A stretch of 64,000 bases of DNA from an uncultured Gammaproteobacteria bacterium (lineage in GTDB: Bacteria > Pseudomonadota > Gammaproteobacteria > GCA-001735895): assembly GCA_947259485.1 (NCBI GenBank), contig CAMYLU010000013.1:25065-89064 (forward strand), written 5' to 3'. Below the pieces are notes generated by a model. The model did no database searches. It was not told the origin of the DNA and saw only the letters and a list, made by a program, of their open reading frames with translations. Within the stretch, counting starts at the first letter, position 1; each line of letters starts with the position of its first letter. Shown here in pieces: positions 1 to 64,000 of this stretch. A program made the position numbers and the translations under genes.

Positions 1-261
1 ACCGAGATTGATCCGGGAGGGCTTAACATTCTCGCTATCCAGGACGGGGAAACCCGCCAGGATTACCCGGTTACCGACATGATTTATAGCCCACAACAAA
101 TTGTCGCGATGATTTCCGAGTATCAAACCCTGGTACCCGGTGACCTGATCTGTTGCGGCACCTCGGTTGGCGCGCGCACGATGAAACCCGGCACTGAAAT
201 TCAGATATCGATTCCCGGCATCGGAACCCTGGTCAACCACTTCGATGATTTTCCCGGATAA
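1..261 (+). CDS. Fumarylacetoacetate hydrolase (FAH) family protein, C-terminal part; the 5' end lies upstream of the window
   Basis: Frame 1 is open from position 1 and translates to TEIDPGGLNILAIQDGETRQDYPVTDMIYSPQQIVAMISEY..PGDLICCGTSVGA..GIGTLVNHF, a typical FAH-fold C-terminus. The listed ORF at 79..261 is the tail of this frame. Confidence 0.6.
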   Translation, partial: TEIDPGGLNILAIQDGETRQDYPVTDMIYSPQQIVAMISEYQTLVPGDLICCGTSVGARTMKPGTEIQISIPGIGTLVNHFDDFPG

Positions 262-300
262 GACAGCGAGTAAATCCTTGCAGGAAATACGTCCCTCGAC

Positions 301-2067
301 ATGAACCTGGAACAATTTACCTTCCGGCTGATCGGCGCGAACAATCGCGAAAACCGGATCAGGATTACCGCCGATTGGGTGCTCGAGCAGTTCGAGCAGT
401 TTTACCAGGAGTTTCTCGAGGTGCCCTACCAGGCCAAGGCCGCGTTTGAGCAACAGCATCACAGCACCTCGATCTGGCTAAGTCGTCACCGCCTGTCGCT
501 GTATAGCTCCTATATCCATCGCATGGGCGCTTACCTGCAGGCGATACAACCCAATATTTCGGTCGACGCCAGTTTCCTGAATCAGCTCGAAGATCATTTT
601 TGGCGCGTGATCGAACACCGCTACGAATCCGATGTCGCTTACGCCTTCATGCACTCGATCCGGCGCATGGTCTACCGCGATGAATGGAAGCCGGTGGAGT
701 ATTCGACCTTAGGATTCGCCGAAAGCAGCGACAAGTACCCGGTTGAATTGCTGAAACATTTTCCGGTGAAGGATCAGGTCACCCCGGAATTGATCGCGCA
801 AATCCTGAATGAGGTACCGGAGTTTTCTATACCCTATGGTGATATTGCAGGCGATAGTTCGGCCATTACCTGGCGTATCAGTCGCCTCGCCGGTCGACGC
901 GGATCCAGTATTGAAAACCTGGAAATGATCGATGCCGGGTTCTATCGTAATCGCGGCGCCTACCTGGTAGGCAAGATCAAGTTTGCAGACGGCAGTTACG
1001 CACCACTGATTATTGCCCTGCTCAATAACAACAAAGGTGTCTACTGTGACGCGGTCATTCTCGATCATCATCTCGCCCACAACCTGTTCAGCTCGACCCT
1101 GGCAAATTTTCACGTCACTACCCGCTACTACCATGAGCTAAGCGCTTACCTGCACTCACTGATGCCCCAGCGGGCACTGGGATTGAACTATTCAACCATC
1201 GGCTACAACCATGTCGGCAAGGTCGCGGTCATCAACGAGATCAAGCAGGAAATCGCAACCACGGGCGGATTGCTGGACACCGCCATAGGAGAAGCCGGCA
1301 CAGTGGCTATCGGTTTTGCCGGACCGCAATCCGCGTACAATCTCAAGGTGATTCGTAATCACCCGACCAAAGGTTACAAGTGGGGTGCATTCGAAGGCAT
1401 CGACTCGGTCAAGGCAAAATATAGCCGGGTGCATGAAATCAATCGCACCGGTAGCATGCTGGACAATATTATTTACTTCAACATCGCACTCGAGCCTGAG
1501 TTATTTGCCGAGAGCCTGCTCGAAGAATTGTTGGTCGAGGCCAGCGAAACCGTTACCCAACAACGCGATATGGTGGTATTCAAATACCTGATCGTGCAGC
1601 CACGCATGACACCGCTGCCTGTCTTTCTCGAAAATACCGGGGAAAGAGAGATACGCATTGTCATCGAAAGTCTCGGCGACTGCATCAAGAACAATGCCGC
1701 CGCCAATATCTTCAACAAGGATCTCGATGCACGAAACTATGGCGTCAGCCATTTTCTCAAGGTTTACCTGTACGATTACGACGCACTGGAAGTCATGGTG
1801 GATGTGAAAATACGCAGTAACATCGATCGTTTCGATGGCGAAGAAGATATTCCCGACTGGTACTTCGAGGATGGCTTTGTTTTGCTGCCGGAGGAAATCG
1901 AGGCGGGTTTGTGTATTCGTGATCGTGATCATCGCGCCCTGTTTCGTCGACTTCACGGCGACTTATTGACGACTCATTACTGGGAAAAACTGCAGAACGA
2001 ACTCACTCAAAATCTGGTACCCGCTATCAAGGTATATCCCGATAGCTGTAAACTTCACCAGGACTGA
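301..2067 (+). CDS. aceK: Bifunctional isocitrate dehydrogenase kinase/phosphatase
   Basis: 588 aa. Recalled AceK hallmarks include the ..AANIF(N/P)xD..N(Y/F)GV.....V.(L/F)YDYD.. block. Length matches AceK (~575-590 aa). Confidence 0.88.
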   Translation: MNLEQFTFRLIGANNRENRIRITADWVLEQFEQFYQEFLEVPYQAKAAFEQQHHSTSIWLSRHRLSLYSSYIHRMGAYLQAIQPNISVDASFLNQLEDHFWRVIEHRYESDVAYAFMHSIRRMVYRDEWKPVEYSTLGFAESSDKYPVELLKHFPVKDQVTPELIAQILNEVPEFSIPYGDIAGDSSAITWRISRLAGRRGSSIENLEMIDAGFYRNRGAYLVGKIKFADGSYAPLIIALLNNNKGVYCDAVILDHHLAHNLFSSTLANFHVTTRYYHELSAYLHSLMPQRALGLNYSTIGYNHVGKVAVINEIKQEIATTGGLLDTAIGEAGTVAIGFAGPQSAYNLKVIRNHPTKGYKWGAFEGIDSVKAKYSRVHEINRTGSMLDNIIYFNIALEPELFAESLLEELLVEASETVTQQRDMVVFKYLIVQPRMTPLPVFLENTGEREIRIVIESLGDCIKNNAAANIFNKDLDARNYGVSHFLKVYLYDYDALEVMVDVKIRSNIDRFDGEEDIPDWYFEDGFVLLPEEIEAGLCIRDRDHRALFRRLHGDLLTTHYWEKLQNELTQNLVPAIKVYPDSCKLHQD

Positions 2068-2087
2068 TTCAATTCGATGGTAGCGTC

Positions 2088-2498
2088 ATGAGCATCGACA
2101 AACCCGTTAAGTTTTACTCGAGTAAACCGCGTGTGATTCACATGGCGATTAATATTGCATTGGCACCTGCCCTGCTTTACCTGATCGGCATCTGGCCCTG
2201 GCCACCAACCCTGCCGCATTACATCACATTTTTTGTTACCGGCCTGATCGGCATGCGTTATGCAAAGCAGCGGTTGGAACAAGCGCGACTTGCGGTCGAC
2301 AAAGATGGTCTATACGCCGGTGAATTTTACCCGACGGAGTCGATTCGAAACGTTCAAACCGTCATGCGTGCGTTAAAACTGACGCTGGTGCAGGACGGTG
2401 AAGTGCGGGAGAAAATCATCAACCTCGGCTGGGCGAGCAACGACGATTTCAACACCATCGTGCAACTCCTGGACGAACGCTTCAACCCGAAAAGTTGA
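2088..2498 (+). CDS. Hypothetical small membrane protein (two predicted TM helices in the N-terminal half)
   Basis: 136-aa ORF immediately downstream of aceK. Hydrophobic stretches IALAPALLYLIGIWPWPP and ITFFVTGLIGM. No recognisable catalytic motif. Confidence 0.45.
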   Translation: MSIDKPVKFYSSKPRVIHMAINIALAPALLYLIGIWPWPPTLPHYITFFVTGLIGMRYAKQRLEQARLAVDKDGLYAGEFYPTESIRNVQTVMRALKLTLVQDGEVREKIINLGWASNDDFNTIVQLLDERFNPKS

Positions 2499-2530
2499 TA
2501 TTCAGCACCACAGAACCCAGGCCTTAATGT

Positions 2531-2562
2531 AAGCAAAAAGAAGCCGGCACGAAGGCCGGCAA
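2531..2562 (-). terminator. Rho-independent terminator for the minus-strand operon 3671..2583
   Basis: Hairpin GCCGGC-acgaag-GCCGGC at 2543-2560. On the minus strand it is followed by TTCTTTTTGCTT. Confidence 0.5.
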
Positions 2563-2582
2563 AAGGGGAAAAGGATCGCAGC

Positions 2583-3371
2583 TCAGGGGAGCTTATTCTT
2601 CTTCTTATTTTCGCTGTTTTTACAGGGGGATAACGCGAGGGCTCCCCTGGCTGCGATCACAACCTGGATAATCAGGAAAAACGCCAGAAGTGACGCGATA
2701 CTGCCTCCGCCATGTGAATGATATTCCTCGTAATAGTAATCCTCGTAGGGATCATCCCAACTGCGGTCCTCGATCATGATGTCTCTGCCGAGATAGTAAT
2801 AATCGAGAACTTCGCTGGTTACCATATAGGCATGGTCGAGGCTGTAGATCTCGATCAATATGTCGTAATAACCCGGCGGGTATCCTTCAAGCAGTTCGGT
2901 TTCGACCTCGTAGGTGTCGGTAACATCAACACCGTGAATCGAAAACAGGTCGGTGGTGTAATACTGGCTCCAGGGCTCACCTTCCCGGCTCAGGTAAAGC
3001 TTGGCGTAAACCGTGGCGTTGTCATAACTGACATCTACGTCAAAATAGACGTTGATGGCGTGGTGGTAACCATCGCCATCGATGTCAGATATCAGCGCCA
3101 CGTCCGCATCATAGACCTCGAATAACTGGTCGTGTCGATTCGCAATACCGGCAAGACCCTGCCCGGCTCCTGAAGCCGCGTAATTCTCCGGCTCGGTGGG
3201 CCTGGCCTTGACTACCGGCTCGCGCTGTTGCAGCACCTGTGACAGATCGGTTTCCTGATCCAGTCGCAACTTGCCGGCCGAACGGCTGGACTGTTGCGGC
3301 TCCGCAGCGAGCGCGGGCAGGTCAAATCCCAGTAACACCAGCGACAGTAAAATGATTCCAAATGTTTTCAT
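2583..3371 (-). CDS. Secreted acidic Tyr/Asp-rich protein with a C-terminal GlyGly-CTERM-like sorting tail
   Basis: Signal peptide MKTFGIILLSLVLLGFDLPALA. The acidic, aromatic-rich body has a DIDGDGYHH motif. The C-terminus is ..HSHGGGS-IASLLAFFLIIQVVIAA-RGALALSPCKNSENKKKNKLP, i.e. Gly-Gly, a hydrophobic helix, then a basic tail. Confidence 0.6.
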   Translation of the reverse strand: MKTFGIILLSLVLLGFDLPALAAEPQQSSRSAGKLRLDQETDLSQVLQQREPVVKARPTEPENYAASGAGQGLAGIANRHDQLFEVYDADVALISDIDGDGYHHAINVYFDVDVSYDNATVYAKLYLSREGEPWSQYYTTDLFSIHGVDVTDTYEVETELLEGYPPGYYDILIEIYSLDHAYMVTSEVLDYYYLGRDIMIEDRSWDDPYEDYYYEEYHSHGGGSIASLLAFFLIIQVVIAARGALALSPCKNSENKKKNKLP

Positions 3372-3380
3372 CGTCTTTTA

Positions 3381-3671
3381 TTAGTGCTTGTAATGTTTGC
3401 GTCTTTTATTATGGTAGCCACCATGGCTGTGGCTGTGCCGGCGATGATGCTTGTAGCGGTGCGGCCGGTAGTGGCCGTAATGACCGCCGTAGTGACGCCC
3501 GTAATGACCGTGATGGCCATGATGAAACAGCGCGCTCAACGCAATAAAAGCCACCGCGGGTCCTACAATATTGTGACCATGGTGTGCGCTGGCCGGTGCA
3601 CTGGCTAAAGTTAAGACGACCACGCTTGCTGCCGCCATCATTCGTAGTTTGTTTACCTTCAAGTTAACCAT
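3381..3671 (-). CDS. Small secreted histidine/tyrosine/glycine-rich protein, putatively metal-binding
   Basis: 96 aa. Signal peptide MMAAASVVVLTLASAPASA followed by HHGHNIV..HHGHHGHYGRHYGGHYGHYRPHRYKHHRRHSHSHGGYHNKRRKHYKH. It lies 9 nt upstream of the 2583..3371 gene on the same strand. The plus-strand ORF 3384..3608 is antisense to it and lacks a signal peptide. Confidence 0.5.
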   Translation of the reverse strand: MVNLKVNKLRMMAAASVVVLTLASAPASAHHGHNIVGPAVAFIALSALFHHGHHGHYGRHYGGHYGHYRPHRYKHHRRHSHSHGGYHNKRRKHYKH

Positions 3672-3783
3672 TACTATCTCCCGTTGTGCCTGGTAACGAC
3701 GCCAATTTAGCGCGTGCTGTCTTAATCCAGGCTGAACCAGAAATATTTTTGATGAAAATGTTACTCAATTAAAACGGACGCTT

Positions 3784-4398
3784 ATGAATAGCCTTCGACT
3801 CGATTCCGCCAGCTTTACGCCCTCCAAGATCGTTTGTATCGGCCGCAATTACCTCGAGCATATTCGCGAACTGGGCAATGAAACCCCGGATCAGATGGTG
3901 ATTTTCAACAAGCCCAACTCGGCGATTTCGGCAACGCTTCATGCAACGCATGAAGAACCGCTGCACTATGAGGGCGAAATCTGCTTTATGGTGCGTAACA
4001 GAAAATTGCATGCTGTTGGTTTCGGGCTTGACTTGACCCGGCGCGAGCTCCAGTCAAACCTGAAAGCCAGGGGTTTACCCTGGGAGCGGGCCAAGGCCTT
4101 CGATGGCGCGGCATGCTTCAGCGATTTCATACCGCTTGGCGATATCGAGATTGCCAGCCTGTCTCTGCAACTCGAGATCAATGGTGAACTACGCCAGGAT
4201 GGCGGTTACGAATTAATGATGCACAAGCCTGAACAGATTCTGCTCGACATCCAGCAATTCATGACCCTTGAAGATGATGACATTATCATGACCGGTACGC
4301 CCAAAGGCGTTGGGCAGGTTCAGGCCGGCGATCGATTTGTCGGCAGCATCAGAAGCGACGATCAATTGCTGATCAGCCAGCTATGGCTAGCCGAGTAA
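3784..4398 (+). CDS. Fumarylacetoacetate hydrolase (FAH) family protein (YcgM-like)
   Basis: 204 aa with IVCIGRNYLEH.., ..MVIFNKP.., ..GEICFMV.. and ..DIIMTGTPKGVG.. motifs typical of the FAH fold. Confidence 0.85.
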   Translation: MNSLRLDSASFTPSKIVCIGRNYLEHIRELGNETPDQMVIFNKPNSAISATLHATHEEPLHYEGEICFMVRNRKLHAVGFGLDLTRRELQSNLKARGLPWERAKAFDGAACFSDFIPLGDIEIASLSLQLEINGELRQDGGYELMMHKPEQILLDIQQFMTLEDDDIIMTGTPKGVGQVQAGDRFVGSIRSDDQLLISQLWLAE

Positions 4399-4403
4399 CG
4401 GGC

Positions 4404-4437
4404 AAAAAAAAGGCCGGAACGCATCCGGCCTTTTTTA
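4404..4437. terminator. Bidirectional rho-independent terminator between the FAH gene (+) and rpsT (-)
   Basis: A8 run, then hairpin GGCCGGAacgcaTCCGGCC, then T6. Both strands read as stem plus U-tract. Confidence 0.7.
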
Positions 4438-4453
4438 TATTGAAACGGTTCCT

Positions 4454-4714
4454 TTACAGCGCCTTGATCTGGGCATTCATGCGGCTCTTGTGGCGCGCGG
4501 CCTTATTGTGACTGATCAGACCGTGAGTGGCTGCACTATCGAGTATCGGCACTACCTTTTTAAAGGCTTCTTCAGCAGTTTTCTTATCGGCAGCGGTAAT
4601 CGCGGCCATGGTTGCCTTAAGATGAGTCCGCATCATTGAGCGGCGACTGGCGTTGTTCTGGCGACGCTGTTCGGCCTGGTTTGCACGTTTACGCGCGGAT
4701 GCTGAATTTGCCAA
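4454..4714 (-). CDS. rpsT: 30S ribosomal protein S20
   Basis: 86 aa, [30 protein letters not shown].., highly basic. Matches the S20 N-terminus. Confidence 0.95.
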
Positions 4715-4877
4715 GGTTTACTCCTGGTATCGGGCTTGAAAAACGAGGCGCGCATTATCTTCACTGCACCTGGCGCTGTCAACCCGAATTCGGCCGAAAT
4801 GACTGATACAGCGCGACTTAAAATGCTAGAATTCGCCGCTTTGACAGGCCGGAAACCAATCTGTTTATATCCCTGAA

Positions 4878-6428
4878 ATGAGCGCGCTGATTAAATCCAC
4901 GGTCTCGGTAGGCTCGATGACGCTCCTGTCTCGCGTGCTGGGGCTCGCAAGGGATATCGTTATCGCACGCTTCTTTTCCGCCAGCGACGCCGCAGATGCT
5001 TTTTTTGTCGCCTTCAAGATTCCTAATTTCCTGCGCAGACTATTTGCCGAGGGTGCGTTTTCACTGGCCTTCGTGCCGGTCCTGTCCGAGTACCGCAATA
5101 ACTACTCGGCAGCTCAGACCCGTGAACTTATTGATCGCGTCGCCGGCACGCTGGGCTTTATTTTACTTTTGCTAAGCCTGTTAGGCGTTGCTGCCTCACC
5201 GCTGCTAATCAGTATTTTTGCCGCTGGTTTTATCGATCAGCCCGCCAAGTTTGACCTGACTGCAGATATGTTGCGGCTGACCTTCCCCTACATCCTGTTA
5301 ATATCGATGACCGCGATGGCCGGTGGCATTCTCAACACCTGGAAGCGCTTCGCGGTACCCGCTTTTACACCCGTCCTGCTCAACCTGAGTCTGATCGGTT
5401 GCGCCATGTGGTTGAGCCCCCGACTCGACGTGCCGATTACCGGACTTGCCTGGGGTGTGTTGCTCGCCGGTATCCTGCAGCTACTGTTTCAATTGCCCTT
5501 CCTGTATCGCGCGCAATTATTGCCACGACCGAAATGGGGCTGGCGTCACGAGGGTGTACAAAAAATCATCAAACTGATGATTCCAGCGTTGTTCGGGTCA
5601 TCGGTGGCGCAGATCAACCTGCTGTTCGATACCTTTATCGCGTCTTTCCTGATCACCGGCAGTGTCTCCTGGCTCTATTACTCGGACCGCCTGCTCGAAT
5701 TCCCGCTGGGTGTATTTGGTATCGCACTGGCAACCGTGGTCTTGCCCAACCTGTCCGCGGCGCATTACAAGGAAGGCGACGATAGCTTCAACCAGACCCT
5801 GGCCTGGGCAGTCCAGTTGTCCCTGATCATTGCCGTACCGGCAACCTTCGGCCTGTTTATACTGGCACAACCCATACTGGCGACACTGTTTGAATACGGC
5901 GCTTTCCAGGCAAACGATTCGATGATGGCGGCCTACAGCCTGATGGCTTACAGCCTCGGCTTACCGGCGTTTATTATGATTAAAATCCTCGCCAACGGAT
6001 TTTACGCGCGCCAGGACACCAGGACACCGGTGCGTATCGGCATCCAGGCGATGGTACTTAACATGGCGTTAAACGTCGTTCTTGTGGTCTCCATGCTGCA
6101 AGCGGACTTCCTCGCACCGCATGTCGGGCTGGCGCTGGCAACCTCCGCCGCGGCCTATTTCAATGCATTCCGGCTGGCGCGCGAGTTAAGGCGCGATGCC
6201 ATCCTGGGTCCACTTGAAACCTTTAGCAAACCACTACTTAAAATCCTGTTCGCCTGCATTGCGATGGGACTGTTAATTCACATCTTTCTGCCGGACCAGG
6301 AAATGTGGAGCGAATGGCGCTGGTATCAGCGCCTGACCCAACTCCTGTGGATGATCCTGCCGGCAATCTTGTGCTATAGCCTGGTGCTTTGGATAATGGG
6401 CTTTCGCCGCAAAAATCTTATTGCCTGA
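4878..6428 (+). CDS. murJ: Murein biosynthesis integral membrane protein MurJ (lipid II flippase)
   Basis: 516 aa polytopic membrane protein. ..LLSRVLGLARDIVIARFFSASDAADAFFVAFKIPNFLRRLFAEGAFSLAFVPVL.. is the MurJ/MviN signature. Divergent from rpsT, as in Enterobacteria. Confidence 0.9.
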   Translation: MSALIKSTVSVGSMTLLSRVLGLARDIVIARFFSASDAADAFFVAFKIPNFLRRLFAEGAFSLAFVPVLSEYRNNYSAAQTRELIDRVAGTLGFILLLLSLLGVAASPLLISIFAAGFIDQPAKFDLTADMLRLTFPYILLISMTAMAGGILNTWKRFAVPAFTPVLLNLSLIGCAMWLSPRLDVPITGLAWGVLLAGILQLLFQLPFLYRAQLLPRPKWGWRHEGVQKIIKLMIPALFGSSVAQINLLFDTFIASFLITGSVSWLYYSDRLLEFPLGVFGIALATVVLPNLSAAHYKEGDDSFNQTLAWAVQLSLIIAVPATFGLFILAQPILATLFEYGAFQANDSMMAAYSLMAYSLGLPAFIMIKILANGFYARQDTRTPVRIGIQAMVLNMALNVVLVVSMLQADFLAPHVGLALATSAAAYFNAFRLARELRRDAILGPLETFSKPLLKILFACIAMGLLIHIFLPDQEMWSEWRWYQRLTQLLWMILPAILCYSLVLWIMGFRRKNLIA

Positions 6429-6434
6429 TCTCTG

Positions 6435-7367
6435 ATGAAGTTAATCCGTGGACTATACAACCTGAGGCAGCCGATTCCTGCAAGCGCGGTAACGATTGGC
6501 AATTTCGATGGTGTTCACCGTGGTCATCAACTCGTCATCGGCCAGTTAAAACAGGTTGCCGCCACGACGTCCCTGCCCACCGTGGTGATCATCTTCGAGC
6601 CTCAGCCGATCGAGTATTTCGCCCCCGACAAAGCACCAAAAAGGCTAGCGCGGTTTCGTGAAAAAATCGCCTATTTAAAGGCGCAGCAAATCGACTACCT
6701 GCTATGTCTGCATTTCGACCATAGACTCGCCGCACAAAGCGCCGAGGATTTCGTCCAGCAAATTCTCATCAACAGCCTGAACACGAAGCACCTGGTGATC
6801 GGCGACGACTTCCACTTTGGCAAAAATCGCCAGGGCAATTTTCAGTTTCTTAAGGACAACGCTGAGCGTTACGGCTTCATGGTCGATGAAACCGAAACCC
6901 TGATGATCGATGGCGAGCGCGTCAGCAGCACGCGCATCCGCGAGAGTATTCAGCAGGGTGATTTTGAAAAAGCGGCCGAGCTACTCGGCCGCCCTTACTC
7001 GTTGTCGGGTCGCATTGCACATGGGCAGAAACTTGGTCGCGAACTCGGATATCCGACCATTAATATAAAAATGGGGGATAAAACCCTGATCGTTAAAGGA
7101 ATATTTGCGGTTAACGTGAAAGGATTGGATAATCGCATGCTGGAGGGCGTGGCCAGCATTGGCACTCGCCCGACGGTTAACGGCGTCGACACTATTCTCG
7201 AAGTATATATTCTTGATTTTGACCGGGACGTGTATGGCTATAGCGTCGAGGTTAATTTTTTGCACAAGATCCGTAACGAAGAGAAGTTTGATTCCCTCGA
7301 GGAATTAGCCGCCCATATTGCGCAGGACACCGAGAAGGCTAAGGCCTATTTTAAACGAGATAAATGA
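6435..7367 (+). CDS. ribF: Bifunctional riboflavin kinase / FMN adenylyltransferase
   Basis: 310 aa. GNFDGVHRGHQ nucleotidyltransferase motif and C-terminal riboflavin kinase domain. Lies upstream of ileS as in the conserved operon. Confidence 0.92.
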   Translation: MKLIRGLYNLRQPIPASAVTIGNFDGVHRGHQLVIGQLKQVAATTSLPTVVIIFEPQPIEYFAPDKAPKRLARFREKIAYLKAQQIDYLLCLHFDHRLAAQSAEDFVQQILINSLNTKHLVIGDDFHFGKNRQGNFQFLKDNAERYGFMVDETETLMIDGERVSSTRIRESIQQGDFEKAAELLGRPYSLSGRIAHGQKLGRELGYPTINIKMGDKTLIVKGIFAVNVKGLDNRMLEGVASIGTRPTVNGVDTILEVYILDFDRDVYGYSVEVNFLHKIRNEEKFDSLEELAAHIAQDTEKAKAYFKRDK

Positions 7368-7370
7368 CAG

Positions 7371-10205
7371 TTGGCTGATTACAAATCTACATTAAATTTA
7401 CCTGACACCGAGTTCCCGATGCGCGGCAATCTCGCCAATCGTGAACCCGAGCGTCTGCAGAAGTGGCAGGACCAGGATCTTTACCAGGTCATCCGGAATG
7501 CGCGTGTCGGTCGCAAACGTTACGTGTTGCACGATGGCCCACCCTATGCCAACGGCGATATTCACATCGGCCACGCGGTCAACAAGATTCTCAAGGACAT
7601 GATTGTCAAATCACGGACCCTGAACGGTGAAGATGCGCCCTACGTGCCGGGCTGGGATTGTCACGGATTGCCGATCGAGCACCAGGTGGAAAAGAGTTTA
7701 GGCAAGGTTGGCGTCAAGGTCGAGGCCGATGAGTTTCGCCAGGCCTGCCGCGACTATGCGCTCAAGCAGATCGACCAGCAGCGTGTCGATTTTATCCGGC
7801 TCGGCGTGCTGGGTGACTGGTATAAACCTTACTTGACGATGAACTTTGATACCGAGGCTAACATCGTGCGCGCGGTTGGCAAGATTATCGAGAACGGGCA
7901 TGTCGTGCGTGGCGATAAACCGGTCCACTGGTGTATTGATTGTGGTTCGGCGCTGGCCGAGGCCGAGGTCGATTACAAGGACAAGACCTCGCCCGCGATC
8001 GACGTGCGTTTCGCGGTAATCGATGAAGCCGCATTCGTGGCTGCGCTGGAAAGCGAAGCCGAAGATCCCGGCGAAGGCCCGATATCGTTACTGATCTGGA
8101 CCACTACACCCTGGACTTTACCCGCAAACCTCGCGGTTGCACTCAACCCCACAGAAGAGTACGTGCTGCTGCAGGCCGAGACCGGGCTGGGAACGGAACG
8201 CCTGTTCCTTGCCAGCGACCTGATGCAGGATGCCCTCAAACGTTATGGGATCGACGACTATAAAATTGTCGCACGTGGCAGGGGTGAAGTTCTGGAGCGC
8301 CATCGCCTGCGGCACCCGTTTTATGATCGAGAGTCGATGATTGTCATCGGCGATCACGTTACTCTCGAAGCCGGCACCGGGGCCGTTCACACCGCGCCGG
8401 GTCACGGCCAGGATGACTTTGTTCTCGGTAAGAAATACGGTCTCGAGATTTATAACCCGGTTGGCGGCAATGGTTGTTTTCTGCCCGCTACCGAATTGTT
8501 TGCCGGCGAGCATGTATTTGCCGCCAACGATCACGTGATCGAGGTACTCAAGGAAAAAAATGCGCTGATTCATGTCGAGAAATACCAGCACAGTTATCCA
8601 CATTGCTGGAGACATAAATCGCCGATTATCTTTCGTGCGACCCCGCAATGGTTCATCAGCATGGAACAGGCCGGTCTGCGTGATCTCGCCATGGCCGAGA
8701 TCAAGAAAGTTCGCTGGGTTCCCTCCTGGGGACAGGCACGCATCGAAAGCATGATTGAAAACCGGCCGGACTGGTGTATCTCGCGGCAACGGTTCTGGGG
8801 CGTACCGATTCCGTTATTTATGCATCGCGAGACCCAGGCATTGCATCCAAGGACTGCAGAACTGATCGAAGTCGTCGCCCAACGCATCGAGGAAAATGGA
8901 ATCCAGGCCTGGTTTTCACTCGAGGCGAGCGAACTGCTCGGCGACGAAGTCGACGACTACGTCAAGCTCGGCGACACCCTCGACGTCTGGTTCGATTCGG
9001 GCACCACCCACTACAGCATCCTGCAACAGGATGACCGTTTCACTTTTCCCGCCGACATGTATCTCGAAGGTTCGGATCAGCACCGCGGCTGGTTTCACTC
9101 GTCACTGCTGGCTTCCTGCGCGATGCATGGCCAGGCACCTTATCGCCAGGTGTTGACGCATGGCTTTACCGTCGATGCCAAGGGCATGAAAATGTCAAAG
9201 TCGGTCGGTAACGTTATTGCGCCGATCAAGGTCACCAAAACCCTCGGCGCTGATATTCTGCGGCTGTGGGTTGCCGCTACCGATTACTCCGGCGAAATGT
9301 CGATTTCGGACGAAATTCTGAAACGCACGGCAGATTCCTACCGCCGCATCCGCAATACGCTGCGCTTCCTGTTGGCCAATACCAATGGTTTCGATCCCGC
9401 CAGCGATGCGGTTGCCGCCACCGACCTGCTGGCCCTGGATCAATGGATCGTCGCGGAAACATTTAACCTGCAAACAGAATTGCAGGCGCACTACGAGGAC
9501 TATCATTTCCATATCGCAATTCAGAAAATTCATAATTTCTGCTCGGAAACGCTCGGCGGATTTTACCTGGACGTGATCAAGGACCGGCAGTACACCACGC
9601 AGGCTGATTCGCTGGCGCGTCGTTCCTGCCAGACCGCGATGTACCACGTCACCGAGGCAATGACCCGCTGGATCGCCCCAATTTTGAGTTTTACCGCCGA
9701 CGAAGTCTGGGAAAACATGCCCGGTGAGCGCGATGATCTCGGCGTCTTCACCGCCGAATGGTACGACGGCCTGTTCCCCTACTCGAACGCCGAGATCGAT
9801 CCTTCGGTCTGGGATTCCGTCGAGCAGGTGCGCGCGGAAGTCACGCGCAAACTGGAAAGCCTGCGCCAGGATGGCAGCATCGGCTCCAGCCTCGATGCCG
9901 AGGTTACGATTCTCGCCAACCAGGCACTGATCGATGAACTGCAGGTTATCGGTGACGAATTACGTTTCGTCATGATAACCTCTGCGGCGACCATGGCGGT
10001 ACTGGATGCAACACAAAGCGAGGAGGTGGTCACGCTGCGCAATGGCAACCGCATTTCGATACAGGCCAATCCAAGCAATCATCAGAAATGTGCGCGCTGC
10101 TGGCATCACCGCGAGGAAGTCGGTAGTGATAGCGATCACCCGGAACTCTGTGCGCGCTGTATCGTCAACGTCGATGGTGATGGTGAACAACGCCGCTACG
10201 CCTGA
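7371..10205 (+). CDS. ileS: Isoleucine--tRNA ligase
   Basis: 944 aa. The N-terminus (M)[25 protein letters not shown] matches IleS. A KMSKS motif and C-terminal zinc-finger cysteines are present. Apparent TTG start sits 4 nt after the ribF stop. Confidence 0.93.
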
Positions 10206-10223
10206 GATGACCTGTAACCTGCT

Positions 10224-10715
10224 ATGAATATGGCGTCTCCACAACTTCGATGGTTATGGATCAGCCTGATCGTGGTCATACTCGACCAGGCCACCAAGCA
10301 GATTGCCGAAGCACAGTTGACCCCTCATCAGGCGGTCAACCTGTTCCCGTACTTCGACTGGTACCTGACCTACAACACCGGCGCCGCGTTCAGTTTTCTC
10401 GCCAATGCCGGGGGCTGGCAACGCTGGTTGTTTACCGTGATTGCAATTGTCATCAGCATCGTTATCGTACAATGGGTCAGGAAACTGCCGGCGGAAGACA
10501 CGCTGACCGCGGCATCATTGTGCCTGATCCTCGGTGGCGCAATCGGCAATCTAATCGATCGCGTTTACCTCGGCCATGTTATCGACTACATACAGGTATG
10601 GCTTGGATCCTATCCATTCCCGGCGTTTAATATCGCCGATGCCTCGATTAGTGTCGGTGCGGTCCTGTTGATCCTGAGCAGTTTCTCCGGTTTCGGGAAA
10701 ACCACGTCCGGGTAA
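10224..10715 (+). CDS. lspA: Lipoprotein signal peptidase (signal peptidase II)
   Basis: 163 aa, four TM segments, conserved ..DQ.TK.. and ..FNIAD.. motifs. Position after ileS. Confidence 0.9.
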   Translation: MNMASPQLRWLWISLIVVILDQATKQIAEAQLTPHQAVNLFPYFDWYLTYNTGAAFSFLANAGGWQRWLFTVIAIVISIVIVQWVRKLPAEDTLTAASLCLILGGAIGNLIDRVYLGHVIDYIQVWLGSYPFPAFNIADASISVGAVLLILSSFSGFGKTTSG

Positions 10716-10719
10716 TTTC

Positions 10720-11178
10720 ATGGGCATGATAGAGCGCAACAGTCGAGTCACACTTTTTTACCGGATCGGTTTAACCGATGACCAGGTACTGGAGGATAAT
10801 TTTGATGATGAACCGATGACGGTTACCCTTGGCTGCGGTGAAATGGCCGAGGGACTGGAACTGGCATTGATTGGACTGAAGGCAGGCGACGAACAGACGA
10901 TCGACATTGGCCCCGATCTCGCCTTTGGTTATATCGACGAAACCCTGTTTCGTGCCCTGGCTCGAACTGAATTTGATTCTGACATTGAACTGGAGCCGGG
11001 ACTGATCATCGAATTCGTAACCGGAGAAGGGGAAACGCTTCCGGGCACCATACTGGATTTTAATGACAGCGAAGTCCGGGTTGATCTGAACCATCCCCTG
11101 GCTGGTCAAACGGTTCGCTATAGCGTTAAGATTGTCGCTGTTGATGACGATCCTGACGAACCGAAGGTCCTGCATTAA
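10720..11178 (+). CDS. fkpB: FKBP-type peptidyl-prolyl cis-trans isomerase (FkpB/SlpA-like)
   Basis: 152 aa FKBP fold (..[45 protein letters not shown]..). Canonical position between lspA and ispH. Confidence 0.8.
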
Positions 11179-12107
11179 TGGAAGTCCTGCTTGCCAATCC
11201 ACGTGGATTTTGTGCCGGCGTCGACCGTGCTATTGAAATCGTCGAACGCGCGTTACAGCTTTTTGGCGCGCCGATCTACGTGCGCCATGAAGTTGTGCAT
11301 AACCGCTTCGTCGTCGATGACCTCAAGCAAAAGGGAGCGATATTTGTCGAGGAACTCGACCAGATTCCCGACGATAATTACGTCATCTTTAGCGCTCATG
11401 GTGTTTCCAGGGCAGTACAACGAGAAGCCGAGCGTCGCCAGCTCAAGGTTTTTGACGCCACCTGCCCCTTGGTGACAAAGGTACACATGGAGGTCAGTCG
11501 CTATAGTCGCAAGGGCATTGAAACCGTGCTGATCGGTCACAGGGGACATCCCGAAGTCGAGGGCACCATGGGTCAGTACGACCGTACACATGGCGGTAAA
11601 ATTTACCTGGTCGAATCTGCTGAAGACGTGCGCAAACTAAAAGTGCAAAATCCGCAAGGGTTGCGTTTCGTAACACAGACAACCTTATCCAAGGACGACA
11701 CCGCGATCGTCATCGATTGTCTGCGCGAGACTTTCCCTGACATCCAGGGACCGAAAAAAGATGACATCTGCTATGCCACTCAAAATCGACAGGATGCGGT
11801 CAAGCAACTTGCCGAGCACTGCGACCTGATCCTGGTCGTCGGCTCCAGGAATAGTTCCAACTCGAATCGATTACGAGAAATCGCCAGTAATAAGCAGATT
11901 GAAGGTTACCTGATCGACAATGAAGATGACATCAAGCCCGAATGGCTTGAAAATAAAACCTGCGTCGGTGTGACAGCAGGTGCCTCCGCGCCTGAACTAC
12001 TGGTACAGAATGTTGTCAGTTTTTTACAACGGCATGGGGCCGGTAATGCATCTTCACTTGGATTTACCGAAGATGTGATCTTCCCACTACCAAAGCCCCT
12101 GAGATAG
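11178..12107 (+). CDS. ispH: 4-hydroxy-3-methylbut-2-enyl diphosphate reductase
   Basis: 309 aa. [22 protein letters not shown].. and conserved Cys and His residues of IspH/LytB. Confidence 0.93.
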
Positions 12108-12131
12108 ACAGACCAGTATCGAGAGGAATCG

Positions 12132-12980
12132 ATGAACCGAATTTACCATCACTGCCTGGCGATCGCCTGCATAATGATGCTGAGCGGCTGCGGAATGATT
12201 GATTATGCCTACAAAAAGGCGCCCGCCTATGTCGCCAGCGAGATCGACGAGGCTTTCGACCTGAGCGAGTCCCAGATCGGTCAGCTTGATTCACGCCTGG
12301 ACCAGTTTTTTACCTGGCACCGCCAGCAGGAACTCGGCCGCTATCAACAGTTACTCGAACGGGCGGCCCTGTCTGCCGCCGATGGCATCACCGCGACTGA
12401 TTTCTTAAACTTGAGCAACGATGTACGCCTCGCCTGGCGGCGCTCGCTGGCAAAGGCGATCGACGACCTGGGCGACCTCGTGGTTACGCTCGACCAACAG
12501 CAGATTGAACACTATCAGCGCTATCATCGCGACAACGCCGGGGAGTACGAAGCCTACCTGCAGAAGTCAGACCAACAGCGTGAGATCTACCGCGTCCGCC
12601 GCAGCATCGACCGCCTCGAAAACTGGTTTGGCGACTTTACGCGTGACCAGGAAGAAAAAATCATCACCAGGTTGCAGCGATTACCCGACTTTTACGAGCC
12701 CTGGATCGTCTACCGGGAAGCGCGTCAACAGGCATTGGTCAACGCCTTTAATAATGCCACCGATGCAGGATTGACCCGTCAGCAGCTCAAGACCATTCTG
12801 CTCGACCCATCAACCGAGTACGCGCGCACATTCGAACCCGCTCGCCAGTCCTACTGGCGTGCTTATGCAGCTGCACTCGAAGACATCAGCTCCTGGCTTA
12901 CAAAGACACAAAAACAAAGAGTGGTAGAGAAATTACAGAAGTACGCACGTGTTGCCGCGCGCCTGACCGACGCCGGCTAA
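12132..12980 (+). CDS. Hypothetical lipoprotein
   Basis: 282 aa with lipobox ..IMMLSGC. Highly charged, helical, Q/R/E-rich body. No catalytic motif. Confidence 0.6.
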   Translation: MNRIYHHCLAIACIMMLSGCGMIDYAYKKAPAYVASEIDEAFDLSESQIGQLDSRLDQFFTWHRQQELGRYQQLLERAALSAADGITATDFLNLSNDVRLAWRRSLAKAIDDLGDLVVTLDQQQIEHYQRYHRDNAGEYEAYLQKSDQQREIYRVRRSIDRLENWFGDFTRDQEEKIITRLQRLPDFYEPWIVYREARQQALVNAFNNATDAGLTRQQLKTILLDPSTEYARTFEPARQSYWRAYAAALEDISSWLTKTQKQRVVEKLQKYARVAARLTDAG

Positions 12981-13186
12981 CGCTAGCGCAATTCCTGCCG
13001 GATAGCCAATTAATACAAAACTCCAGGCAATAGCTTAAACTAGTGTCTACTAAATCACTCGCTACAACAAAATTGTTTCATATCAACTATTATAGAATAC
13101 CTGTAATGGCATTATCATCTGCCCCGCTACATGGAAAAATACCAAAGCACATACGATTTAGCTGGGAGTAATGCCTCGGAGAAGCG

Positions 13187-13429
13187 ATGATTGATGTAAA
13201 ACGCAGTTTAACAAGGGTTATTGAAGACCCTCACTTCAGCCGCAGGGAGAGACATTTGGCTAAATCATCGCTTGAGCTAATCGAAGAACTTGAGAACCGG
13301 GAAGTCTACCATTGGACCGAAATGGCGAGATTTGCTCTGTTGACCGAGGTACGTAAAAAGGTAATAGGTTCGCAGGCAGCCACCAAGATTGACAGCTTCC
13401 TGAAAAGGCACCGGGTTAAAAGACCGTAA
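13187..13429 (+). CDS. Small hypothetical protein (80 aa)
   Basis: Follows a ~200-bp AT-rich intergenic region. Good GGAGAA Shine-Dalgarno 6 nt upstream of the ATG. Basic, helical. No homolog recognised. Confidence 0.4.
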   Translation: MIDVKRSLTRVIEDPHFSRRERHLAKSSLELIEELENREVYHWTEMARFALLTEVRKKVIGSQAATKIDSFLKRHRVKRP

Positions 13430-13480
13430 AATACTACCTCTTGCCCCATTGCATACCCTGGCTCGGCAGGTCCCCCAGCG

Positions 13481-14134
13481 TCAGCCGTCGCGCCTGAACT
13501 TGCCGGTTTCCAGGTAATGGATAACCTGCTCTATGACCCTGCTATTGCGCATCATGAAGGTGTGCGATACCTCCATTTCGAGATGATCTTTCATGCCTTC
13601 AAGCCTGGTATTTTCAACCGAAACCCTGCCGTCATCGGGCCCTGGAATCATGCGCGACATGAACAGATCAATACTTCTGGTGCCGGCGATGATGCCCAAA
13701 TCGAAATTGGCGTGCCCCAGCTTGTTGGGAACACTGGTTTCGCCAGTTCCAAGCTCGAGCCCGGCGTCGCCGTGAACGAAGTGGAACCCCGGGAAATCAC
13801 GCAACTTGTCGACAATCTCGCTGCCCTTGTTAGGGGGGCCGAGCATGACCACGCGGCCGAGGCTGTCGATGCTATGGTGTTTAAGGTATTGCCGGACCAG
13901 GATCCCACCCATCGAATGGGTTACGAAGTTTACCCGGTGACCTTGCGGGCATGCCTCTAAAGCCGGCCCGATAGCCTCGTCGGCCAGTGCCGCGATATTT
14001 TTACGATTTGATCGGTAACTGATGTTCTGTACAAAATAACCCCGCTTTAACAGCGCCCGCTCAAGCTTTTTCATCGATCGGTCCGAACGCAACAGACCGT
14101 GAAGCAGGATGATGCTATCGGCCTGGGACGACAT
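13481..14134 (-). CDS. Alpha/beta-hydrolase fold protein (putative esterase/lipase)
   Basis: 217 aa. Nucleophile elbow HSMGG (GxSxG), N-terminal ..IILLHGL.. oxyanion region, and a late His in ..HTFMM... Confidence 0.7.
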   Translation of the reverse strand: MSSQADSIILLHGLLRSDRSMKKLERALLKRGYFVQNISYRSNRKNIAALADEAIGPALEACPQGHRVNFVTHSMGGILVRQYLKHHSIDSLGRVVMLGPPNKGSEIVDKLRDFPGFHFVHGDAGLELGTGETSVPNKLGHANFDLGIIAGTRSIDLFMSRMIPGPDDGRVSVENTRLEGMKDHLEMEVSHTFMMRNSRVIEQVIHYLETGKFRRDG

Positions 14135-14168
14135 CTAAAATCCGCTTGCTTCAGCAAAAGACTGGCGT

Positions 14169-14582
14169 TTAACCCTCGATCTCATCGGTATCGTATTGTC
14201 CCGACAGCTTGCGCCGCACATGCGACCAGGACATGCCGACCGCGAGGACGCCGGCCAGTACGAACAGCACGACCCACTGGATGACGGCCGTATCGTCGAG
14301 CGCGAAAAAACCCCACTCGATAAACAGCCAGATCAGGATTCCGAAAAAGGCAAGCGCAAGGGCCGTGCCGATGGGTCCTAGCGACCTCCAGGTCGCCCGC
14401 AGGAACATAACCCACCCGATTAACAGCACGATACCGGTGGCAGCCTTGTAGACGGTTGCAATATCTGATTGCAGCCAGCCAACCCAGGAATAACCGCTCG
14501 GGTTATAAGTCAGAAAAACGAGTGCGAGCGCAAACAGAAAACGTAGAAAAAAACTGCCTATGGAGAAATCGTTTCGGGCCAT
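14169..14582 (-). CDS. Hypothetical integral membrane protein (4 TM)
   Basis: 137 aa with four hydrophobic helices. No soluble domain. Confidence 0.5.
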   Translation of the reverse strand: MARNDFSIGSFFLRFLFALALVFLTYNPSGYSWVGWLQSDIATVYKAATGIVLLIGWVMFLRATWRSLGPIGTALALAFFGILIWLFIEWGFFALDDTAVIQWVVLFVLAGVLAVGMSWSHVRRKLSGQYDTDEIEG

Positions 14583-14659
14583 GTCGTTACCGGGGATTCC
14601 AAAAAAACGCTATGGTAACAGACAATTTCGCAGCAGCAACACGATTGATGACCCGGGTG

Positions 14660-16123
14660 CTATGCCTGTTCGACAACCAGGGCGTCCCCAATTCTGATTA
14701 CCGCTTGCGCGAGTCCATCGACCTGAGAGTGATCCGTGCGGGCACCAAGAAAACAGGGGCGCAAAGCCAGTTGTCCGTTAATACGGGTAGTGCTTGGCAG
14801 GTATTCGTTTTCCCTGACCAGGCGTCGGCGGATTTTCTGGTTGAGTCGGTCAAGATCGTCAATCTGCGGCGCGACATAACGAAAGCAACAGACCGATAGA
14901 GTCGGTTCCAGTAACAATTCAAGCCTGGGGTGTTGCTTGCAAAATGCGGCAAGCTCGCGGGCCATATCATTGTGACGCACAATTCGCTCGCGCATACCCT
15001 CTACGCCAATCTCCCTGATCAGGGCCCAGACGACAATACCGCGCGGGGGTGCGCTAAGTTCTACGCCGTAGTCGAAATAACGAATACTGAAATCGTCAAG
15101 CGAATGTTCAAGTGGCGCCGTGGTAGCGTCGATATCATCGATCGACCCCTCCAGGTAATCGGAGGGCCCCTGGGTAAAAGCCCTTTGCAGTAATTCACGG
15201 TCATGCACAAAGGTCGCGGCAACCCCGACCGAAGCACCTAGCCATTTGTGTGGATCGACGATTATCGAGTCGACCAGCTCCAGTCCATCGTAAAGATCGC
15301 GCAAGCGCTCATCCAGGATACCGGGCAACCCGTAGGCACCATCCACATGCAGCCAGATTCCGTGTTCACGTGCGAGCTCGCCAATGGCACGCAACGGGTC
15401 AATCGCACCCCTGTTGGTGCTGCCCAGGTTAGCAACGATCGCCATGGGCAAAATATCGTCCTGCAGATCCTGTTCAATAGCTACCCGCAGCGCATCGGGA
15501 CGCATCCGGCCCTGGTCGTCACAGGCAATGGGCTTGATCGCTCGCCGTCCTATCCCGAGTACGCCGCCCGCTCGCTGGATGGTATGGTGACACTCGCTAC
15601 TCGCGTAAACACTGACGGCGCGGTTGACGCCGTCGCGCGCAGGATCATGGCCTGCTTTCTCAAACGCATATTGCCGTGCACCACCGAGTCCGACCAGGTT
15701 GGCGACCGAGCCTCCGCTACTGTAGATGCCTTTCATATTACCCAGGCCGCACATCTGCGCGAGCCAGTCGAGCGACAGTTCTTCGATAAAGTTGAATGCG
15801 GTGTGCATATATCTTTGTGGCGAGGCGATACTGGCGGCAGTCGATGCCAGCGTCGATGCGGTGGTCGCGCCGGTGGTAATATAAGAAGTAAATCCGGGTT
15901 TAGTCACTGCCGAACCATTGGGAATGATCTGTTCCAGCAGTTCACGGGTGACTTCATCGATGCCGACCCCTTGCTGCGGCACTGGTCTATCCAGTGCAGC
16001 CTTCCAGACGTTTTGTCGTGCCAGCGCGTCGGGGTGTTCAAACGCTAAAAACTGGTCGAGACCGGCGCCTACTCTCGCTAACAACTCCTGCAGGTTGCCG
16101 ACCTCAGCCTGATCCTGTGACAT
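14660..16123 (-). CDS. Pyridoxal phosphate-dependent group II decarboxylase (aromatic-amino-acid, glutamate or diaminobutyrate decarboxylase family)
   Basis: 487 aa. ..SGGSVANLVGL.., ..HVDGAYG.. and the PLP-lysine motif ..DPHKWLG.. characteristic of group II decarboxylases. Confidence 0.85.
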   Translation of the reverse strand: MSQDQAEVGNLQELLARVGAGLDQFLAFEHPDALARQNVWKAALDRPVPQQGVGIDEVTRELLEQIIPNGSAVTKPGFTSYITTGATTASTLASTAASIASPQRYMHTAFNFIEELSLDWLAQMCGLGNMKGIYSSGGSVANLVGLGGARQYAFEKAGHDPARDGVNRAVSVYASSECHHTIQRAGGVLGIGRRAIKPIACDDQGRMRPDALRVAIEQDLQDDILPMAIVANLGSTNRGAIDPLRAIGELAREHGIWLHVDGAYGLPGILDERLRDLYDGLELVDSIIVDPHKWLGASVGVAATFVHDRELLQRAFTQGPSDYLEGSIDDIDATTAPLEHSLDDFSIRYFDYGVELSAPPRGIVVWALIREIGVEGMRERIVRHNDMARELAAFCKQHPRLELLLEPTLSVCCFRYVAPQIDDLDRLNQKIRRRLVRENEYLPSTTRINGQLALRPCFLGARTDHSQVDGLAQAVIRIGDALVVEQA

Positions 16124-16164
16124 AGACTCTTCTCAATTTTAGAAACGCATTCTCGCAACTAACA

Positions 16165-18249
16165 TTATCGGTTAGCAGCAAGCGACGCAATGCGCAGCCG
16201 AAATTCCGCCCCAGGCTCACAGTTAACAACATCGACTTCGGTTTGCATTGCACTTGCAAGTTGACGTACCAGCGCCAGGCCGATGCCGGTGCCGACGGTT
16301 TCACGCGTAAGCTCGTTCTCGGAGCGGTAAAACAGTTTGAAAATCTTCTTCATCTGGTCCGGATCGATACCGGGTCCGTAATCGCGCACCGAAAACTGAA
16401 TCTTGCCGTCCTGCATTTGCTGACAGCGAATGTCGATTCGCTTTTGGGCACCGTTAACGGAAAACTTGACCGCATTATCCACCAGGTTGATAAAAATCTG
16501 GATGAACCAGTCGATGTCAATTTTAATTCGAGCCGACTCAACTTCCTGTGTCCCCGTAATCAGCAGGTCGAACTCCGAGGGTTCGAGTTGCGATTCGAGG
16601 CGTGGTTTGAGCTCCGCCAGCGCCTCGCCAACGGTCATCTCAGTGAGCGTGCCAGCCTGCTCGTTACGAGACATACGCGCCAGCTGCAGTACATTATTGA
16701 TCAGCCGCGTGAGTCGTTCCGCCTCGTAAAAAATAAAATCATAATAGGTTTTACGTTTTGCCTTGTCGGCCCAGCCCTCGCGCAGCATTTCTCCATACAT
16801 TCGAATCGATGTCAGTGGAGTTTTAAGTTCGTGGCTGACCGCGGAAACAAAATCCTGTTGCTGCCGCGCCAGGGCGAGCTGACGTTGACCCAGTCGAAGC
16901 AGCATCAGGCAACCACCCACCAGCACGATCGCGAGCACCACCGCCGACCAGATGATGACCTGACCACCGGCGCCGACCGGCAATCTCGCCAGTGCATAAA
17001 TCAGCTCGATATCGCCAAACGGCGCAATCAAACGGCTCTGGTAGAGCAACTCGTTACTCACCTGCCCGGTACTGGGGCGATACTGTCGACTGTAATCGGC
17101 GGCAAAGTTTTCCAGGATCGAGCCGCGGTAGGCGACAATCAGTTTACTCATCGATGACAGGCTCGATTCGCGAAACGCCGGTGCAATCAAGCCTTCAATG
17201 AAATTCGCCTGGTCGATCAGAATACCCTGCACGTAGCGTTCATTGCTATGCCAGACACGCCGGAACAGGACGAAGTGCCCGCTGTCGAGCAGCGCAAATT
17301 CCATCGGCTCGACTTCACTCTCGAATGTCTGAATCCGGATCGCTCGCTGATCCAGCATCGGCTCGGCAAACACTACCTCGTTATCCACAGTTTCAGCGGC
17401 TCTTTTCTCAAGGCTTAGCGCCTGCTCGAGCATGGCCTGTGGCAGGTTTACCTTTTCCTTGCGCGAACGCCGTGATTCCGCCTGTTTTGTCTCCTCCCGT
17501 CGCTGCATCTCCGGTTTGGCTTCGGCGGCTATCTGGAAGCTGTCTTCGAGTTTAAGGTCCTTGACCTGGTCTACAGGTGCGCTGCTTTCAGCAGGGGCAT
17601 TTAATTTCCGCGTGGTCAATTCATCGAAGGCCGACTGTCCCTCGGTATCACCATCATCCATCGCGATACTCGAACTCATGCTGTCGACCTCGGTGGTCAG
17701 ACTCGGCGCATCGGAGCGCGCCGCTTGGGCTACCTCTTCCTCGGCAAGAATTTCACCGACCGCCGGTGATGCCGCGAGATCACTTTTGCCGACCAGGCGG
17801 TTTTGATCGAGAATGCCGCGAATGCGACCTTCCTGCTGCTCGCGCTGTTGTAGTTCGGATGACGAAATGCCATAGCTGGACGCATTGGCTTCGGGCACGG
17901 TTGGGGTACGCAGCTGCCCTGCAGAATCGACCTGGAAATAACCCAGCAAGCCTGGCACCTCGGCCTCCAGCGGGAACTGTGACAGTGGTGAGCGCTGCAG
18001 AAAGGCGGACCCTTCAGAGCCGCTGACATTGAGAAATTCATAGTCGCTGATGGGTCGGCTTTCTTCGCGCTCAATCAGGTTTCGAAATTCGCTGTCGATG
18101 CGTAAGCTCAACTCGCGGGCAAGCTGCTGATGCTGGTAGAAAGCCTCCCATTTCAACTGCCCGTAGGCATGGTAAACCAGGATCGAGGTCGGTAACGCCA
18201 GCGCCACGAAAAACAGTACCAGCAACAGGGTGAGGCGCCGCTGGGTCAT
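16165..18249 (-). CDS. Sensor histidine kinase with a large (~380 aa) extracytoplasmic sensing region
   Basis: 694 aa. TM1 at residues ~7-27, a long periplasmic domain with an E/Q/S-rich low-complexity stretch, and TM2 around residue 430. HisKA box ..SAVSHELKTPLTSIRMY.. is followed by HATPase N/G boxes (..NLVDNAVKFS.., ..DYGPGI.., ..GTGIGLAL..). Confidence 0.85.
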   Translation of the reverse strand: MTQRRLTLLLVLFFVALALPTSILVYHAYGQLKWEAFYQHQQLARELSLRIDSEFRNLIEREESRPISDYEFLNVSGSEGSAFLQRSPLSQFPLEAEVPGLLGYFQVDSAGQLRTPTVPEANASSYGISSSELQQREQQEGRIRGILDQNRLVGKSDLAASPAVGEILAEEEVAQAARSDAPSLTTEVDSMSSSIAMDDGDTEGQSAFDELTTRKLNAPAESSAPVDQVKDLKLEDSFQIAAEAKPEMQRREETKQAESRRSRKEKVNLPQAMLEQALSLEKRAAETVDNEVVFAEPMLDQRAIRIQTFESEVEPMEFALLDSGHFVLFRRVWHSNERYVQGILIDQANFIEGLIAPAFRESSLSSMSKLIVAYRGSILENFAADYSRQYRPSTGQVSNELLYQSRLIAPFGDIELIYALARLPVGAGGQVIIWSAVVLAIVLVGGCLMLLRLGQRQLALARQQQDFVSAVSHELKTPLTSIRMYGEMLREGWADKAKRKTYYDFIFYEAERLTRLINNVLQLARMSRNEQAGTLTEMTVGEALAELKPRLESQLEPSEFDLLITGTQEVESARIKIDIDWFIQIFINLVDNAVKFSVNGAQKRIDIRCQQMQDGKIQFSVRDYGPGIDPDQMKKIFKLFYRSENELTRETVGTGIGLALVRQLASAMQTEVDVVNCEPGAEFRLRIASLAANR

Positions 18250-18944
18250 TGCTCGGCAAGCATCAGGCGATAGCCGGCACCGCGCACCGTGACAATGGCT
18301 TCGGGGTTGGCGGGATGGATTTCAATTTTGCGGCGCAACTTGGCAATATGAATGTCGACGGTACGGGTTTCTATTTCCATGTGATTGGCATAGCCCCAGA
18401 CTCGTGCGAGCAGTTCCTCACGCGATACCGGACGCTCCGATTGCTGGCAAAGATAGTGCAGCAGGTCCATTTCACGGCGCGTAAAAACGGTGTCCCCGGC
18501 GCATAGATTCTCGGTATCGATGACGAGACCATTGTTGAGTTTGATTTCCCGAACCGAGGCTTCATCGAAACCCGAACGTCGCAATACCGCCTCCACGCGC
18601 AGTACCAGCTGTGTTACCGAAAAAGGCTTGGCGACGTAATCGTCAGCGCCCAGGGTAAGGCCCTGGACGATATCTTCGTCACTCGATTTTGCGGTCAGCA
18701 TGATAACGGGCTGCTGGCGGTCCTGTTGGCGGATACGATTACAGATTTCAAAGCCATCGACACCTGGCAACATGACATCGAGCAGAATCAGGTCAAATTG
18801 CCCGCTTAGCGCTTTGCGCAGACCGTCATCACCGTGATCGGCGGTGTCAACCTCGTAGCCATGGTAGACAAAAACATCGACCAGCCCGCTACGTATTGCG
18901 GCCTCGTCTTCAACGATCAGCAAGCGCGCTTTCTGCGCCATCAC
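18246..18944 (-). CDS. OmpR-family response regulator (REC plus winged-helix DNA-binding domain)
   Basis: 232 aa. ..LLIVEDEAAIRSGL..DLILLDVMLPGVDGFEI..MLTAK.. receiver domain and C-terminal ..RVWGY....RTVDIHIAKLRRKIE.. trans_reg_C. Its stop overlaps the kinase start by 4 nt. Confidence 0.9.
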   Translation of the reverse strand: MMAQKARLLIVEDEAAIRSGLVDVFVYHGYEVDTADHGDDGLRKALSGQFDLILLDVMLPGVDGFEICNRIRQQDRQQPVIMLTAKSSDEDIVQGLTLGADDYVAKPFSVTQLVLRVEAVLRRSGFDEASVREIKLNNGLVIDTENLCAGDTVFTRREMDLLHYLCQQSERPVSREELLARVWGYANHMEIETRTVDIHIAKLRRKIEIHPANPEAIVTVRGAGYRLMLAEQ

Positions 18945-19107
18945 ATTTTATCCTTAATAAACACACCACAATCCTAGCATTCCAGTTCGTCGGCTATGTA
19001 AATTTTTTGTAAATCCACCGCACCAGGTTTTACCAAACTCTGCCTGTTTTAATCCCCGATCCTGACCCAGAATTACTGCATCTTTCAACCACAACGGAGC
19101 AATCAAA

Positions 19108-19638
19108 ATGGCATTGGTAACCCGACTATCACGACTGTTTCAGGCCGATTTCCACGCGGTCCTCGATCGCATCGAGGAACCCGACCTGCAACTCAGGCAG
19201 GCGGTCCGTGAAATGCAATTCACGCTCGACCAGGATCAACAACGCCTGAAGCTACTGCAGCACGAGGCTGCCCAACTCGACAAGGCGGCTAAGGCTACCT
19301 CGACAAGCCTTGAAGGCTACGACGAAGAGCTGGACATCTGCCTGGCCGCGAAAAAAGACGACCTGGCGCGCGATTTAATTCGTCGCAAACTCGTCAGCGA
19401 AAAACAGCTGCAGACATTGCAGCAGCAGTTCACCAGCGTTGAATTACAGCGCCAGAATCTTGAACAGCAAATCGACGAACAAAACCAGCAATTAACCAGC
19501 ATGAAGCAAAAACTCGAGCTGCTGGTCAGCGACGATGAAGGTTTCGGCAGGGGCGAATTCAACCACGCTGACACGATCCGCGGCGAGGAAATTGAAATTG
19601 CTTTACTGCGCGAAAAACAACGGAGGGCCAAAGCATGA
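19108..19638 (+). CDS. PspA/IM30 (phage shock protein A / Vipp1) family protein
   Basis: 176 aa all-helical coiled coil. The N-terminus MALVTRLSRLFQADFHAVLDRIEEPDLQLRQAVREMQFTL parallels PspA [40 protein letters not shown]. Shorter than E. coli PspA. Confidence 0.72.
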   Translation: MALVTRLSRLFQADFHAVLDRIEEPDLQLRQAVREMQFTLDQDQQRLKLLQHEAAQLDKAAKATSTSLEGYDEELDICLAAKKDDLARDLIRRKLVSEKQLQTLQQQFTSVELQRQNLEQQIDEQNQQLTSMKQKLELLVSDDEGFGRGEFNHADTIRGEEIEIALLREKQRRAKA

Positions 19639-20213
19639 ACAAGAGCATGAAGACCCCCGGAATCATTGATGGCATCATCGTCGCAATCGCGATCAGTCTA
19701 GGCGCCGGAGCAGTGAGCCTGGTGCTGGGCGGATTTGTCGCCTACGCCACGTTGTTCAACCTGCTGCTTTGCACGGCAACACTGATCTACCTGCTTTACC
19801 TGCTAAGGCGCAGCAATGCCCGCGTCGGACGCGTAGTCGTTATTGCCGGCTGGGGTCTGGTAAGTCTCGCCGGCTGGTTCTTTAACATAGCGCCATTCGA
19901 ACAGGTACTGGTTCAGGCCGGCATTATCTGGCTGACACGCTCGCTTTATTTTCATGCCTCGCTGTTTACCGCGGCGCTCGATTTCGGGTTGGTTTCAGTC
20001 GGTCTTGCAGCAAGCGCCTGGGCCATGGTCAACACCGGCAGTCTCGCCGCGGCCCTGTGGAGTTTCTTCCTGGTCCAGGCCCTGTTTTGCTGGCTCCCGG
20101 ATCTTGCGCGCAAACAGTCCGCCGAGGCCTGTCGCCAACAGCATGATCAATCATCATTCCAAACCGCACACCGTGTCGCCCTCGACGCGGTGCGCAAACT
20201 TACCCAAACCTAA
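19635..20213 (+). CDS. Hypothetical polytopic membrane protein co-transcribed with the PspA-like gene
   Basis: 192 aa with about five hydrophobic helices. ATGA start/stop overlap with the PspA-like gene. Confidence 0.6.
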   Translation: MNKSMKTPGIIDGIIVAIAISLGAGAVSLVLGGFVAYATLFNLLLCTATLIYLLYLLRRSNARVGRVVVIAGWGLVSLAGWFFNIAPFEQVLVQAGIIWLTRSLYFHASLFTAALDFGLVSVGLAASAWAMVNTGSLAAALWSFFLVQALFCWLPDLARKQSAEACRQQHDQSSFQTAHRVALDAVRKLTQT

Positions 20214-20229
20214 CCCCGGAGATAATCCA

Positions 20230-21438
20230 ATGAAAAGTAAACCATTTAATCCCAGAATAATCGCACTGGCACTACTCGTCGCCACCGCTACCGGCATCGC
20301 ATTGTTCCCGACCCTGCAAAAGGCACAGGCGACACATAACACGCATACTACCCACGTAGTGCCGCAGCAGAGTCATCGCATCGAAGTGGTTTTCGTGCTC
20401 GACACCACCAGCAGCATGAGTGGCCTGATCCAGGCGGCCAAGGAAAAGATCTGGTCGATTGCCACAACCATGGCCTCGGCGCAGGAAAATCCCGACATCA
20501 AGATGGGACTGGTTGCGTTTCGTGACCGTGGAGACGCTTACATAACAAGAGTCTTCGACCTGTCGGAGGACCTCGATTCGATGTACGCAAGCCTGATGGA
20601 CTTCCGCGCCCAGGGGGGCGGTGACGGCCCCGAAAGCGTCAACCAGGCACTTTACGATGCGATCCACAGGATTTCGTGGAGTAACGACAGCAACGTATAC
20701 AAGGTTGCGTTCCTGGTCGGCGATGCACCCCCGCACATGGATTACCATAATGACGTCAAGTACCCGGTCACGCTCGCCGCGGCCGCATCAAAGGGGATCG
20801 TTGTCAACGCAATCCAGAGTGGGCAGCACGAGTACACCCGCCCTGCATGGCAGCAAATTGCAGCGCTGGGTCACGGTGAGTATTTCCAGGTCGAAGACTC
20901 CGGTAACACGGTGGCCGTCTCAACCCCGTTCGACGAAGAGTTGTCCAAACTTGCCGCCGAACTCGAAGACACCCGCCTTTACTATGGAGATGAGGCGACC
21001 AAAAAGGCACAACAGGCAAAGCTCGACGCCAATGCCAGGCTGCGCGAGGAATTATCAAGCGAAGCACTTGCACGACGCGATACCTTCAATGCGACCGCAA
21101 GCGGCAAGGCGAACCTGCTTGGAGAAAGTGAACTGGTTGATGCGATTGCATCAGGCCGGGTTGAACTCGACGAAATCAAGCAGGAAAACCTGCCTGCCAC
21201 AATGCAGGCGATGGCACCGGAAAAGCAGATGGAAGTGATTACTGAACAGGCACAACGCCGTGACCAGCTACAGCAGGAAATTAAAAGGCTGTCCGAATCA
21301 CGCAGCAACTTTATCAAGGAAAAGGTTGCCGCCGAGGGTGGTGCCGAAGATTCACTGGACGAAAAGATATATCGCGCGGTGAAGGACCAGGCCGCTGCCA
21401 TAGGCTTAACCTACGACAGCGATAGCGCGAGTTACTAG
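20230..21438 (+). CDS. Secreted von Willebrand factor type A (vWA) domain protein with a C-terminal coiled-coil region
   Basis: Start chosen at MKSKPFNPRIIALALLVATATGIALF (signal peptide), with a GGAGA Shine-Dalgarno 8 nt upstream. MIDAS motif VVFVLDTTSSMSG (DxSxS) plus downstream T and D residues. The listed ORF 19954..21438 is this frame extended upstream over the membrane-protein gene and was trimmed. Confidence 0.72.
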   Translation: MKSKPFNPRIIALALLVATATGIALFPTLQKAQATHNTHTTHVVPQQSHRIEVVFVLDTTSSMSGLIQAAKEKIWSIATTMASAQENPDIKMGLVAFRDRGDAYITRVFDLSEDLDSMYASLMDFRAQGGGDGPESVNQALYDAIHRISWSNDSNVYKVAFLVGDAPPHMDYHNDVKYPVTLAAAASKGIVVNAIQSGQHEYTRPAWQQIAALGHGEYFQVEDSGNTVAVSTPFDEELSKLAAELEDTRLYYGDEATKKAQQAKLDANARLREELSSEALARRDTFNATASGKANLLGESELVDAIASGRVELDEIKQENLPATMQAMAPEKQMEVITEQAQRRDQLQQEIKRLSESRSNFIKEKVAAEGGAEDSLDEKIYRAVKDQAAAIGLTYDSDSASY

Positions 21439-21480
21439 GCCAGGGGCAATCTCAGGCCGAGAGTTCCCCGACTCTCCTCA

Positions 21481-21864
21481 CTACTTGGCCTGCGCCACCA
21501 GGCGCGGGCCTTTTTTTATGCCGCCACCACGCAACAGCAGGTAAAGTTCATGAACAAGTCGCTCATTGGTCTGAATTTCGAGCCATTTCTCCTTCGACAC
21601 CTTGCGTTTGACCAGTTCCCGTACGACTTTGAGCGTAAAGGAGTCGCTCTCCAGGTTGGGATCTGGATGCCCGACGCTGATGTTCTGTATGGTACGACTC
21701 AGAATTAAAGTGGTCGATTCGTCGGCATCCTGGTAGAGCCTGGTGCGAATGCGGTTATCGGCGAGTAATTCTTCGGTGGCCTTGCGCTGGCTTCGCATCT
21801 GGATGCTCAGCACGATCAACAGGCCCAAAGCTAATAATGAAATCAATGTTGCAACTAGGTTCAT
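21481..21864 (-). CDS. Hypothetical membrane-anchored protein (single N-terminal TM)
   Basis: 127 aa. N-terminal MNLVATLISLLALGLLIVLSI helix then a charged soluble region. Its 3' end overlaps the plus-strand terminator, so the call is tentative. Confidence 0.4.
   Translation of the reverse strand: MNLVATLISLLALGLLIVLSIQMRSQRKATEELLADNRIRTRLYQDADESTTLILSRTIQNISVGHPDPNLESDSFTLKVVRELVKRKVSKEKWLEIQTNERLVHELYLLLRGGGIKKGPRLVAQAK
21487..21517 (+). terminator. Rho-independent terminator after the vWA gene
   Basis: GGCCTGCGCC-acca-GGCGCGGGCC followed by T7. It is embedded in the 3' end of the minus-strand ORF 21481..21864. Confidence 0.5.
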
Positions 21865-22046
21865 GGTCTTCCCGCTATAGTGTTATATGTCGTGAAAAAT
21901 GAGTTTAGCAGCGCGGATTCGAGGCATTAACGATAAGTAAAAAATGTCGCATTTTTGCCGGGGAATCTATTACCAATGGATCAATTTTCAAACCCGGTAA
22001 ATTGATTTATATTCCCTTGATTGTAAACCTGTCGAGGATACAGGGC

Positions 22047-23075
22047 ATGAATAAAGCCGGAAGTCTCCTGAAAATCCCGGTTTTGATGATAGTACTCGCA
22101 TTGTTGCTGCCAGCCGCCAATGCCAGCGAAACCCGTGGCAAGATTACCGGCGGCGTATTGCACGAGCCCCCTGCCTGGTTTAAAAAGAGTTTCCTCGAGA
22201 TCGCAGACGATGTTGACGACGCCAATGAAGCTGGCAAGCACGTGTTGCTTTTTTTCGAGCTCAATGGCTGTCCCTACTGCGACCGCATGCTGGAAGAGTC
22301 CTTCGAAGCCGAGCCCCTGAGCAGTTATATTCAGGCCAATTTCGATACCATCGCGATCAATATCCAGGGCGATCGCGAAATCGCTTTTAACGAAGAAATC
22401 TCGGTTACCGAAAAAGAGCTGGGCGAGATCCTGAAGGTTTACTCGACACCAGCCCTGCTGTTCCTCGACGCTGATAATAAAACCATCGTACGCGTTAACG
22501 GCTACCGTGCACCCGAACGCTTTAAGCTGGTACTCGAATTCGTCGCTACCCGGTCGTACCAGACGACCAACCTGGCGGATTACCTGCAGGCCAAACACGA
22601 CAGGAATGTTTACCAGCTGCGCGCAAATTCACTGTTCAGCGAAGTGACCGATCTTTCAAGCGTCGAGGGTCCGTTAATGGTTATTTTCGAAGATGGAAGT
22701 TGCTACGATTGCAACGAGTTTCATGATGGCATTCTGGCGCACAAGCAGGTGCGCGAAGAAATCGCGCCGTTTACTATCGTGCGCCTCGATGCCGATTCAA
22801 ATGCAGCGATCAAGGATGTCTATGGCAACGCAACAACGCCCGCCGAACTGGCCAGCAAACATGAAATGATATACCGCCCGGGGGTACTGGTTTTCGATGA
22901 TGGAAACCTGGTACGGCGCCACGACAGCCTGACTTTCCCCCATCATTTCAAGGAAAGCATGCGCTTCGTCGCCGGCGGGTTTTACCAGCAAACCGACTAC
23001 CGCAACTATTCCCTGCAACGCACCGAGGAATTGCTCGCCAACGGCGTTGTCATCGACCTCGGTCGCCCTCAGTAA
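22047..23075 (+). CDS. Secreted thioredoxin-fold protein with two CxxC motifs (tandem thioredoxin-like domains)
   Basis: Start at MNKAGSLLKIPVLMIVLALLLPAANA (signal peptide), with GAGGA 7 nt upstream. ..HVLLFFELNGCPYCDRM.. (CPYC) and ..MVIFEDGSCYDCNEF.. (CYDC). The antisense ORF 21981..22598 is rejected. Confidence 0.7.
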   Translation: MNKAGSLLKIPVLMIVLALLLPAANASETRGKITGGVLHEPPAWFKKSFLEIADDVDDANEAGKHVLLFFELNGCPYCDRMLEESFEAEPLSSYIQANFDTIAINIQGDREIAFNEEISVTEKELGEILKVYSTPALLFLDADNKTIVRVNGYRAPERFKLVLEFVATRSYQTTNLADYLQAKHDRNVYQLRANSLFSEVTDLSSVEGPLMVIFEDGSCYDCNEFHDGILAHKQVREEIAPFTIVRLDADSNAAIKDVYGNATTPAELASKHEMIYRPGVLVFDDGNLVRRHDSLTFPHHFKESMRFVAGGFYQQTDYRNYSLQRTEELLANGVVIDLGRPQ

Positions 23076-23178
23076 CAGACTGTGCTGGTTAAAACCTTCC
23101 TCCGCAAGCTTCGTTATTCGAGGAACCCGAACGAAGGCTGAATCTGGAAGAAATCAATCCGCTTACTATACTCGGTGC

Positions 23179-25758
23179 ATGCTTTTAAACGGTATCGTCA
23201 TGGGCCGAAATTTCCCGAGTATCTTTTTGCTATTAACTATCTTTGCGTTGGCTTCGTTAGACAGCCAGGCGGAACTGTTCAAGTGGGTCGATGAAAATGG
23301 CAAAATTCATTACTCGGATAAAAAACCGGATGAGAAAATAGACTCGAAGGTAATCCCCAAAAAAAATAAATCAGCCGGTGATTATCAGCAGGCAACCTCG
23401 GCTGCATTAAAACCCATTATTCGACCCTACGAAAAAACGGCAAGAAAACTTCATCTGCTCGACACTCGTTATTTATGGAAGAAAGAATCCGAGGTTAGCC
23501 AGACCAGTAAAATCGGCGTTTACCACACTGGTAAAGGGTGCACCACGCGTGGCGCAATAAACACACCCGATGTGTTCGTCCACCATCGATCCCTGTTCCC
23601 GGACGAATCGAGGCTAGCTCACCAGATTAACAAGATCATTAACGGGCTGGACTACGAATCCGAAAAAACCGAAAAGTATCGCCTGCTTGGTCGTCTGAAA
23701 AAAACCGGCGGCTTGAGTCTGCACGCCGAAATCATTGCGATGAATTTGAACACCTGTGCGCCTAACATCCGCAAGAGCGAGCGCCTCAAGCCGATCGATA
23801 AAATATCAGCAAGCAGGTTTACCAAGAATCGTGTCAGGCTGCAGGTTAACTGGCAGCTAAAAACAAATCGGGACCAGGATGTTATCTACGAGGCTGTGAC
23901 CCCGGGCAATTACAACGGGTGGAACCAGTCCAGCTCTTCGAGTACCGCGATCAAAAATGCGCTCGAATCCGCCGTACTGACACTTTTTTCGGACAGGGAT
24001 TTCATCGACAAAATCCTGGTGGAAGAGGATGGTAGCAGCATCGGAGAGATTCAAAAAACAGGCTTAAAACCGATTAGTTCAGACGCAAAAACCAGGACCA
24101 GAAAACTGTTTGTTGCGGTCAATAGCAAGGACTGGATTAAGAACAAACTACCCGAAGCAGAAATAGGCAGTATCCTGTTTGGCGAAAAATGTGCAGCGAA
24201 AAAACCGTTACCGCTGAATATCGCTCTCAACAACCAAAAATGGCTGACTTCGAATGCACAGCAAACCAGCAAGGCAATTGTAAAAAAAATCAGGCCGCTC
24301 GGTTACTCGGTTAATCCGGCTTCGGCTGATACGCTTTCAAAACTGGAAAATTCGGGCGGCTACAGCCTCAATGCCAGGCTGGTAAAGGTTACCTACGATG
24401 CCTGCGCGCCTTCGTTATCCTCATCGGCCAAGTACAAGCCAATCGATAAATCCTCATTGCGCAAATTGACTCGCAACAGGCTGCAGGTCTGGATCGAATG
24501 GACCCTGAAAACAGATCGTAATCAAAAACTGCTGTATCACACCAATACCATGGGTTTTGCCGGCAGCTTACTGGCTGATTCGAGGGGTGCTGAAGCCATG
24601 TCAGATGCCATCGGCATGGCCGCAGAACAGCTTTTTGCTGACGGTGATTTTATCGAACTGATAACTTTAAAAGCCAGAAATTTACCTGCTGAAAATGCGT
24701 TTACCGCAAAACAGGATCCATCGCTACGTGGCATAGTCATGTCGGGCGAGGAGGAAGCACAGAATCTCTTCGTTGTTTCGGAGAGTAATCCGTGGGCTCG
24801 TATCCCGGCGAAAAAAATGATCGGGTATTACGCCTACGGTACGGACTGCGCTCCGTTTAAGGAACGCAATTGGCCGCAGGCGCTCAACGATCATCCACGA
24901 AGCTTCCCGGATTCAGGTGAAATAATCGGCACCGAATTGAAAGTGGTAAAAAGCCTGGGATATCCCGCCCAGGTCGCGGACGCGTACAGCGTCGTCAATA
25001 TGAAGCGTAAGCTCGGCGGCTATAGTCTGCATGCGGACATCGTCGATATACGCTTCGATTCCTGCGCCCCGAATTTAGATGAAAACATTATTTTTTCGGA
25101 TCGAAAAATATCTGCCAGTCAGTTCAAACGACATCGAGTGATTATCACCGTTAACTGGAAGCTGGTCGGTGCCACTGACCAGGAAGTTCTATTTCAGCTA
25201 ACCACCGAAGGCGTTGCCGATAGCTGGCTGTTGAACGCCAAGGCCAAAAAGATTCTGACCATGGCAATCAAAAACGCGACCACTCGATTGTTCGCCAACG
25301 GGGAATTTGTCGCCAATCTGATGAACCATAAAGAGCAGGAAAAAGGTTTTTTCAGCAACCTTTTTTCGTTTATGGATGAAGATGGTGAAACCGGTTCCGG
25401 GATGACCCAGAGCCTGGGTAACCCGTATGTCATACAGGCGCATGCGGCCCAGGCACTTTCAGAAATCAATGCGCTTAAGGTAGGCGTCCTCCAGCACTTC
25501 ATGATGGAGGGGGACTGGCCAGATAGTCTTTCTGCAATTGGTTATTCAGAATCGTTGTTTACCAATAGCGACACCATTGCCTACGTGAATTTGCAACCCG
25601 ATGGCAGCATGGTGGTCGAACTCAGGGAGCTGTTTGGTAACGATAAAATAATAACCTTGAGTCCCGACGCAGACGATGGAAATCTGAGCATGAATCGATG
25701 GCAGTGCAGCAGCAACCTGGCTCAGAAATACTTGCCGAAAAACTGTGAAGGTCTGTAA
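23179..25758 (+). CDS. Large secreted multidomain protein: DUF4124-type N-terminus, three ~115-aa internal repeats each with a conserved CAP cysteine, and a C-terminal type IV pilin-like globular domain
   Basis: Signal peptide (M)GRNFPSIFLLLTIFALASLDSQA then ELFKWVDENGKIHYSDKKP (DUF4124 hallmark). Repeats at about nt 23659-24021, 24319-24681 and 24979-25326 share ..GGYSL.A.IV.....CAP....PIDK.S...F.RNR...V.W.LKT.R.Q..L..(25-50 variable aa)..LF.(D/N)G(D/E)F(I/V)... The tail ..YVIQAHAAQALSEINALKVGV...DKIITLSPDADDGNLSMNRWQCSSNLAQKYLPKNCEGL resembles the pilin headgroup (compare PAK PilA ..GKIITLTRTAADGLWKCTSDQDEQFIPKGCSR). The gene is much lower in GC than its neighbours. Start uncertain between 23179 and 23200. 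Confidence 0.7.
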   Translation: MLLNGIVMGRNFPSIFLLLTIFALASLDSQAELFKWVDENGKIHYSDKKPDEKIDSKVIPKKNKSAGDYQQATSAALKPIIRPYEKTARKLHLLDTRYLWKKESEVSQTSKIGVYHTGKGCTTRGAINTPDVFVHHRSLFPDESRLAHQINKIINGLDYESEKTEKYRLLGRLKKTGGLSLHAEIIAMNLNTCAPNIRKSERLKPIDKISASRFTKNRVRLQVNWQLKTNRDQDVIYEAVTPGNYNGWNQSSSSSTAIKNALESAVLTLFSDRDFIDKILVEEDGSSIGEIQKTGLKPISSDAKTRTRKLFVAVNSKDWIKNKLPEAEIGSILFGEKCAAKKPLPLNIALNNQKWLTSNAQQTSKAIVKKIRPLGYSVNPASADTLSKLENSGGYSLNARLVKVTYDACAPSLSSSAKYKPIDKSSLRKLTRNRLQVWIEWTLKTDRNQKLLYHTNTMGFAGSLLADSRGAEAMSDAIGMAAEQLFADGDFIELITLKARNLPAENAFTAKQDPSLRGIVMSGEEEAQNLFVVSESNPWARIPAKKMIGYYAYGTDCAPFKERNWPQALNDHPRSFPDSGEIIGTELKVVKSLGYPAQVADAYSVVNMKRKLGGYSLHADIVDIRFDSCAPNLDENIIFSDRKISASQFKRHRVIITVNWKLVGATDQEVLFQLTTEGVADSWLLNAKAKKILTMAIKNATTRLFANGEFVANLMNHKEQEKGFFSNLFSFMDEDGETGSGMTQSLGNPYVIQAHAAQALSEINALKVGVLQHFMMEGDWPDSLSAIGYSESLFTNSDTIAYVNLQPDGSMVVELRELFGNDKIITLSPDADDGNLSMNRWQCSSNLAQKYLPKNCEGL

Positions 25759-25849
25759 AAACTATCCCTTGGGCTAGTCCGTCGGATAACAGGCTTTGTC
25801 AGTCACTCGAATTAAATCGGCTGCCTAACGTTAGCTGATCTTCAGCCCA

Positions 25850-26845
25850 TCAGGCTGCGGCGTTGCCGCCTGACTCTGTCTGCTGCTCGCCGTTGGCGAC
25901 AATACCGAGCTTGTGGAATAAATCCTGGTCCAGATTTTCATCCGGATTCGGCGTGGTCAGCAGCGTATCGCCATAAAAAATCGAATTGGCGCCAGCGAGA
26001 AAACACAGCGCCTGCAATTCTTCGCTCATCGCGGTGCGACCCGCTGAAAGACGGACCACGGATGCCGGCATCATGATGCGCGCGACCGCGATAGTGCGCA
26101 CAAAGTCGATCGGATCGAGTTCGTCGGTTCCATATAGCGGCGTATTCTCAACCTGCACCAGCAGGTTGATCGGTACGCTTTGCGGATGTTCCGGCAGGTT
26201 GGCAAGCTGCTGCAGAAGCGCGGCGCGATCCTTATCGGTTTCACCCATACCGATAATGCCGCCACAGCAAACGTTGATGTCTTCGGCGCGCAGGTTCTCG
26301 AGAGTATCGAGACGATCCTGGTAGGTCCTCGTGGTAATGATTTCCTGGTAATACTCGGGCGAGGTATCGAGGTTGTGATTATAGTAATCGAGCCCGGCCA
26401 GTTTCAGTTTGCGCGTCTGTTCACGGGTCAGCATGCCAAGGGTCACACAGGTTTCCATACCGAGATCCTTGACCAGGCTGATCATTTCGATCACCTTTTC
26501 GAGATTCTTGTCGGTGGGATTGCGCCACGCTGCGCCCATGCAGAAGCGTGTTGCACCGTTTTGTTTGGCATTCATCGCGGCGCTGCGCACATCATCGAGC
26601 GGCAACAGGCGTTCGCGTTCGAGCCCTGTGTCGTACTTTGCGCTTTGCGGACAATAGGCACAGTCCTCCGGGCAGGCACCGGTTTTAATGCTCAGCAAGG
26701 TGCTGATTTGCACCGCGTTGGGATCGAAATTAGCGCGGTGCATGGTTTGCGCCCGGAACAACAAATCATTGAAAGGCTGTTCGAAAAGGGTTTTAATTTG
26801 ATCGAGCGTCCAGTCGTGGCGGATGGATTGCACTGCATCGGTCAT
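25850..26845 (-). CDS. bioB: Biotin synthase
   Basis: 331 aa radical-SAM protein with ..[11 protein letters not shown].. Cys triad and conserved BioB C-terminal half. Confidence 0.93.
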
Positions 26846-26906
26846 CGAGGGTCAGGCCGTAGTCATAAGGAGAACGCCAAGTCTATTGCAAGACAGGGAA
26901 TAGTCA

Positions 26907-27623
26907 ATGTCAGCAAGAAATCTCCAGCGCGGAATCATGCGCTTAATCAACCACCTGTTTGCGCCCGGTATTTGTCTCGCTTGCGGCAGCGAGCTTCTCG
27001 ACGCAAACCCCTTGTGCCCGGACTGCAGTGCGCAGCTGAAACGGGTGCCGAATCCATGCCAGTCCTGTGGACAACCGAATCCTGTTAGCGGCCGGGTATG
27101 CCCGGCCTGCATGCTTAACCCACCGCGCTGGCAGAAAATGATCGCGCCGTTGCAATACCGGGGATTGGGGCGAGATTACCTGCTTCAACTCAAGTTTTCC
27201 GAAGCGCTTTACCTGTCGAAAACACTGTGCCTGCAGTGCCTCGATTCGTTTCGCGAAAGCTCGCCACGACCGGAAATCCTGATACCGGTGCCGTTACATC
27301 ACGAACGCCTGTTCGAACGTGGTTACAACCAGGCCTATGAAATTGCCGCGGTCTGGTCGAAAGCATTCGGGATACCAATCGATCGGCATGCCCTGACCCG
27401 GTTACGGTCCACCCCGAGTCAATCAGGGCTTAGCGCCACCCAGCGAGCCAATAATGTCCGCCAGGCGTTTACCTTTAGGCCGAAGCGGGAGTATCGACAC
27501 GTCGCGCTCGTCGACGACATCGTGACCACGGGTTCGACAGTTACCGAGATCACCAGAACGCTGCATCGGGCCGGCGTGGAATACGTCGAGGTCTGGGCGC
27601 TGGCCCGGGTTTACCGACGCTAG
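26907..27623 (+). CDS. comF: ComF family protein (phosphoribosyltransferase-domain, competence-related)
   Basis: 238 aa. N-terminal four-Cys zinc ribbon (CLACG..CPDC..CQSCG..CPAC) and C-terminal PRTase motif ..ALVDDIVTTGSTV... Divergent from bioB, as in many gammaproteobacteria. Confidence 0.8.
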   Translation: MSARNLQRGIMRLINHLFAPGICLACGSELLDANPLCPDCSAQLKRVPNPCQSCGQPNPVSGRVCPACMLNPPRWQKMIAPLQYRGLGRDYLLQLKFSEALYLSKTLCLQCLDSFRESSPRPEILIPVPLHHERLFERGYNQAYEIAAVWSKAFGIPIDRHALTRLRSTPSQSGLSATQRANNVRQAFTFRPKREYRHVALVDDIVTTGSTVTEITRTLHRAGVEYVEVWALARVYRR

Positions 27624-27637
27624 ATCTAGTCGCATGT

Positions 27638-27725
27638 CATCCCGCGGCTTGACCGCGGGACCCAGAATGAGCCGAGTACTTTATGGATCCCGCCGGTCCG
27701 ACGCATCGGGTCAAACCGCGGTATG
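27638..27725. repeat. REP/MITE-like palindromic element, copy A, with terminal inverted repeats GTCATCCCGCGG ... CCGCGGTATGAC
   Basis: TGTCATCCCGCGGCTTGACCGCGGGACCCAG ... CTTTATGGATCCCGCCGGTC ... CCGCGGTATGACAGG. It recurs with about 85% identity at 29378-29478 on the other side of the fumarate hydratase gene. Confidence 0.55.
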
Positions 27726-27773
27726 ACAGGGCCCAGTAGTAGACAACGCGGGAAGACAACAGGAATAGAGGTG

Positions 27774-29294
27774 TCAGGCGTCGAAGTTGACCACGCGCTG
27801 GTTGATCTTTTCGGCCCAGATCCGGGGTCCGGTCTGGTGCACCGACTCACCGGTGTGGTCGACGGCGACGGTAACCGGCATGTCTTCAAGGGTAAATTCG
27901 TAGACCGCCTCCATGCCGAGCTCGGGAAACGCAACCACTTTCGAAGCCTTGATCGCCTGCGCCACGAGGTAAGCCGCACCGCCGACCGCCATCAGGTAAA
28001 CCGATTCATAATCGCGAATCGCTTCGATCGCCGTGGGTCCGCGTTCCGCCTTGCCGATCATGCCGAGCAAACCTGTTTGTTCAAGCATGGTGCGGGTGAA
28101 TTTATCCATGCGCGTCGCAGTGGTCGGGCCTGCCGGACCCACGACTTCTTCACCGATCGGATCTACCGGGCCGACGTAGTAAATAAAGCGACCATTAAGA
28201 TCGACCGGCAATTTCTCGTCATTGGCCAGCATATCGACCATTTTCTTGTGCGCAGCGTCGCGCCCGGTCAGCATCTTGCCGCTTAACAACAGCGTATCGC
28301 CCGGTTTCCAGGTCTTGACCTCTGCCCGGGTAACGGTGTCGAGGTTGACGCGTTTGACGTTGTCGCCAGTTTCGCGCGTGACTTCGGGCCAGTCCTCCAG
28401 TCTGGGCGCCTCCAGCCTGGCTGGGCCGCTGCCATCGAGGGTGAAATGGGTGTGTCGGGTCGCCGCGCAATTAGGAATTATCGCAACGGCCTTGTTGGCT
28501 GCATGCGAAGGGTAGTCCTTGACCTTGACATCCATCACCGTGGTGAGCCCGCCGAGTCCTTGCGCACCGATACCCAGTCGATTGACCTTTTCGTAGAGTT
28601 CAAGGCGCAATTCCTCGGCGCGGTTACCGGCCCCGCGTTGCTGCAGATCATGAATATCGATTGGCTCCAATAACGCCTCCTTGGCCAGGATCATCGCTTT
28701 CTCGGCGGTGCCGCCGATGCCAATACCGAGCATTCCCGGAGGGCACCAGCCGGCACCCATTTGTGGCACCATGTTGAGCACCCAGTCGACCACCGAGTCG
28801 GACGGGTTGAGCATCGCGAACTTGGACTTGGCTTCGCTACCGCCGCCCTTGGCGGCGACATGCACTTCAACCGTATCGCCCGGTACGATCTCGTAATGAA
28901 TCACGCCGGGCGTATTATCGCCGGTGTTGCTGCGGGTACCGTCGGGATCAGCGAGAATCGATGCACGCAGTACATTGTCCGGATTTTGATAAGCACGACG
29001 GATGCCTTCGTTACACATATCGCTGACCGACATGTCGGCGTCCCATTGCACCTGCATACCGACTCGCAGGAAAACAGTGACAATTCCGGTATCCTGGCAG
29101 ATCGGACGATGTCCCATTGCACACATACGCGAATTGATCAGGATTTGTGCGATCGCATCGCGCGCAGCCGGATTCTCTTCGCGCTGGTAGGCTTCGTCCA
29201 TGGCGCGGATAAAATCCAGCGGATGGAAATACGAGATATATTGCAACGCATCGGCGATGCTTTCGATCAGGTCGTTTTGCTTAATAACGGTCAT
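27774..29294 (-). CDS. fumA: Class I (Fe-S dependent) fumarate hydratase
   Basis: 506 aa. N-terminal ..HPLDFIRAM..CQDTGIVTVF.. and a C-terminal beta-subunit-like domain. Full length matches FumA/FumB. Confidence 0.92.
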   Translation of the reverse strand: MTVIKQNDLIESIADALQYISYFHPLDFIRAMDEAYQREENPAARDAIAQILINSRMCAMGHRPICQDTGIVTVFLRVGMQVQWDADMSVSDMCNEGIRRAYQNPDNVLRASILADPDGTRSNTGDNTPGVIHYEIVPGDTVEVHVAAKGGGSEAKSKFAMLNPSDSVVDWVLNMVPQMGAGWCPPGMLGIGIGGTAEKAMILAKEALLEPIDIHDLQQRGAGNRAEELRLELYEKVNRLGIGAQGLGGLTTVMDVKVKDYPSHAANKAVAIIPNCAATRHTHFTLDGSGPARLEAPRLEDWPEVTRETGDNVKRVNLDTVTRAEVKTWKPGDTLLLSGKMLTGRDAAHKKMVDMLANDEKLPVDLNGRFIYYVGPVDPIGEEVVGPAGPTTATRMDKFTRTMLEQTGLLGMIGKAERGPTAIEAIRDYESVYLMAVGGAAYLVAQAIKASKVVAFPELGMEAVYEFTLEDMPVTVAVDHTGESVHQTGPRIWAEKINQRVVNFDA

Positions 29295-29377
29295 GGCTAT
29301 GATGCTATGTCTGGAGATTGCGTTATTTTAACTGCTTCGCGACTAAATCGCATCGCCGGCATATCTATGGGTACTGT

Positions 29378-29478
29378 CATCCCGCGACTTGATCGCGGGA
29401 TCCAGCGTCTTGTGAGGCTTTATGGATACCGCGGTCAAGCCGCGGTATGACACGGCTGTTATCGCGGGATGACAGGCG
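29378..29478. repeat. REP/MITE-like palindromic element, copy B (copy A plus an extra terminal inverted repeat)
   Basis: TGTCATCCCGCGACTTGATCGCGGGATCCAG ... CTTTATGGATACCGCGGTCAAGCCGCGGTATGACACGGCTGTTATCGCGGGATGACAGG. The ends GTCATCCCGCGAT and ATCGCGGGATGAC are perfect inverted repeats. Confidence 0.55.
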
Positions 29479-29507
29479 CAAGTTTCGGTCGCTCGGGGAA
29501 GCGAGAA

Positions 29508-31289
29508 TTAAAAAGGCCAGACGATCAGGAGCATCGGGATAGAGACTACGATAACAATAACCTCGAGCGGCAAACCCATGCGCCAGTAATCGCCAAAGCG
29601 ATAGCCCCCAGGCCCCATGATCAGCGTATTATTCTTATGCCCGATCGGGGTCAGGAAAGCACAGGATGCAGCAATCGCAACCGCCATCAGAAATGGATCC
29701 GGATTGACACTCAATCGATTAGCAATATCGATCGCAATTGGAGCCGCAATGACCGTGGTCGCGGTATTGTTGAGCACGTCGGATAAGGTCATGGTGACGA
29801 TCATCAGCAAGGTCAACACGATTACCGGCCCGTAGCCCTCGGCAAAATCGATGATTTGCTGGGCGATCAAGGCGGTGCCACCCGAGGCTTCCAGTGCCGA
29901 GCCAATCGGAATCATCGAGCCAAGCAATACGATGACCGGCCATTCGATCGAAGTATAAATCTCCTTCAGCGGCACGATGTTGAATCCAACCATGACCATG
30001 CATACCAGCGCCAATGCTTCGGGCAAATGGATAATTCCGGAGGTTGCCGCAGCGATGGCAAGTGCGAAGCTCGCCACCGCGATCCAGGCCTTGTGGCGTT
30101 GCACCACCTGCAAATCACGCTCCTGCAATGGCAGGCAGCCAAGCCACTTGATGACATCCTCGAGGCGCTCAGCCGGGCCGAGCAACAGCAATACGTCACC
30201 AGCACGCGCGTTGAGCTTGCGCACCCGCTCGCGGAAGGTCCTGCCGCGGCGTGACACCCCGAGCAGGGTAATGCCGTGCCGATACAGCAGCCGCAGGCTG
30301 AAGGCGCTACGCCCCTCGATGCGAGCATGTTCAGGTACCACCGCTTCCACCAGGACCAGGCCCTCGGCAGCCTGGCCGACATATTTTTCACTGCCGACGT
30401 ATTCGAGCTTGAACGCACCGACAAAGGCATCGATATGTTCCGCATCGGCCTCGATCACCATTATGTCGCCCTTGCGAATTTCCTCACGGCGCGCACGTCC
30501 TGGAAGTCGCTTGCCCTTGCGTACAAGGCCGATGATCTCGACATCGGCTTCATTGGTTTCGGCATCGAGATCGCGCACGCGCCTGCCGATAATACTGGTG
30601 TCTGCGGCGACGCGAACTTCGGCGATGTAGTCTTCGTGTGGTAGCGGCAGCTCAGCCCTGGCGTCATCACTGTCGCTAACTGGAATCAATCGCCAGCCGA
30701 CAACTACGATAAATATCACTCCGGCGAGCGCGGTGACCGCACCCACCGGTGAAAAATCGAACATGCCAAAAGGCTCGCCCATCGCCTGCTCGCGAAAACT
30801 TGCAATGATGATATTCGGCGGCGTCCCGATCAGCGTAATCATGCCGCCCAGAATCGATGCAAACGACAGCGGCATCAGGCTCAACCTTACGTTACGTTTG
30901 GCTTTTTTCGCCGCCTGCATGTCGATCGGCATCAACAGCGCGAGTGCGGCAACATTATTCATCACCGCCGAAAGTATTGCCGATACCCCCGACATCACGC
31001 TGATATGCATGAATAATGATCGCCCGCCATCAATCACGTGGCGTGCGATCAATTCGATAGCACCTGAATTAGACAGGCCACGACTGACGATCAATACCAG
31101 CGCGATGATAACCGTGGCGTGATGGCCAAACCCGGCAAAAGCATCTTCCTGCGGTACCACCCCTATCACGATAGCGACTATGAGTGCACCAAATGCAACC
31201 AGGTCATAGCGAATCTTGCCCCACACCAGCAGCCCGAACACCACGCCCAGTAAACAAAACAGGATTGCCTGGTCTGAAATCACTCCCAC
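29508..31289 (-). CDS. SLC13/DASS-family anion permease with two central TrkA-C domains
   Basis: 593 aa. N- and C-terminal permease halves (ArsB/NhaD superfamily) flank a soluble ~200-aa insert with two TrkA-C-like repeats. Overlaps the upstream ABC permease gene by 10 nt. Confidence 0.78.
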   Translation of the reverse strand: MGVISDQAILFCLLGVVFGLLVWGKIRYDLVAFGALIVAIVIGVVPQEDAFAGFGHHATVIIALVLIVSRGLSNSGAIELIARHVIDGGRSLFMHISVMSGVSAILSAVMNNVAALALLMPIDMQAAKKAKRNVRLSLMPLSFASILGGMITLIGTPPNIIIASFREQAMGEPFGMFDFSPVGAVTALAGVIFIVVVGWRLIPVSDSDDARAELPLPHEDYIAEVRVAADTSIIGRRVRDLDAETNEADVEIIGLVRKGKRLPGRARREEIRKGDIMVIEADAEHIDAFVGAFKLEYVGSEKYVGQAAEGLVLVEAVVPEHARIEGRSAFSLRLLYRHGITLLGVSRRGRTFRERVRKLNARAGDVLLLLGPAERLEDVIKWLGCLPLQERDLQVVQRHKAWIAVASFALAIAAATSGIIHLPEALALVCMVMVGFNIVPLKEIYTSIEWPVIVLLGSMIPIGSALEASGGTALIAQQIIDFAEGYGPVIVLTLLMIVTMTLSDVLNNTATTVIAAPIAIDIANRLSVNPDPFLMAVAIAASCAFLTPIGHKNNTLIMGPGGYRFGDYWRMGLPLEVIVIVVSIPMLLIVWPF

Positions 31290-32293
31290 TGAAATATCCT
31301 GGCACCAATAATAAGTAAAATCACGGCGGAAACACCGAGCACCAGCAGGTGATCCGAAATTTGCACGATACCGGCACCGTCGATCATAATTTCACGCGCT
31401 GCTTCGGTAACGTGGGTCAACGGCAATACCAACGAAAATTTCTGCATCCACGGATGCGCGCCTTCGAGCGAAAACCAGACGCCTGACAAAAACATCATCG
31501 GCCAGCTCAACAGGTTCAGAACCCCGTTGGCGACTTCTTCGGTGGAAATGCGCGCCGCGACCACGAGACCGCAACAAATCAGGTTGATGCATCCGAGTGT
31601 GAACACCAGGAACAGGTTGAAATAGGATCCGAGCATGCGGAAACCGACAAAGTAATCCATGCAGATAAAAATCACCGTGTTGACCGCCACCAGCAGCCAT
31701 AATCGTGACAGGATCTGTGCGCTCAGAAATTCCATCGCGGTTACCGGGGTTGCGCGCAGGCGCTTGAGCACCCCAAACTTGCGATACCGCACGATGACAT
31801 AACCGATGCCAAACAAGGCCCCCCACATGATATTCATCGCGATCACGCCGGGAATTACCCAGTCGATATAACGAATTTCATCGCCTTCGACCAGGATTTG
31901 CTGTAACGATTCTGGGGCATCGACGTAGGCTGCAACCAACAATTTCTCAACGATATAACCATTAGGCGAGGTCTGGTTGATCCAGTAGCGATGGGTGTTA
32001 GGGTCGAACAGCATATCGACCTGGTGGCGTTCCACTTTGAACAGGTTGGTTTCGACCTCGTCAAACTCGATGAAGTTAATGAAGCGTGTCTCCTTAAATG
32101 CCGCCGCCGCACCTTCTGAGACGCCGCCCGGGATCACCCCTACCTTGAATTTTTCCGGGTTTTCCTCGGTAAACGCAAAAGCGAAAACGAAGATAATCAG
32201 GATCGGCAGTAACAGGCTCCAGGCGAGCGCCGAACGATCGCGGACGAACTCCAGGTTGCGCGCGACAAAAAGCGCGTAAATTCGATTCCACAT
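31280..32293 (-). CDS. ABC-2 type transporter permease
   Basis: 337 aa with 6 TM, ABC-2 family topology. Start overlaps the stop of the ATPase gene. Confidence 0.8.
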   Translation of the reverse strand: MWNRIYALFVARNLEFVRDRSALAWSLLLPILIIFVFAFAFTEENPEKFKVGVIPGGVSEGAAAAFKETRFINFIEFDEVETNLFKVERHQVDMLFDPNTHRYWINQTSPNGYIVEKLLVAAYVDAPESLQQILVEGDEIRYIDWVIPGVIAMNIMWGALFGIGYVIVRYRKFGVLKRLRATPVTAMEFLSAQILSRLWLLVAVNTVIFICMDYFVGFRMLGSYFNLFLVFTLGCINLICCGLVVAARISTEEVANGVLNLLSWPMMFLSGVWFSLEGAHPWMQKFSLVLPLTHVTEAAREIMIDGAGIVQISDHLLVLGVSAVILLIIGARIFQWE

Positions 32294-33177
32294 CAGGCGC
32301 GCAATTCCTTGCCGGTCAATTCCAGAAACAGGTCTTCCAGGTTGCGTGCGCGGATACGCAGACGATCCAGCGGAATTTCAAAACGCAACAGGTGTTCAAT
32401 CGTGACATTGACGTCACCGGTGACGATATGTGCACTGCCATTACGATAAATCGCCTGGAATTCCTGTTCGCCGATCTGACGAGGGATATCGTTGGCGTGG
32501 ATCTGCACCACGACATCGTCGAAGTGCGCCGTAAGCAGGGCGTCCGGCGCATCATGTGCGATGATGGAACCATGATCCATAATCGCGATTTCATCACACA
32601 GCTCGTAGGCTTCCTCCATGTAATGCGTCGTCAGCAAAATGGTCGCGCCCTGCTCCTTGATCAGTTGCACCTGCTTCCACAGGTTACGTCGCGACTGCGG
32701 ATCGAGTCCCGTGGTAGGCTCGTCAAGGAATAGTATTTTAGGTTTATTGATCAGTGCCATTGCCAATAGCAGGCGCTGCTTCTGTCCACCGGAAAGCTTG
32801 CGTGTATCCTGGTTAAGAAATTCGTGCAGCGCATAACGGTCGGCTAGTTCGTCGATGCTCGAGGTGTTCGGATAAAACCGGCTGAACTGCACCATGATTT
32901 CGCGCACCGTGATGAATTCCTGCAGCGCGGTGGTTTGAAACATGATGCCGGCTTCATTGCGAAATTGCTGGCCGAGCGCTTCACCATGGTAGCGAATCGT
33001 GCCGACGTCCGGGGTCTTGATGCCCTCCATCATTTCAATCGTGGTGGTTTTACCCGCGCCGTTCGGTCCCAACAGGCCAAAACAGCTGCCCTGGTGAATC
33101 TCGAAGCTAATATCGTTAACCGCGGTTAACTGACCGAAACGCTTGACCAGGTTGGATACTTGCAGGATGACAGGCAT
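32293..33177 (-). CDS. ABC transporter ATP-binding protein
   Basis: 294 aa. Walker A GPNGAGKTT, signature LSGGQKQR, Walker B ILFLDEPTTGLD, H-loop. Confidence 0.92.
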   Translation of the reverse strand: MPVILQVSNLVKRFGQLTAVNDISFEIHQGSCFGLLGPNGAGKTTTIEMMEGIKTPDVGTIRYHGEALGQQFRNEAGIMFQTTALQEFITVREIMVQFSRFYPNTSSIDELADRYALHEFLNQDTRKLSGGQKQRLLLAMALINKPKILFLDEPTTGLDPQSRRNLWKQVQLIKEQGATILLTTHYMEEAYELCDEIAIMDHGSIIAHDAPDALLTAHFDDVVVQIHANDIPRQIGEQEFQAIYRNGSAHIVTGDVNVTIEHLLRFEIPLDRLRIRARNLEDLFLELTGKELRA

Positions 33178-33289
33178 ATTAATCTTTGCTTGACCGAGCG
33201 CGAAGTATAAACAGCCTTTGTGGTTAACACTAGCTTACCCAAGAGGGAGGTAGGCACAGGCTCGATATCTATCTTATACTCGAGATCAT

Positions 33290-34714
33290 ATGGGCGAGGA
33301 AATTCAAAAAACGCACTTTGAGCAGGCCGACTTCGATCGTTTCCAGGTACGCCTGGAACAGGAAACCGAGGTGGTGCGTTCGCTGTTCGCAAAACGGCAG
33401 TTCGACAATTCGAGTCGTAAACTCGGCTACGAGCTCGAACTTTGCCTGGCCGACGCCGACGGGCATCCGAGCAAAAACAATATCGAAATTATCGAGGCCA
33501 CCGGAAACCCGTTGTTCACTTCCGAACTCGCCAGGTTCAACATGGAGATCAACGGAAACCCGTTTCCTTATGAAAGCAGCGTTTTTAACCGGGTCGAAGC
33601 CGACCTGAACGACCTGTTTCAACAGGCTGAAGCCTGCGCACATAAATTTGATACCCAGATCGGCATGTTCGGTGTATTCCCGAGCGTTACACCTGAGCAC
33701 CTGAATCCCGACGGTTACATGACCGAGTTACATCGGTATAACCAGCTCAATCAGCAATTGCTAAACATGCGCGGACAATCAATCCGTCTGCATCTCGAAG
33801 GTGACGATATCCTCAAGGTCGAAAAGGACGACGTCATGCTCGAAGCACTCGCGACTTCGCTGCAGATTCACCTGCAGGTACCATTTGATGAAATCGTCCC
33901 GACTTACCATGCCGGGTTGTGGTCGAGCATGCTGGTGCTGGGCGCGACTGCGAATTCACCGCTGGTGCTCGGCAAGTGCTGTTGGCACGAATCGCGCATC
34001 GGCATCTTCAAGCAAGCGGTCGATACCCGCAATCCCCAGGAGATCGAGGATCAAATCATTCCCCGGGTCCATTTAGGCAAGCGCTACATCGATTCGCTGC
34101 TTGACCTGTTCGAAGACAATTTTTATTACAGCCCGATCCTGCCGGAAGTACTGGAACGACCCGTTGAAGATCTGCACCACCTGTCTCTGCACAATGGCAC
34201 CATCTGGCGCTGGGTGCGCCCGATCATCGCGCGCAACACGGCGGGCGAGTATCACCTGCGCCTGGAACTGCGCGTAGCGCCGTCGGGTCCAACCCTGATC
34301 GATACGCTCGCCAACATCGTGTTTTATGTAGGTCTGACCGAAGGCCTGAAATCGCAGGGTGATGACCTGACCAGAGTTCCTTACGAAAACCTTGAAACCG
34401 ATTTTTACCGTGCCGCGCGCAAGGGCCTTAATGCCGAGGTACACTGGACCGATGGTGAGGTCCTTCCCCTGAAACAGGTCTTACTCGAACGCGCGTTACC
34501 ATTAGCACGGTCATATTTCAAAAAGGCCGGGATCGAAGATACCGAGCGCTGGCTCGATGTAATCAAGGCCCGGGTAGAACGAGAAGCCACCGGTTCGCGC
34601 TGGATACTTCGTCACTGGAAACAGTTCGGCGATAGCGCCCGCCTGGTATGCGATTACATCGAACAGGCTCGCACCAACCAACCGGTCCACCTGTGGCAGG
34701 ACCCTGGAACATGA
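33290..34714 (+). CDS. Glutamate--cysteine ligase family 2 (GCS2 / carboxylate-amine ligase) protein
   Basis: 474 aa. ..SRKLGYELELCL.. and overall architecture of plant-type and GCS2 gamma-glutamyl ligases. The exact substrate cannot be inferred. Confidence 0.65.
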   Translation: MGEEIQKTHFEQADFDRFQVRLEQETEVVRSLFAKRQFDNSSRKLGYELELCLADADGHPSKNNIEIIEATGNPLFTSELARFNMEINGNPFPYESSVFNRVEADLNDLFQQAEACAHKFDTQIGMFGVFPSVTPEHLNPDGYMTELHRYNQLNQQLLNMRGQSIRLHLEGDDILKVEKDDVMLEALATSLQIHLQVPFDEIVPTYHAGLWSSMLVLGATANSPLVLGKCCWHESRIGIFKQAVDTRNPQEIEDQIIPRVHLGKRYIDSLLDLFEDNFYYSPILPEVLERPVEDLHHLSLHNGTIWRWVRPIIARNTAGEYHLRLELRVAPSGPTLIDTLANIVFYVGLTEGLKSQGDDLTRVPYENLETDFYRAARKGLNAEVHWTDGEVLPLKQVLLERALPLARSYFKKAGIEDTERWLDVIKARVEREATGSRWILRHWKQFGDSARLVCDYIEQARTNQPVHLWQDPGT

Positions 34715-35730
34715 TAGAAAATTTTGACCGCTTGCACGGTCTGCCAGACGGCTTTCTCGACATCAGCACCGCAAACATCCGTAGCCTGTTCCCCAATCCA
34801 ACGCTGATTCAGCTGGACGGAAAGGATCCGAATTTTCTGTTCATTTCGATCCTGTTACACGGCAACGAGTATACCGGGCTCAAGGTAATGCAACAGGTGC
34901 TGGCCGAGCACGCGCATGACCTGCCGCGTTCGATGCTGTTGTTTATCGGTAATGTACGCGCGGCCGAGGCAAACCTCCGCTATTTACCCGACCAGGTGGA
35001 CTACAACCGCTGCTGGCCCGGCAGCCACCTGGAACCGAACGCGACTTCTCAGATGATGCAGCGCGTGGTCGAGATTGCGCACGGATTACCCCTGTTTGCG
35101 GCGATCGATATACACAATAACACCGGCAAAAATCCGCATTATGCCTGTATTGCCGACCCCAACCTGAAAAACCAGAACCTGGCGGCAAGATTCAATCGGG
35201 TGGCGATGATATTCCTGCACAAGGGTGTGTGCTCGATGGCGTTTGATAATATCTGCCCGGCGGTTACGCTGGAATGCGGCTTGCCCGGGGATCCCAAGGG
35301 TATCGAGCATGCCCGCCGTTTCGTCGAAGGCATGCTGACCCTGGACAAGTTACCAGACACCAAACCGACCCGCCACGCGCTGCACCTGGTCGAATCACAC
35401 CTGACCTTGAATATCCCCGAGCACGTCAGTTTCGAGTTTGACCCGGATGCCGATGCCGACCTGCGCTTCGATAACGATATCGAAGACCGTAACTTTACCC
35501 TGATCGACCCACACCAGGTATTTGGCTATACCCGCGTCGCGCGCCCGCTATCAATTACCGATGCGGACGGACATGACGTTACCGATGAAATTATGCGCGT
35601 CGAGGAAGGCAAGATTTATCTGAACAATACCTTGATGCCGGCCATGCTGACACGTGACAAGCTGGTGATACGCCAGGACTGCCTGTGCCATTTAATGCAG
35701 GATTACATCGCCCACGAGGTTGAACTGTAG
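34711..35730 (+). CDS. Succinylglutamate desuccinylase / aspartoacylase (AstE/AspA) family zinc deacylase
   Basis: Start at MIENFDRLHG.., with ATGA overlap on the GCS2 stop. ..FISILLHGNEYTG.. zinc-binding HxxE motif of the AstE/AspA-M14-like family. The listed 34648 start is an upstream extension. Confidence 0.72.
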   Translation: MIENFDRLHGLPDGFLDISTANIRSLFPNPTLIQLDGKDPNFLFISILLHGNEYTGLKVMQQVLAEHAHDLPRSMLLFIGNVRAAEANLRYLPDQVDYNRCWPGSHLEPNATSQMMQRVVEIAHGLPLFAAIDIHNNTGKNPHYACIADPNLKNQNLAARFNRVAMIFLHKGVCSMAFDNICPAVTLECGLPGDPKGIEHARRFVEGMLTLDKLPDTKPTRHALHLVESHLTLNIPEHVSFEFDPDADADLRFDNDIEDRNFTLIDPHQVFGYTRVARPLSITDADGHDVTDEIMRVEEGKIYLNNTLMPAMLTRDKLVIRQDCLCHLMQDYIAHEVEL

Positions 35731-35802
35731 CAGTTCGAGGTCCCAGGCCTGCGCTTACCCACTGACCGGGCACAGAGTTATACTTCCCACCCCGCGGGTA
35801 GA

Positions 35803-36543
35803 TTAGAAGAAAAAGTATCCGCCCAAATTGAAGGACAAAATCGATTCATTATCTACGAAATCTTCGACATCAAACAAATTAAAAACTTCGGCTCTGAGAC
35901 TGAAGTGCTGATTAAGCATAATCTCGGCCCCAAGACCTAGTAAAAACCCGTTACTATTCTCGCTTGCTCTATCAAATGGTCCGCTTAAAGTAGTATCGGC
36001 AAAATAAATTCCACCCTGGCCAAACAGATTAAGCCGCGATTCGTTATTCCTCGAGCTATTGACCTTTAGTACAAGATTGATAGTGTCAACTTCAATGTCG
36101 ATATCGGTCAAACTCGTTACTTCCGACTCCCCGGAACTGAAAAAAGACAGCTCATAGCCTAAACGACTGTTCTCGGGACGATACCCAAACCGAAAAATCG
36201 ATGCATCGCCATCCTCGATATCATCATAATCAAATTCAGACTTTCCTACGCTGACACCAAAATATGCAGATCCCGCCAGACCAACACCACCCGAATCAGT
36301 TGATCGATAACGCGCAGAGGAAGATCGATACCCGGGGTGGTAATAAGGATCGTGATAATGATAGGGATAGTGGTAATGATGACGATCATGATCGCCACCG
36401 TCATTTCTCGGTGTAGTTATCTTTTCGTATTCCGGCGTGCTTTTTAATTTATCCCCATATTCGGAGCTACTTCCAGCAAAGCATGGAAGACTTAATATTG
36501 GAAACATAAAAACTATCAAACAGCGGAGATCGACAGGCTTCAT
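35803..36543 (-). CDS. Outer-membrane beta-barrel protein with a His/Tyr-rich N-terminal extension
   Basis: Start at MKPVDLRCLIVFMFPILSLPCFA (signal peptide). HDRHHYHYPYHYHDPYYHPGYR tract. Alternating amphipathic beta-strands and C-terminal ..GGYFFF typical of OMP barrels. Low GC. Confidence 0.62.
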   Translation of the reverse strand: MKPVDLRCLIVFMFPILSLPCFAGSSSEYGDKLKSTPEYEKITTPRNDGGDHDRHHYHYPYHYHDPYYHPGYRSSSARYRSTDSGGVGLAGSAYFGVSVGKSEFDYDDIEDGDASIFRFGYRPENSRLGYELSFFSSGESEVTSLTDIDIEVDTINLVLKVNSSRNNESRLNLFGQGGIYFADTTLSGPFDRASENSNGFLLGLGAEIMLNQHFSLRAEVFNLFDVEDFVDNESILSFNLGGYFFF

Positions 36544-36688
36544 GTAATTAACCGCTGGCCCCAGGGCACCCACTTTGACTGAACAGACCTGACTATTAGC
36601 AACATACCGCTAATTGAATCATGGGTTCTGATCTGGCTTACTGATGCCAGTCAATCTTTAGCAATAACTTAAATTGCCTTTACATAAA

Positions 36689-36712
36689 ATCGAGAAAGCA
36701 GACGCTCAGATT
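36689..36712 (-). repeat. Island repeat family, short copy R1 (reverse orientation)
   Basis: CGAGAAAGCAGACGCTCAGA is the reverse complement of the GAGCGTCTGCTT..CTCG core seen in R2-R8. Confidence 0.4.
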
Positions 36713-36804
36713 TTATCGATCAATTGAAACCGCAACCCAAAGGAGACGCCCATACGTGTCATATTCACGTCAAAACAAGATTTTTTCCTGGGCAAATTTT
36801 CAGG

Positions 36805-37779
36805 CTACTCTTTTACACAATGGTAATAGCTATTCGATATCGTTTCCCAGTTCTCTTTCGAAAATGGAACAGAACTTACATAACCCGGGAGGCAGGCGGT
36901 TGAAATATACTTTCTCGAGGATAAGCCCGGACTGAAGCGTTCTTCGGGCTTTATTTTAGCTTCAATTACCGGCCCGGTATCGGCTTGAAACCGAATAGAT
37001 ATTGTTTCACCGCAAGAATTATCGACCCAGAGATCGTCTCCCTTGAAGTTCCAGTCCGAGCAATGCTCCATGTGCGGTGACAGATGCTCTGTCGGGCCCG
37101 GGCACAGCCCATAAAACAGCGCCTTCGTTAAAAAAAATGACGTTCTAGAATGAAGTTGCAACAACTCGGGATAATCGTCAGCAAATGCGTCTATTGACGC
37201 AATCAAAGTCCGAGATTCGGCATCTCTCTCAATACAGGGATAATTGGGTATGTAGTCCGACTCCGATGGAAACATCAGATCCATCACGAGTTGTGTATAG
37301 CCCTGAAACAGTCCATACGCCCTGTCGTTAAGTTCCCAGTCAATGGTTCGCATCTTGACCTCAAGATTAAACCCCTCGCAATAGGAACTGCTGACCTGAC
37401 TATTCGGCGTGCATTTTCCAACAATCTCGGCCAAGTCCTGATCATGCTGTTTCTGTGTTTCGTAGTCACAATCTTCACAGGTTTGCTGGAGATTTTGAAT
37501 CTTTCGCCGTGCGGCCATTATGCCGGAGCAAAACGATAGGTCTGTATTATTGACAGATTCACACGCCGTGACAACTCGCCAGACGTACGACACCCCATCG
37601 ATGTAACCTTCACAAAATTCTCTCTTGTTCGTATCTATCGATTTACACCATCTCAGAAACTCTGCCGAGGACTTAGGTCCTAAGCCCTCTACTGAAGTTT
37701 GGGCAAAAGATGACTGAAAATAAAAGCCACCCACGCCGATCAACAGTATGGCAAACAGACCTATAAAGTAACGATACAT
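36805..37779 (-). CDS. Hypothetical secreted cysteine-rich protein (about 20 Cys)
   Basis: 324 aa. Signal or TM anchor MYRYFIGLFAILLIGVGGFYF. Many paired cysteines (CEGYIDG, CESVNN, CEDCDYE..). Low GC. No homolog recognised. Confidence 0.5.
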   Translation of the reverse strand: MYRYFIGLFAILLIGVGGFYFQSSFAQTSVEGLGPKSSAEFLRWCKSIDTNKREFCEGYIDGVSYVWRVVTACESVNNTDLSFCSGIMAARRKIQNLQQTCEDCDYETQKQHDQDLAEIVGKCTPNSQVSSSYCEGFNLEVKMRTIDWELNDRAYGLFQGYTQLVMDLMFPSESDYIPNYPCIERDAESRTLIASIDAFADDYPELLQLHSRTSFFLTKALFYGLCPGPTEHLSPHMEHCSDWNFKGDDLWVDNSCGETISIRFQADTGPVIEAKIKPEERFSPGLSSRKYISTACLPGYVSSVPFSKENWETISNSYYHCVKE

Positions 37780-37840
37780 ACCAGCTAGTATGAGCTAACC
37801 TGATTGACGCAATGGTGATCAGTATCAATCATTTCGAAAT

Positions 37841-37916
37841 CAGCGGCGAATGACTGTTGTTGGCCGAAGATTGCCTCCCACCAGAACTTTATGAGCGTCT
37901 CCTTTGGAGAAAACAG
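37841..37916 (+). repeat. Island repeat family, copy R2
   Basis: CAGCGGCGAATGACTGTTGTTGGCCGAAGATTGCCTCCCACCAGAACTTTATGAGCGTCTCCTTTGGAGAAAACAG. It shares the TTGGCCGAAGNTTGCCTCC and GAGCGTCT.CTT..GAGAAA blocks with R4, R5, R6 and R7. Confidence 0.6.
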
Positions 37917-38030
37917 ATTCTAAATCACTTACACCTGTAGCCGAGATCGACCCATAGCTGTTCTGATAACAACCAATCCAATTGGTGGCCTTAGTCTAAG
38001 CACAGCTTGAAAACACCAGGACTAATTTAA

Positions 38031-38759
38031 TTAGGCGTCCAACCGCTTGCCCAGTTGAAGCAGAAGCGTAGCACCGTCTCCCTGCCACGCGGCTCCGTGC
38101 ATGCAGGCCAGGACACGCGGGGAAGTGGCGGCGAGCTTCTCTGCTAGTTCGCGGACCTGCCGAGTTTGCGAGAAATAGTCCAGCCCGCTGCGCATCGCTT
38201 CACTTGTCTCGAGGATGTCTTGCGTGGTGAGTGGCTCATGCTCATGCCCGCCTTGGGTAAACAAATCACCGCAGAACAGCGTTTTTGTCGAAGTCTCGAA
38301 AAGGTGACCACATTCCCAGGCGTGCGGTAAGTGCGGGGTATCGATCCATCGCACGATATGGCTTCCCAAGGAAAGCTCCTCACCGTCGCTCAGGGCTCTA
38401 GCCGGCCGTGAGGCGATATCATCCACGCTGACCATCTTGGCGATATTGCTGCATAGCGGCTCAGCCTTTGGCGCCTGTTCCAGAAACTCATTGAGTGAGC
38501 CGCATTCATCAGACTCATAGTGGGAAAAGCCTATATACCGTAAGTTCTTTACCGGCATCACGGTTGCAATCGCCGCCTGCACGAGGGGAAACATCTTGCG
38601 CGGACCCGTGTGATAGAGCAGCGGGGAATCATCCGCAACAAGATATTGGTTGAAGGTAAATCCGCCGGGTATCACGGATGGCGGTACTGCTGTGCTAATG
38701 CGATAAATACCGTTAGCGATTTCGTCGATTCTTGTGCCGTCTTTCTTATTGCTTTTCAT
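38031..38759 (-). CDS. MBL-fold metallo-hydrolase
   Basis: 242 aa. ..YIGFSHYESDECG.. (HxHxDH-like metal site variant) and later His and Asp ligands. Lactamase_B topology. Confidence 0.72.
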   Translation of the reverse strand: MKSNKKDGTRIDEIANGIYRISTAVPPSVIPGGFTFNQYLVADDSPLLYHTGPRKMFPLVQAAIATVMPVKNLRYIGFSHYESDECGSLNEFLEQAPKAEPLCSNIAKMVSVDDIASRPARALSDGEELSLGSHIVRWIDTPHLPHAWECGHLFETSTKTLFCGDLFTQGGHEHEPLTTQDILETSEAMRSGLDYFSQTRQVRELAEKLAATSPRVLACMHGAAWQGDGATLLLQLGKRLDA

Positions 38760-38988
38760 TTTTTCGGTTGCTCCTTGAAATTGATGAAGCCGGAAATTTA
38801 ACTGGCCCTAAGATGTGCGGATGAATAGTAGCTACCCAGACCTGGTGTGTTCAACATTCGATTCGTGCAACGGTCTGACTTTTTAGTCATTAGTAACGCT
38901 CCTCTATTCTCTAACCGAGAATATATTTACCAACGCATACAAACCATAGAGTACTCAATAGAAGAGCTTTTTGTAAATTATGAAATAA

Positions 38989-39058
38989 ATGAGCGTCCGT
39001 TCATGGCCGAAGCACGACCCTGATGTTGCAAATTTGAGTGTCCGCTTACGAGAAACCG
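38989..39058 (+). repeat. Island repeat family, copy R3
   Basis: GAGCGTCCGTTCATGGCCGAAG...GAGTGTCCGCTTACGAGAAACC. Confidence 0.55.
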
Positions 39059-39143
39059 GCAACTATCCGATAGGTCACCGATGCCGGCCGGGTGGCCTCG
39101 ATTAGACAGTAATTTATGAGACGAGTATGATTGCCGATATCGA

Positions 39144-40313
39144 TTGCCACCAGCGTCGATTTTGATCATGACCTTTGCCGAAGCTGCAGATTCAACAGGT
39201 AACTCGACCGCCGAAACTCGGTCGATCCTGCCGAATGGTATAACTGCGTTTTTTGGTGCTGGCGCGTCGATACTGGTGTGCTACGGCAAGACATTCCTGC
39301 TCGCGATTCCCGCGCTGTTCACGGGTAGCATGCTCGAATTCAATCCGCATTTTCAGGCTGTGCTGATGTGGGGGTTTGGAGCGATCGCCGTATACGGGCT
39401 AATTCAAGACCGCAGGATTCACGGCAGTCTGGTGCCGACGGTACTCGGTGTCGTCTCGGTGGTCACCATAATCGCGACACTCTACGGTTATTACCTGGTT
39501 GCGGCCGAATCATTCGGCTATGTCTTGCTTTTGTCTGCTGCGTTCACCAACCAAATTATGATTCTCAACTTTCTCAACCGCGAGGTGAAAGTCAAGGCGC
39601 TGGAAGTCGAGGATCTAAATTCCGGTCTCGAGGCACGGGTACGGGAGCAGGTTAACGAAATTGACCGCCTGAACCAGCTCAGGCGTTTTCTGTCGCCCGA
39701 GGTCGCAAACCTGGTTACCGAGCAGCAGGAAAAAACCATGCTGCAAAGCCATCGTGCTTATATCGCCACAGTATTTTGTGACTTGCGCGGGTTCACCTCT
39801 TTTTCAGTCAACATGGAACCCGAGGAGGTCATGAATGTGCTGCAGGCCTTCCACGAAAGCCTGGGGCAGCTGGTGGCCGACTATCAGGGTACCATCGACC
39901 ACCGTGCGGGCGACGGCATGATGGTGTTTTTCAACGATCCTCTGCCTTGCGAAGAACCAGTATTGAGGGCGGTAGAACTTGCGTTGAGTATGCGCGAGCG
40001 CTTCAATGAAATGAACCGTGACTGGCACAGGCGCGGCTACGAGCTCGGATTTGGCGTTGGCATCGCCAGTGGCTATGCCACGCTCGGAATTGTCGGCTTT
40101 GAAGGCCGTTACGACTACACTGCAAACGGCAATGCGGTCAACCTCTGCGCACGCCTGAGTGACGAAGCCGGGGATGGGCAGATATTGATCGATCACAAGA
40201 CTTTCGTCGAGATCGAGGATAAAGACGAGGTGGAAGCCCTTGGCGAACTGGAACTGAAAGGTTTCGCTAGCAAAATCCGGGTCTACGATTTACTCGGTCT
40301 GCACGTTAGTTGA
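39144..40313 (+). CDS. Membrane-anchored class III adenylate/guanylate cyclase
   Basis: 389 aa. N-terminal 4-TM domain, coiled-coil linker, and C-terminal CHD cyclase domain with ..VFCDLRGFTSFS.. and ..HRAGDGMMVFF.. metal- and substrate-binding motifs. Confidence 0.8.
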   Translation: MPPASILIMTFAEAADSTGNSTAETRSILPNGITAFFGAGASILVCYGKTFLLAIPALFTGSMLEFNPHFQAVLMWGFGAIAVYGLIQDRRIHGSLVPTVLGVVSVVTIIATLYGYYLVAAESFGYVLLLSAAFTNQIMILNFLNREVKVKALEVEDLNSGLEARVREQVNEIDRLNQLRRFLSPEVANLVTEQQEKTMLQSHRAYIATVFCDLRGFTSFSVNMEPEEVMNVLQAFHESLGQLVADYQGTIDHRAGDGMMVFFNDPLPCEEPVLRAVELALSMRERFNEMNRDWHRRGYELGFGVGIASGYATLGIVGFEGRYDYTANGNAVNLCARLSDEAGDGQILIDHKTFVEIEDKDEVEALGELELKGFASKIRVYDLLGLHVS

Positions 40314-40342
40314 TCCTTTTCTATCTATGGCAAACGCGATTG

Positions 40343-40421
40343 AGACGTGCGTCCGCTATTGGCCCGAGATTGCCTCCTGGACTCAAGATATAAGCGTCAG
40401 CTATTGGGAAAGCTGACGCAT
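40343..40421 (+). repeat. Island repeat family, copy R4
   Basis: GAGACGTGCGTCCGCTATTGGCCCGAGATTGCCTCCTGGACTCAAGATATAAGCGTCAGCTATTGGGAAAGCTGACGC, between convergent genes. Confidence 0.55.
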
Positions 40422-40444
40422 AAATTTCTTGGGTAGGCAGCGAG

Positions 40445-41641
40445 CTAATCACGGATTATCGGTATTCGCGGAACATGGGTAATGATCTCGGGCGCATCAA
40501 CAGTGATGATTGCCTGTTCGGCGACTGCCATCGAGCGACCAGATGCGCGGTCGTTCAGAATCATGTGCGTGAAAAACGACATGTTTTCCTCGAGCACCAG
40601 TGGGTTACCTTCGAATATTAATGGTTGCTCCATCCAGGTCGGCGGACAGGTAGCCCCCATGGTGTATCCGCATACGGTCAAAACCGCATCCTTCTCGCCG
40701 TTGTCCTCGAGTGAACTGCGGTAGGCATCGTAAATCTCGCCAACCGTTGTTCCCGGACGCAGAATCGATTGCACCGCGTCCAGTGCGATAACACTGGTCT
40801 CATGCATTTTCAGATGACGGTCGTTAATATCGGGGCCGGTAAGCACTACGCACATGCTCGCCGCGTGATAGTGCCGATAAGCCACCCCCAGTTCCAGTGT
40901 AACCTGGTCATTGTTAAGCACATGTTTGCGTTTCGAGGTGTATCGTAAATTCAGCGCTGATTTACCGCTGCCAAGTGGTGGAATATGTGCCGGCAGGTCA
41001 GCGCCGAGTCGAAACAGGCTGTCGTAAAAAGTAGCGTATATATCCCCTTCGTAGGCACCGGAAAAGGTGGCGTCGATTGTCTTATCCATGACGATATCCA
41101 TAATTTCACCGGCCTTGCGCAGATAGGTAAGCTCCTGAGGGCTTTTGATTAGACGTAGTTGGCGGATGAAATCCGGTGCAATTATCAATTCACACCAGTT
41201 TTCGAGCTCCGCCTGAATTTCCAGAAACAGGCGCGGCGTCAGGCCCATGGTATCAACCTGGATTCCAATTCTTTTGCCCTGCATTCCCAGTGAATTTAAC
41301 ATTTCCCTGATCTGTCCCGCACGCGAAGCATCCTGCGAATCCGGTGCAATACGAATATCTTCACAGATAGACGAATAAGAGGCATTACCCAGATCTGCCG
41401 GACGTGCCAAATGAGTCAACTGCCCATCGGTGCCGAGGAACATGCAGCCGAAAATGGTGAAACCATCTGAATCGTATCCGGTCAGCCAGTACATGTCCTC
41501 AAACTTGAATAGCAGGACGCCATCCAGTTCCTGGGCTGTCATCTGTTCGCGCGCACGTTGCTGTCGCTCGACAAATTCTTCTCGGCTGAAATGAATATTG
41601 ATGTCGTCCACTGAGTCCCCCCCGGTGTCACAGAAAATCAA
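40445..41641 (-). CDS. M24-family metallopeptidase (creatinase / Xaa-Pro aminopeptidase / ectoine-hydrolase-like)
   Basis: 398 aa. Creatinase_N-like N-terminal domain (..FSREEFVERQQRAREQM..DGVLL..) and pita-bread C-terminal domain with conserved Asp, His and Glu metal ligands. Confidence 0.8.
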   Translation of the reverse strand: MIFCDTGGDSVDDINIHFSREEFVERQQRAREQMTAQELDGVLLFKFEDMYWLTGYDSDGFTIFGCMFLGTDGQLTHLARPADLGNASYSSICEDIRIAPDSQDASRAGQIREMLNSLGMQGKRIGIQVDTMGLTPRLFLEIQAELENWCELIIAPDFIRQLRLIKSPQELTYLRKAGEIMDIVMDKTIDATFSGAYEGDIYATFYDSLFRLGADLPAHIPPLGSGKSALNLRYTSKRKHVLNNDQVTLELGVAYRHYHAASMCVVLTGPDINDRHLKMHETSVIALDAVQSILRPGTTVGEIYDAYRSSLEDNGEKDAVLTVCGYTMGATCPPTWMEQPLIFEGNPLVLEENMSFFTHMILNDRASGRSMAVAEQAIITVDAPEIITHVPRIPIIRD

Positions 41642-41805
41642 ATGTACGAACTATTCCTTTAAACACAAGTAAAAGGCAGACTAAGGCAGGCGGTGGATAG
41701 TGAAGTATCAAAGCAGCGCCTGGCGGGAAGTAGCCGTGGTCATAGCTGCAAACAGGGCGACAGTTAACTAATTCCGAGGACTTTTCCAATCGACTTAGGC
41801 GAGGT

Positions 41806-41930
41806 TCGCGGCTGTTATTGGCCGAAGGTTGCCTCCTGCCAAGGATTTACGAGCGTCTGCTTACGAGAAAGCTGCCGCTCAAAATCCAATAATCAGCGGC
41901 GATTTACGGCCCGAAGCGCTCATACAACTA
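41806..41930 (+). repeat. Island repeat family, long copy R5
   Basis: GCGGCTGTTATTGGCCGAAGGTTGCCTCCTGCCAAGGATTTACGAGCGTCTGCTTACGAGAAAGCTGCCGCTCAAAATCCAATAATCAGCGGCGATTTACGGCCCGAAGCGCTCAT. Internally imperfectly palindromic. Confidence 0.6.
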
Positions 41931-41977
41931 GCAATAAGCTCCGCATGCCGAAACTAGGAAGATCAATCCGTACGACT

Positions 41978-42742
41978 TCAAATCTGGTTATATAAGCTTT
42001 GACCTTTTGAGAACTTTCTCGAAATACTCAATGAAATCGATTCGATGCCATACTCCAGGCGCTGAATTGCCTCCGCTTTTTGAATACTAATAGATTCAAG
42101 AGATTCAAATCCGTGCTCCTCTGGCGATTCAATTTTTATGCCTGGAAGCGACAGATCCATAGCCCAACCGTACTGGACAGTACCCGCATATATCACCTTT
42201 GTACTCACTGCGGAGACCAGGCGAAGCGCAACCGTCTCGTTGGGGCCGAAACCGTCATCATAGCGCTTGTCAAATGTGCTTGATACGTATCCAATAAACA
42301 CAGGAGCAATGTCAAGATAGGCATCGGCAACTTCACTATCAAATCCCAGGTAGTTGTCTTTTAAATGAAGACTATTTTTTCGGTCTGCTGGCAGATCGAT
42401 CACTTTAAAACCGCTTTCCTCAAGATGCCGCTTCAGAAATTTCTGCATGGTACTATTGAAACCCTCAAACTCCAGTTCAGATTCCCAATAACCTGGCGTA
42501 TCGGGGATTTCAAGCAACGCAATTGTTTTAACAGATATAAGCTCGTCCGCATTGATTTCAGTTTCAGCTATGGGAGGTTGGATTCCCGTATGAGCTATGG
42601 AAGGTTGGCCTGGCCCACTCGAGAGGTAGTCCAAAGCGGCCCACTCGGCACCTACTACGACAACAGCTGGTGCCAATGCCTCACAACCAGACAACCAGAT
42701 GGCAGTAAAAATCGATAAGGCTATGCGAAAACGTTGTTTCAT
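41978..42742 (-). CDS. Hypothetical lipoprotein
   Basis: 254 aa with lipobox ..AIWLSGC. No recognised domain. Low GC. Confidence 0.55.
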   Translation of the reverse strand: MKQRFRIALSIFTAIWLSGCEALAPAVVVVGAEWAALDYLSSGPGQPSIAHTGIQPPIAETEINADELISVKTIALLEIPDTPGYWESELEFEGFNSTMQKFLKRHLEESGFKVIDLPADRKNSLHLKDNYLGFDSEVADAYLDIAPVFIGYVSSTFDKRYDDGFGPNETVALRLVSAVSTKVIYAGTVQYGWAMDLSLPGIKIESPEEHGFESLESISIQKAEAIQRLEYGIESISLSISRKFSKGQSLYNQI

Positions 42743-42831
42743 GGTCTGCCTTCAGGTTATAGATTTTTGGGGCGTATTGATCGTAACAATCCATATCTGT
42801 TTTAGCCAGGTGTGATTCGATAAAGCAACAT

Positions 42832-42926
42832 CGAGCGTCTGCTTCTGGCCGTTTATCGCCGCTGCAAACTGATTTACGAGCGTCTGCTATGGGGAAGCCA
42901 GGAAAGGTCCCAGCGGACGTCTCCTA
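42832..42926 (+). repeat. Island repeat family, copy R6 (abuts the integrase remnant)
   Basis: GAGCGTCTGCTTCTGGCCGTTTATCGCCGCTGCAAACTGATTTACGAGCGTCTGCTATGGGGAAGCC...CCCAGCGGACGTCTCC. Confidence 0.55.
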
Positions 42927-42937
42927 GCATTTCCCGC

Positions 42938-43305
42938 CTATATCTCGGTCTGTTCCGCCATTTCCAAAGCATCATCCACTTCGATGCCGAGATACTTGAC
43001 CGTGCTTTCCATCTTCGTGTGGCCCAATAATATCCGGGCAGCCCGGTCTTTTGTTGCATCACCATGGCCCTTCTGGAGACCGTCGCACCGTGGGTGACGT
43101 CACGCACTCGAATCTTGACCAGGTCATAGCTTCTGAGCTTGCTATCGATGGCGAGACTGAATAACGCCAGGTCTCGAATTTATTTTGAAATTTGCAGTCG
43201 GATTCGGATTGCCCAGATTTCTTTGGGTTTTAGTGGTGGTTTCTGACCGGTTCGCTTGCCCTTGTTGCAGGGATTCTTGGTTGTTATATGGCGAACGTGG
43301 TTCAT
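42938..43305 (-). pseudogene. Decayed small tyrosine recombinase/integrase gene (frameshifted and internally deleted)
   Basis: Three minus-strand frames in series. Frame 1 gives MNHVRHITTKNPCNKGKRTGQKPPLKPKEIWAIRIRLQISK*. Frame 2 gives ..RDLALFSLAIDSKLRSYDLVKIRVRDVTHGATVSRRAMVMQQKTG... Frame 3 gives ..ILLGHTKMESTVKYLGIEVDDALEMAEQTEI*. These match the N-terminal, core-start and C-terminal signatures of ~190-aa phage-type integrases, but about 100 aa of the catalytic core is missing. Confidence 0.6.
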
Positions 43306-43483
43306 CTTGATTCCTTCGGTTGTTGGTCGGAATCAAATTATGGCCTTCAGCTTCCCCGAGACTGATCCTCAATATCTCAGTAGCGGTGTGAAATAAAGTA
43401 ACTCTAAATTTTGAAAGGGCCATGTAATAATAAAATCTCGGTCACCCGAGACCGACTGATAACATGAAGCGCACTGAACATAT

Positions 43484-44143
43484 ATGGATATTCAAATCCC
43501 ATCCGGTACTACTTCTGATACGAGGCGTTTTCGTATCGCTTTTATTGTCGCATTTTCATTCGCGCTATTGCTTTGGGCATTGCATCTTGCCGAGTACCTT
43601 AGCGGATTCGATTTGACTCAATTCGGTGTTTATCCGCGCCGTGCGCTCGGACTTATAGGGATTCTCTGTGCACCCTTTATCCATGTCTCTGTGTCCCACC
43701 TATTCGCCAACACCCCGCCGATTATTGTGATTGGCACAATGCTGCTCTACGGATACCCCCGAGCGTCTAAAGTGTTTTTACCGGTCGTCTATCTTGGCAG
43801 TGGCATCGCAGTGTGGTTATTTGCCCGAGAGGCCTATCATATCGGCGCAAGCGGACTCGCTTTCGGTATGTTGTTCTTTGTCTTTACGATTGGGGCACTT
43901 CGTTGGGAGCGGCGTACCATAGCCATCTCACTGTTGGTATTTTTTCTATACGGAGGCATGATTTCGGGTGTGATACCGGGTGAGCAGGAAATTTCTTTCG
44001 AGTCGCATTTAAGTGGTGCGCTGATCGGGATATTGCTGGCCTTCTTATTGCGACATCGTGATCCAGAGCCGCCGCGTAAACAATACAGTTGGGAGCAAGA
44101 GGAGGCGGAATCCGAAGATTACGACTGTCCAGACCGGGATTAG
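43484..44143 (+). CDS. Rhomboid-family intramembrane serine protease (candidate rhombosortase)
   Basis: 219 aa, 6 TM. Catalytic Ser in GASGLAFGML (GxSG) and His in ..ESHLSGALIGILLA... Its small size is in the range of rhombosortases. Confidence 0.72.
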   Translation: MDIQIPSGTTSDTRRFRIAFIVAFSFALLLWALHLAEYLSGFDLTQFGVYPRRALGLIGILCAPFIHVSVSHLFANTPPIIVIGTMLLYGYPRASKVFLPVVYLGSGIAVWLFAREAYHIGASGLAFGMLFFVFTIGALRWERRTIAISLLVFFLYGGMISGVIPGEQEISFESHLSGALIGILLAFLLRHRDPEPPRKQYSWEQEEAESEDYDCPDRD

Positions 44144-44157
44144 ATGAATTTGCGCGA

Positions 44158-44225
44158 TTATTTTCTCCAAAGCAGACACTCAAATGTGCTTAATCAGCGG
44201 CTGAGAACGGACGTCCAGCAATGGG
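44158..44225 (-). repeat. Island repeat family, copy R7 (reverse orientation)
   Basis: TTTTCTCCAAAGCAGACACTC is the reverse complement of GAGTGTCTGCTTTGGAGAAAA (compare R2 and R3), followed by CAGCGGCTGAGAACGGACGTCCAGC. Confidence 0.5.
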
Positions 44226-44604
44226 ATGCCAGTACTTCTTTGGGTAAAACTTGTAATTCAACTGCTAACTTACCGGAACAATGTTGCCCGGTGAAAAAGG
44301 GGGCCTCGCGCTAATCCATACATCGGGCAGTAACTTGATATAACTCAATACTTGGACAGTTTGTCCAAACTAGAATCGAGTTTTTTTGTTCCAACTGTTG
44401 TAAATGTCATCACCTGTCCCGGCTTTATGATCAGTGACAAAGGTGATCGATGGAAACGTCCCCGCATCAGGCAATCGATTCTTATTCACCGATAGCGCTG
44501 AATTGGCGATACAGAAAATATAGATGGCGCTTGAATGCCATTTTCAACCCATAGGGACCTTTCAATCCAGGTAATGCTCATAAATTTTTTTAAGGGTTCT
44601 AAAC

Positions 44605-45504
44605 ATGTCCAAATCAACCAGTATCGATCAGGTAGTTCCCAAGGCTATCCGAACCAAAGTTGCCAAAGCGAAGAAAGGTGACATTCTTGGTTGGGAATAC
44701 CCTCATAAAAAAAAGATGAGTCGCATGAAATACGAATCGATGAAACTCGATTTGCAGATTGAACTTCTCAAAATGGAAAAATGGATCAAGGACAGCGGAA
44801 AGAAGGTGGTGATGTTGTTCGAGGGCCGCGATGCCGGGGGAAAAGGTGGAACGATCAAGCGCTTCACTGAACACATGAACCCACGAGGCGCCAGGGTGGT
44901 AGCTCTTGAGAAACCCAATAGAACTGAGCTCAGGCAATGGTATTTTCAGCGCTACATCCAACAATTGCCAATCGAAGGTGAAATCGTTTTCTTCGATCGG
45001 TCATGGTACAACCGCGCCGTCGTCGAACCGGTGATGGGCTTTTGTAAACCGGCAGATACCCGTCTTTTCCTGAAACATGCGCCCATCCTGGAAAAAATGC
45101 TGGTTGAAAACGGCTTCCTTTTTTACAAATTCTGGTTTTCGGTGAGTCGCCCTGAACAATTTCGTCGCTTCAAGTCACGGGAAGAGGACAGGTTAAAACA
45201 ATGGAAGCTGAGCCCAGTCGACTTACAATCTCTGAGCAAGTGGAACGAGTATTCCAAATCGATCGCCAGAATGTTCGAGTACACGGACACCCCCGAATCA
45301 CCCTGGCTAGTTGTGCGTTCCGATGACAAGAAACGGGCGAGACTCAACTGCATTATGCATGTCCTGAACTCACTGCCCTATTCAAACAAGAACAAAAAAC
45401 TCGTGGTCGCACCCGATCCCCGAATCATAGGGCCGGCGAAAACCATGTATGAGTCATTCGCAGAAAAGCAATCCATGAAAAAAGGAACGGTAACTCATAA
45501 GTAG
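44605..45504 (+). CDS. Polyphosphate kinase 2 (PPK2) family nucleotide phosphotransferase
   Basis: 299 aa. Walker A-like ..MLFEGRDAGGKGGTIKR.. and PPK2 core ..FDRSWYNR.., with the lid region. Confidence 0.85.
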   Translation: MSKSTSIDQVVPKAIRTKVAKAKKGDILGWEYPHKKKMSRMKYESMKLDLQIELLKMEKWIKDSGKKVVMLFEGRDAGGKGGTIKRFTEHMNPRGARVVALEKPNRTELRQWYFQRYIQQLPIEGEIVFFDRSWYNRAVVEPVMGFCKPADTRLFLKHAPILEKMLVENGFLFYKFWFSVSRPEQFRRFKSREEDRLKQWKLSPVDLQSLSKWNEYSKSIARMFEYTDTPESPWLVVRSDDKKRARLNCIMHVLNSLPYSNKNKKLVVAPDPRIIGPAKTMYESFAEKQSMKKGTVTHK

Positions 45505-45512
45505 AGTAAATT

Positions 45513-45546
45513 ATTAAGCCACCTCAAATAAAATGGCTTTTTTATG
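45513..45546 (+). terminator. Possible weak rho-independent terminator after the PPK2 gene
   Basis: AAGCCA-cctcaaataaaa-TGGCTT followed by TTTTTAT. The stem is short. Confidence 0.3.
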
Positions 45547-45588
45547 TGCGTCTCTTGTGGGTCGTTAAACGACCCCTAAATAAACTCC

Positions 45589-45625
45589 CCGAGCGTCCGC
45601 TTTCGAGAAGAATCTCCGATTTGAT
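45589..45625 (+). repeat. Island repeat family, short copy R8, near the right island boundary
   Basis: GAGCGTCCGCTTTCGAGAAGAATCTCCG. Confidence 0.45.
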
Positions 45626-45771
45626 AACAACCTTTCCAGGGGTGGAATTGAACTGACGTCAGGACTGCCTGCGCAATATTGAAAAGAATTAACAGTCCTA
45701 CGAAGTCGAGCTTGCAAATTAAGTCTGGATACCACGGTCAGGTGCATCGGGTTGAACCGCGGGTTGGTTGA

Positions 45772-46302
45772 CTAGCTGAGTTCACCACGTGCCGGGTAGT
45801 CTTTTTCGAGCGCAAACTTGAGGGCACCGATAATTTCGCGAAAATGTGGGCGCGCAAACGGCATGGTGCTGATCTGGGCCCAGTAAAGCGTGTTGTCCGG
45901 GCGCACAATGAATAATCCCGGTTCACTAAATTCAGCAGGTTCTTCGATTCCGATCGAGGTCAGGCCGCGCCCCGCGGAACGATGCAGTCCCCAGTCACGG
46001 GCCTGTTCTGTGCTGACGCCGTAACCAATCGCGAGATTACCGAGTCCCCAATCCTCGCGCGCCTGTTCGGCCCGCTCACGATCATCACCACTTAAGACCA
46101 GGATGGAAACACCGATATCGGCAAAATCACCGGCCAGCTTGTCGAGTTCACCTACATACTTGCTGCAGATAGGGCAATGCAGGCCGCGGTAAAACACGAC
46201 CATGGTGAAGTTTTCAGGGCTTTGGTCGGCAAGCGACCAGGGGCCGTCGAGGGTGTCGACTTCCAGTGCGGGTACTGGTTGGCGGGTTTTTAGCACATTC
46301 AT
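45772..46302 (-). CDS. AhpC/TSA (peroxiredoxin-like) thioredoxin-fold protein with a CxxC motif
   Basis: 176 aa, ..MVVFYRGLHCPICSKYVGEL.. redoxin fold. Confidence 0.72.
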   Translation of the reverse strand: MNVLKTRQPVPALEVDTLDGPWSLADQSPENFTMVVFYRGLHCPICSKYVGELDKLAGDFADIGVSILVLSGDDRERAEQAREDWGLGNLAIGYGVSTEQARDWGLHRSAGRGLTSIGIEEPAEFSEPGLFIVRPDNTLYWAQISTMPFARPHFREIIGALKFALEKDYPARGELS

Positions 46303-46391
46303 TAAGGACTCCTGTTATTTTGATACGTGTCAATATGGCTAGGTGGCAACAGTGTTAGCTTTTTTCATACAAAAAACAACAGGATAGGGAT

Positions 46392-47000
46392 ATGGGCGAT
46401 AAAGGTTCTGAAAATCTGATCGAGCTCGACACGGGTGAATCCATCTGGGAGAGCTTTTTTACGGTATTTCCGCTGGTTGTCATCGGTACTCGCGAAGCCG
46501 ATGGCAGCGACGACCTGGCACCCAAGCACCTGGCGATGCCGATGAGCTGGAAAAACCATTTTGGATTCGTCTGTACGCCGCGCCACAATACCTACCAGAA
46601 TATTCAGCGAGACGGTGAGTTCAGCGTAACCTATATGCGCCCGTCGCAGACAGTGCTCGCGAGTCTTGCCGCGACACCCCGTTGCGACGACGGCAGCAAA
46701 CCCGTCACCCAGGCCTTACCCACCTTTGCGGCCGAAAAAGTGAACGCGTCTTTGGTGCAGGATGGCTACCTGTTCCTCGAATGTGAATTGCAGCATATCG
46801 TCGATGACCTTGGCGACAACTCGCTCATCATGGGCCGCATAATCGCTGCCAGGATCGCCGAAGACGCGCTGCGCTCGTCTGAACTGGATGATGAAGACCT
46901 GATTTATGCGTCACCGCTGCTGGCCTACCTTTACCCCGGACGTTTTACCGAAATTGCCAACACCAACAAGCTACCCTTCCCTGCCGGCTTCAAAAGGTAA
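46392..47000 (+). CDS. Flavin reductase-like (FMN-binding split-barrel) protein
   Basis: 202 aa, ..FTVFPLVVIGTREADGSDDLAPKHLAMPMSW.. consistent with the flavin reductase domain. Confidence 0.6.
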   Translation: MGDKGSENLIELDTGESIWESFFTVFPLVVIGTREADGSDDLAPKHLAMPMSWKNHFGFVCTPRHNTYQNIQRDGEFSVTYMRPSQTVLASLAATPRCDDGSKPVTQALPTFAAEKVNASLVQDGYLFLECELQHIVDDLGDNSLIMGRIIAARIAEDALRSSELDDEDLIYASPLLAYLYPGRFTEIANTNKLPFPAGFKR

Positions 47001-47005
47001 GACGG

Positions 47006-48163
47006 ATGAGCGACAACCAGGCAGTTTTAAAGTATCTGTGCGACCAACAGGCGTCCATGACCGGGTTATTAAAAGACCTGGTCCTGATGGAAACTCCCTC
47101 CACCGACCGCGACAGCCAGCTGCAGATTCGTCAGCGTCTGAAAGCCGAATTCGAGGAAATCGATTACCGCGTCAACCTGGTTCCCGGGCGCAATTCCGGG
47201 GGGCACGTGTACGCATCCCCGAAAAATCGGCGCAGGCAACAACCGGCACAACTGATGATCGGTCATTGTGACACCGTGTGGCCAATCGGAACCCTGGAAA
47301 CCATGCCACTGGAACTCGAGGCAGACAAACTGCGCGGGCCCGGCGTTTACGATATGAAAGCCGGCCTGGTTGAAATGGTGTACGCGTTGCGGGCGATTGA
47401 GTCCCTTGGCCTGACACCGGGCGTTGCACCGCTGTGTTTCATCAATTCTGACGAGGAAATCGGCAGCCACGAATCGACCCGCTATATACGCGCCCTGGCA
47501 CAACGGGTCGACCGCTGCATGGTGATGGAACCCTCGCTCGGAAATAGCGGAAAAATCAAGACCGCACGCAAGGGGGTCGGGCGCTTCGAGGTCATCGTCA
47601 AGGGTAAGGCCGCACATGCCGGGCTCGATCCGGGGGCCGGGGCGAGCGCCATTCTGGAGCTTTCACACGTGATTCAGAAACTGTTCGAACTCAACGACCC
47701 CGAGCACGGAACTTCGGTCAACGTCGGCGTTATCGATGGCGGTATTCGGCCCAACATGGTGGCACCCGAAAGCCGCGCGGTGATTGATGTGCGGGTTCAG
47801 ACCCAGGCCGACGCCGAGCGTGTAGAAGCTGCAATTCATGGCATCGAGTCCGTTACCCCGGGGGTTTCACTCGTTATCGAAGGTCGAATTGGACGCCCGC
47901 CGATGGAGCGCACCGATCAAAACCAGCAGCTGTGGAGAATCGCGCAGGAACTGGGAGAAGGTCTAGATCTTGCGCTCGAACAGGGTACCGCGGGCGGCGG
48001 ATCCGATGGCAATACCACGAGCCTGTTTACCGCTACGATCGATGGCATGGGAGCGGTCGGCGACGGCGCCCACGCCCACCACGAATACATTTACCTGGAT
48101 TTACTTCCGGTGCGTTGCGCATTGCTTACGCTGCTGCTGTTGGCACCACCACTTAATAACTGA
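47006..48163 (+). CDS. M20-family metallopeptidase (ArgE/DapE/carboxypeptidase G2-like)
   Basis: 385 aa. ..IGHCDTV.. His and Asp metal site, ..SDEEIGS.. with the conserved Asp and Glu pair, and a dimerisation-domain insert. Confidence 0.8.
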   Translation: MSDNQAVLKYLCDQQASMTGLLKDLVLMETPSTDRDSQLQIRQRLKAEFEEIDYRVNLVPGRNSGGHVYASPKNRRRQQPAQLMIGHCDTVWPIGTLETMPLELEADKLRGPGVYDMKAGLVEMVYALRAIESLGLTPGVAPLCFINSDEEIGSHESTRYIRALAQRVDRCMVMEPSLGNSGKIKTARKGVGRFEVIVKGKAAHAGLDPGAGASAILELSHVIQKLFELNDPEHGTSVNVGVIDGGIRPNMVAPESRAVIDVRVQTQADAERVEAAIHGIESVTPGVSLVIEGRIGRPPMERTDQNQQLWRIAQELGEGLDLALEQGTAGGGSDGNTTSLFTATIDGMGAVGDGAHAHHEYIYLDLLPVRCALLTLLLLAPPLNN

Positions 48164-48184
48164 ACCATTGAGGGGAGCTGAATC

Positions 48185-49195
48185 ATGATTCATCCATTTC
48201 TTGCATCCGTAACCCGGATTTCTGACCTTACTCCAACAAATTTCACCTCAACGCCACTGGCACGCGAGTACTGGGATACCGGCGATTACGTGGTCGGTCA
48301 GGTGCAGGACACACGGGGCCACCTGTGCGCACTGGAGCTACCTGCCGGACGCATGATCGAAGTCATGGAAGGTGACCTGATGGTTGGTGCCTTCGGCACG
48401 CGGGTCGCCACGCTGGAAGCCGTCGGTGACTGGCGCTCGATCGACGACTCGGGTGAGTTGAATGCGCTGACAGCGGCCGGATTGTTCGGCAAGAACACAT
48501 CGCTGTCTCCATTTATATCGTCACCGATGCCCCTAAAATATCACGGGCATGTCATGCGCAATGACGAAAAAGTGACCATGCGCGGCAGCCTGCCGGAAAT
48601 CGAGATAACCGATTTCGACGTACCGGTTATATTGATCGTCGGCACATCGATGTCGGCTGGTAAAACCATGTCCGGGCGGATTATCGTGCATACGCTTTCG
48701 CAAATGGGGCTCAACGTGGTTGGCGCCAAGCTGACCGGTGCCGCGCGTTACCGCGATATGCTGAGCTTTAAAGACGCCGGTGCGAGTGCGGTGTTTGATT
48801 TTGTCGATGCCGGCCTGCCGTCCTCGGCGGTTGATGAAGACCTCTACCGAGAGGCCCTTCCCTACCTGTTATCTCTCATTTCGCGCGAAAAACCCGATGT
48901 ACTGGTAGCCGAGGGCGGCGCCTCGCCACTGGAACCCTATAACGGTTCCGTGGCCAAGGACATGATAAGGGATAGCGTCAAGTTCAAGCTGCTTTGCGCC
49001 CAGGATCCGTATGCGGTGGTTGGCGTGCAGCAGGCGTTCCAGCGTACCCCGGACCTGGTATCTGGCGGTGCCGCTAATACCGAGGCCGCCATCGCCCTGG
49101 TAGAAAAACTGTCGGGGCTGCCCGCCCTTAACCTGGTGGATCCCGCAAATCGCGACAAGCTGGGAGACCTGCTGCGTAAAGCGCTCGAACTGTAA
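48185..49195 (+). CDS. P-loop containing protein, DUF1611-like (family recalled from memory; function unknown)
   Basis: 336 aa. Walker-A-like ..ILIVGTSMSAGKTM.. in the C-terminal half. Confidence 0.5.
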   Translation: MIHPFLASVTRISDLTPTNFTSTPLAREYWDTGDYVVGQVQDTRGHLCALELPAGRMIEVMEGDLMVGAFGTRVATLEAVGDWRSIDDSGELNALTAAGLFGKNTSLSPFISSPMPLKYHGHVMRNDEKVTMRGSLPEIEITDFDVPVILIVGTSMSAGKTMSGRIIVHTLSQMGLNVVGAKLTGAARYRDMLSFKDAGASAVFDFVDAGLPSSAVDEDLYREALPYLLSLISREKPDVLVAEGGASPLEPYNGSVAKDMIRDSVKFKLLCAQDPYAVVGVQQAFQRTPDLVSGGAANTEAAIALVEKLSGLPALNLVDPANRDKLGDLLRKALEL

Positions 49196-49294
49196 AAAAA
49201 CCCCGGTTGGGGAGGCGTATAAAATAGCGGTTTCGGTTCAATCCGAGTTTCAATACACTAGCGGGCCGAGTTAAATAACGAATCGAGCACCCGT

Positions 49295-50539
49295 TTGACT
49301 AACCAGACTCGCATCGCCGTGATCGGCGCCGGGATTGTCGGTTGCAGCTGCGCTTTGTGGCTGCAAAAGAAAGGCTTTGCGGTAACATTGATTGACCCCG
49401 AGGACCCGGGCTCGGGCACCTCGTCTGGAAGCGCCTGCACCATTGCCGAATACGGTTGCGTGCCGGTCAACAGCCCCGATCTTTTCCGGCGTTTGCCTGC
49501 ACTGCTTTTCTCCAGCAAAAGTCCCCTTAGCCTCGACCTGGCTTACGTGTTGTCGCATCCCGCATGGATGATCGAGTTCCTGTTGAATTGCCGCGAGAAA
49601 AAAGTGGCCCGAATTATCCGTTTGCTCGGCAAGTTACTGGGCAAGGTCTATGACGGCCTCGACCCGCTGCTCGACATGGCCGATGCGCGTGATCTGCTAT
49701 CGCAAAGCGGTTTCATGCATGTTTATGTCGACCAACAGGAATTTGACGCTGCCAGGCCAGCGAACCAGGCGCGGCGTGAACAGGGTTCGACCTTTGTCGA
49801 ACTCGACCGGGGTGACATCCGCGACCTCGAACCTAACCTGAAAATTGCGTTCGAGCGTGGATTGCTGTTCGACAGCATCAGCCACGTGTTGAATCCGTTG
49901 ATGCTCTGCCAGCGCTACGTGGAGTGTTTCAAGCGCAACCAGGGAGAGCTGCTGCGTCATCGCGCGCTTGAAATTAACCATGGCGCAGGCGCGGTACAGA
50001 TCAGGCTGGATAATGGCGAAACCGTCGACGCGGAACGCGTTGTCATTGCCGCCGGCGCATTCTCAAAATCCATCGCTGGTATTCCGACGCAATTGCTGAA
50101 ACTCGATACCGAGCGCGGCTACCACGTGCAGTTCAACAATATGCAGCACTTGCTGAAACGCCCGGTGAGCTGGCATCACGCCGGTTTCTACGCAACGCCA
50201 ACGAACCAGGGCATGCGCTTCGCTGGCACCGTCGAAATTGCGGGTATTCACAAGGAAAAAAATCCCCGGATTATCAACTACCTGAATCGCAAGGCACACG
50301 AAATGCTAGAGCTACCGGAACAACCTGACCAGGAATGGCTCGGGTTTCGTCCCACCTGCCCCGATGCATTGCCGGTCATTGGTTACAGCACGACGTCGGA
50401 GTACATCCTCTACGCCTTTGGGCATCATCATCTCGGATTGACCTTATCCGGTATTACCGGAAAGCTGATTGCTGAACTGGCAAACGGCGAAGAACCCAGT
50501 CACAATATAACGCCGTTCAGCCCGAGAAGGTTCTTATGA
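49295..50539 (+). CDS. FAD-dependent oxidoreductase of the D-amino-acid oxidase (DAO) superfamily
   Basis: 414 aa. N-terminal Rossmann ..IAVIGAGIVGCSCALWL.. dinucleotide-binding motif and DAO-type C-terminus. TTG or other internal start is possible. Confidence 0.78.
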   Translation: MTNQTRIAVIGAGIVGCSCALWLQKKGFAVTLIDPEDPGSGTSSGSACTIAEYGCVPVNSPDLFRRLPALLFSSKSPLSLDLAYVLSHPAWMIEFLLNCREKKVARIIRLLGKLLGKVYDGLDPLLDMADARDLLSQSGFMHVYVDQQEFDAARPANQARREQGSTFVELDRGDIRDLEPNLKIAFERGLLFDSISHVLNPLMLCQRYVECFKRNQGELLRHRALEINHGAGAVQIRLDNGETVDAERVVIAAGAFSKSIAGIPTQLLKLDTERGYHVQFNNMQHLLKRPVSWHHAGFYATPTNQGMRFAGTVEIAGIHKEKNPRIINYLNRKAHEMLELPEQPDQEWLGFRPTCPDALPVIGYSTTSEYILYAFGHHHLGLTLSGITGKLIAELANGEEPSHNITPFSPRRFL

Positions 50540-51309
50540 CAATGCGATTTGAAGGTAAGAGGGTCATCATAACCGGCGGCACCGGGGGTATCGGCCAGGC
50601 GCTGGTGGAGCTATTTGCCGGCGAAGGTGGGCAGGTGCTGTTCTCCGACCGTAGCGAAGAAGATTGCAGCGACCTCGGCAATGCATTGCGCCGAAAGGGC
50701 CTGGAGACAATTTTCCTGGCGGGCGATTTGCGCCAGAAGGCCTATTGCGAGTCGCTGATAAGCCACGCGGTGGAAAACCTGGGTGGCATCGATATTCTAA
50801 TCAACAATGCGGGCATCATCCCGCGCGGTAACATCCTCGAAACCAACGACGACATGTGGTTCAGTTCGCTGGACGTCAACCTGACCGCGGTTTTCTTTCT
50901 GTGCCGGGCCGCAATTCCGCATATGCAGCAGGCCGGTGGCGGCGCGATCGTAAACACCTCGTCGACCTGGGGTATTTACCCGGGCCCCGATCACGTTGCT
51001 TACTGCACCAGCAAGGCGGCGGTGGCAGCACTAACCAAAAACCTGGGGCGAGATCATGCCGCCGATGGCATTCGCGTCAACGCGGTCTGCCCCAACGAGG
51101 TCAATACGCCGATGCTGCGCAGCGGTTTTATCCGTCGCGGAATTGACCCGGTTAATGCGGTCGAGGAACTTGGCAAGACCGTGCCGCTCGGGCATATCGC
51201 GGAACCCGCGGAGATTGCCGACGTAATCGCGTTTCTCGCTTCGAACGAGGCGCGCTATGTCTGTGGTGCGACTGTCGAAGTCACCGGTGCCAAACCAGTC
51301 TACGGTTAA
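50536..51309 (+). CDS. SDR-family oxidoreductase
   Basis: 257 aa. TGGTGGIG Rossmann motif, NNAG, and S..YxxxK catalytic triad (..YCTSKAAV..). Confidence 0.85.
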   Translation: MTMRFEGKRVIITGGTGGIGQALVELFAGEGGQVLFSDRSEEDCSDLGNALRRKGLETIFLAGDLRQKAYCESLISHAVENLGGIDILINNAGIIPRGNILETNDDMWFSSLDVNLTAVFFLCRAAIPHMQQAGGGAIVNTSSTWGIYPGPDHVAYCTSKAAVAALTKNLGRDHAADGIRVNAVCPNEVNTPMLRSGFIRRGIDPVNAVEELGKTVPLGHIAEPAEIADVIAFLASNEARYVCGATVEVTGAKPVYG

Positions 51310-51312
51310 GAA

Positions 51313-52074
51313 ATGACCAATCTCGAAGGCAAGGTCATTGTCATTACCGGCGGTGGCCAGGGTATCGGCCTCGGCATCAGTCAGGCGATGCTTGCAGCCG
51401 GGGCGGCATTGCTGGTAGCACAACGCTCACCGCTGCCATCGGACCTGGCAAACCAGGACTGGGTGCACTGGGTCGAAACAGATCTTTCGAACCCCGATAG
51501 TTATGCGACAGTTGCCAGCGCTGCAGAACAAACTTTCGGCAAGGTTGATGTATTGATCAATAACGCGGGATTCATGTTTGAAAAACCACTTGATGATTTG
51601 CAGCTCGAAGAATGGAACCGGATGATCGCGGTCAACCTGACCGCACCCGTATTTTTAAGCAAGCATTTATTGCCGCTGCTGCGCGCCGACAAGGGTGGCA
51701 GCATTATCAACATCGGCTCGATCGAAGGTCTCGCCGCAAATCCCCAACACGCTGCCTACTGCGCTTCCAAGGGGGGTATACACGCGCTGACCCGGGCCAT
51801 GGCGATCGACCTCGGTAAGGATAATATCCGCGTCAATGCAATTGCTCCCGGCTGGATACGCACGGATTTGAGCGACGATTACATCAACGCGCAGCAGGAC
51901 CCGGACACCGCCTGGGAGGATTTATACAAAATGCACCCGGCCGGGCGCATTGGCGAACCGGAGGATGTCGGCAAGCTCGCCGTTTACCTCGCGAGCGACG
52001 ATTCCACGTTTGTCACCGGCCAGGTCATCGTCATCGACGGTGGCAGAACCAGCAAACTGCCGCTACCTTTCTAA
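51313..52074 (+). CDS. SDR-family oxidoreductase (second paralog)
   Basis: 253 aa. TGGGQGIG, NNAG, and Y..K in ..YCASKGGI... Confidence 0.85.
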   Translation: MTNLEGKVIVITGGGQGIGLGISQAMLAAGAALLVAQRSPLPSDLANQDWVHWVETDLSNPDSYATVASAAEQTFGKVDVLINNAGFMFEKPLDDLQLEEWNRMIAVNLTAPVFLSKHLLPLLRADKGGSIINIGSIEGLAANPQHAAYCASKGGIHALTRAMAIDLGKDNIRVNAIAPGWIRTDLSDDYINAQQDPDTAWEDLYKMHPAGRIGEPEDVGKLAVYLASDDSTFVTGQVIVIDGGRTSKLPLPF

Positions 52075-52105
52075 TCAGATCACTAATACCAGGGTTCAAT
52101 AACAA

Positions 52106-52741
52106 ATGTCAGCTGTAGATAAATTATTAAAGGGTTACCAGGAGTATCGTGACGGATCCTACGAACTGAGCCGTCCCTTAATCGAAAACCTGGTTGCCAA
52201 AGGACAGCGCCCGGAAGTGGCCGTAATCGCCTGTTCCGATTCACGCGTCGACCCGGCAATCCTGTTCCAGGCGGACCCGGGTGATCTGTTCGTGATCCGT
52301 AACGTCGCAAACCTGGTGCCACCGATGGAACTGGAGGGCACTTATCACGGTACCAGTGCTGCACTGGAATTCGCGATCCTGGGACTTAATGTCAAACACC
52401 TGGTGGTGCTGGGCCACGCTCATTGCGGTGGCATCAAGTTGATGATGGACCCCGAACCCTATGACAGTTCTTTCAAATTTGTTCCTTCCTGGGTATCGAT
52501 GCTGGCCGCGGCTCACCGACGGGTACTCGCCACCATGTCATCGGCCGGTGAAGAAGCCTGCACCCGGGCCTGTGAGCAAAACGCGGTACTGGTATCGCTT
52601 GAAAACCTGACCACGTTTCCATGGGTACGCGAGCGCGTCGAGTCTGGCGCACTGCAGTTGCATGGCTGGTATGTTGATATTGCCGGCCCTGAGCTCAGCG
52701 GCTACGACTGGGAAGCGGGTAAATTTACACCCTTCAGCTAA
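52106..52741 (+). CDS. Beta-class carbonic anhydrase
   Basis: 211 aa. ..CSDSRVDP.. (Cys-x-Asp-x-Arg) and ..HAHCGG.. zinc ligands. Confidence 0.85.
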   Translation: MSAVDKLLKGYQEYRDGSYELSRPLIENLVAKGQRPEVAVIACSDSRVDPAILFQADPGDLFVIRNVANLVPPMELEGTYHGTSAALEFAILGLNVKHLVVLGHAHCGGIKLMMDPEPYDSSFKFVPSWVSMLAAAHRRVLATMSSAGEEACTRACEQNAVLVSLENLTTFPWVRERVESGALQLHGWYVDIAGPELSGYDWEAGKFTPFS

Positions 52742-52885
52742 GACCAGGTAACAATCGGAACTTGTTGTCCGCTCAAGTGGTTTGCACGATCGTCATATCT
52801 GCTGTTAAATATGGTCCGTACGACAACCCCGTGCTCCAAATAACGGGGAAAATATAAATAACACATAAAATTCCTGGAGGAATCG

Positions 52886-53734
52886 ATGAAACAACCAATC
52901 AAAACTTTACTGGTCAGCGCCGCCTCGGCAGCCCTCATTGTCGCCAGCAGCGCCAGCCTGGCAGCGGGCCATAGCTGTACCAACGACACCTGGAACAAGG
53001 TCATGAAACGCGGCAAGATGGTCGTTGGCGTCAAGGCCGACTACAAGCCCTGGGGTTATCGTGATTCTGGCGGTGCCATCGTTGGCATGGAGGCCGATAT
53101 GGCGAAAATTGCGGCCGACGCCATGGGTGTTGACCTCGAACTGGTGGCGGTACAGTCTTCTAACCGCATGCAATTCCTGGAAAACGGCAAGATCGACCTG
53201 ATGATCGCAACCATGTCGGACCGTGTCGATCGACGTAAAATTGTCGGTATCACCCAACCCAACTACTACACCTCGGGCACCAACGTGATGGCACCCAAGG
53301 CAGTGGGCATAAAAAAATGGGAAGATCTTCGCGGCAAGCCGGTCTGTGGCAAGCAGGGAGCTTTCTATAATAAAGTCGTCTCCGATCGCTATGACGCAAA
53401 GATCATTGCCTTCACCGGTAATGCTGAAGCCAAGCAGGCACTGCGTGACAAGAAGTGTATTGCCTGGGTTTACGACGATTCATCAATCATGTCGGACCTG
53501 TCTTCAGGTAACTACGATAGTTACGAAATGCCGTTGAATAGCGAGGACGACAACCCCTGGGGACTCGCGGTACCGCTGGCCGAAAAGGATTGTATTTTCG
53601 GCAACTTCATGTCCGGATTAACCTTCAACCTGCACCAGTCAGGCAAGCTTATCGAGCTTGAAAAGAAATGGGGAATCCAGGCCACGCAGTACCTGAAGGA
53701 TCAAAACAAGCGTTTTTCTGACTGGATTCAGTAA
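52886..53734 (+). CDS. Polar amino-acid ABC transporter substrate-binding protein (family 3)
   Basis: 282 aa with a signal peptide. Periplasmic-binding type 2 fold (..VVGVKADYKPWGY..DLMIATMS..). Confidence 0.85.
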   Translation: MKQPIKTLLVSAASAALIVASSASLAAGHSCTNDTWNKVMKRGKMVVGVKADYKPWGYRDSGGAIVGMEADMAKIAADAMGVDLELVAVQSSNRMQFLENGKIDLMIATMSDRVDRRKIVGITQPNYYTSGTNVMAPKAVGIKKWEDLRGKPVCGKQGAFYNKVVSDRYDAKIIAFTGNAEAKQALRDKKCIAWVYDDSSIMSDLSSGNYDSYEMPLNSEDDNPWGLAVPLAEKDCIFGNFMSGLTFNLHQSGKLIELEKKWGIQATQYLKDQNKRFSDWIQ

Positions 53735-53802
53735 CAGGATCAGTCAAGTCGATCAGATATCAGCCGGGGGCAAGCCCCGGCTGATGTTTACGCTTCTTTC
53801 AA

Positions 53803-54555
53803 ATGAACGCATTCCAGCAATATTTTTACGATCTCGCGCAGACCTACCCGAAATGGAACTTCATTTATTTTTATGATCCGGTTCAGACCTGGCGCGTAGT
53901 CGATGGCCTGTGGATGACCATTCAACTCTCGGTCGTCTGTGTCATCTTCAGCGTTATTATCGGTGTGGTCGGCGCCTGGGCTCAGGGTGCGCACTCGAAG
54001 ACCCTGCGGCTTGTCATGCAGGGCTACATCCAGTTTTTTCGCAATACCCCGCCGCTGGTTCAGCTGATGTTTTTCTATTTTGCGCTGGGCCAGTTTACCC
54101 CGACCTATGCCCCCGATGGCTGGGTCGAGGTGCCGATTATTTCCAATGTCGGCTGGGCAATCATATCGCTGTCATTCTTTGCCGGTGCTTTCAACGTGGA
54201 AATTTTCAGAGCCGGCATCGAGGCGGTTCCGGAATCGACCCAGGAAGCAGCCGAGGCTCTCGGCATGAACCGGTTACAGATTTATATCTACATCGTGCTA
54301 CCGCTGGCGTTTCGAGTCAGCCTGCCTGCACTCAACAACAACCTGGTCAACCTGGTAAAAACCACGACCCAGGCGCTGGCAATCGCGGTTCCCGAACTGC
54401 TTTATCAAATGATCAGCATATACAACGATTACTCAACCGCGCAGAACGCCTGCATGCTGTTCCTGTTTTTTGCCTATTTCCTGCTGGTCGGCATTCTTGT
54501 CCTCGGCATGAGCCGCTGGGAGCGCGGCATGCGCATCCCGGGATACGGCGCATGA
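53803..54555 (+). CDS. Polar amino-acid ABC transporter permease (first of two)
   Basis: 250 aa, 5-6 TM, EAA-like loop ..AEALGMNRLQIYIYIVLP... Confidence 0.85.
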   Translation: MNAFQQYFYDLAQTYPKWNFIYFYDPVQTWRVVDGLWMTIQLSVVCVIFSVIIGVVGAWAQGAHSKTLRLVMQGYIQFFRNTPPLVQLMFFYFALGQFTPTYAPDGWVEVPIISNVGWAIISLSFFAGAFNVEIFRAGIEAVPESTQEAAEALGMNRLQIYIYIVLPLAFRVSLPALNNNLVNLVKTTTQALAIAVPELLYQMISIYNDYSTAQNACMLFLFFAYFLLVGILVLGMSRWERGMRIPGYGA

Positions 54556-55454
54556 CGCCGGTCAGCAAATCGGGTGCTGCCAGGGATCGGTTCAATGCAA
54601 CCAACCTCGCAGTGTTGAAGCCATTTAAATATAATCCGGCCGGCCAGGTTCAGGATTTACAATTCAGTCATTGGCTGGCTGAATTTTCACCTCGCAGCCT
54701 GCTTATCATTGCACTGCTATTTCTGCTTTGGCCCGGGTTTGCGATGGCGCAAAGCAACTACAGTTTTGCGCAGGCGCTCGACGCACTATGGCGCTGGTTG
54801 CCCTTCATCGTCACCAAGGGATTCCTGCTAAACCTGATCGTCAGCTTTCTGACCATGTTCATCGGCACCATTGCAGGCGTTCTGTTGGGGCTTGGGCAGG
54901 TTTCACCGTTACGGCCGCTGGCGCGGTTGAGCTGGTTCATCACCCAGTTGTTCCGCAACTCGCCCTGGCTGGTGTTGCTGTTCATCGTGATGCTGGCACT
55001 GCCGTTCGAAATTGAAATCGGGGGCGAGGTATACCCGATTCCCGACTGGCTCAAGGCCGTGTTTGGTCTGGCGTTACCGATCATGGCAAACATCTCCGAG
55101 ATCGTGCGGGGTGCAATCGTGTCGGTGCCGACCGGACAGTGGGAAGCAGCCGAGTCACTCGCTTATTCGCGACAGCAAACGCTGTGGATGGTCATCCTGC
55201 CGCAGTGTTTCAAACGCATGATTCCACCCTGGATGAACTGGTATGCAATCCTGACCATGGCCACGCCTCTGATTTCGCTACTCGGGGTCGAAGAAATCAT
55301 CACCCTGTCACGCCAGGCGATGGAGGCAGAGGACAATCATCCCGAGTTACTGGTACCGTTTTTCGGCTTTGCATTGATCATATTTTTTGCCTACTGCTAC
55401 CCCATCGCGCGCCTCACAATCAGGCTGGAGAAACGTTTTGTCGTCAGGCAATAA
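54552..55454 (+). CDS. Polar amino-acid ABC transporter permease (second) with an extended N-terminal region
   Basis: Start at MTPVSKSG.., with ATGA overlap on the preceding stop. EAA-like ..AESLAYSRQQTLWMVILP... The listed 514-aa ORF 53910..55454 is an out-of-frame read-through over both permeases and is rejected. Confidence 0.8.
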   Translation: MTPVSKSGAARDRFNATNLAVLKPFKYNPAGQVQDLQFSHWLAEFSPRSLLIIALLFLLWPGFAMAQSNYSFAQALDALWRWLPFIVTKGFLLNLIVSFLTMFIGTIAGVLLGLGQVSPLRPLARLSWFITQLFRNSPWLVLLFIVMLALPFEIEIGGEVYPIPDWLKAVFGLALPIMANISEIVRGAIVSVPTGQWEAAESLAYSRQQTLWMVILPQCFKRMIPPWMNWYAILTMATPLISLLGVEEIITLSRQAMEAEDNHPELLVPFFGFALIIFFAYCYPIARLTIRLEKRFVVRQ

Positions 55455-55475
55455 ATTATTCCCGGAGTATTTGAC

Positions 55476-56231
55476 ATGACCAACAGTGACTGGACACCTG
55501 ATCAACCGCTGGTGTCGATCAAGGACGTGCATAAATCGTTTGGCGATCTCGAAGTATTGAAAGGTGTTTCACTCGATGTCAGGCAAGGTGAGGTAATTTG
55601 TATTATTGGTCCATCCGGTTCAGGCAAGTCGACCCTTATCCGTTGTGTCAACGCGCTTAATACGATTGACAGTGGATCGATCAAGGTTGAAGGTATTGAA
55701 GTCAATGATCCCGGCCTCGACAAACTCGAGTTGCGCAAAAATGTCGGCATGGTATTTCAGCAGTACAACCTGTTCCCGCACAAAACCGCGCTCGAAAATG
55801 TGATGATGGCACCGATCAAGGTATTGAAACAATCTGCCGAGGAAGTCGAGGAACGTGCGCACGCGTTGATTAAGCGCGTCAACCTGGTGGGCAAGGAGAA
55901 TTCCTATCCCGGCGAACTCTCGGGCGGCCAGCAACAACGTGTTGCGATTGCGCGCTCGCTGGCGATGAACCCTGACGTCATGCTGTTCGACGAAGTCACC
56001 GCCGCGCTGGACCCTGAAACCGTGAACGAGGTGCTGCTTGCGATCAAGGACCTGGCCCAGGATGGCATGACCTGTATCCTGGTGACCCACGAAATGGGCT
56101 TCGCGCGAGAAGTCGCCGATCACATTTACTTCACCGATCGCGGCATCATTGTTGAGCATGGTCCGCCCGCCACGTTTTTTACCGAGGCCAAGGATCCGCG
56201 GACCCGGGAATTCCTGAGCCAGATTCTCTAG
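55476..56231 (+). CDS. Polar amino-acid ABC transporter ATP-binding protein
   Basis: 251 aa. GPSGSGKST Walker A, LSGGQQQRVAIAR signature, MLFDEVTAALD Walker B. Confidence 0.92.
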   Translation: MTNSDWTPDQPLVSIKDVHKSFGDLEVLKGVSLDVRQGEVICIIGPSGSGKSTLIRCVNALNTIDSGSIKVEGIEVNDPGLDKLELRKNVGMVFQQYNLFPHKTALENVMMAPIKVLKQSAEEVEERAHALIKRVNLVGKENSYPGELSGGQQQRVAIARSLAMNPDVMLFDEVTAALDPETVNEVLLAIKDLAQDGMTCILVTHEMGFAREVADHIYFTDRGIIVEHGPPATFFTEAKDPRTREFLSQIL

Positions 56232-56389
56232 TATTGATAACCGCGCTCGCGGCTTGTCTCTTACCTTTGTCAACAATGTCACAACACAATTGACGTTAAT
56301 GCCGCTGGCCGTCAGAATGCCAGGTGCATTAGCCTGAGCCAGTTCCGAACCTGGCGGCACTATAAGAGCGTGGCCAAACCACCAGACAG

Positions 56390-57718
56390 ATGAGCAACAT
56401 TTTCCCCCGCAACTGTAAAATGGGCCTGCCGCTCGCGGTTGAGGGCGACGGTGTCTATATTATTGACCGCACCGGAAAGCGTTACCTCGATGCTTCGGGC
56501 GGTGCCGCGGTCTCCTGCCTAGGTCACAGCGACGCCCAGGTTATCAAGGCAATCAAGAAACAGGTCAAGCGTCTCGAATTCGCACATACCGGATTCTTCA
56601 GCAGCATACCAGCCGAGGCACTTGCCGAGTTACTGATCAAGGAAGCGCCCGGGTCGCTCGACCGGGTTTACCTGGTTTCAGGGGGTTCCGAAGCGGTCGA
56701 AGCGGCAATCAAGCTCGCTCGCCAGTATTTCATCGAGATCGGGCAGCCCGACCGTCATCGGGTCATTGCGCGCAGGCAGTCCTATCACGGCAACACCCTC
56801 GGTGCACTCGCCGCCGGCGGCAACCTGTGGCGTCGCGAACCGTTTGCGCCGTTGATGATTGAAACCACGCACATCGCGCCCTGCTACAGCTATCGTGACC
56901 AGCAAAAAGAAGAGACCGAATTTGAATACGGACAGCGGGTCGCCAACGAACTCGAAACCGAAATCCTGCGCCTCGGCGCAGAACAGGTCATGGCGTTTAT
57001 AGCCGAACCGGTGGTCGGCGCGACGCTCGGTGCGGTACCCGCGGTGGCGGGCTACTACAAGCGAATTCGCGAAATCTGCGATCAGTACGGAGTGTTATTG
57101 ATTCTCGATGAAGTCATGTGTGGCATGGGTCGAACCGGCAGTCTCTACGCCTGCGACCAGGATGGTATCGCACCGGATATCATGACCATCGCTAAAGGAC
57201 TGGGCGCGGGTTACCAGCCGATCGGGGCCATGCTTTGTACCGATACCATTTACAATGCAATCGCGCAGGGCTCGGGCTTCTTTCAACACGGACATACTTA
57301 CCTCGGGCATCCGGTTGCCTGTGCAGCTGCACATGCGGTCGTCAAAAAAGTGATGGAAAGGCGTTTGCTCGACCAGGTGCTGGCCCAGGGTGTAAGCCTG
57401 CGCAAGGCACTGATGGACAAGTTCGAGGAGCATCCGAATATCGGCGACATTCGTGGACGGGGGCTGTTCCTGGGGCTCGAGTTCGTCCGCGAACGCGACA
57501 GCAAGTCGCCTTTTCCGCCCCAGCTCGGCTTTCATAAAAAGTTCAAGCAGGCGGCATTTGAAGCCGGCCTCATCTGCTACCCGATGGGCGGCACCATCGA
57601 CGGGCAACAGGGTGATCACGTGTTGCTGGCGCCACCCTTCATTATCAAAAACAAACATATTGATGAAATTGTCAGCAAGCTTGACCAGGCTCTAAAGTCC
57701 ACGCTGCGCTCGCTATGA
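56390..57718 (+). CDS. Class III (omega) aminotransferase, aspartate aminotransferase superfamily fold type I
   Basis: 442 aa. ..GSEAVEAAIKLAR.., ..LILDEVMCGMGRTG.. and PLP-lysine ..TIAKGLGAG... Confidence 0.88.
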   Translation: MSNIFPRNCKMGLPLAVEGDGVYIIDRTGKRYLDASGGAAVSCLGHSDAQVIKAIKKQVKRLEFAHTGFFSSIPAEALAELLIKEAPGSLDRVYLVSGGSEAVEAAIKLARQYFIEIGQPDRHRVIARRQSYHGNTLGALAAGGNLWRREPFAPLMIETTHIAPCYSYRDQQKEETEFEYGQRVANELETEILRLGAEQVMAFIAEPVVGATLGAVPAVAGYYKRIREICDQYGVLLILDEVMCGMGRTGSLYACDQDGIAPDIMTIAKGLGAGYQPIGAMLCTDTIYNAIAQGSGFFQHGHTYLGHPVACAAAHAVVKKVMERRLLDQVLAQGVSLRKALMDKFEEHPNIGDIRGRGLFLGLEFVRERDSKSPFPPQLGFHKKFKQAAFEAGLICYPMGGTIDGQQGDHVLLAPPFIIKNKHIDEIVSKLDQALKSTLRSL

Positions 57719-57758
57719 GGCGCGACGCTGTTATCGTGGCTGCGCCGAACGGCACGCG

Positions 57759-58982
57759 TCATCTACTCGACATCCGCAGGGTATAAACCAGCAGCGCGGT
57801 CGCGCCCACGCAGAATGCGGCCATAATCATCGAGATTATCGGAAATGACATGTTCCACTCGAGCAGCGTACCCACCAGGGCCGGGCCGAGGGCCGATGAA
57901 AATACCATGATCGCGTTGGTCATGGATTTGATCGCACCGAGATGCCTGGCGCCATAAAGCTCGGCCCAGAGCGCGCTCAGGCCGGTGAAATAAAGCCCGG
58001 AACTGATACCCATCAACAGCATGTAAGGCCATACGATGAAGGGGTGATCGGAGATATTCAGCACCACCAACGCCAGCGCCAGCGGCAACAGGAACAGCGG
58101 CACCACCCGCCGTGCACTGAAACGGTCGATCAGAATGCCTGAATAAACCGTGGTCGCGACCGAGACCAGTGAGTAAAGCCAGTAGTTTCCAGTCAGCCAC
58201 AGGCTGCTCCAGTGCTTGGCATTGGCAATTTCGGCCGGAAAGAAGAACAGTGCCGTGCCAATCATCGACGGTGCGATCATCGCCGGCAACATGAAATAAA
58301 ATCGCAGCTCGGCAAGCATCTGCCGGCGCGTATAGTCACTTTGACGATCTTCCTGTTGCGCCCGTTTTTCGAGCGCATCGTTGTGTTCGGCATGGCGTTG
58401 GCTATGCCCTTTCAGTAACCAGAGTGCCAGTACAATCGCCGCCAACACCACCGCCGAGACGATATAAAAGGTGTGACGCCAACCCCATAGCTGCGAGGCG
58501 TAAAGACCGAGCACCGGCAACATGGCTTCACCGAAGGCAAAACCGATAGCGGCGAGCGCGATTGCCTTGCCACGATCAGCACTGTGGTAGCGTGCCATCG
58601 ACGTTATTCCGGCGTGACTACTCAATCCCTGGCCGAACTGCCGCAACATGAATATCGCCAACACCAGCATTAACGGTGAAGTCACCGAACCCATCAGCAG
58701 GCAGGCACAGCACAAACCAAGCAGTGCCAACGCGGTGAACAGACGCAAATCGAGTCGATCGATCAGCGCGCCGGTCCAGTTGATGACGAGCGCAGACGCG
58801 AGGGTGCCGATCATGTAAATGCGACCCCAGCTACCGGCGTCGAGGTCGAAATCCGCCTGGATTCCGGCACCGAACACCCCGATAAAATAGGTCTGGCCCG
58901 CGCTCGACATGAACGCGAGGAAAAATCCGAATCCGAGAAAACGCGAATTCGATCGGGCAAAACGCCAATAGTCAACGAGCAT
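57759..58982 (-). CDS. MFS transporter
   Basis: 407 aa, 12 TM, MFS-type loop motifs (..GALIDRLDLR..). Confidence 0.78.
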   Translation of the reverse strand: MLVDYWRFARSNSRFLGFGFFLAFMSSAGQTYFIGVFGAGIQADFDLDAGSWGRIYMIGTLASALVINWTGALIDRLDLRLFTALALLGLCCACLLMGSVTSPLMLVLAIFMLRQFGQGLSSHAGITSMARYHSADRGKAIALAAIGFAFGEAMLPVLGLYASQLWGWRHTFYIVSAVVLAAIVLALWLLKGHSQRHAEHNDALEKRAQQEDRQSDYTRRQMLAELRFYFMLPAMIAPSMIGTALFFFPAEIANAKHWSSLWLTGNYWLYSLVSVATTVYSGILIDRFSARRVVPLFLLPLALALVVLNISDHPFIVWPYMLLMGISSGLYFTGLSALWAELYGARHLGAIKSMTNAIMVFSSALGPALVGTLLEWNMSFPIISMIMAAFCVGATALLVYTLRMSSR

Positions 58983-59154
58983 TGATTATTATTAACGGTC
59001 AAGCTTATAGCCGCGCCACGTTATCAGGAAAGCGTGCAAAAACCTATGCCGGGCCCGGCAGGATTAGCAGAATGTAGTTGCCCCTGTTCGGTGCGATAAC
59101 AGCTCGATAATTTAAGATGTTGCACTGCAACATAATTCCTTATAGGATAATCAA

Positions 59155-59682
59155 ATGCCGAGGATTAGCGCTTCATACCATGCAACGGATACCCTGCCCG
59201 ATGGGAGGGTTGTGCACCTGCGCGCGATCAGACCGGACGATCGGGAAAAACTGCGCGAAGGATTTTTCAAGCTCAGTAAATCATCGGTGCGAGATCGCTT
59301 TTTCAGCGTCAAACGCGATCTGACCCCGGCCGAGTTAAGCTACTTTACCGAGGTGGATTTCCAGCATCACGTCGCATTGGTCGCCGAACTGCAGGACGGT
59401 TCAGAACGACTCCCCGTCGGTATCGGACGTTTTGTACAGAATCAGGATCAACCGGATCATTCGGAGATGGCAATCACCGTCATCGATGAACTGCAGGGTC
59501 AGGGCATTGGCAGGATACTGCTGTTTCGACTAGTCGACTGCGCGCGCGAACTCGGGGTACGCCATCTCGATGCCACGGTGCTCGCGCAGAATACGCGCAT
59601 GACAAAGCTACTGCAAAAAACCGGACTGCCGCTTTATTCAAGCCTGGACGAAGGTATCAGAACCCTGTCGCTTGCTCTCTAA
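59155..59682 (+). CDS. GNAT-family N-acetyltransferase
   Basis: 175 aa. ..VIDELQGQGIGRILL.. acetyl-CoA binding motif A (Q/R-x-x-G-x-G/A). Confidence 0.75.
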   Translation: MPRISASYHATDTLPDGRVVHLRAIRPDDREKLREGFFKLSKSSVRDRFFSVKRDLTPAELSYFTEVDFQHHVALVAELQDGSERLPVGIGRFVQNQDQPDHSEMAITVIDELQGQGIGRILLFRLVDCARELGVRHLDATVLAQNTRMTKLLQKTGLPLYSSLDEGIRTLSLAL

Positions 59683-59701
59683 TCCCGCCCGCAAGCGCTT
59701 G

Positions 59702-60193
59702 TTAGAGATGATAAAGGTAATTGAACTGCAATGAATCGCCCTCGTCACGAGCGACATACTCAAATCGAAGTTCCGTCCTCTCGTCGGCAAGGTAACCAAG
59801 CCCCGCACCTACCATCAGCCCGCTATCATCGCCGATATCAAAACCCGCGCGCGCCAACCAGCCTAAATCTCCGCTGATAATGCCATCCACCGTATAGGTT
59901 CCCCAGATACCGGTACTGTCGCGCTTGTAGCCGTAATCCATCAAGCCCAGTTCGATCGAGCTATTCACACCCTCCATCAGGCTAACCTCGATCAAATCGT
60001 AGGCGACGAAAAACTGAAAGCCGATTTCGTTGTCTTCATCAAGGTCGTCATCATCGATAGAGTTACTTGAAATACCAGCCCCGATCGAAAAAAGATCTTT
60101 ATTCAACAATGGCTGGCCGTCGTCAGAAATGGCTGGTGTCACTAAGCCACCAAAGAGCAAGGTAAAAGATAAAGCAAGCAGGTATTTGTGCAT
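59702..60193 (-). CDS. Small outer-membrane beta-barrel protein
   Basis: Start at MHKYLLALSFTLLFGGLVTPAIS (signal peptide). Alternating hydrophobic beta-strands and Asp/Gly-rich loops. The 60205 start is an alternative. Confidence 0.55.
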   Translation of the reverse strand: MHKYLLALSFTLLFGGLVTPAISDDGQPLLNKDLFSIGAGISSNSIDDDDLDEDNEIGFQFFVAYDLIEVSLMEGVNSSIELGLMDYGYKRDSTGIWGTYTVDGIISGDLGWLARAGFDIGDDSGLMVGAGLGYLADERTELRFEYVARDEGDSLQFNYLYHL

Positions 60194-60338
60194 TTTAGCT
60201 GTCATTCCAGAATCCTTATTTATAAATCGATAGAATTGCGCGGCATCCTAACCATGCTCAGCCCCACAATCAAGGCGTAACTGCCGGGGAATTCAATAAA
60301 GTGAAATAGTTGTGCACAGCGAAAAATTTCAAACCAGG

Positions 60339-61520
60339 TTAATCGATCACCACCAGTCCCCGATGCACGTCGCACAGCCGCTCACCGCCCGTGTCGGTGA
60401 CAACAAACGGTTCTGATACCGCGGCACCGAAATCGTCCAGCCAGACGCCCGACTGAAAGTGAAAACACATGCCTTGTTCGAGTACGGTTTTGTCTCCGGG
60501 ACGGAGGCTGGCGGTGCGCTCACCCCAGTCCGGCGGAAAATTCAAGCCGATCGAATATCCAACCCGGCTCTCCTTGCGGTAGCCGTTTTTATTGAGCACA
60601 TCCTGCCACACGCGTTCAACTTCTTCGCAACTGGTTCCCGGCCGTGAGACTTCGAGTGCGGCGTCGACTCCAGTAACAATAACCTCTGCCAACCGGGATA
60701 CCTCGGACGGAGGTTTGCCCAGATGCATGGTACGGGTTAATGGCGCATGGTAGTGGCGACGTGCAGCCCCGATTTCCATGACTACCAGTGAATCCGCAGG
60801 CAGCGGCTCGTCACTCCAGGTCAGGTGCGGCGTACTGGTGCCCTCGCCAACCTGGATCAACGGGCACAGGCTGGTGTAATCACCGAACTTGCCGGGCAAA
60901 CCCAGCACCTGGCCCTGGTAAACCGCGGCGATGATTTCGTTTTGCGGAGTACCCGGTTTAAGCAACTCGATCGCACGTTTCATGACAGCGCTACAAATTT
61001 GGCCCGCTTCCCGCATGTAACTGATTTCATTTTCGGATTTAACCAGGCGTACCCAGTTAACCAGTTCCTGGTTGTCGCTAATATTCGCATCCGGCAGTCC
61101 CGCAACCAGGTGGCGGTGGGCACGCGCCGTATAATAATGAGCATCGAGTTCGACACCGATTTCAGCTTTGCTCCAGCTCCGACTATTAATATACTCACAC
61201 AGTTCGTCAAAAGGATGTTGCGTCTGATGGTGCACCAGCGGCTCCGAGAACGAAATGATATTGGCCGCGGGAAGATCGGTCGTAATATGCGCCGATTTCG
61301 CATCCTGGGCGCGACCAAACCAGATCGGCATTTCTTCATCGATGTGCACCAGCACACATTGCGGGGTGTAAAACGACCAGCCGTCAAAGCCCGTGAGGTA
61401 ACACATGTTGGCTGGATCCTGGCACAGGAGCAGTTCAAAACCAGTCTTGCGCATGCGCTGCTTTGTGCGTGCCACGCGGTCCGCGTATTCCGATTTTTCG
61501 AAGGATTTTTGATAAGCCAT
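60339..61520 (-). CDS. M24-family metallopeptidase / amidohydrolase (creatinase or ectoine-hydrolase DoeA-like), second paralog
   Basis: 393 aa. Creatinase_N domain plus pita-bread fold with conserved Asp, His and Glu ligands. Paralog of 40445..41641. Confidence 0.8.
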   Translation of the reverse strand: MAYQKSFEKSEYADRVARTKQRMRKTGFELLLCQDPANMCYLTGFDGWSFYTPQCVLVHIDEEMPIWFGRAQDAKSAHITTDLPAANIISFSEPLVHHQTQHPFDELCEYINSRSWSKAEIGVELDAHYYTARAHRHLVAGLPDANISDNQELVNWVRLVKSENEISYMREAGQICSAVMKRAIELLKPGTPQNEIIAAVYQGQVLGLPGKFGDYTSLCPLIQVGEGTSTPHLTWSDEPLPADSLVVMEIGAARRHYHAPLTRTMHLGKPPSEVSRLAEVIVTGVDAALEVSRPGTSCEEVERVWQDVLNKNGYRKESRVGYSIGLNFPPDWGERTASLRPGDKTVLEQGMCFHFQSGVWLDDFGAAVSEPFVVTDTGGERLCDVHRGLVVID

Positions 61521-61703
61521 GATCTTGAAACCAGCACCTGCAGGAAAAATTGATCCGTGAACTATACGCTAAACTTAACGGCGCAAAAATATCGAGATCT
61601 TTAGTATCGAGAAGGTCAGATTGACAGCACAACCCGGTTGCCGGAATTTAAGCCCTGGTTTCAACGTGGATCCCGGAGTGCTTGCGATGAGAAGAGCAAT
61701 CGC

Positions 61704-62222
61704 TCAATACGATCCCCTGGAACTCCCCTTCCAGCGCCCGGCATGTAGCCCTGCCGGTGCCCCACCCCGGTAATACCATTTATTCCGATGGCCACGCCGG
61801 TAGTTGTTTTTTTTATGCATCCGACCGTGTCCATGTCGCCGATGAAACCAGCCATGGTAAACATTCTCAGTTTGCTTTTCCTGCGGCTCAATTACGTAGA
61901 CAACCTGTGGTTCCACGGTTTGCAGGGCAGCTTCTTGCCTGGTTCTTTCCAACTTTAATTTTTCTTGTTCAAGACGTTCTTTATGCAAACGCTGCCATTG
62001 ATTTTTGATCGAATAATAGTCGTTTTTAATACTACTCTTTGCCGGCTTGCGGTCACGCAGGTCAATCTTGGTTACCGTTGTTGCAGGCGTTTCAGGGGCT
62101 GCATCGGAGTAATGGGTAACGCCCTTCTCGTCGATCCATTTATGCGCGACCGCAGCGGACCCGGGCACGAATATGCAACTGCTTAACAGGATAAAGGTTA
62201 GATTGTTGACCAATCGCTGCAT
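61704..62222 (-). CDS. DUF4124-domain protein with a His/Arg/Tyr-rich C-terminal tail
   Basis: Start at MQRLVNNLTFILLSSCIFVPGSAAVA (signal or lipobox LSSC). HKWIDEKGVTHYSDAAP DUF4124 hallmark. Tail ..HGWFHRRHGHGRMHKKNNYRRGHRNKWYYRGG... The 62267 start is an alternative. Confidence 0.6.
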   Translation of the reverse strand: MQRLVNNLTFILLSSCIFVPGSAAVAHKWIDEKGVTHYSDAAPETPATTVTKIDLRDRKPAKSSIKNDYYSIKNQWQRLHKERLEQEKLKLERTRQEAALQTVEPQVVYVIEPQEKQTENVYHGWFHRRHGHGRMHKKNNYRRGHRNKWYYRGGAPAGLHAGRWKGSSRGSY

Positions 62223-62314
62223 AGCAATTCGACTGAATTTTCTGCTTCGAGTTCTGAAATCGTACAATTGAATTCCGAACCGATCAAACTTGAAGCATTA
62301 TTGGAGTTCATGTT

Positions 62315-63196
62315 CTAGCCTGTTTCAAAATCGATCCATAAGGGCTGATGATCAGACCCTTGTGCCGTTTCATCAACCCAGGATGCGCCGGCACTAGCGA
62401 TAAGATCTGCGGTGACGAAACAATAATCGAGGCGTTCGCTTTGCTCGTCTTCGGGACGCCCCGGATTCGGATGCCAGGTCATAACATTACTGCCTGGATT
62501 TGTCCGGGCCCAGATATCCGTTAGCAATGGGTCGTTATGCCCCGCATTTGCGGTAGCAATAATTGCATACTCGGAACTTTCGGGATGCATATTGAAGTCG
62601 CCCAGGACCACCGCGCTCTGTGGCATCGGCGGTTGTGCTACGCCGGCGGTCCAATCCCTTTCAGCCCCCGCCGTGACCGGGCCGGTCCAGGCACCGCCCT
62701 CGGACGGCGAATTCTGCACCAGCTTGATCACGAAATTTGCCTGCTGCTGGCGTTCCTCGCTTGAAACCGAACCGAAATGTAAATTGTAGATGCGGAGTGC
62801 CCCGGCTGGTGTCTCAATCACCCCTTCAAGCACACCCATCTGCATATTGAATCCAGACTCGATAGCCAGGCGTGGCAATGGATAATATCGCTTGCTCAAG
62901 ATCGGCCAACGACTGAGCAACATCTGCCCATGCTCAATACGTCGATTGAGAATCGCACCATCCGCGCGCTTCTCGCTACCATCGATATCGAAGGCCGCAT
63001 CAAAAACCCAGTAGTAATCGGGCAACAATGCGGCAATATCTTCGGGTTGAGAAGGTCCGTCCGGTGGCCCGTAATTTCGCTCGACCTCCTGCAGGGCAAC
63101 AATGTCGGCACCCTGAACCGAGTCAATCAGGCGTTGCAGATCGTACCGATTGTCCTTACCGATGGCATAGTGAATGTTATAAGTGACAATTTTCAT
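62315..63196 (-). CDS. Endonuclease/exonuclease/phosphatase (EEP) family protein
   Basis: 293 aa. ..MKIVTYNIHY.. N-terminal motif, ..ALQEVE.. catalytic Glu, C-terminal ..GSDHQPL.. His. Confidence 0.8.
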   Translation of the reverse strand: MKIVTYNIHYAIGKDNRYDLQRLIDSVQGADIVALQEVERNYGPPDGPSQPEDIAALLPDYYWVFDAAFDIDGSEKRADGAILNRRIEHGQMLLSRWPILSKRYYPLPRLAIESGFNMQMGVLEGVIETPAGALRIYNLHFGSVSSEERQQQANFVIKLVQNSPSEGGAWTGPVTAGAERDWTAGVAQPPMPQSAVVLGDFNMHPESSEYAIIATANAGHNDPLLTDIWARTNPGSNVMTWHPNPGRPEDEQSERLDYCFVTADLIASAGASWVDETAQGSDHQPLWIDFETG

Positions 63197-63359
63197 CGCA
63201 ACAGCACGTCATCAGATCAGGGTGTCTTATATTAATCTGATTTAAGGTTGAATGTTTCTGATCAAATTCTCTACCATGAGAGATTGACCATATACCAGTG
63301 CCAATCAAACCGACAGTCATCAAAAGAGCAGCCACTATTACCACGTTTAAAATATCCAT
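63177..63359 (-). CDS. Possible small membrane protein (60 aa) overlapping the EEP gene start
   Basis: MDILNVVIVAALLMTVGLIGTGIW single TM. Good GGAGAG Shine-Dalgarno 6-7 nt upstream. C-terminus CCCDENCHL overlaps the EEP start by 20 nt. Speculative. Confidence 0.3.
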   Translation of the reverse strand: MDILNVVIVAALLMTVGLIGTGIWSISHGREFDQKHSTLNQINIRHPDLMTCCCDENCHL

Positions 63360-63680
63360 CAGGTCTCTCCAGATATGATGTAACTAAAATTTTAAAGATC
63401 GCAATTTAGTTATTATTGATGCGGACCATTGAAAAGTAATTGAGGATGGTGTTTGGATAAATTTACAATACCTGCGAATGAAAGTAACACTTTTCAAAAT
63501 ATTCTAAGTTGAACACCACTTTGTGCCAGCGCGACTACCCAGATGAGAAGGTTATGATTAACAACGAAAGGGGATGGCGCTACCCCATATCAGACATTGA
63601 AAAACCCTTCTTGTGGGGCGGAGAACGGCCAGGAACGAATAGTCAGGAATTGCTAGATTTTTTGGGGGTTTTATATCAAC

Positions 63681-64000
63681 CTAAATAGTAGAAACAAATT
63701 CGTTTACTTCGCTGCGAAATTCCCTGGCTATATTAACCACCCAACTTTGAAATTGGCGTTGCAATTTTGAAAGCTCTCGCCCATGCACAGAAACAAGGCG
63801 ATATTGATAACTGGCCGGACAATTTAGCTTTGCACCAAATGGCGCGACAAGAATGCCTTCTTTAATCGCGTTGTAAGCTTCCGTAATTCCACACAGTACA
63901 AGCCCTTGCCCTCTGATGGCGGTTTGTATCCCTGAATAAAACTCGGTCAAGCGCATGCCAGTCTGTAGAGTATCCTGTTGGAAACCAAAAGCTTCCCCCC
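63681..64000 (-). CDS. LysR-family transcriptional regulator, C-terminal substrate-binding part; the 5' end lies beyond the window
   Basis: The frame is open to the window end. ..LVLCGITEAYNAIKEGILVAPFGAKLNCPASYQYRLV.. resembles a LysR effector-binding domain C-terminus. Confidence 0.55.
   Translation of the reverse strand, partial: GEAFGFQQDTLQTGMRLTEFYSGIQTAIRGQGLVLCGITEAYNAIKEGILVAPFGAKLNCPASYQYRLVSVHGRELSKLQRQFQSWVVNIAREFRSEVNEFVSTI

Follow-up and report, generated by a model that had tools for sequence, protein, structure and literature searches.

The AstE-AhpC island

The window analysed here is a 64-kb stretch of DNA from an uncultured Gammaproteobacteria bacterium. It contains a conserved gene of the AstE/AspA family (M14; 34711-35730, plus strand), whose homologues at 70-95% identity carry PF24827, and a conserved AhpC/Redoxin (peroxiredoxin) gene (45772-46302, minus strand), and between them lies a variable island of 9.9 kb (35730-45632), a cassette array. 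Its GC content of 0.484, versus 0.539 in the remaining window, agrees with the low GC reported by an earlier, sequence-only reading. That reading had also recognised an accessory island, which stands, but its extent of 35750-46350 had to be corrected, and the peroxiredoxin-like gene it listed as cargo is conserved flank in relatives. Indeed, an identical AhpC/Redoxin protein is encoded on contigs L001-L004, there beside other cargo, and in L007-9 the gene adjoins AstE directly. AstE synteny is maintained in L001, L005, L007 and L010, homology between the window and its relatives stops at 35729, and the island flanks are 95.5% and 92.6% identical to those of L001. At the same locus, L007-9 have an empty site (AstE and AhpC stop codons 42 nt apart), L001 carries two other genes (2.15 kb), L005 eight other genes and L010 a further set; comparison with related strains, proposed by the earlier reading, thus revealed gene content varying cassette by cassette. 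Beyond the right end of the island, at 45633-45725 (plus strand), local and multiple alignment, the latter taking in L001, L005 and L007, detected a decayed duplicate of the terminal ~85 nt of AstE (local alignment z = 6.4; none of 200 shuffles equally good). The duplicate marks the original insertion inside the AstE 3' end; the whole array sits in this 3' end, whose displaced part survives at 45633-45725.

The earlier gene list was borne out by Pfam matches to OMP_b-brl, ODP/Lactamase_B, Guanylate_cyc, Peptidase_M24 with Creatinase_N, Rhomboid and PPK2. From left to right, the cargo comprises an outer-membrane beta-barrel protein (35803-36573, minus; PF13505, 1.1e-9), a Cys-rich secreted protein recognised from its ORF and translation with a sub-threshold Rap1a match only (36805-37779, minus), an ODP/metallo-beta-lactamase-fold protein (38031-38759, minus; PF19583, 7e-17), a membrane adenylate/guanylate cyclase (39144-40313, plus; PF00211, 1e-17), an M24 peptidase with a Creatinase_N domain (40445-41641, minus; Pfam), a lipoprotein of unknown family with no Pfam match, its lipobox (LSGC) read in the translation (41978-42742, minus), a tyrosine recombinase remnant (see below), a rhomboid protease (43484-44143, plus; PF01694, 2.6e-18) and PPK2 (44605-45504, plus; PF03976, 3e-94).

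Repeat E in the window and beyond

The eight repeat positions (R1-R8) named by the sequence-only reading are all real, as judged by an nhmmer profile of the repeat unit. Its description of the repeat as bipartite and partly palindromic holds, with the correction that the unit is ~65 nt long and that two inverted units form an asymmetric palindrome of ~125 nt, henceforth E. In the first arm, the outer box GAGYGTCCGYT is followed by the core TGGCCG, a mid block and an inner box hairpin; the second arm is inverted and ends in CGACCCA and CGGACRCTC, so that the motifs run as two direct and then two inverted copies. The claim that nearly every intergenic region carries a copy was narrowed to a detectable E copy in 7 of the 9 gene-to-gene spaces of the island: none occurs at the AstE junction on the OMP side, and the space between integrase and rhomboid holds a decayed arm only. 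Allowing at most one mismatch, the 11-nt box GAGCGTCTGCT has seven occurrences between 36.6 and 45.6 kb and a single one in the remaining 54 kb; shuffles averaged 1.08 occurrences and never exceeded 3.

The copies differ in their preservation. R1 (36690-36758, minus) is weak (nhmmer E-value 0.008) but has both boxes, GGGCGTCTCCT and GAGCGTCTGCT, spaced 44 nt. R2 (37850-37965, plus; 1.2e-16) retains an intact left arm and a decayed right arm, R3 (38992-39060, plus; 2.8e-13) has a mid-block subtype in common with L005 at 17080, and R4 (40349-40420, plus) has a perfect inner hairpin, GCGTCAGC/GCTGACGC. The sole complete two-armed copy in the window is R5 (41806-41925, plus; units at 41809, plus, and 41859, minus), which aligns with 49 full elements of other genomes. 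R6 (42834-42925, plus; 1.8e-12) is an arm belonging to the integrase element, R7 (44161-44215, minus; 3.5e-8) is a single unit, and the terminal copy R8 (45548-45612, plus) ends abruptly at the element centre, where L023 has a full element in the equivalent place. A tenth unit, at 63583-63637 (minus), lies beyond the island in the start of a second E array (63246-64000) that continues past the window end. No target-site duplication is visible at E, and E holds no consistent promoter or terminator. A second small palindromic repeat, unrelated to E, is also present in the arrays.

Outside the window, E is conserved in at least 120 JGI metagenome stretches and among GTDB species representatives, where about 20 MAG assemblies with separate names have it; one MAG carries it on at least 17 contigs. 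Most of these sequences come from MAGs or metagenomes, whose contigs may be mis-assembled at repeats. In 1.405 Mb of mostly array-rich loci we counted 820 units, a density that is ascertained, the loci having been collected by the E pattern, whereas 152,690 bp of conserved flank, a control free of this ascertainment, contained none. The flank comprises roughly a hundred intergenic spaces, whereas most array spaces are filled; a REP/BIME-like family dispersed at random intergenic sites, offered earlier as an alternative, is refuted by this absence. Elements are spaced by a median of 1048 bp, with exactly one ORF (at least 90 aa) in 91 of 137 inter-element intervals. The arrays are also polar: 253 of 288 classified elements (88%) follow the majority orientation of their array, against a random expectation of 201 and a maximum of 221 over 5000 simulations, a test likewise unaffected by how loci were collected. 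Cargo genes, for their part, point either way at random with respect to the repeat (78 vs 101).

A small tyrosine recombinase and the position of content switches

The integrase remnant listed earlier among the cargo (42941-43305, minus) was confirmed by a weak Phage_integrase match (PF00589 at 0.0025) and a three-frame translation. An in-frame stop and the loss of the H-x-x-R region through an internal deletion make it inactive. It is 81% identical to an intact copy in L099 and belongs to a family of catalytic-domain-only tyrosine recombinases of ~205 aa with a weak NCBIfam match to 'tyrosine-type DNA invertase'. Intact members retain R...H-x-x-R...Y, as read in the L099 and L141 translations, and in three separate contexts (L204-213, L214 and L215-221) an intact gene is enclosed by a pair of inverted E arms. 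The window holds a decayed version of this arrangement at ~42.83-43.47 kb: R6, the right-hand arm, directly follows the integrase stop codon and aligns with the arm downstream of the intact integrases in L204 and L141, while a decayed left-hand arm (43390-43465, minus), a weak call below the nhmmer threshold, can be aligned to E left arms as well as to the arm upstream of the L204 integrase. The gene is rare in the sampled arrays (3 of about 190 loci). The association extends to plasmids: for 12 of 14 plasmid homologues (Alpha-, Beta- and Gammaproteobacteria), a PWM of E positions 1-22 scored a match at p <= 0.05 no more than 250 nt away from the gene, as against none of 28 control windows. 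The link between recombinase and site is associative, and with the window copy dead, a trans-acting copy must be assumed.

The same cargo is found in more than one array, and the homology stops within E. The PPK2 cassette, ~90% identical, also lies on L023 (contig of MAG JAOTXY01), where the array around it is a different one; the common block begins at 44215 in the window. FHA cargo recurs in L005, L066, L069 and L051, and OmpA cargo in L005 and L018. In at least 9 of the 12 boundaries viewed, homology ends between the outer box and TGGCCG; the other three fall at E model positions ~31, ~37-45 and ~45. E elements are therefore mosaics, to which homologous exchange or gene conversion contributes, and parts of E move with adjoining cargo between genomes. 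In the second array, a conspecific contig (L070, 97% identical flank) has the first cassette in common with the window, and content switches immediately 5' of TGGCCG in unit 63583-63637. Likewise, L215 and L219 are 100% identical over 3416 nt and diverge at the outer box/TGGCCG junction. Where mid blocks differ, the identity shared at this junction is ~6-19 nt, too short for efficient RecA-dependent exchange. In appearance, E resembles a site recombined by a small tyrosine recombinase. Such sites usually have as their core two inverted binding sites that flank a crossover region of 6-8 bp; no recognisable pair of this kind was found at the outer box/TGGCCG junction.

Competing explanations and a proposed cassette system

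The sequence-only reading had proposed an integron-like array, and its organisation, about one repeat per cassette with heterogeneous cargo, stands, while the attC/integron identity does not. Like integrons, including sedentary chromosomal integrons and CALINs, E arrays consist of mostly single-gene cassettes with heterogeneous cargo that turn over one by one between close relatives, with co-oriented imperfect palindromes (about 60-140 nt) as separators, a tyrosine recombinase as the likely engine and a boundary inside the repeat near one end. It is nevertheless very unlikely that the island is a classical array without neighbouring integrase (CALIN), with unusually sequence-conserved attC sites and an IntI encoded elsewhere, even if co-oriented imperfect palindromes of about 125 nt between single heterogeneous genes and strain-variable content would suit it and the folded-strand arms would pair imperfectly, with a bulge and conserved mismatches, in a way loosely reminiscent of attC. 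Alignment of full elements contains no RYYYAAC (R'') or GTTRRRY (R') cores, and the only recurrent triplets, a left-hand GTT and a right-hand AAC, are the reverse of attC. E is conserved in sequence (four boxes and the TGGCCG core) and not in structure: RNAalifold found no consensus fold, covariation equals the shuffled expectation with none of it structural, and an extended hairpin forms only in R5 (-25.6 kcal/mol, z = -1.9), one of the eight window copies. The cassette boundary lies ~13 nt inside one E end and not in a terminal R' box, genes are oriented at random, and several arrays occur per genome (at least two in this window), inserted into gene 3' ends. The arrays have neither IntI nor an attI platform; no IntI was found at either end of two complete arrays or in 1.25 Mb of mostly array-rich loci, which gave one weak tyrosine-recombinase C-terminal match only, and the candidate recombinase, small and reduced to its catalytic domain, is nested inside a site copy. 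With no IntI, no attC cores, no structural covariation and random gene orientation, integron identity was rejected.

A REPIN is an inverted doublet of a repeat (PMC3337134), and so is E, at about 125 nt. E may accordingly be a REPIN- or MITE-like selfish palindrome that builds up passively where horizontally acquired DNA is permissive, with cassettes shuffled by ordinary homologous recombination between its dispersed copies, the nested integrase being its own transposase-like gene or an irrelevant hitch-hiker. This would account for the longer, autonomous-looking version with a recombinase gene, for mosaics with some breakpoints in other conserved blocks, for a palindrome lacking covariation, as expected of master-sequence copies, and for the second small palindrome in the same arrays, but we regard it as rather doubtful. 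Like REP/REPIN sequences with their RAYT, E lies outside genes, could fold into a hairpin about 100-130 nt long, is maintained among related species and would need a trans-acting enzyme; unlike them, it is confined to variable arrays and absent from the conserved flank, lacks a GTAG/CTAC head and is uniformly oriented within arrays, and its gene encodes an integrase-superfamily tyrosine recombinase, not a HUH Y1 transposase. No RAYT-like ORF occurred in the sequence searched, a weak test given the query used. With both complex ends (~65 nt each) of a roughly 1-kb enzyme-carrying element, E has the miniature, non-autonomous anatomy of IS/MITE pairs, yet its enzyme is not a DDE transposase, no target-site duplication is seen, and its co-oriented copies cluster at about one per gene, parts of them moving with neighbouring cargo. 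Breakpoints clustering at so short an identity also speak against passive shuffling.

The size, catalytic-domain-only form and weak NCBIfam match of the recombinase, together with inverted repeats around an asymmetric interior in an intergenic location and outer boxes that stay with flanking genes while interiors differ, might recall an invertible switch (inverton), in which a FimB/FimE-sized invertase flips the interior between inverted outer boxes and phase-varies neighbour genes. This is highly improbable: 35 of 164 full elements have near-identical copies in other contigs, and all 35 interiors are native and none inverted, differing interiors are different sequences and not mutual reverse complements, and array polarity and the lack of a consistent promoter or terminator argue against it as well. 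FimB and FimE are similar to the E recombinase in size and catalytic-domain-only form, and TnpI of Tn4430-type transposons is a tyrosine recombinase acting on a ~116-nt multi-motif site (IRS), reportedly built from four copies of one binding motif; however, IRS resolves cointegrates and Fim sites invert a promoter, and neither builds cassette arrays, whereas E motifs run two direct then two inverted with no inversion in 35 cases. The pdif modules of Acinetobacter plasmids likewise carry genes in either orientation and in different contexts, with short sites at their borders on which a tyrosine recombinase encoded elsewhere acts. These XerC/XerD sites of 28 bp lie on plasmids and alternate in orientation, whereas E is a co-oriented chromosomal element of ~125 nt with no sequence relationship to them.

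We conclude that the island consists of strain-variable, repeat-delimited single-gene cassettes that behave like an integron without being one. The evidence comes closest to the third alternative of the earlier reading, att sites of a recombinase-driven island, and the best reading, with a probability of about 0.58, is an undescribed cassette system driven by the ~205-aa tyrosine recombinase, whose action on E, circular intermediates and exact cleavage positions we infer. A cassette is usually one gene, probably with its own promoter, plus one E, and E is the integrase-less miniature of the roughly 1-kb element carrying the recombinase gene between the same two inverted arms, a dead example of which lies at about 42.83-43.47 kb. 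Recombinase from intact copies would act in trans on two E sites, with the crossover falling between outer box and TGGCCG core. Neither the AstE insertion point nor the empty site has an E-like box (p ~0.9), so the founding insertion needs a different explanation. Within an array, two co-oriented E sites would release a circle of one gene and one E, able to enter any other E, and the outcome would be polar arrays with cassette-by-cassette turnover. The island is one of many cassette arrays in an uncultured Gammaproteobacteria lineage abundant in environmental metagenomes.

Extent and origin of the island

A protein identical to the AhpC/Redoxin (peroxiredoxin) of the window is encoded on a related metagenome contig (L001), whose flanks are 95.5% and 92.6% identical to those of the window. 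Homology between the two stops at window position 35729, beside the AstE gene, and restarts at 45633, so that the island spans 35730-45632 and the peroxiredoxin gene belongs to the right flank. The sequence-only reading had counted this gene among the cargo; its cargo list is otherwise borne out by Pfam. The GC content of the island is 0.484, compared with 0.539 elsewhere in the window; window positions 23000-26000 are also of lower GC (0.48-0.49) and have no copy of the island's repeat.

The locus is hypervariable. In L001 the site is occupied by 2.15 kb that encode two unrelated genes. Contigs reached through more distant homologues of AstE differ again: contig L005 has eight other genes, contig L010 yet another set, and in contigs L007-9 the site is empty, the AstE and AhpC stop codons lying 42 nt apart. 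Gene content thus varies between relatives, as the sequence-only reading had proposed. Immediately to the right of the island, at 45633-45725, the final ~85 nt of AstE occur a second time in decayed form (z = 6.4, also seen in a multiple alignment). Since this remnant is likewise present in L001 and L005, an ancestral insertion took place in the AstE 3' end and brought a replacement end with it, as is usual for site-specific integration. The remnant was the only sequence aligning with AstE above shuffles; when the repeats themselves were considered as copies of the AstE 3' end, forming tandem att sites, their alignment to AstE was no better than that of shuffles. There was no box like those of the repeat at the empty AstE/AhpC site or at the AstE 3' end, and no tRNA or tmRNA gene that might have served as integration target in the window.

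A second array lies at 63246-64000, past the Exo_endo_phos gene (62315-63196), with a repeat unit at 63583-63637 (-), and runs off the window. The corresponding site holds different cargo in contigs L070/71, L072 and L074, so that content variation between relatives is seen at two loci. A further array, in contig L047 (1-4390, compared with window 3784-4398), has a truncated FAA-hydrolase gene at its end and adjoins a homologue of window 4370-7988 (the MurJ region); in the window the FAA-hydrolase gene at this place is intact and an array is lacking. After the 3' ends of AstE and of the Exo_endo_phos gene, this 3' part of a gene seems to be a third point of insertion, and together with the second window array it indicates several arrays per genome. 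In contigs L215-221, an element encoding an integrase adjoins an FAA_hydrolase-like gene.

Anatomy and distribution of the repeat element

The repeat family is real and local to the island: with at most one mismatch, the 11-nt box GAGCGTCTGCT has seven occurrences in 36.6-45.6 kb and one in the other 54 kb (shuffles averaged 1.08 and never exceeded 3). Reading of the intergenic spaces and alignment of the window copies defined a unit of ~65 nt, in which an outer box GNGCGTCYGYT is followed by TGGCCG, a mid block (commonly AAGATTGCCTCC), ~14 variable nt and the inner box GAGCGTCTGCT with the tail TTnnGAGAAA. A profile of this unit recovered ten copies in the window, namely all eight found by the sequence-only reading (R1-R8), the second arm of R5 and 63583(-). 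Two inverted units make up the full element (henceforth E), an asymmetric palindrome of ~125 nt with the consensus T-GAGYGTCCGYT-nn-TGGCCGAAGATTGCCTCC-n14-GAGCGTCTSC-TTwsGAGAAAr-SwGACGCTC-n14-ATCAGCGGCGATnnnCGACCCA-nnn-CGGACRCTC-A in an alignment of fifty full-length copies (A4), throughout which the two arms differ consistently from each other.

Although 74.7% of the proposed inter-arm pairs of E are able to form, every measure of covariation equalled its shuffled expectation, RNAalifold returned no consensus fold, and Rfam gave no match in the window that reached the gathering threshold, nor any in five array loci with an E-value of 1 or below. The conservation of E therefore lies in its sequence and not in its structure: a conserved RNA or single-strand DNA structure is unsupported, and the Rfam searches pointed to no known RNA family. 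A scan for a promoter or terminator role gave no consistent site, direct repeats or target-site duplications were not visible around the 50 elements, and no solo palindrome consisting of outer boxes only, the possible empty target of a smaller element, was found.

Two other features occur near E. A terminator-like hairpin with a T-run (AAGCCAYCTC...GAGRTGGCTT TTTTT) stands immediately before the outer box in several cassettes whose cargo genes are unrelated (PPK2, PEP-CTERM), at window 45503-45545, L005 15330-15394 and L010 ~11170-11215, and may be part of an extended form of E. A small palindromic repeat unrelated to E, CTGTCATCCCGCGG...GATTCCGGCTTTCGCCGGAATGACAG, is present at L012 ~3170-3275, L021 ~4770-4860 (minus strand), L034 3440-3552 and in L022 and L031; its TTCCSGC-n4-GCSGGAA hairpins resemble the neisserial dRS3 repeat, and it abuts E where the outer box is expected, at the inferred crossover junction.

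Array loci, mostly from MAG or metagenome sequence, were gathered by the E pattern. In a scan of one genome per species the pattern was present in 58 stretches from ~20 separately named Gammaproteobacteria MAGs; it also occurs in at least 120 JGI metagenome stretches, with no match in viral contigs. MAG JAOTXY01, probably the same species as the source of the window (97% identity over 9.2 kb), bears E on at least 17 contigs. Contigs binned to MAGs labelled Eudoraea sp. (L052, Bacteroidota) and Haliangium sp. (L064, myxobacterial) carry E as well, through either mis-binning or horizontal transfer of cassettes. At the AstE/AhpC locus, E is found between the unrelated genes of other islands and is absent from the empty-site contigs and all flanks.

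Units alternate with genes in nearly every fetched locus. The median spacing between elements is 1048 bp (137 intervals), and in 91 of these intervals there is a single ORF of 90 aa or more. The arrays are polar, since 253 of 288 classified elements (88%) follow the majority orientation of their array, compared with 201 expected at random and never more than 221 in 5000 simulations. Genes face either way at random with respect to E, 78 ORFs being co-oriented with the array and 101 opposed. The cargo is heterogeneous (148 array ORFs match 171 Pfam families), and recombinases and transposases are missing from its 25 commonest families, but it is not random. CadC/OmpR-type winged-helix regulators (19 ORFs in 15 loci) recur across arrays as diverged paralogues, as do adenylate/guanylate cyclases, M24/Creatinase_N peptidases, GFA, DUF4382, FHA and PEP-CTERM proteins; examples lie at L063 830-3130, L070 1410-2435 and 4163-5380, and L005 9823-10857.

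Cassette boundaries and the small recombinase

Several cargo genes are shared between arrays: PPK2 by the window and contig L023 (~90% identical), an OmpA-domain gene by L005 and L018 (94% identical) and an FHA gene by four arrays (L005, L066, L069 and L051). The blocks of homology around the same cargo in different arrays terminate within E. Viewed in register, at least nine of 12 boundaries lie in the gap that separates the outer box from the TGGCCG core, or from its equivalent TGGGTCG in the other arm; the three others fall at different conserved blocks of E, indicating that the elements are mosaics. L070, whose flank is 97% identical to that of the second window array over 9.2 kb, has the same first cassette, after which the content changes directly 5' of TGGCCG. 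Contigs L215 and L219, from an organism other than that of the window, are 100% identical for 3416 nt and then split at the exact point where the outer box gives way to the GGGC core. Where mid blocks differ, the identity shared at the junction is ~6-19 nt. This is below the normal need of RecA-dependent exchange and points to a site-specific process, to which some homologous exchange is added.

The island contains a decayed integrase gene at 42941-43305(-), which carries a stop codon and an internal deletion and has lost the H-x-x-R region. It belongs to a family of ~205-aa tyrosine recombinases consisting of the catalytic domain only, the sole recombinase family to recur in the arrays (window, L099 and L141). 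As in the tyrosine recombinase superfamily, characterized by R...H-x-x-R...Y in a Phage_integrase fold, all homologues contain PF00589, and the catalytic residues are readable in the translations of L099 and L141. The family scored far under every NCBIfam cut-off, including that of the integron integrase model TIGR02249 (18.6 bits, cut-off 265).

In three independent contexts (L204-213, L214 and L215-221), an intact integrase gene (for example L204 6001-6624 and L214 10001-10624) is nested between a unit(+) and a unit(-) whose sequences align with the arms of E; in L215-221 the arms enclose two small genes as well. The window retains a decayed version, comprising R6, the remnant and a decayed arm at ~43390-43465. 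This nesting identifies E as an integrase-less miniature of the integrase element. In L214 (1583-5607) the neighbors of an integrase-bearing E array are phage terminase genes and a serine resolvase, and a link to a prophage or transfer agent is possible.

The association of gene and site extends to plasmids. With the remnant as query, the integrase family is present in 475 plasmid records; a fuller query, which picks up distant relatives too, gives 1501. For 12 of 14 plasmid homologues, drawn from Alpha-, Beta- and Gammaproteobacteria, a position weight matrix of E positions 1-22 had a significant match no more than 250 nt from the gene, as against none of 28 control windows; on Thauera pTX1, 17 of 18 nt match R8 of the window. 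These plasmid boxes lend independent support to the association of recombinase and site. The family is also very abundant in metagenomes, mostly on short contigs: most of those with the small integrase (P0241-P0360) are 1-3 kb long and end soon after the gene, as expected if the element is multi-copy or lies at assembly-breaking repeats.

Competing explanations and significance

The best-supported model is a cassette system with a small recombinase. Acting in trans, this enzyme would recombine E sites near the outer box/TGGCCG junction, and circles of a gene plus one E would be excised and inserted. The anatomy and distribution of E, the array polarity, the hypervariability, the position of the breakpoints and the association of gene and site rest on direct observation, whereas we infer the activity of the enzyme on E and the circular intermediates. 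The model shares with integrons co-oriented sites between mostly single-gene cassettes and strain-variable content, and to this extent the integron-cassette organization and behavior proposed by the sequence-only reading stand, but its identification of the locus does not. Whereas integrons have attI and an IntI integrase with a characteristic extra domain at one array end, both ends of the complete arrays (window and L005) are housekeeping genes, and a search for IntI gave no more than one weak 57-aa match in 1.25 Mb (tblastn with an approximate IntI1 query). Where attC sites end in R'' RYYYAAC and R' GTTRRRY cores and are conserved as hairpins with extrahelical bases, direct reading of A4 revealed no such cores, the recurrent triplets (GTT in the left arm, AAC in the right) are the inverse of those of attC, and among the window copies only R5 folds into a long hairpin. 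Integron cassette ORFs, moreover, are mostly promoterless and co-oriented with the array, in contrast to the mixed orientation here. These differences also argue against the locus being a CALIN, a cluster of attC sites that lacks an integrase.

If E were instead a passive REPIN- or MITE-like repeat shuffled by homologous recombination, the mosaic breakpoints and the missing covariation would both be explained, but not its absence from conserved DNA, the array polarity or the sharp junction. REP and REPIN-RAYT copies are dispersed through conserved genome too, whereas 152,690 bp of conserved flank contain no E unit, which speaks against the REP-like family considered in the sequence-only reading; a RAYT search of the collected loci with an approximate RayT query gave no match better than an E-value of 1.8, and the gene flanked by E repeats is a tyrosine recombinase. 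As in pairs of IS and MITE, E and the longer, enzyme-encoding element have common ends, yet such pairs show target-site duplications and random orientation. Nor does E behave as an inverton: a FimB/E-type switch occurs in both orientations at one locus, but an inverted interior was seen in 0 of the 35 elements with near-identical copies elsewhere. No paper contained the E sequence string, and no description of such arrays was found in a literature search of incomplete coverage.

In its most far-reaching form, the cassette model would amount to a second, independently evolved integron-like gene-capture system, to which we assign a probability of about 0.45, slightly below even odds. According to this full reading, a minimal ~205-aa recombinase resides within one copy of the ~125-nt four-box site on which it acts, miniatures of the site without the integrase tag single genes, and the recombinase moves gene-plus-site cassettes in trans; each genome of a widespread lineage of uncultured Gammaproteobacteria would hold many such arrays, polar and hypervariable, and single-site relatives would occur on proteobacterial plasmids.

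The recombinase family abounds in metagenomes and on plasmids of proteobacteria under the sole annotation 'tyrosine-type recombinase/integrase'; it now gains a candidate cognate site, and a compact recombinase with a defined site of ~22-125 nt is a possible tool. To our knowledge, among systems that build arrays of single-gene cassettes through site-specific recombination, integrons alone are well understood. If the full reading is true, this kind of flexible-genome organization would have evolved more than once, here around a far smaller recombinase and a site unrelated to that of integrons, and it would explain strain-level gene turnover in an abundant group of uncultured Gammaproteobacteria.
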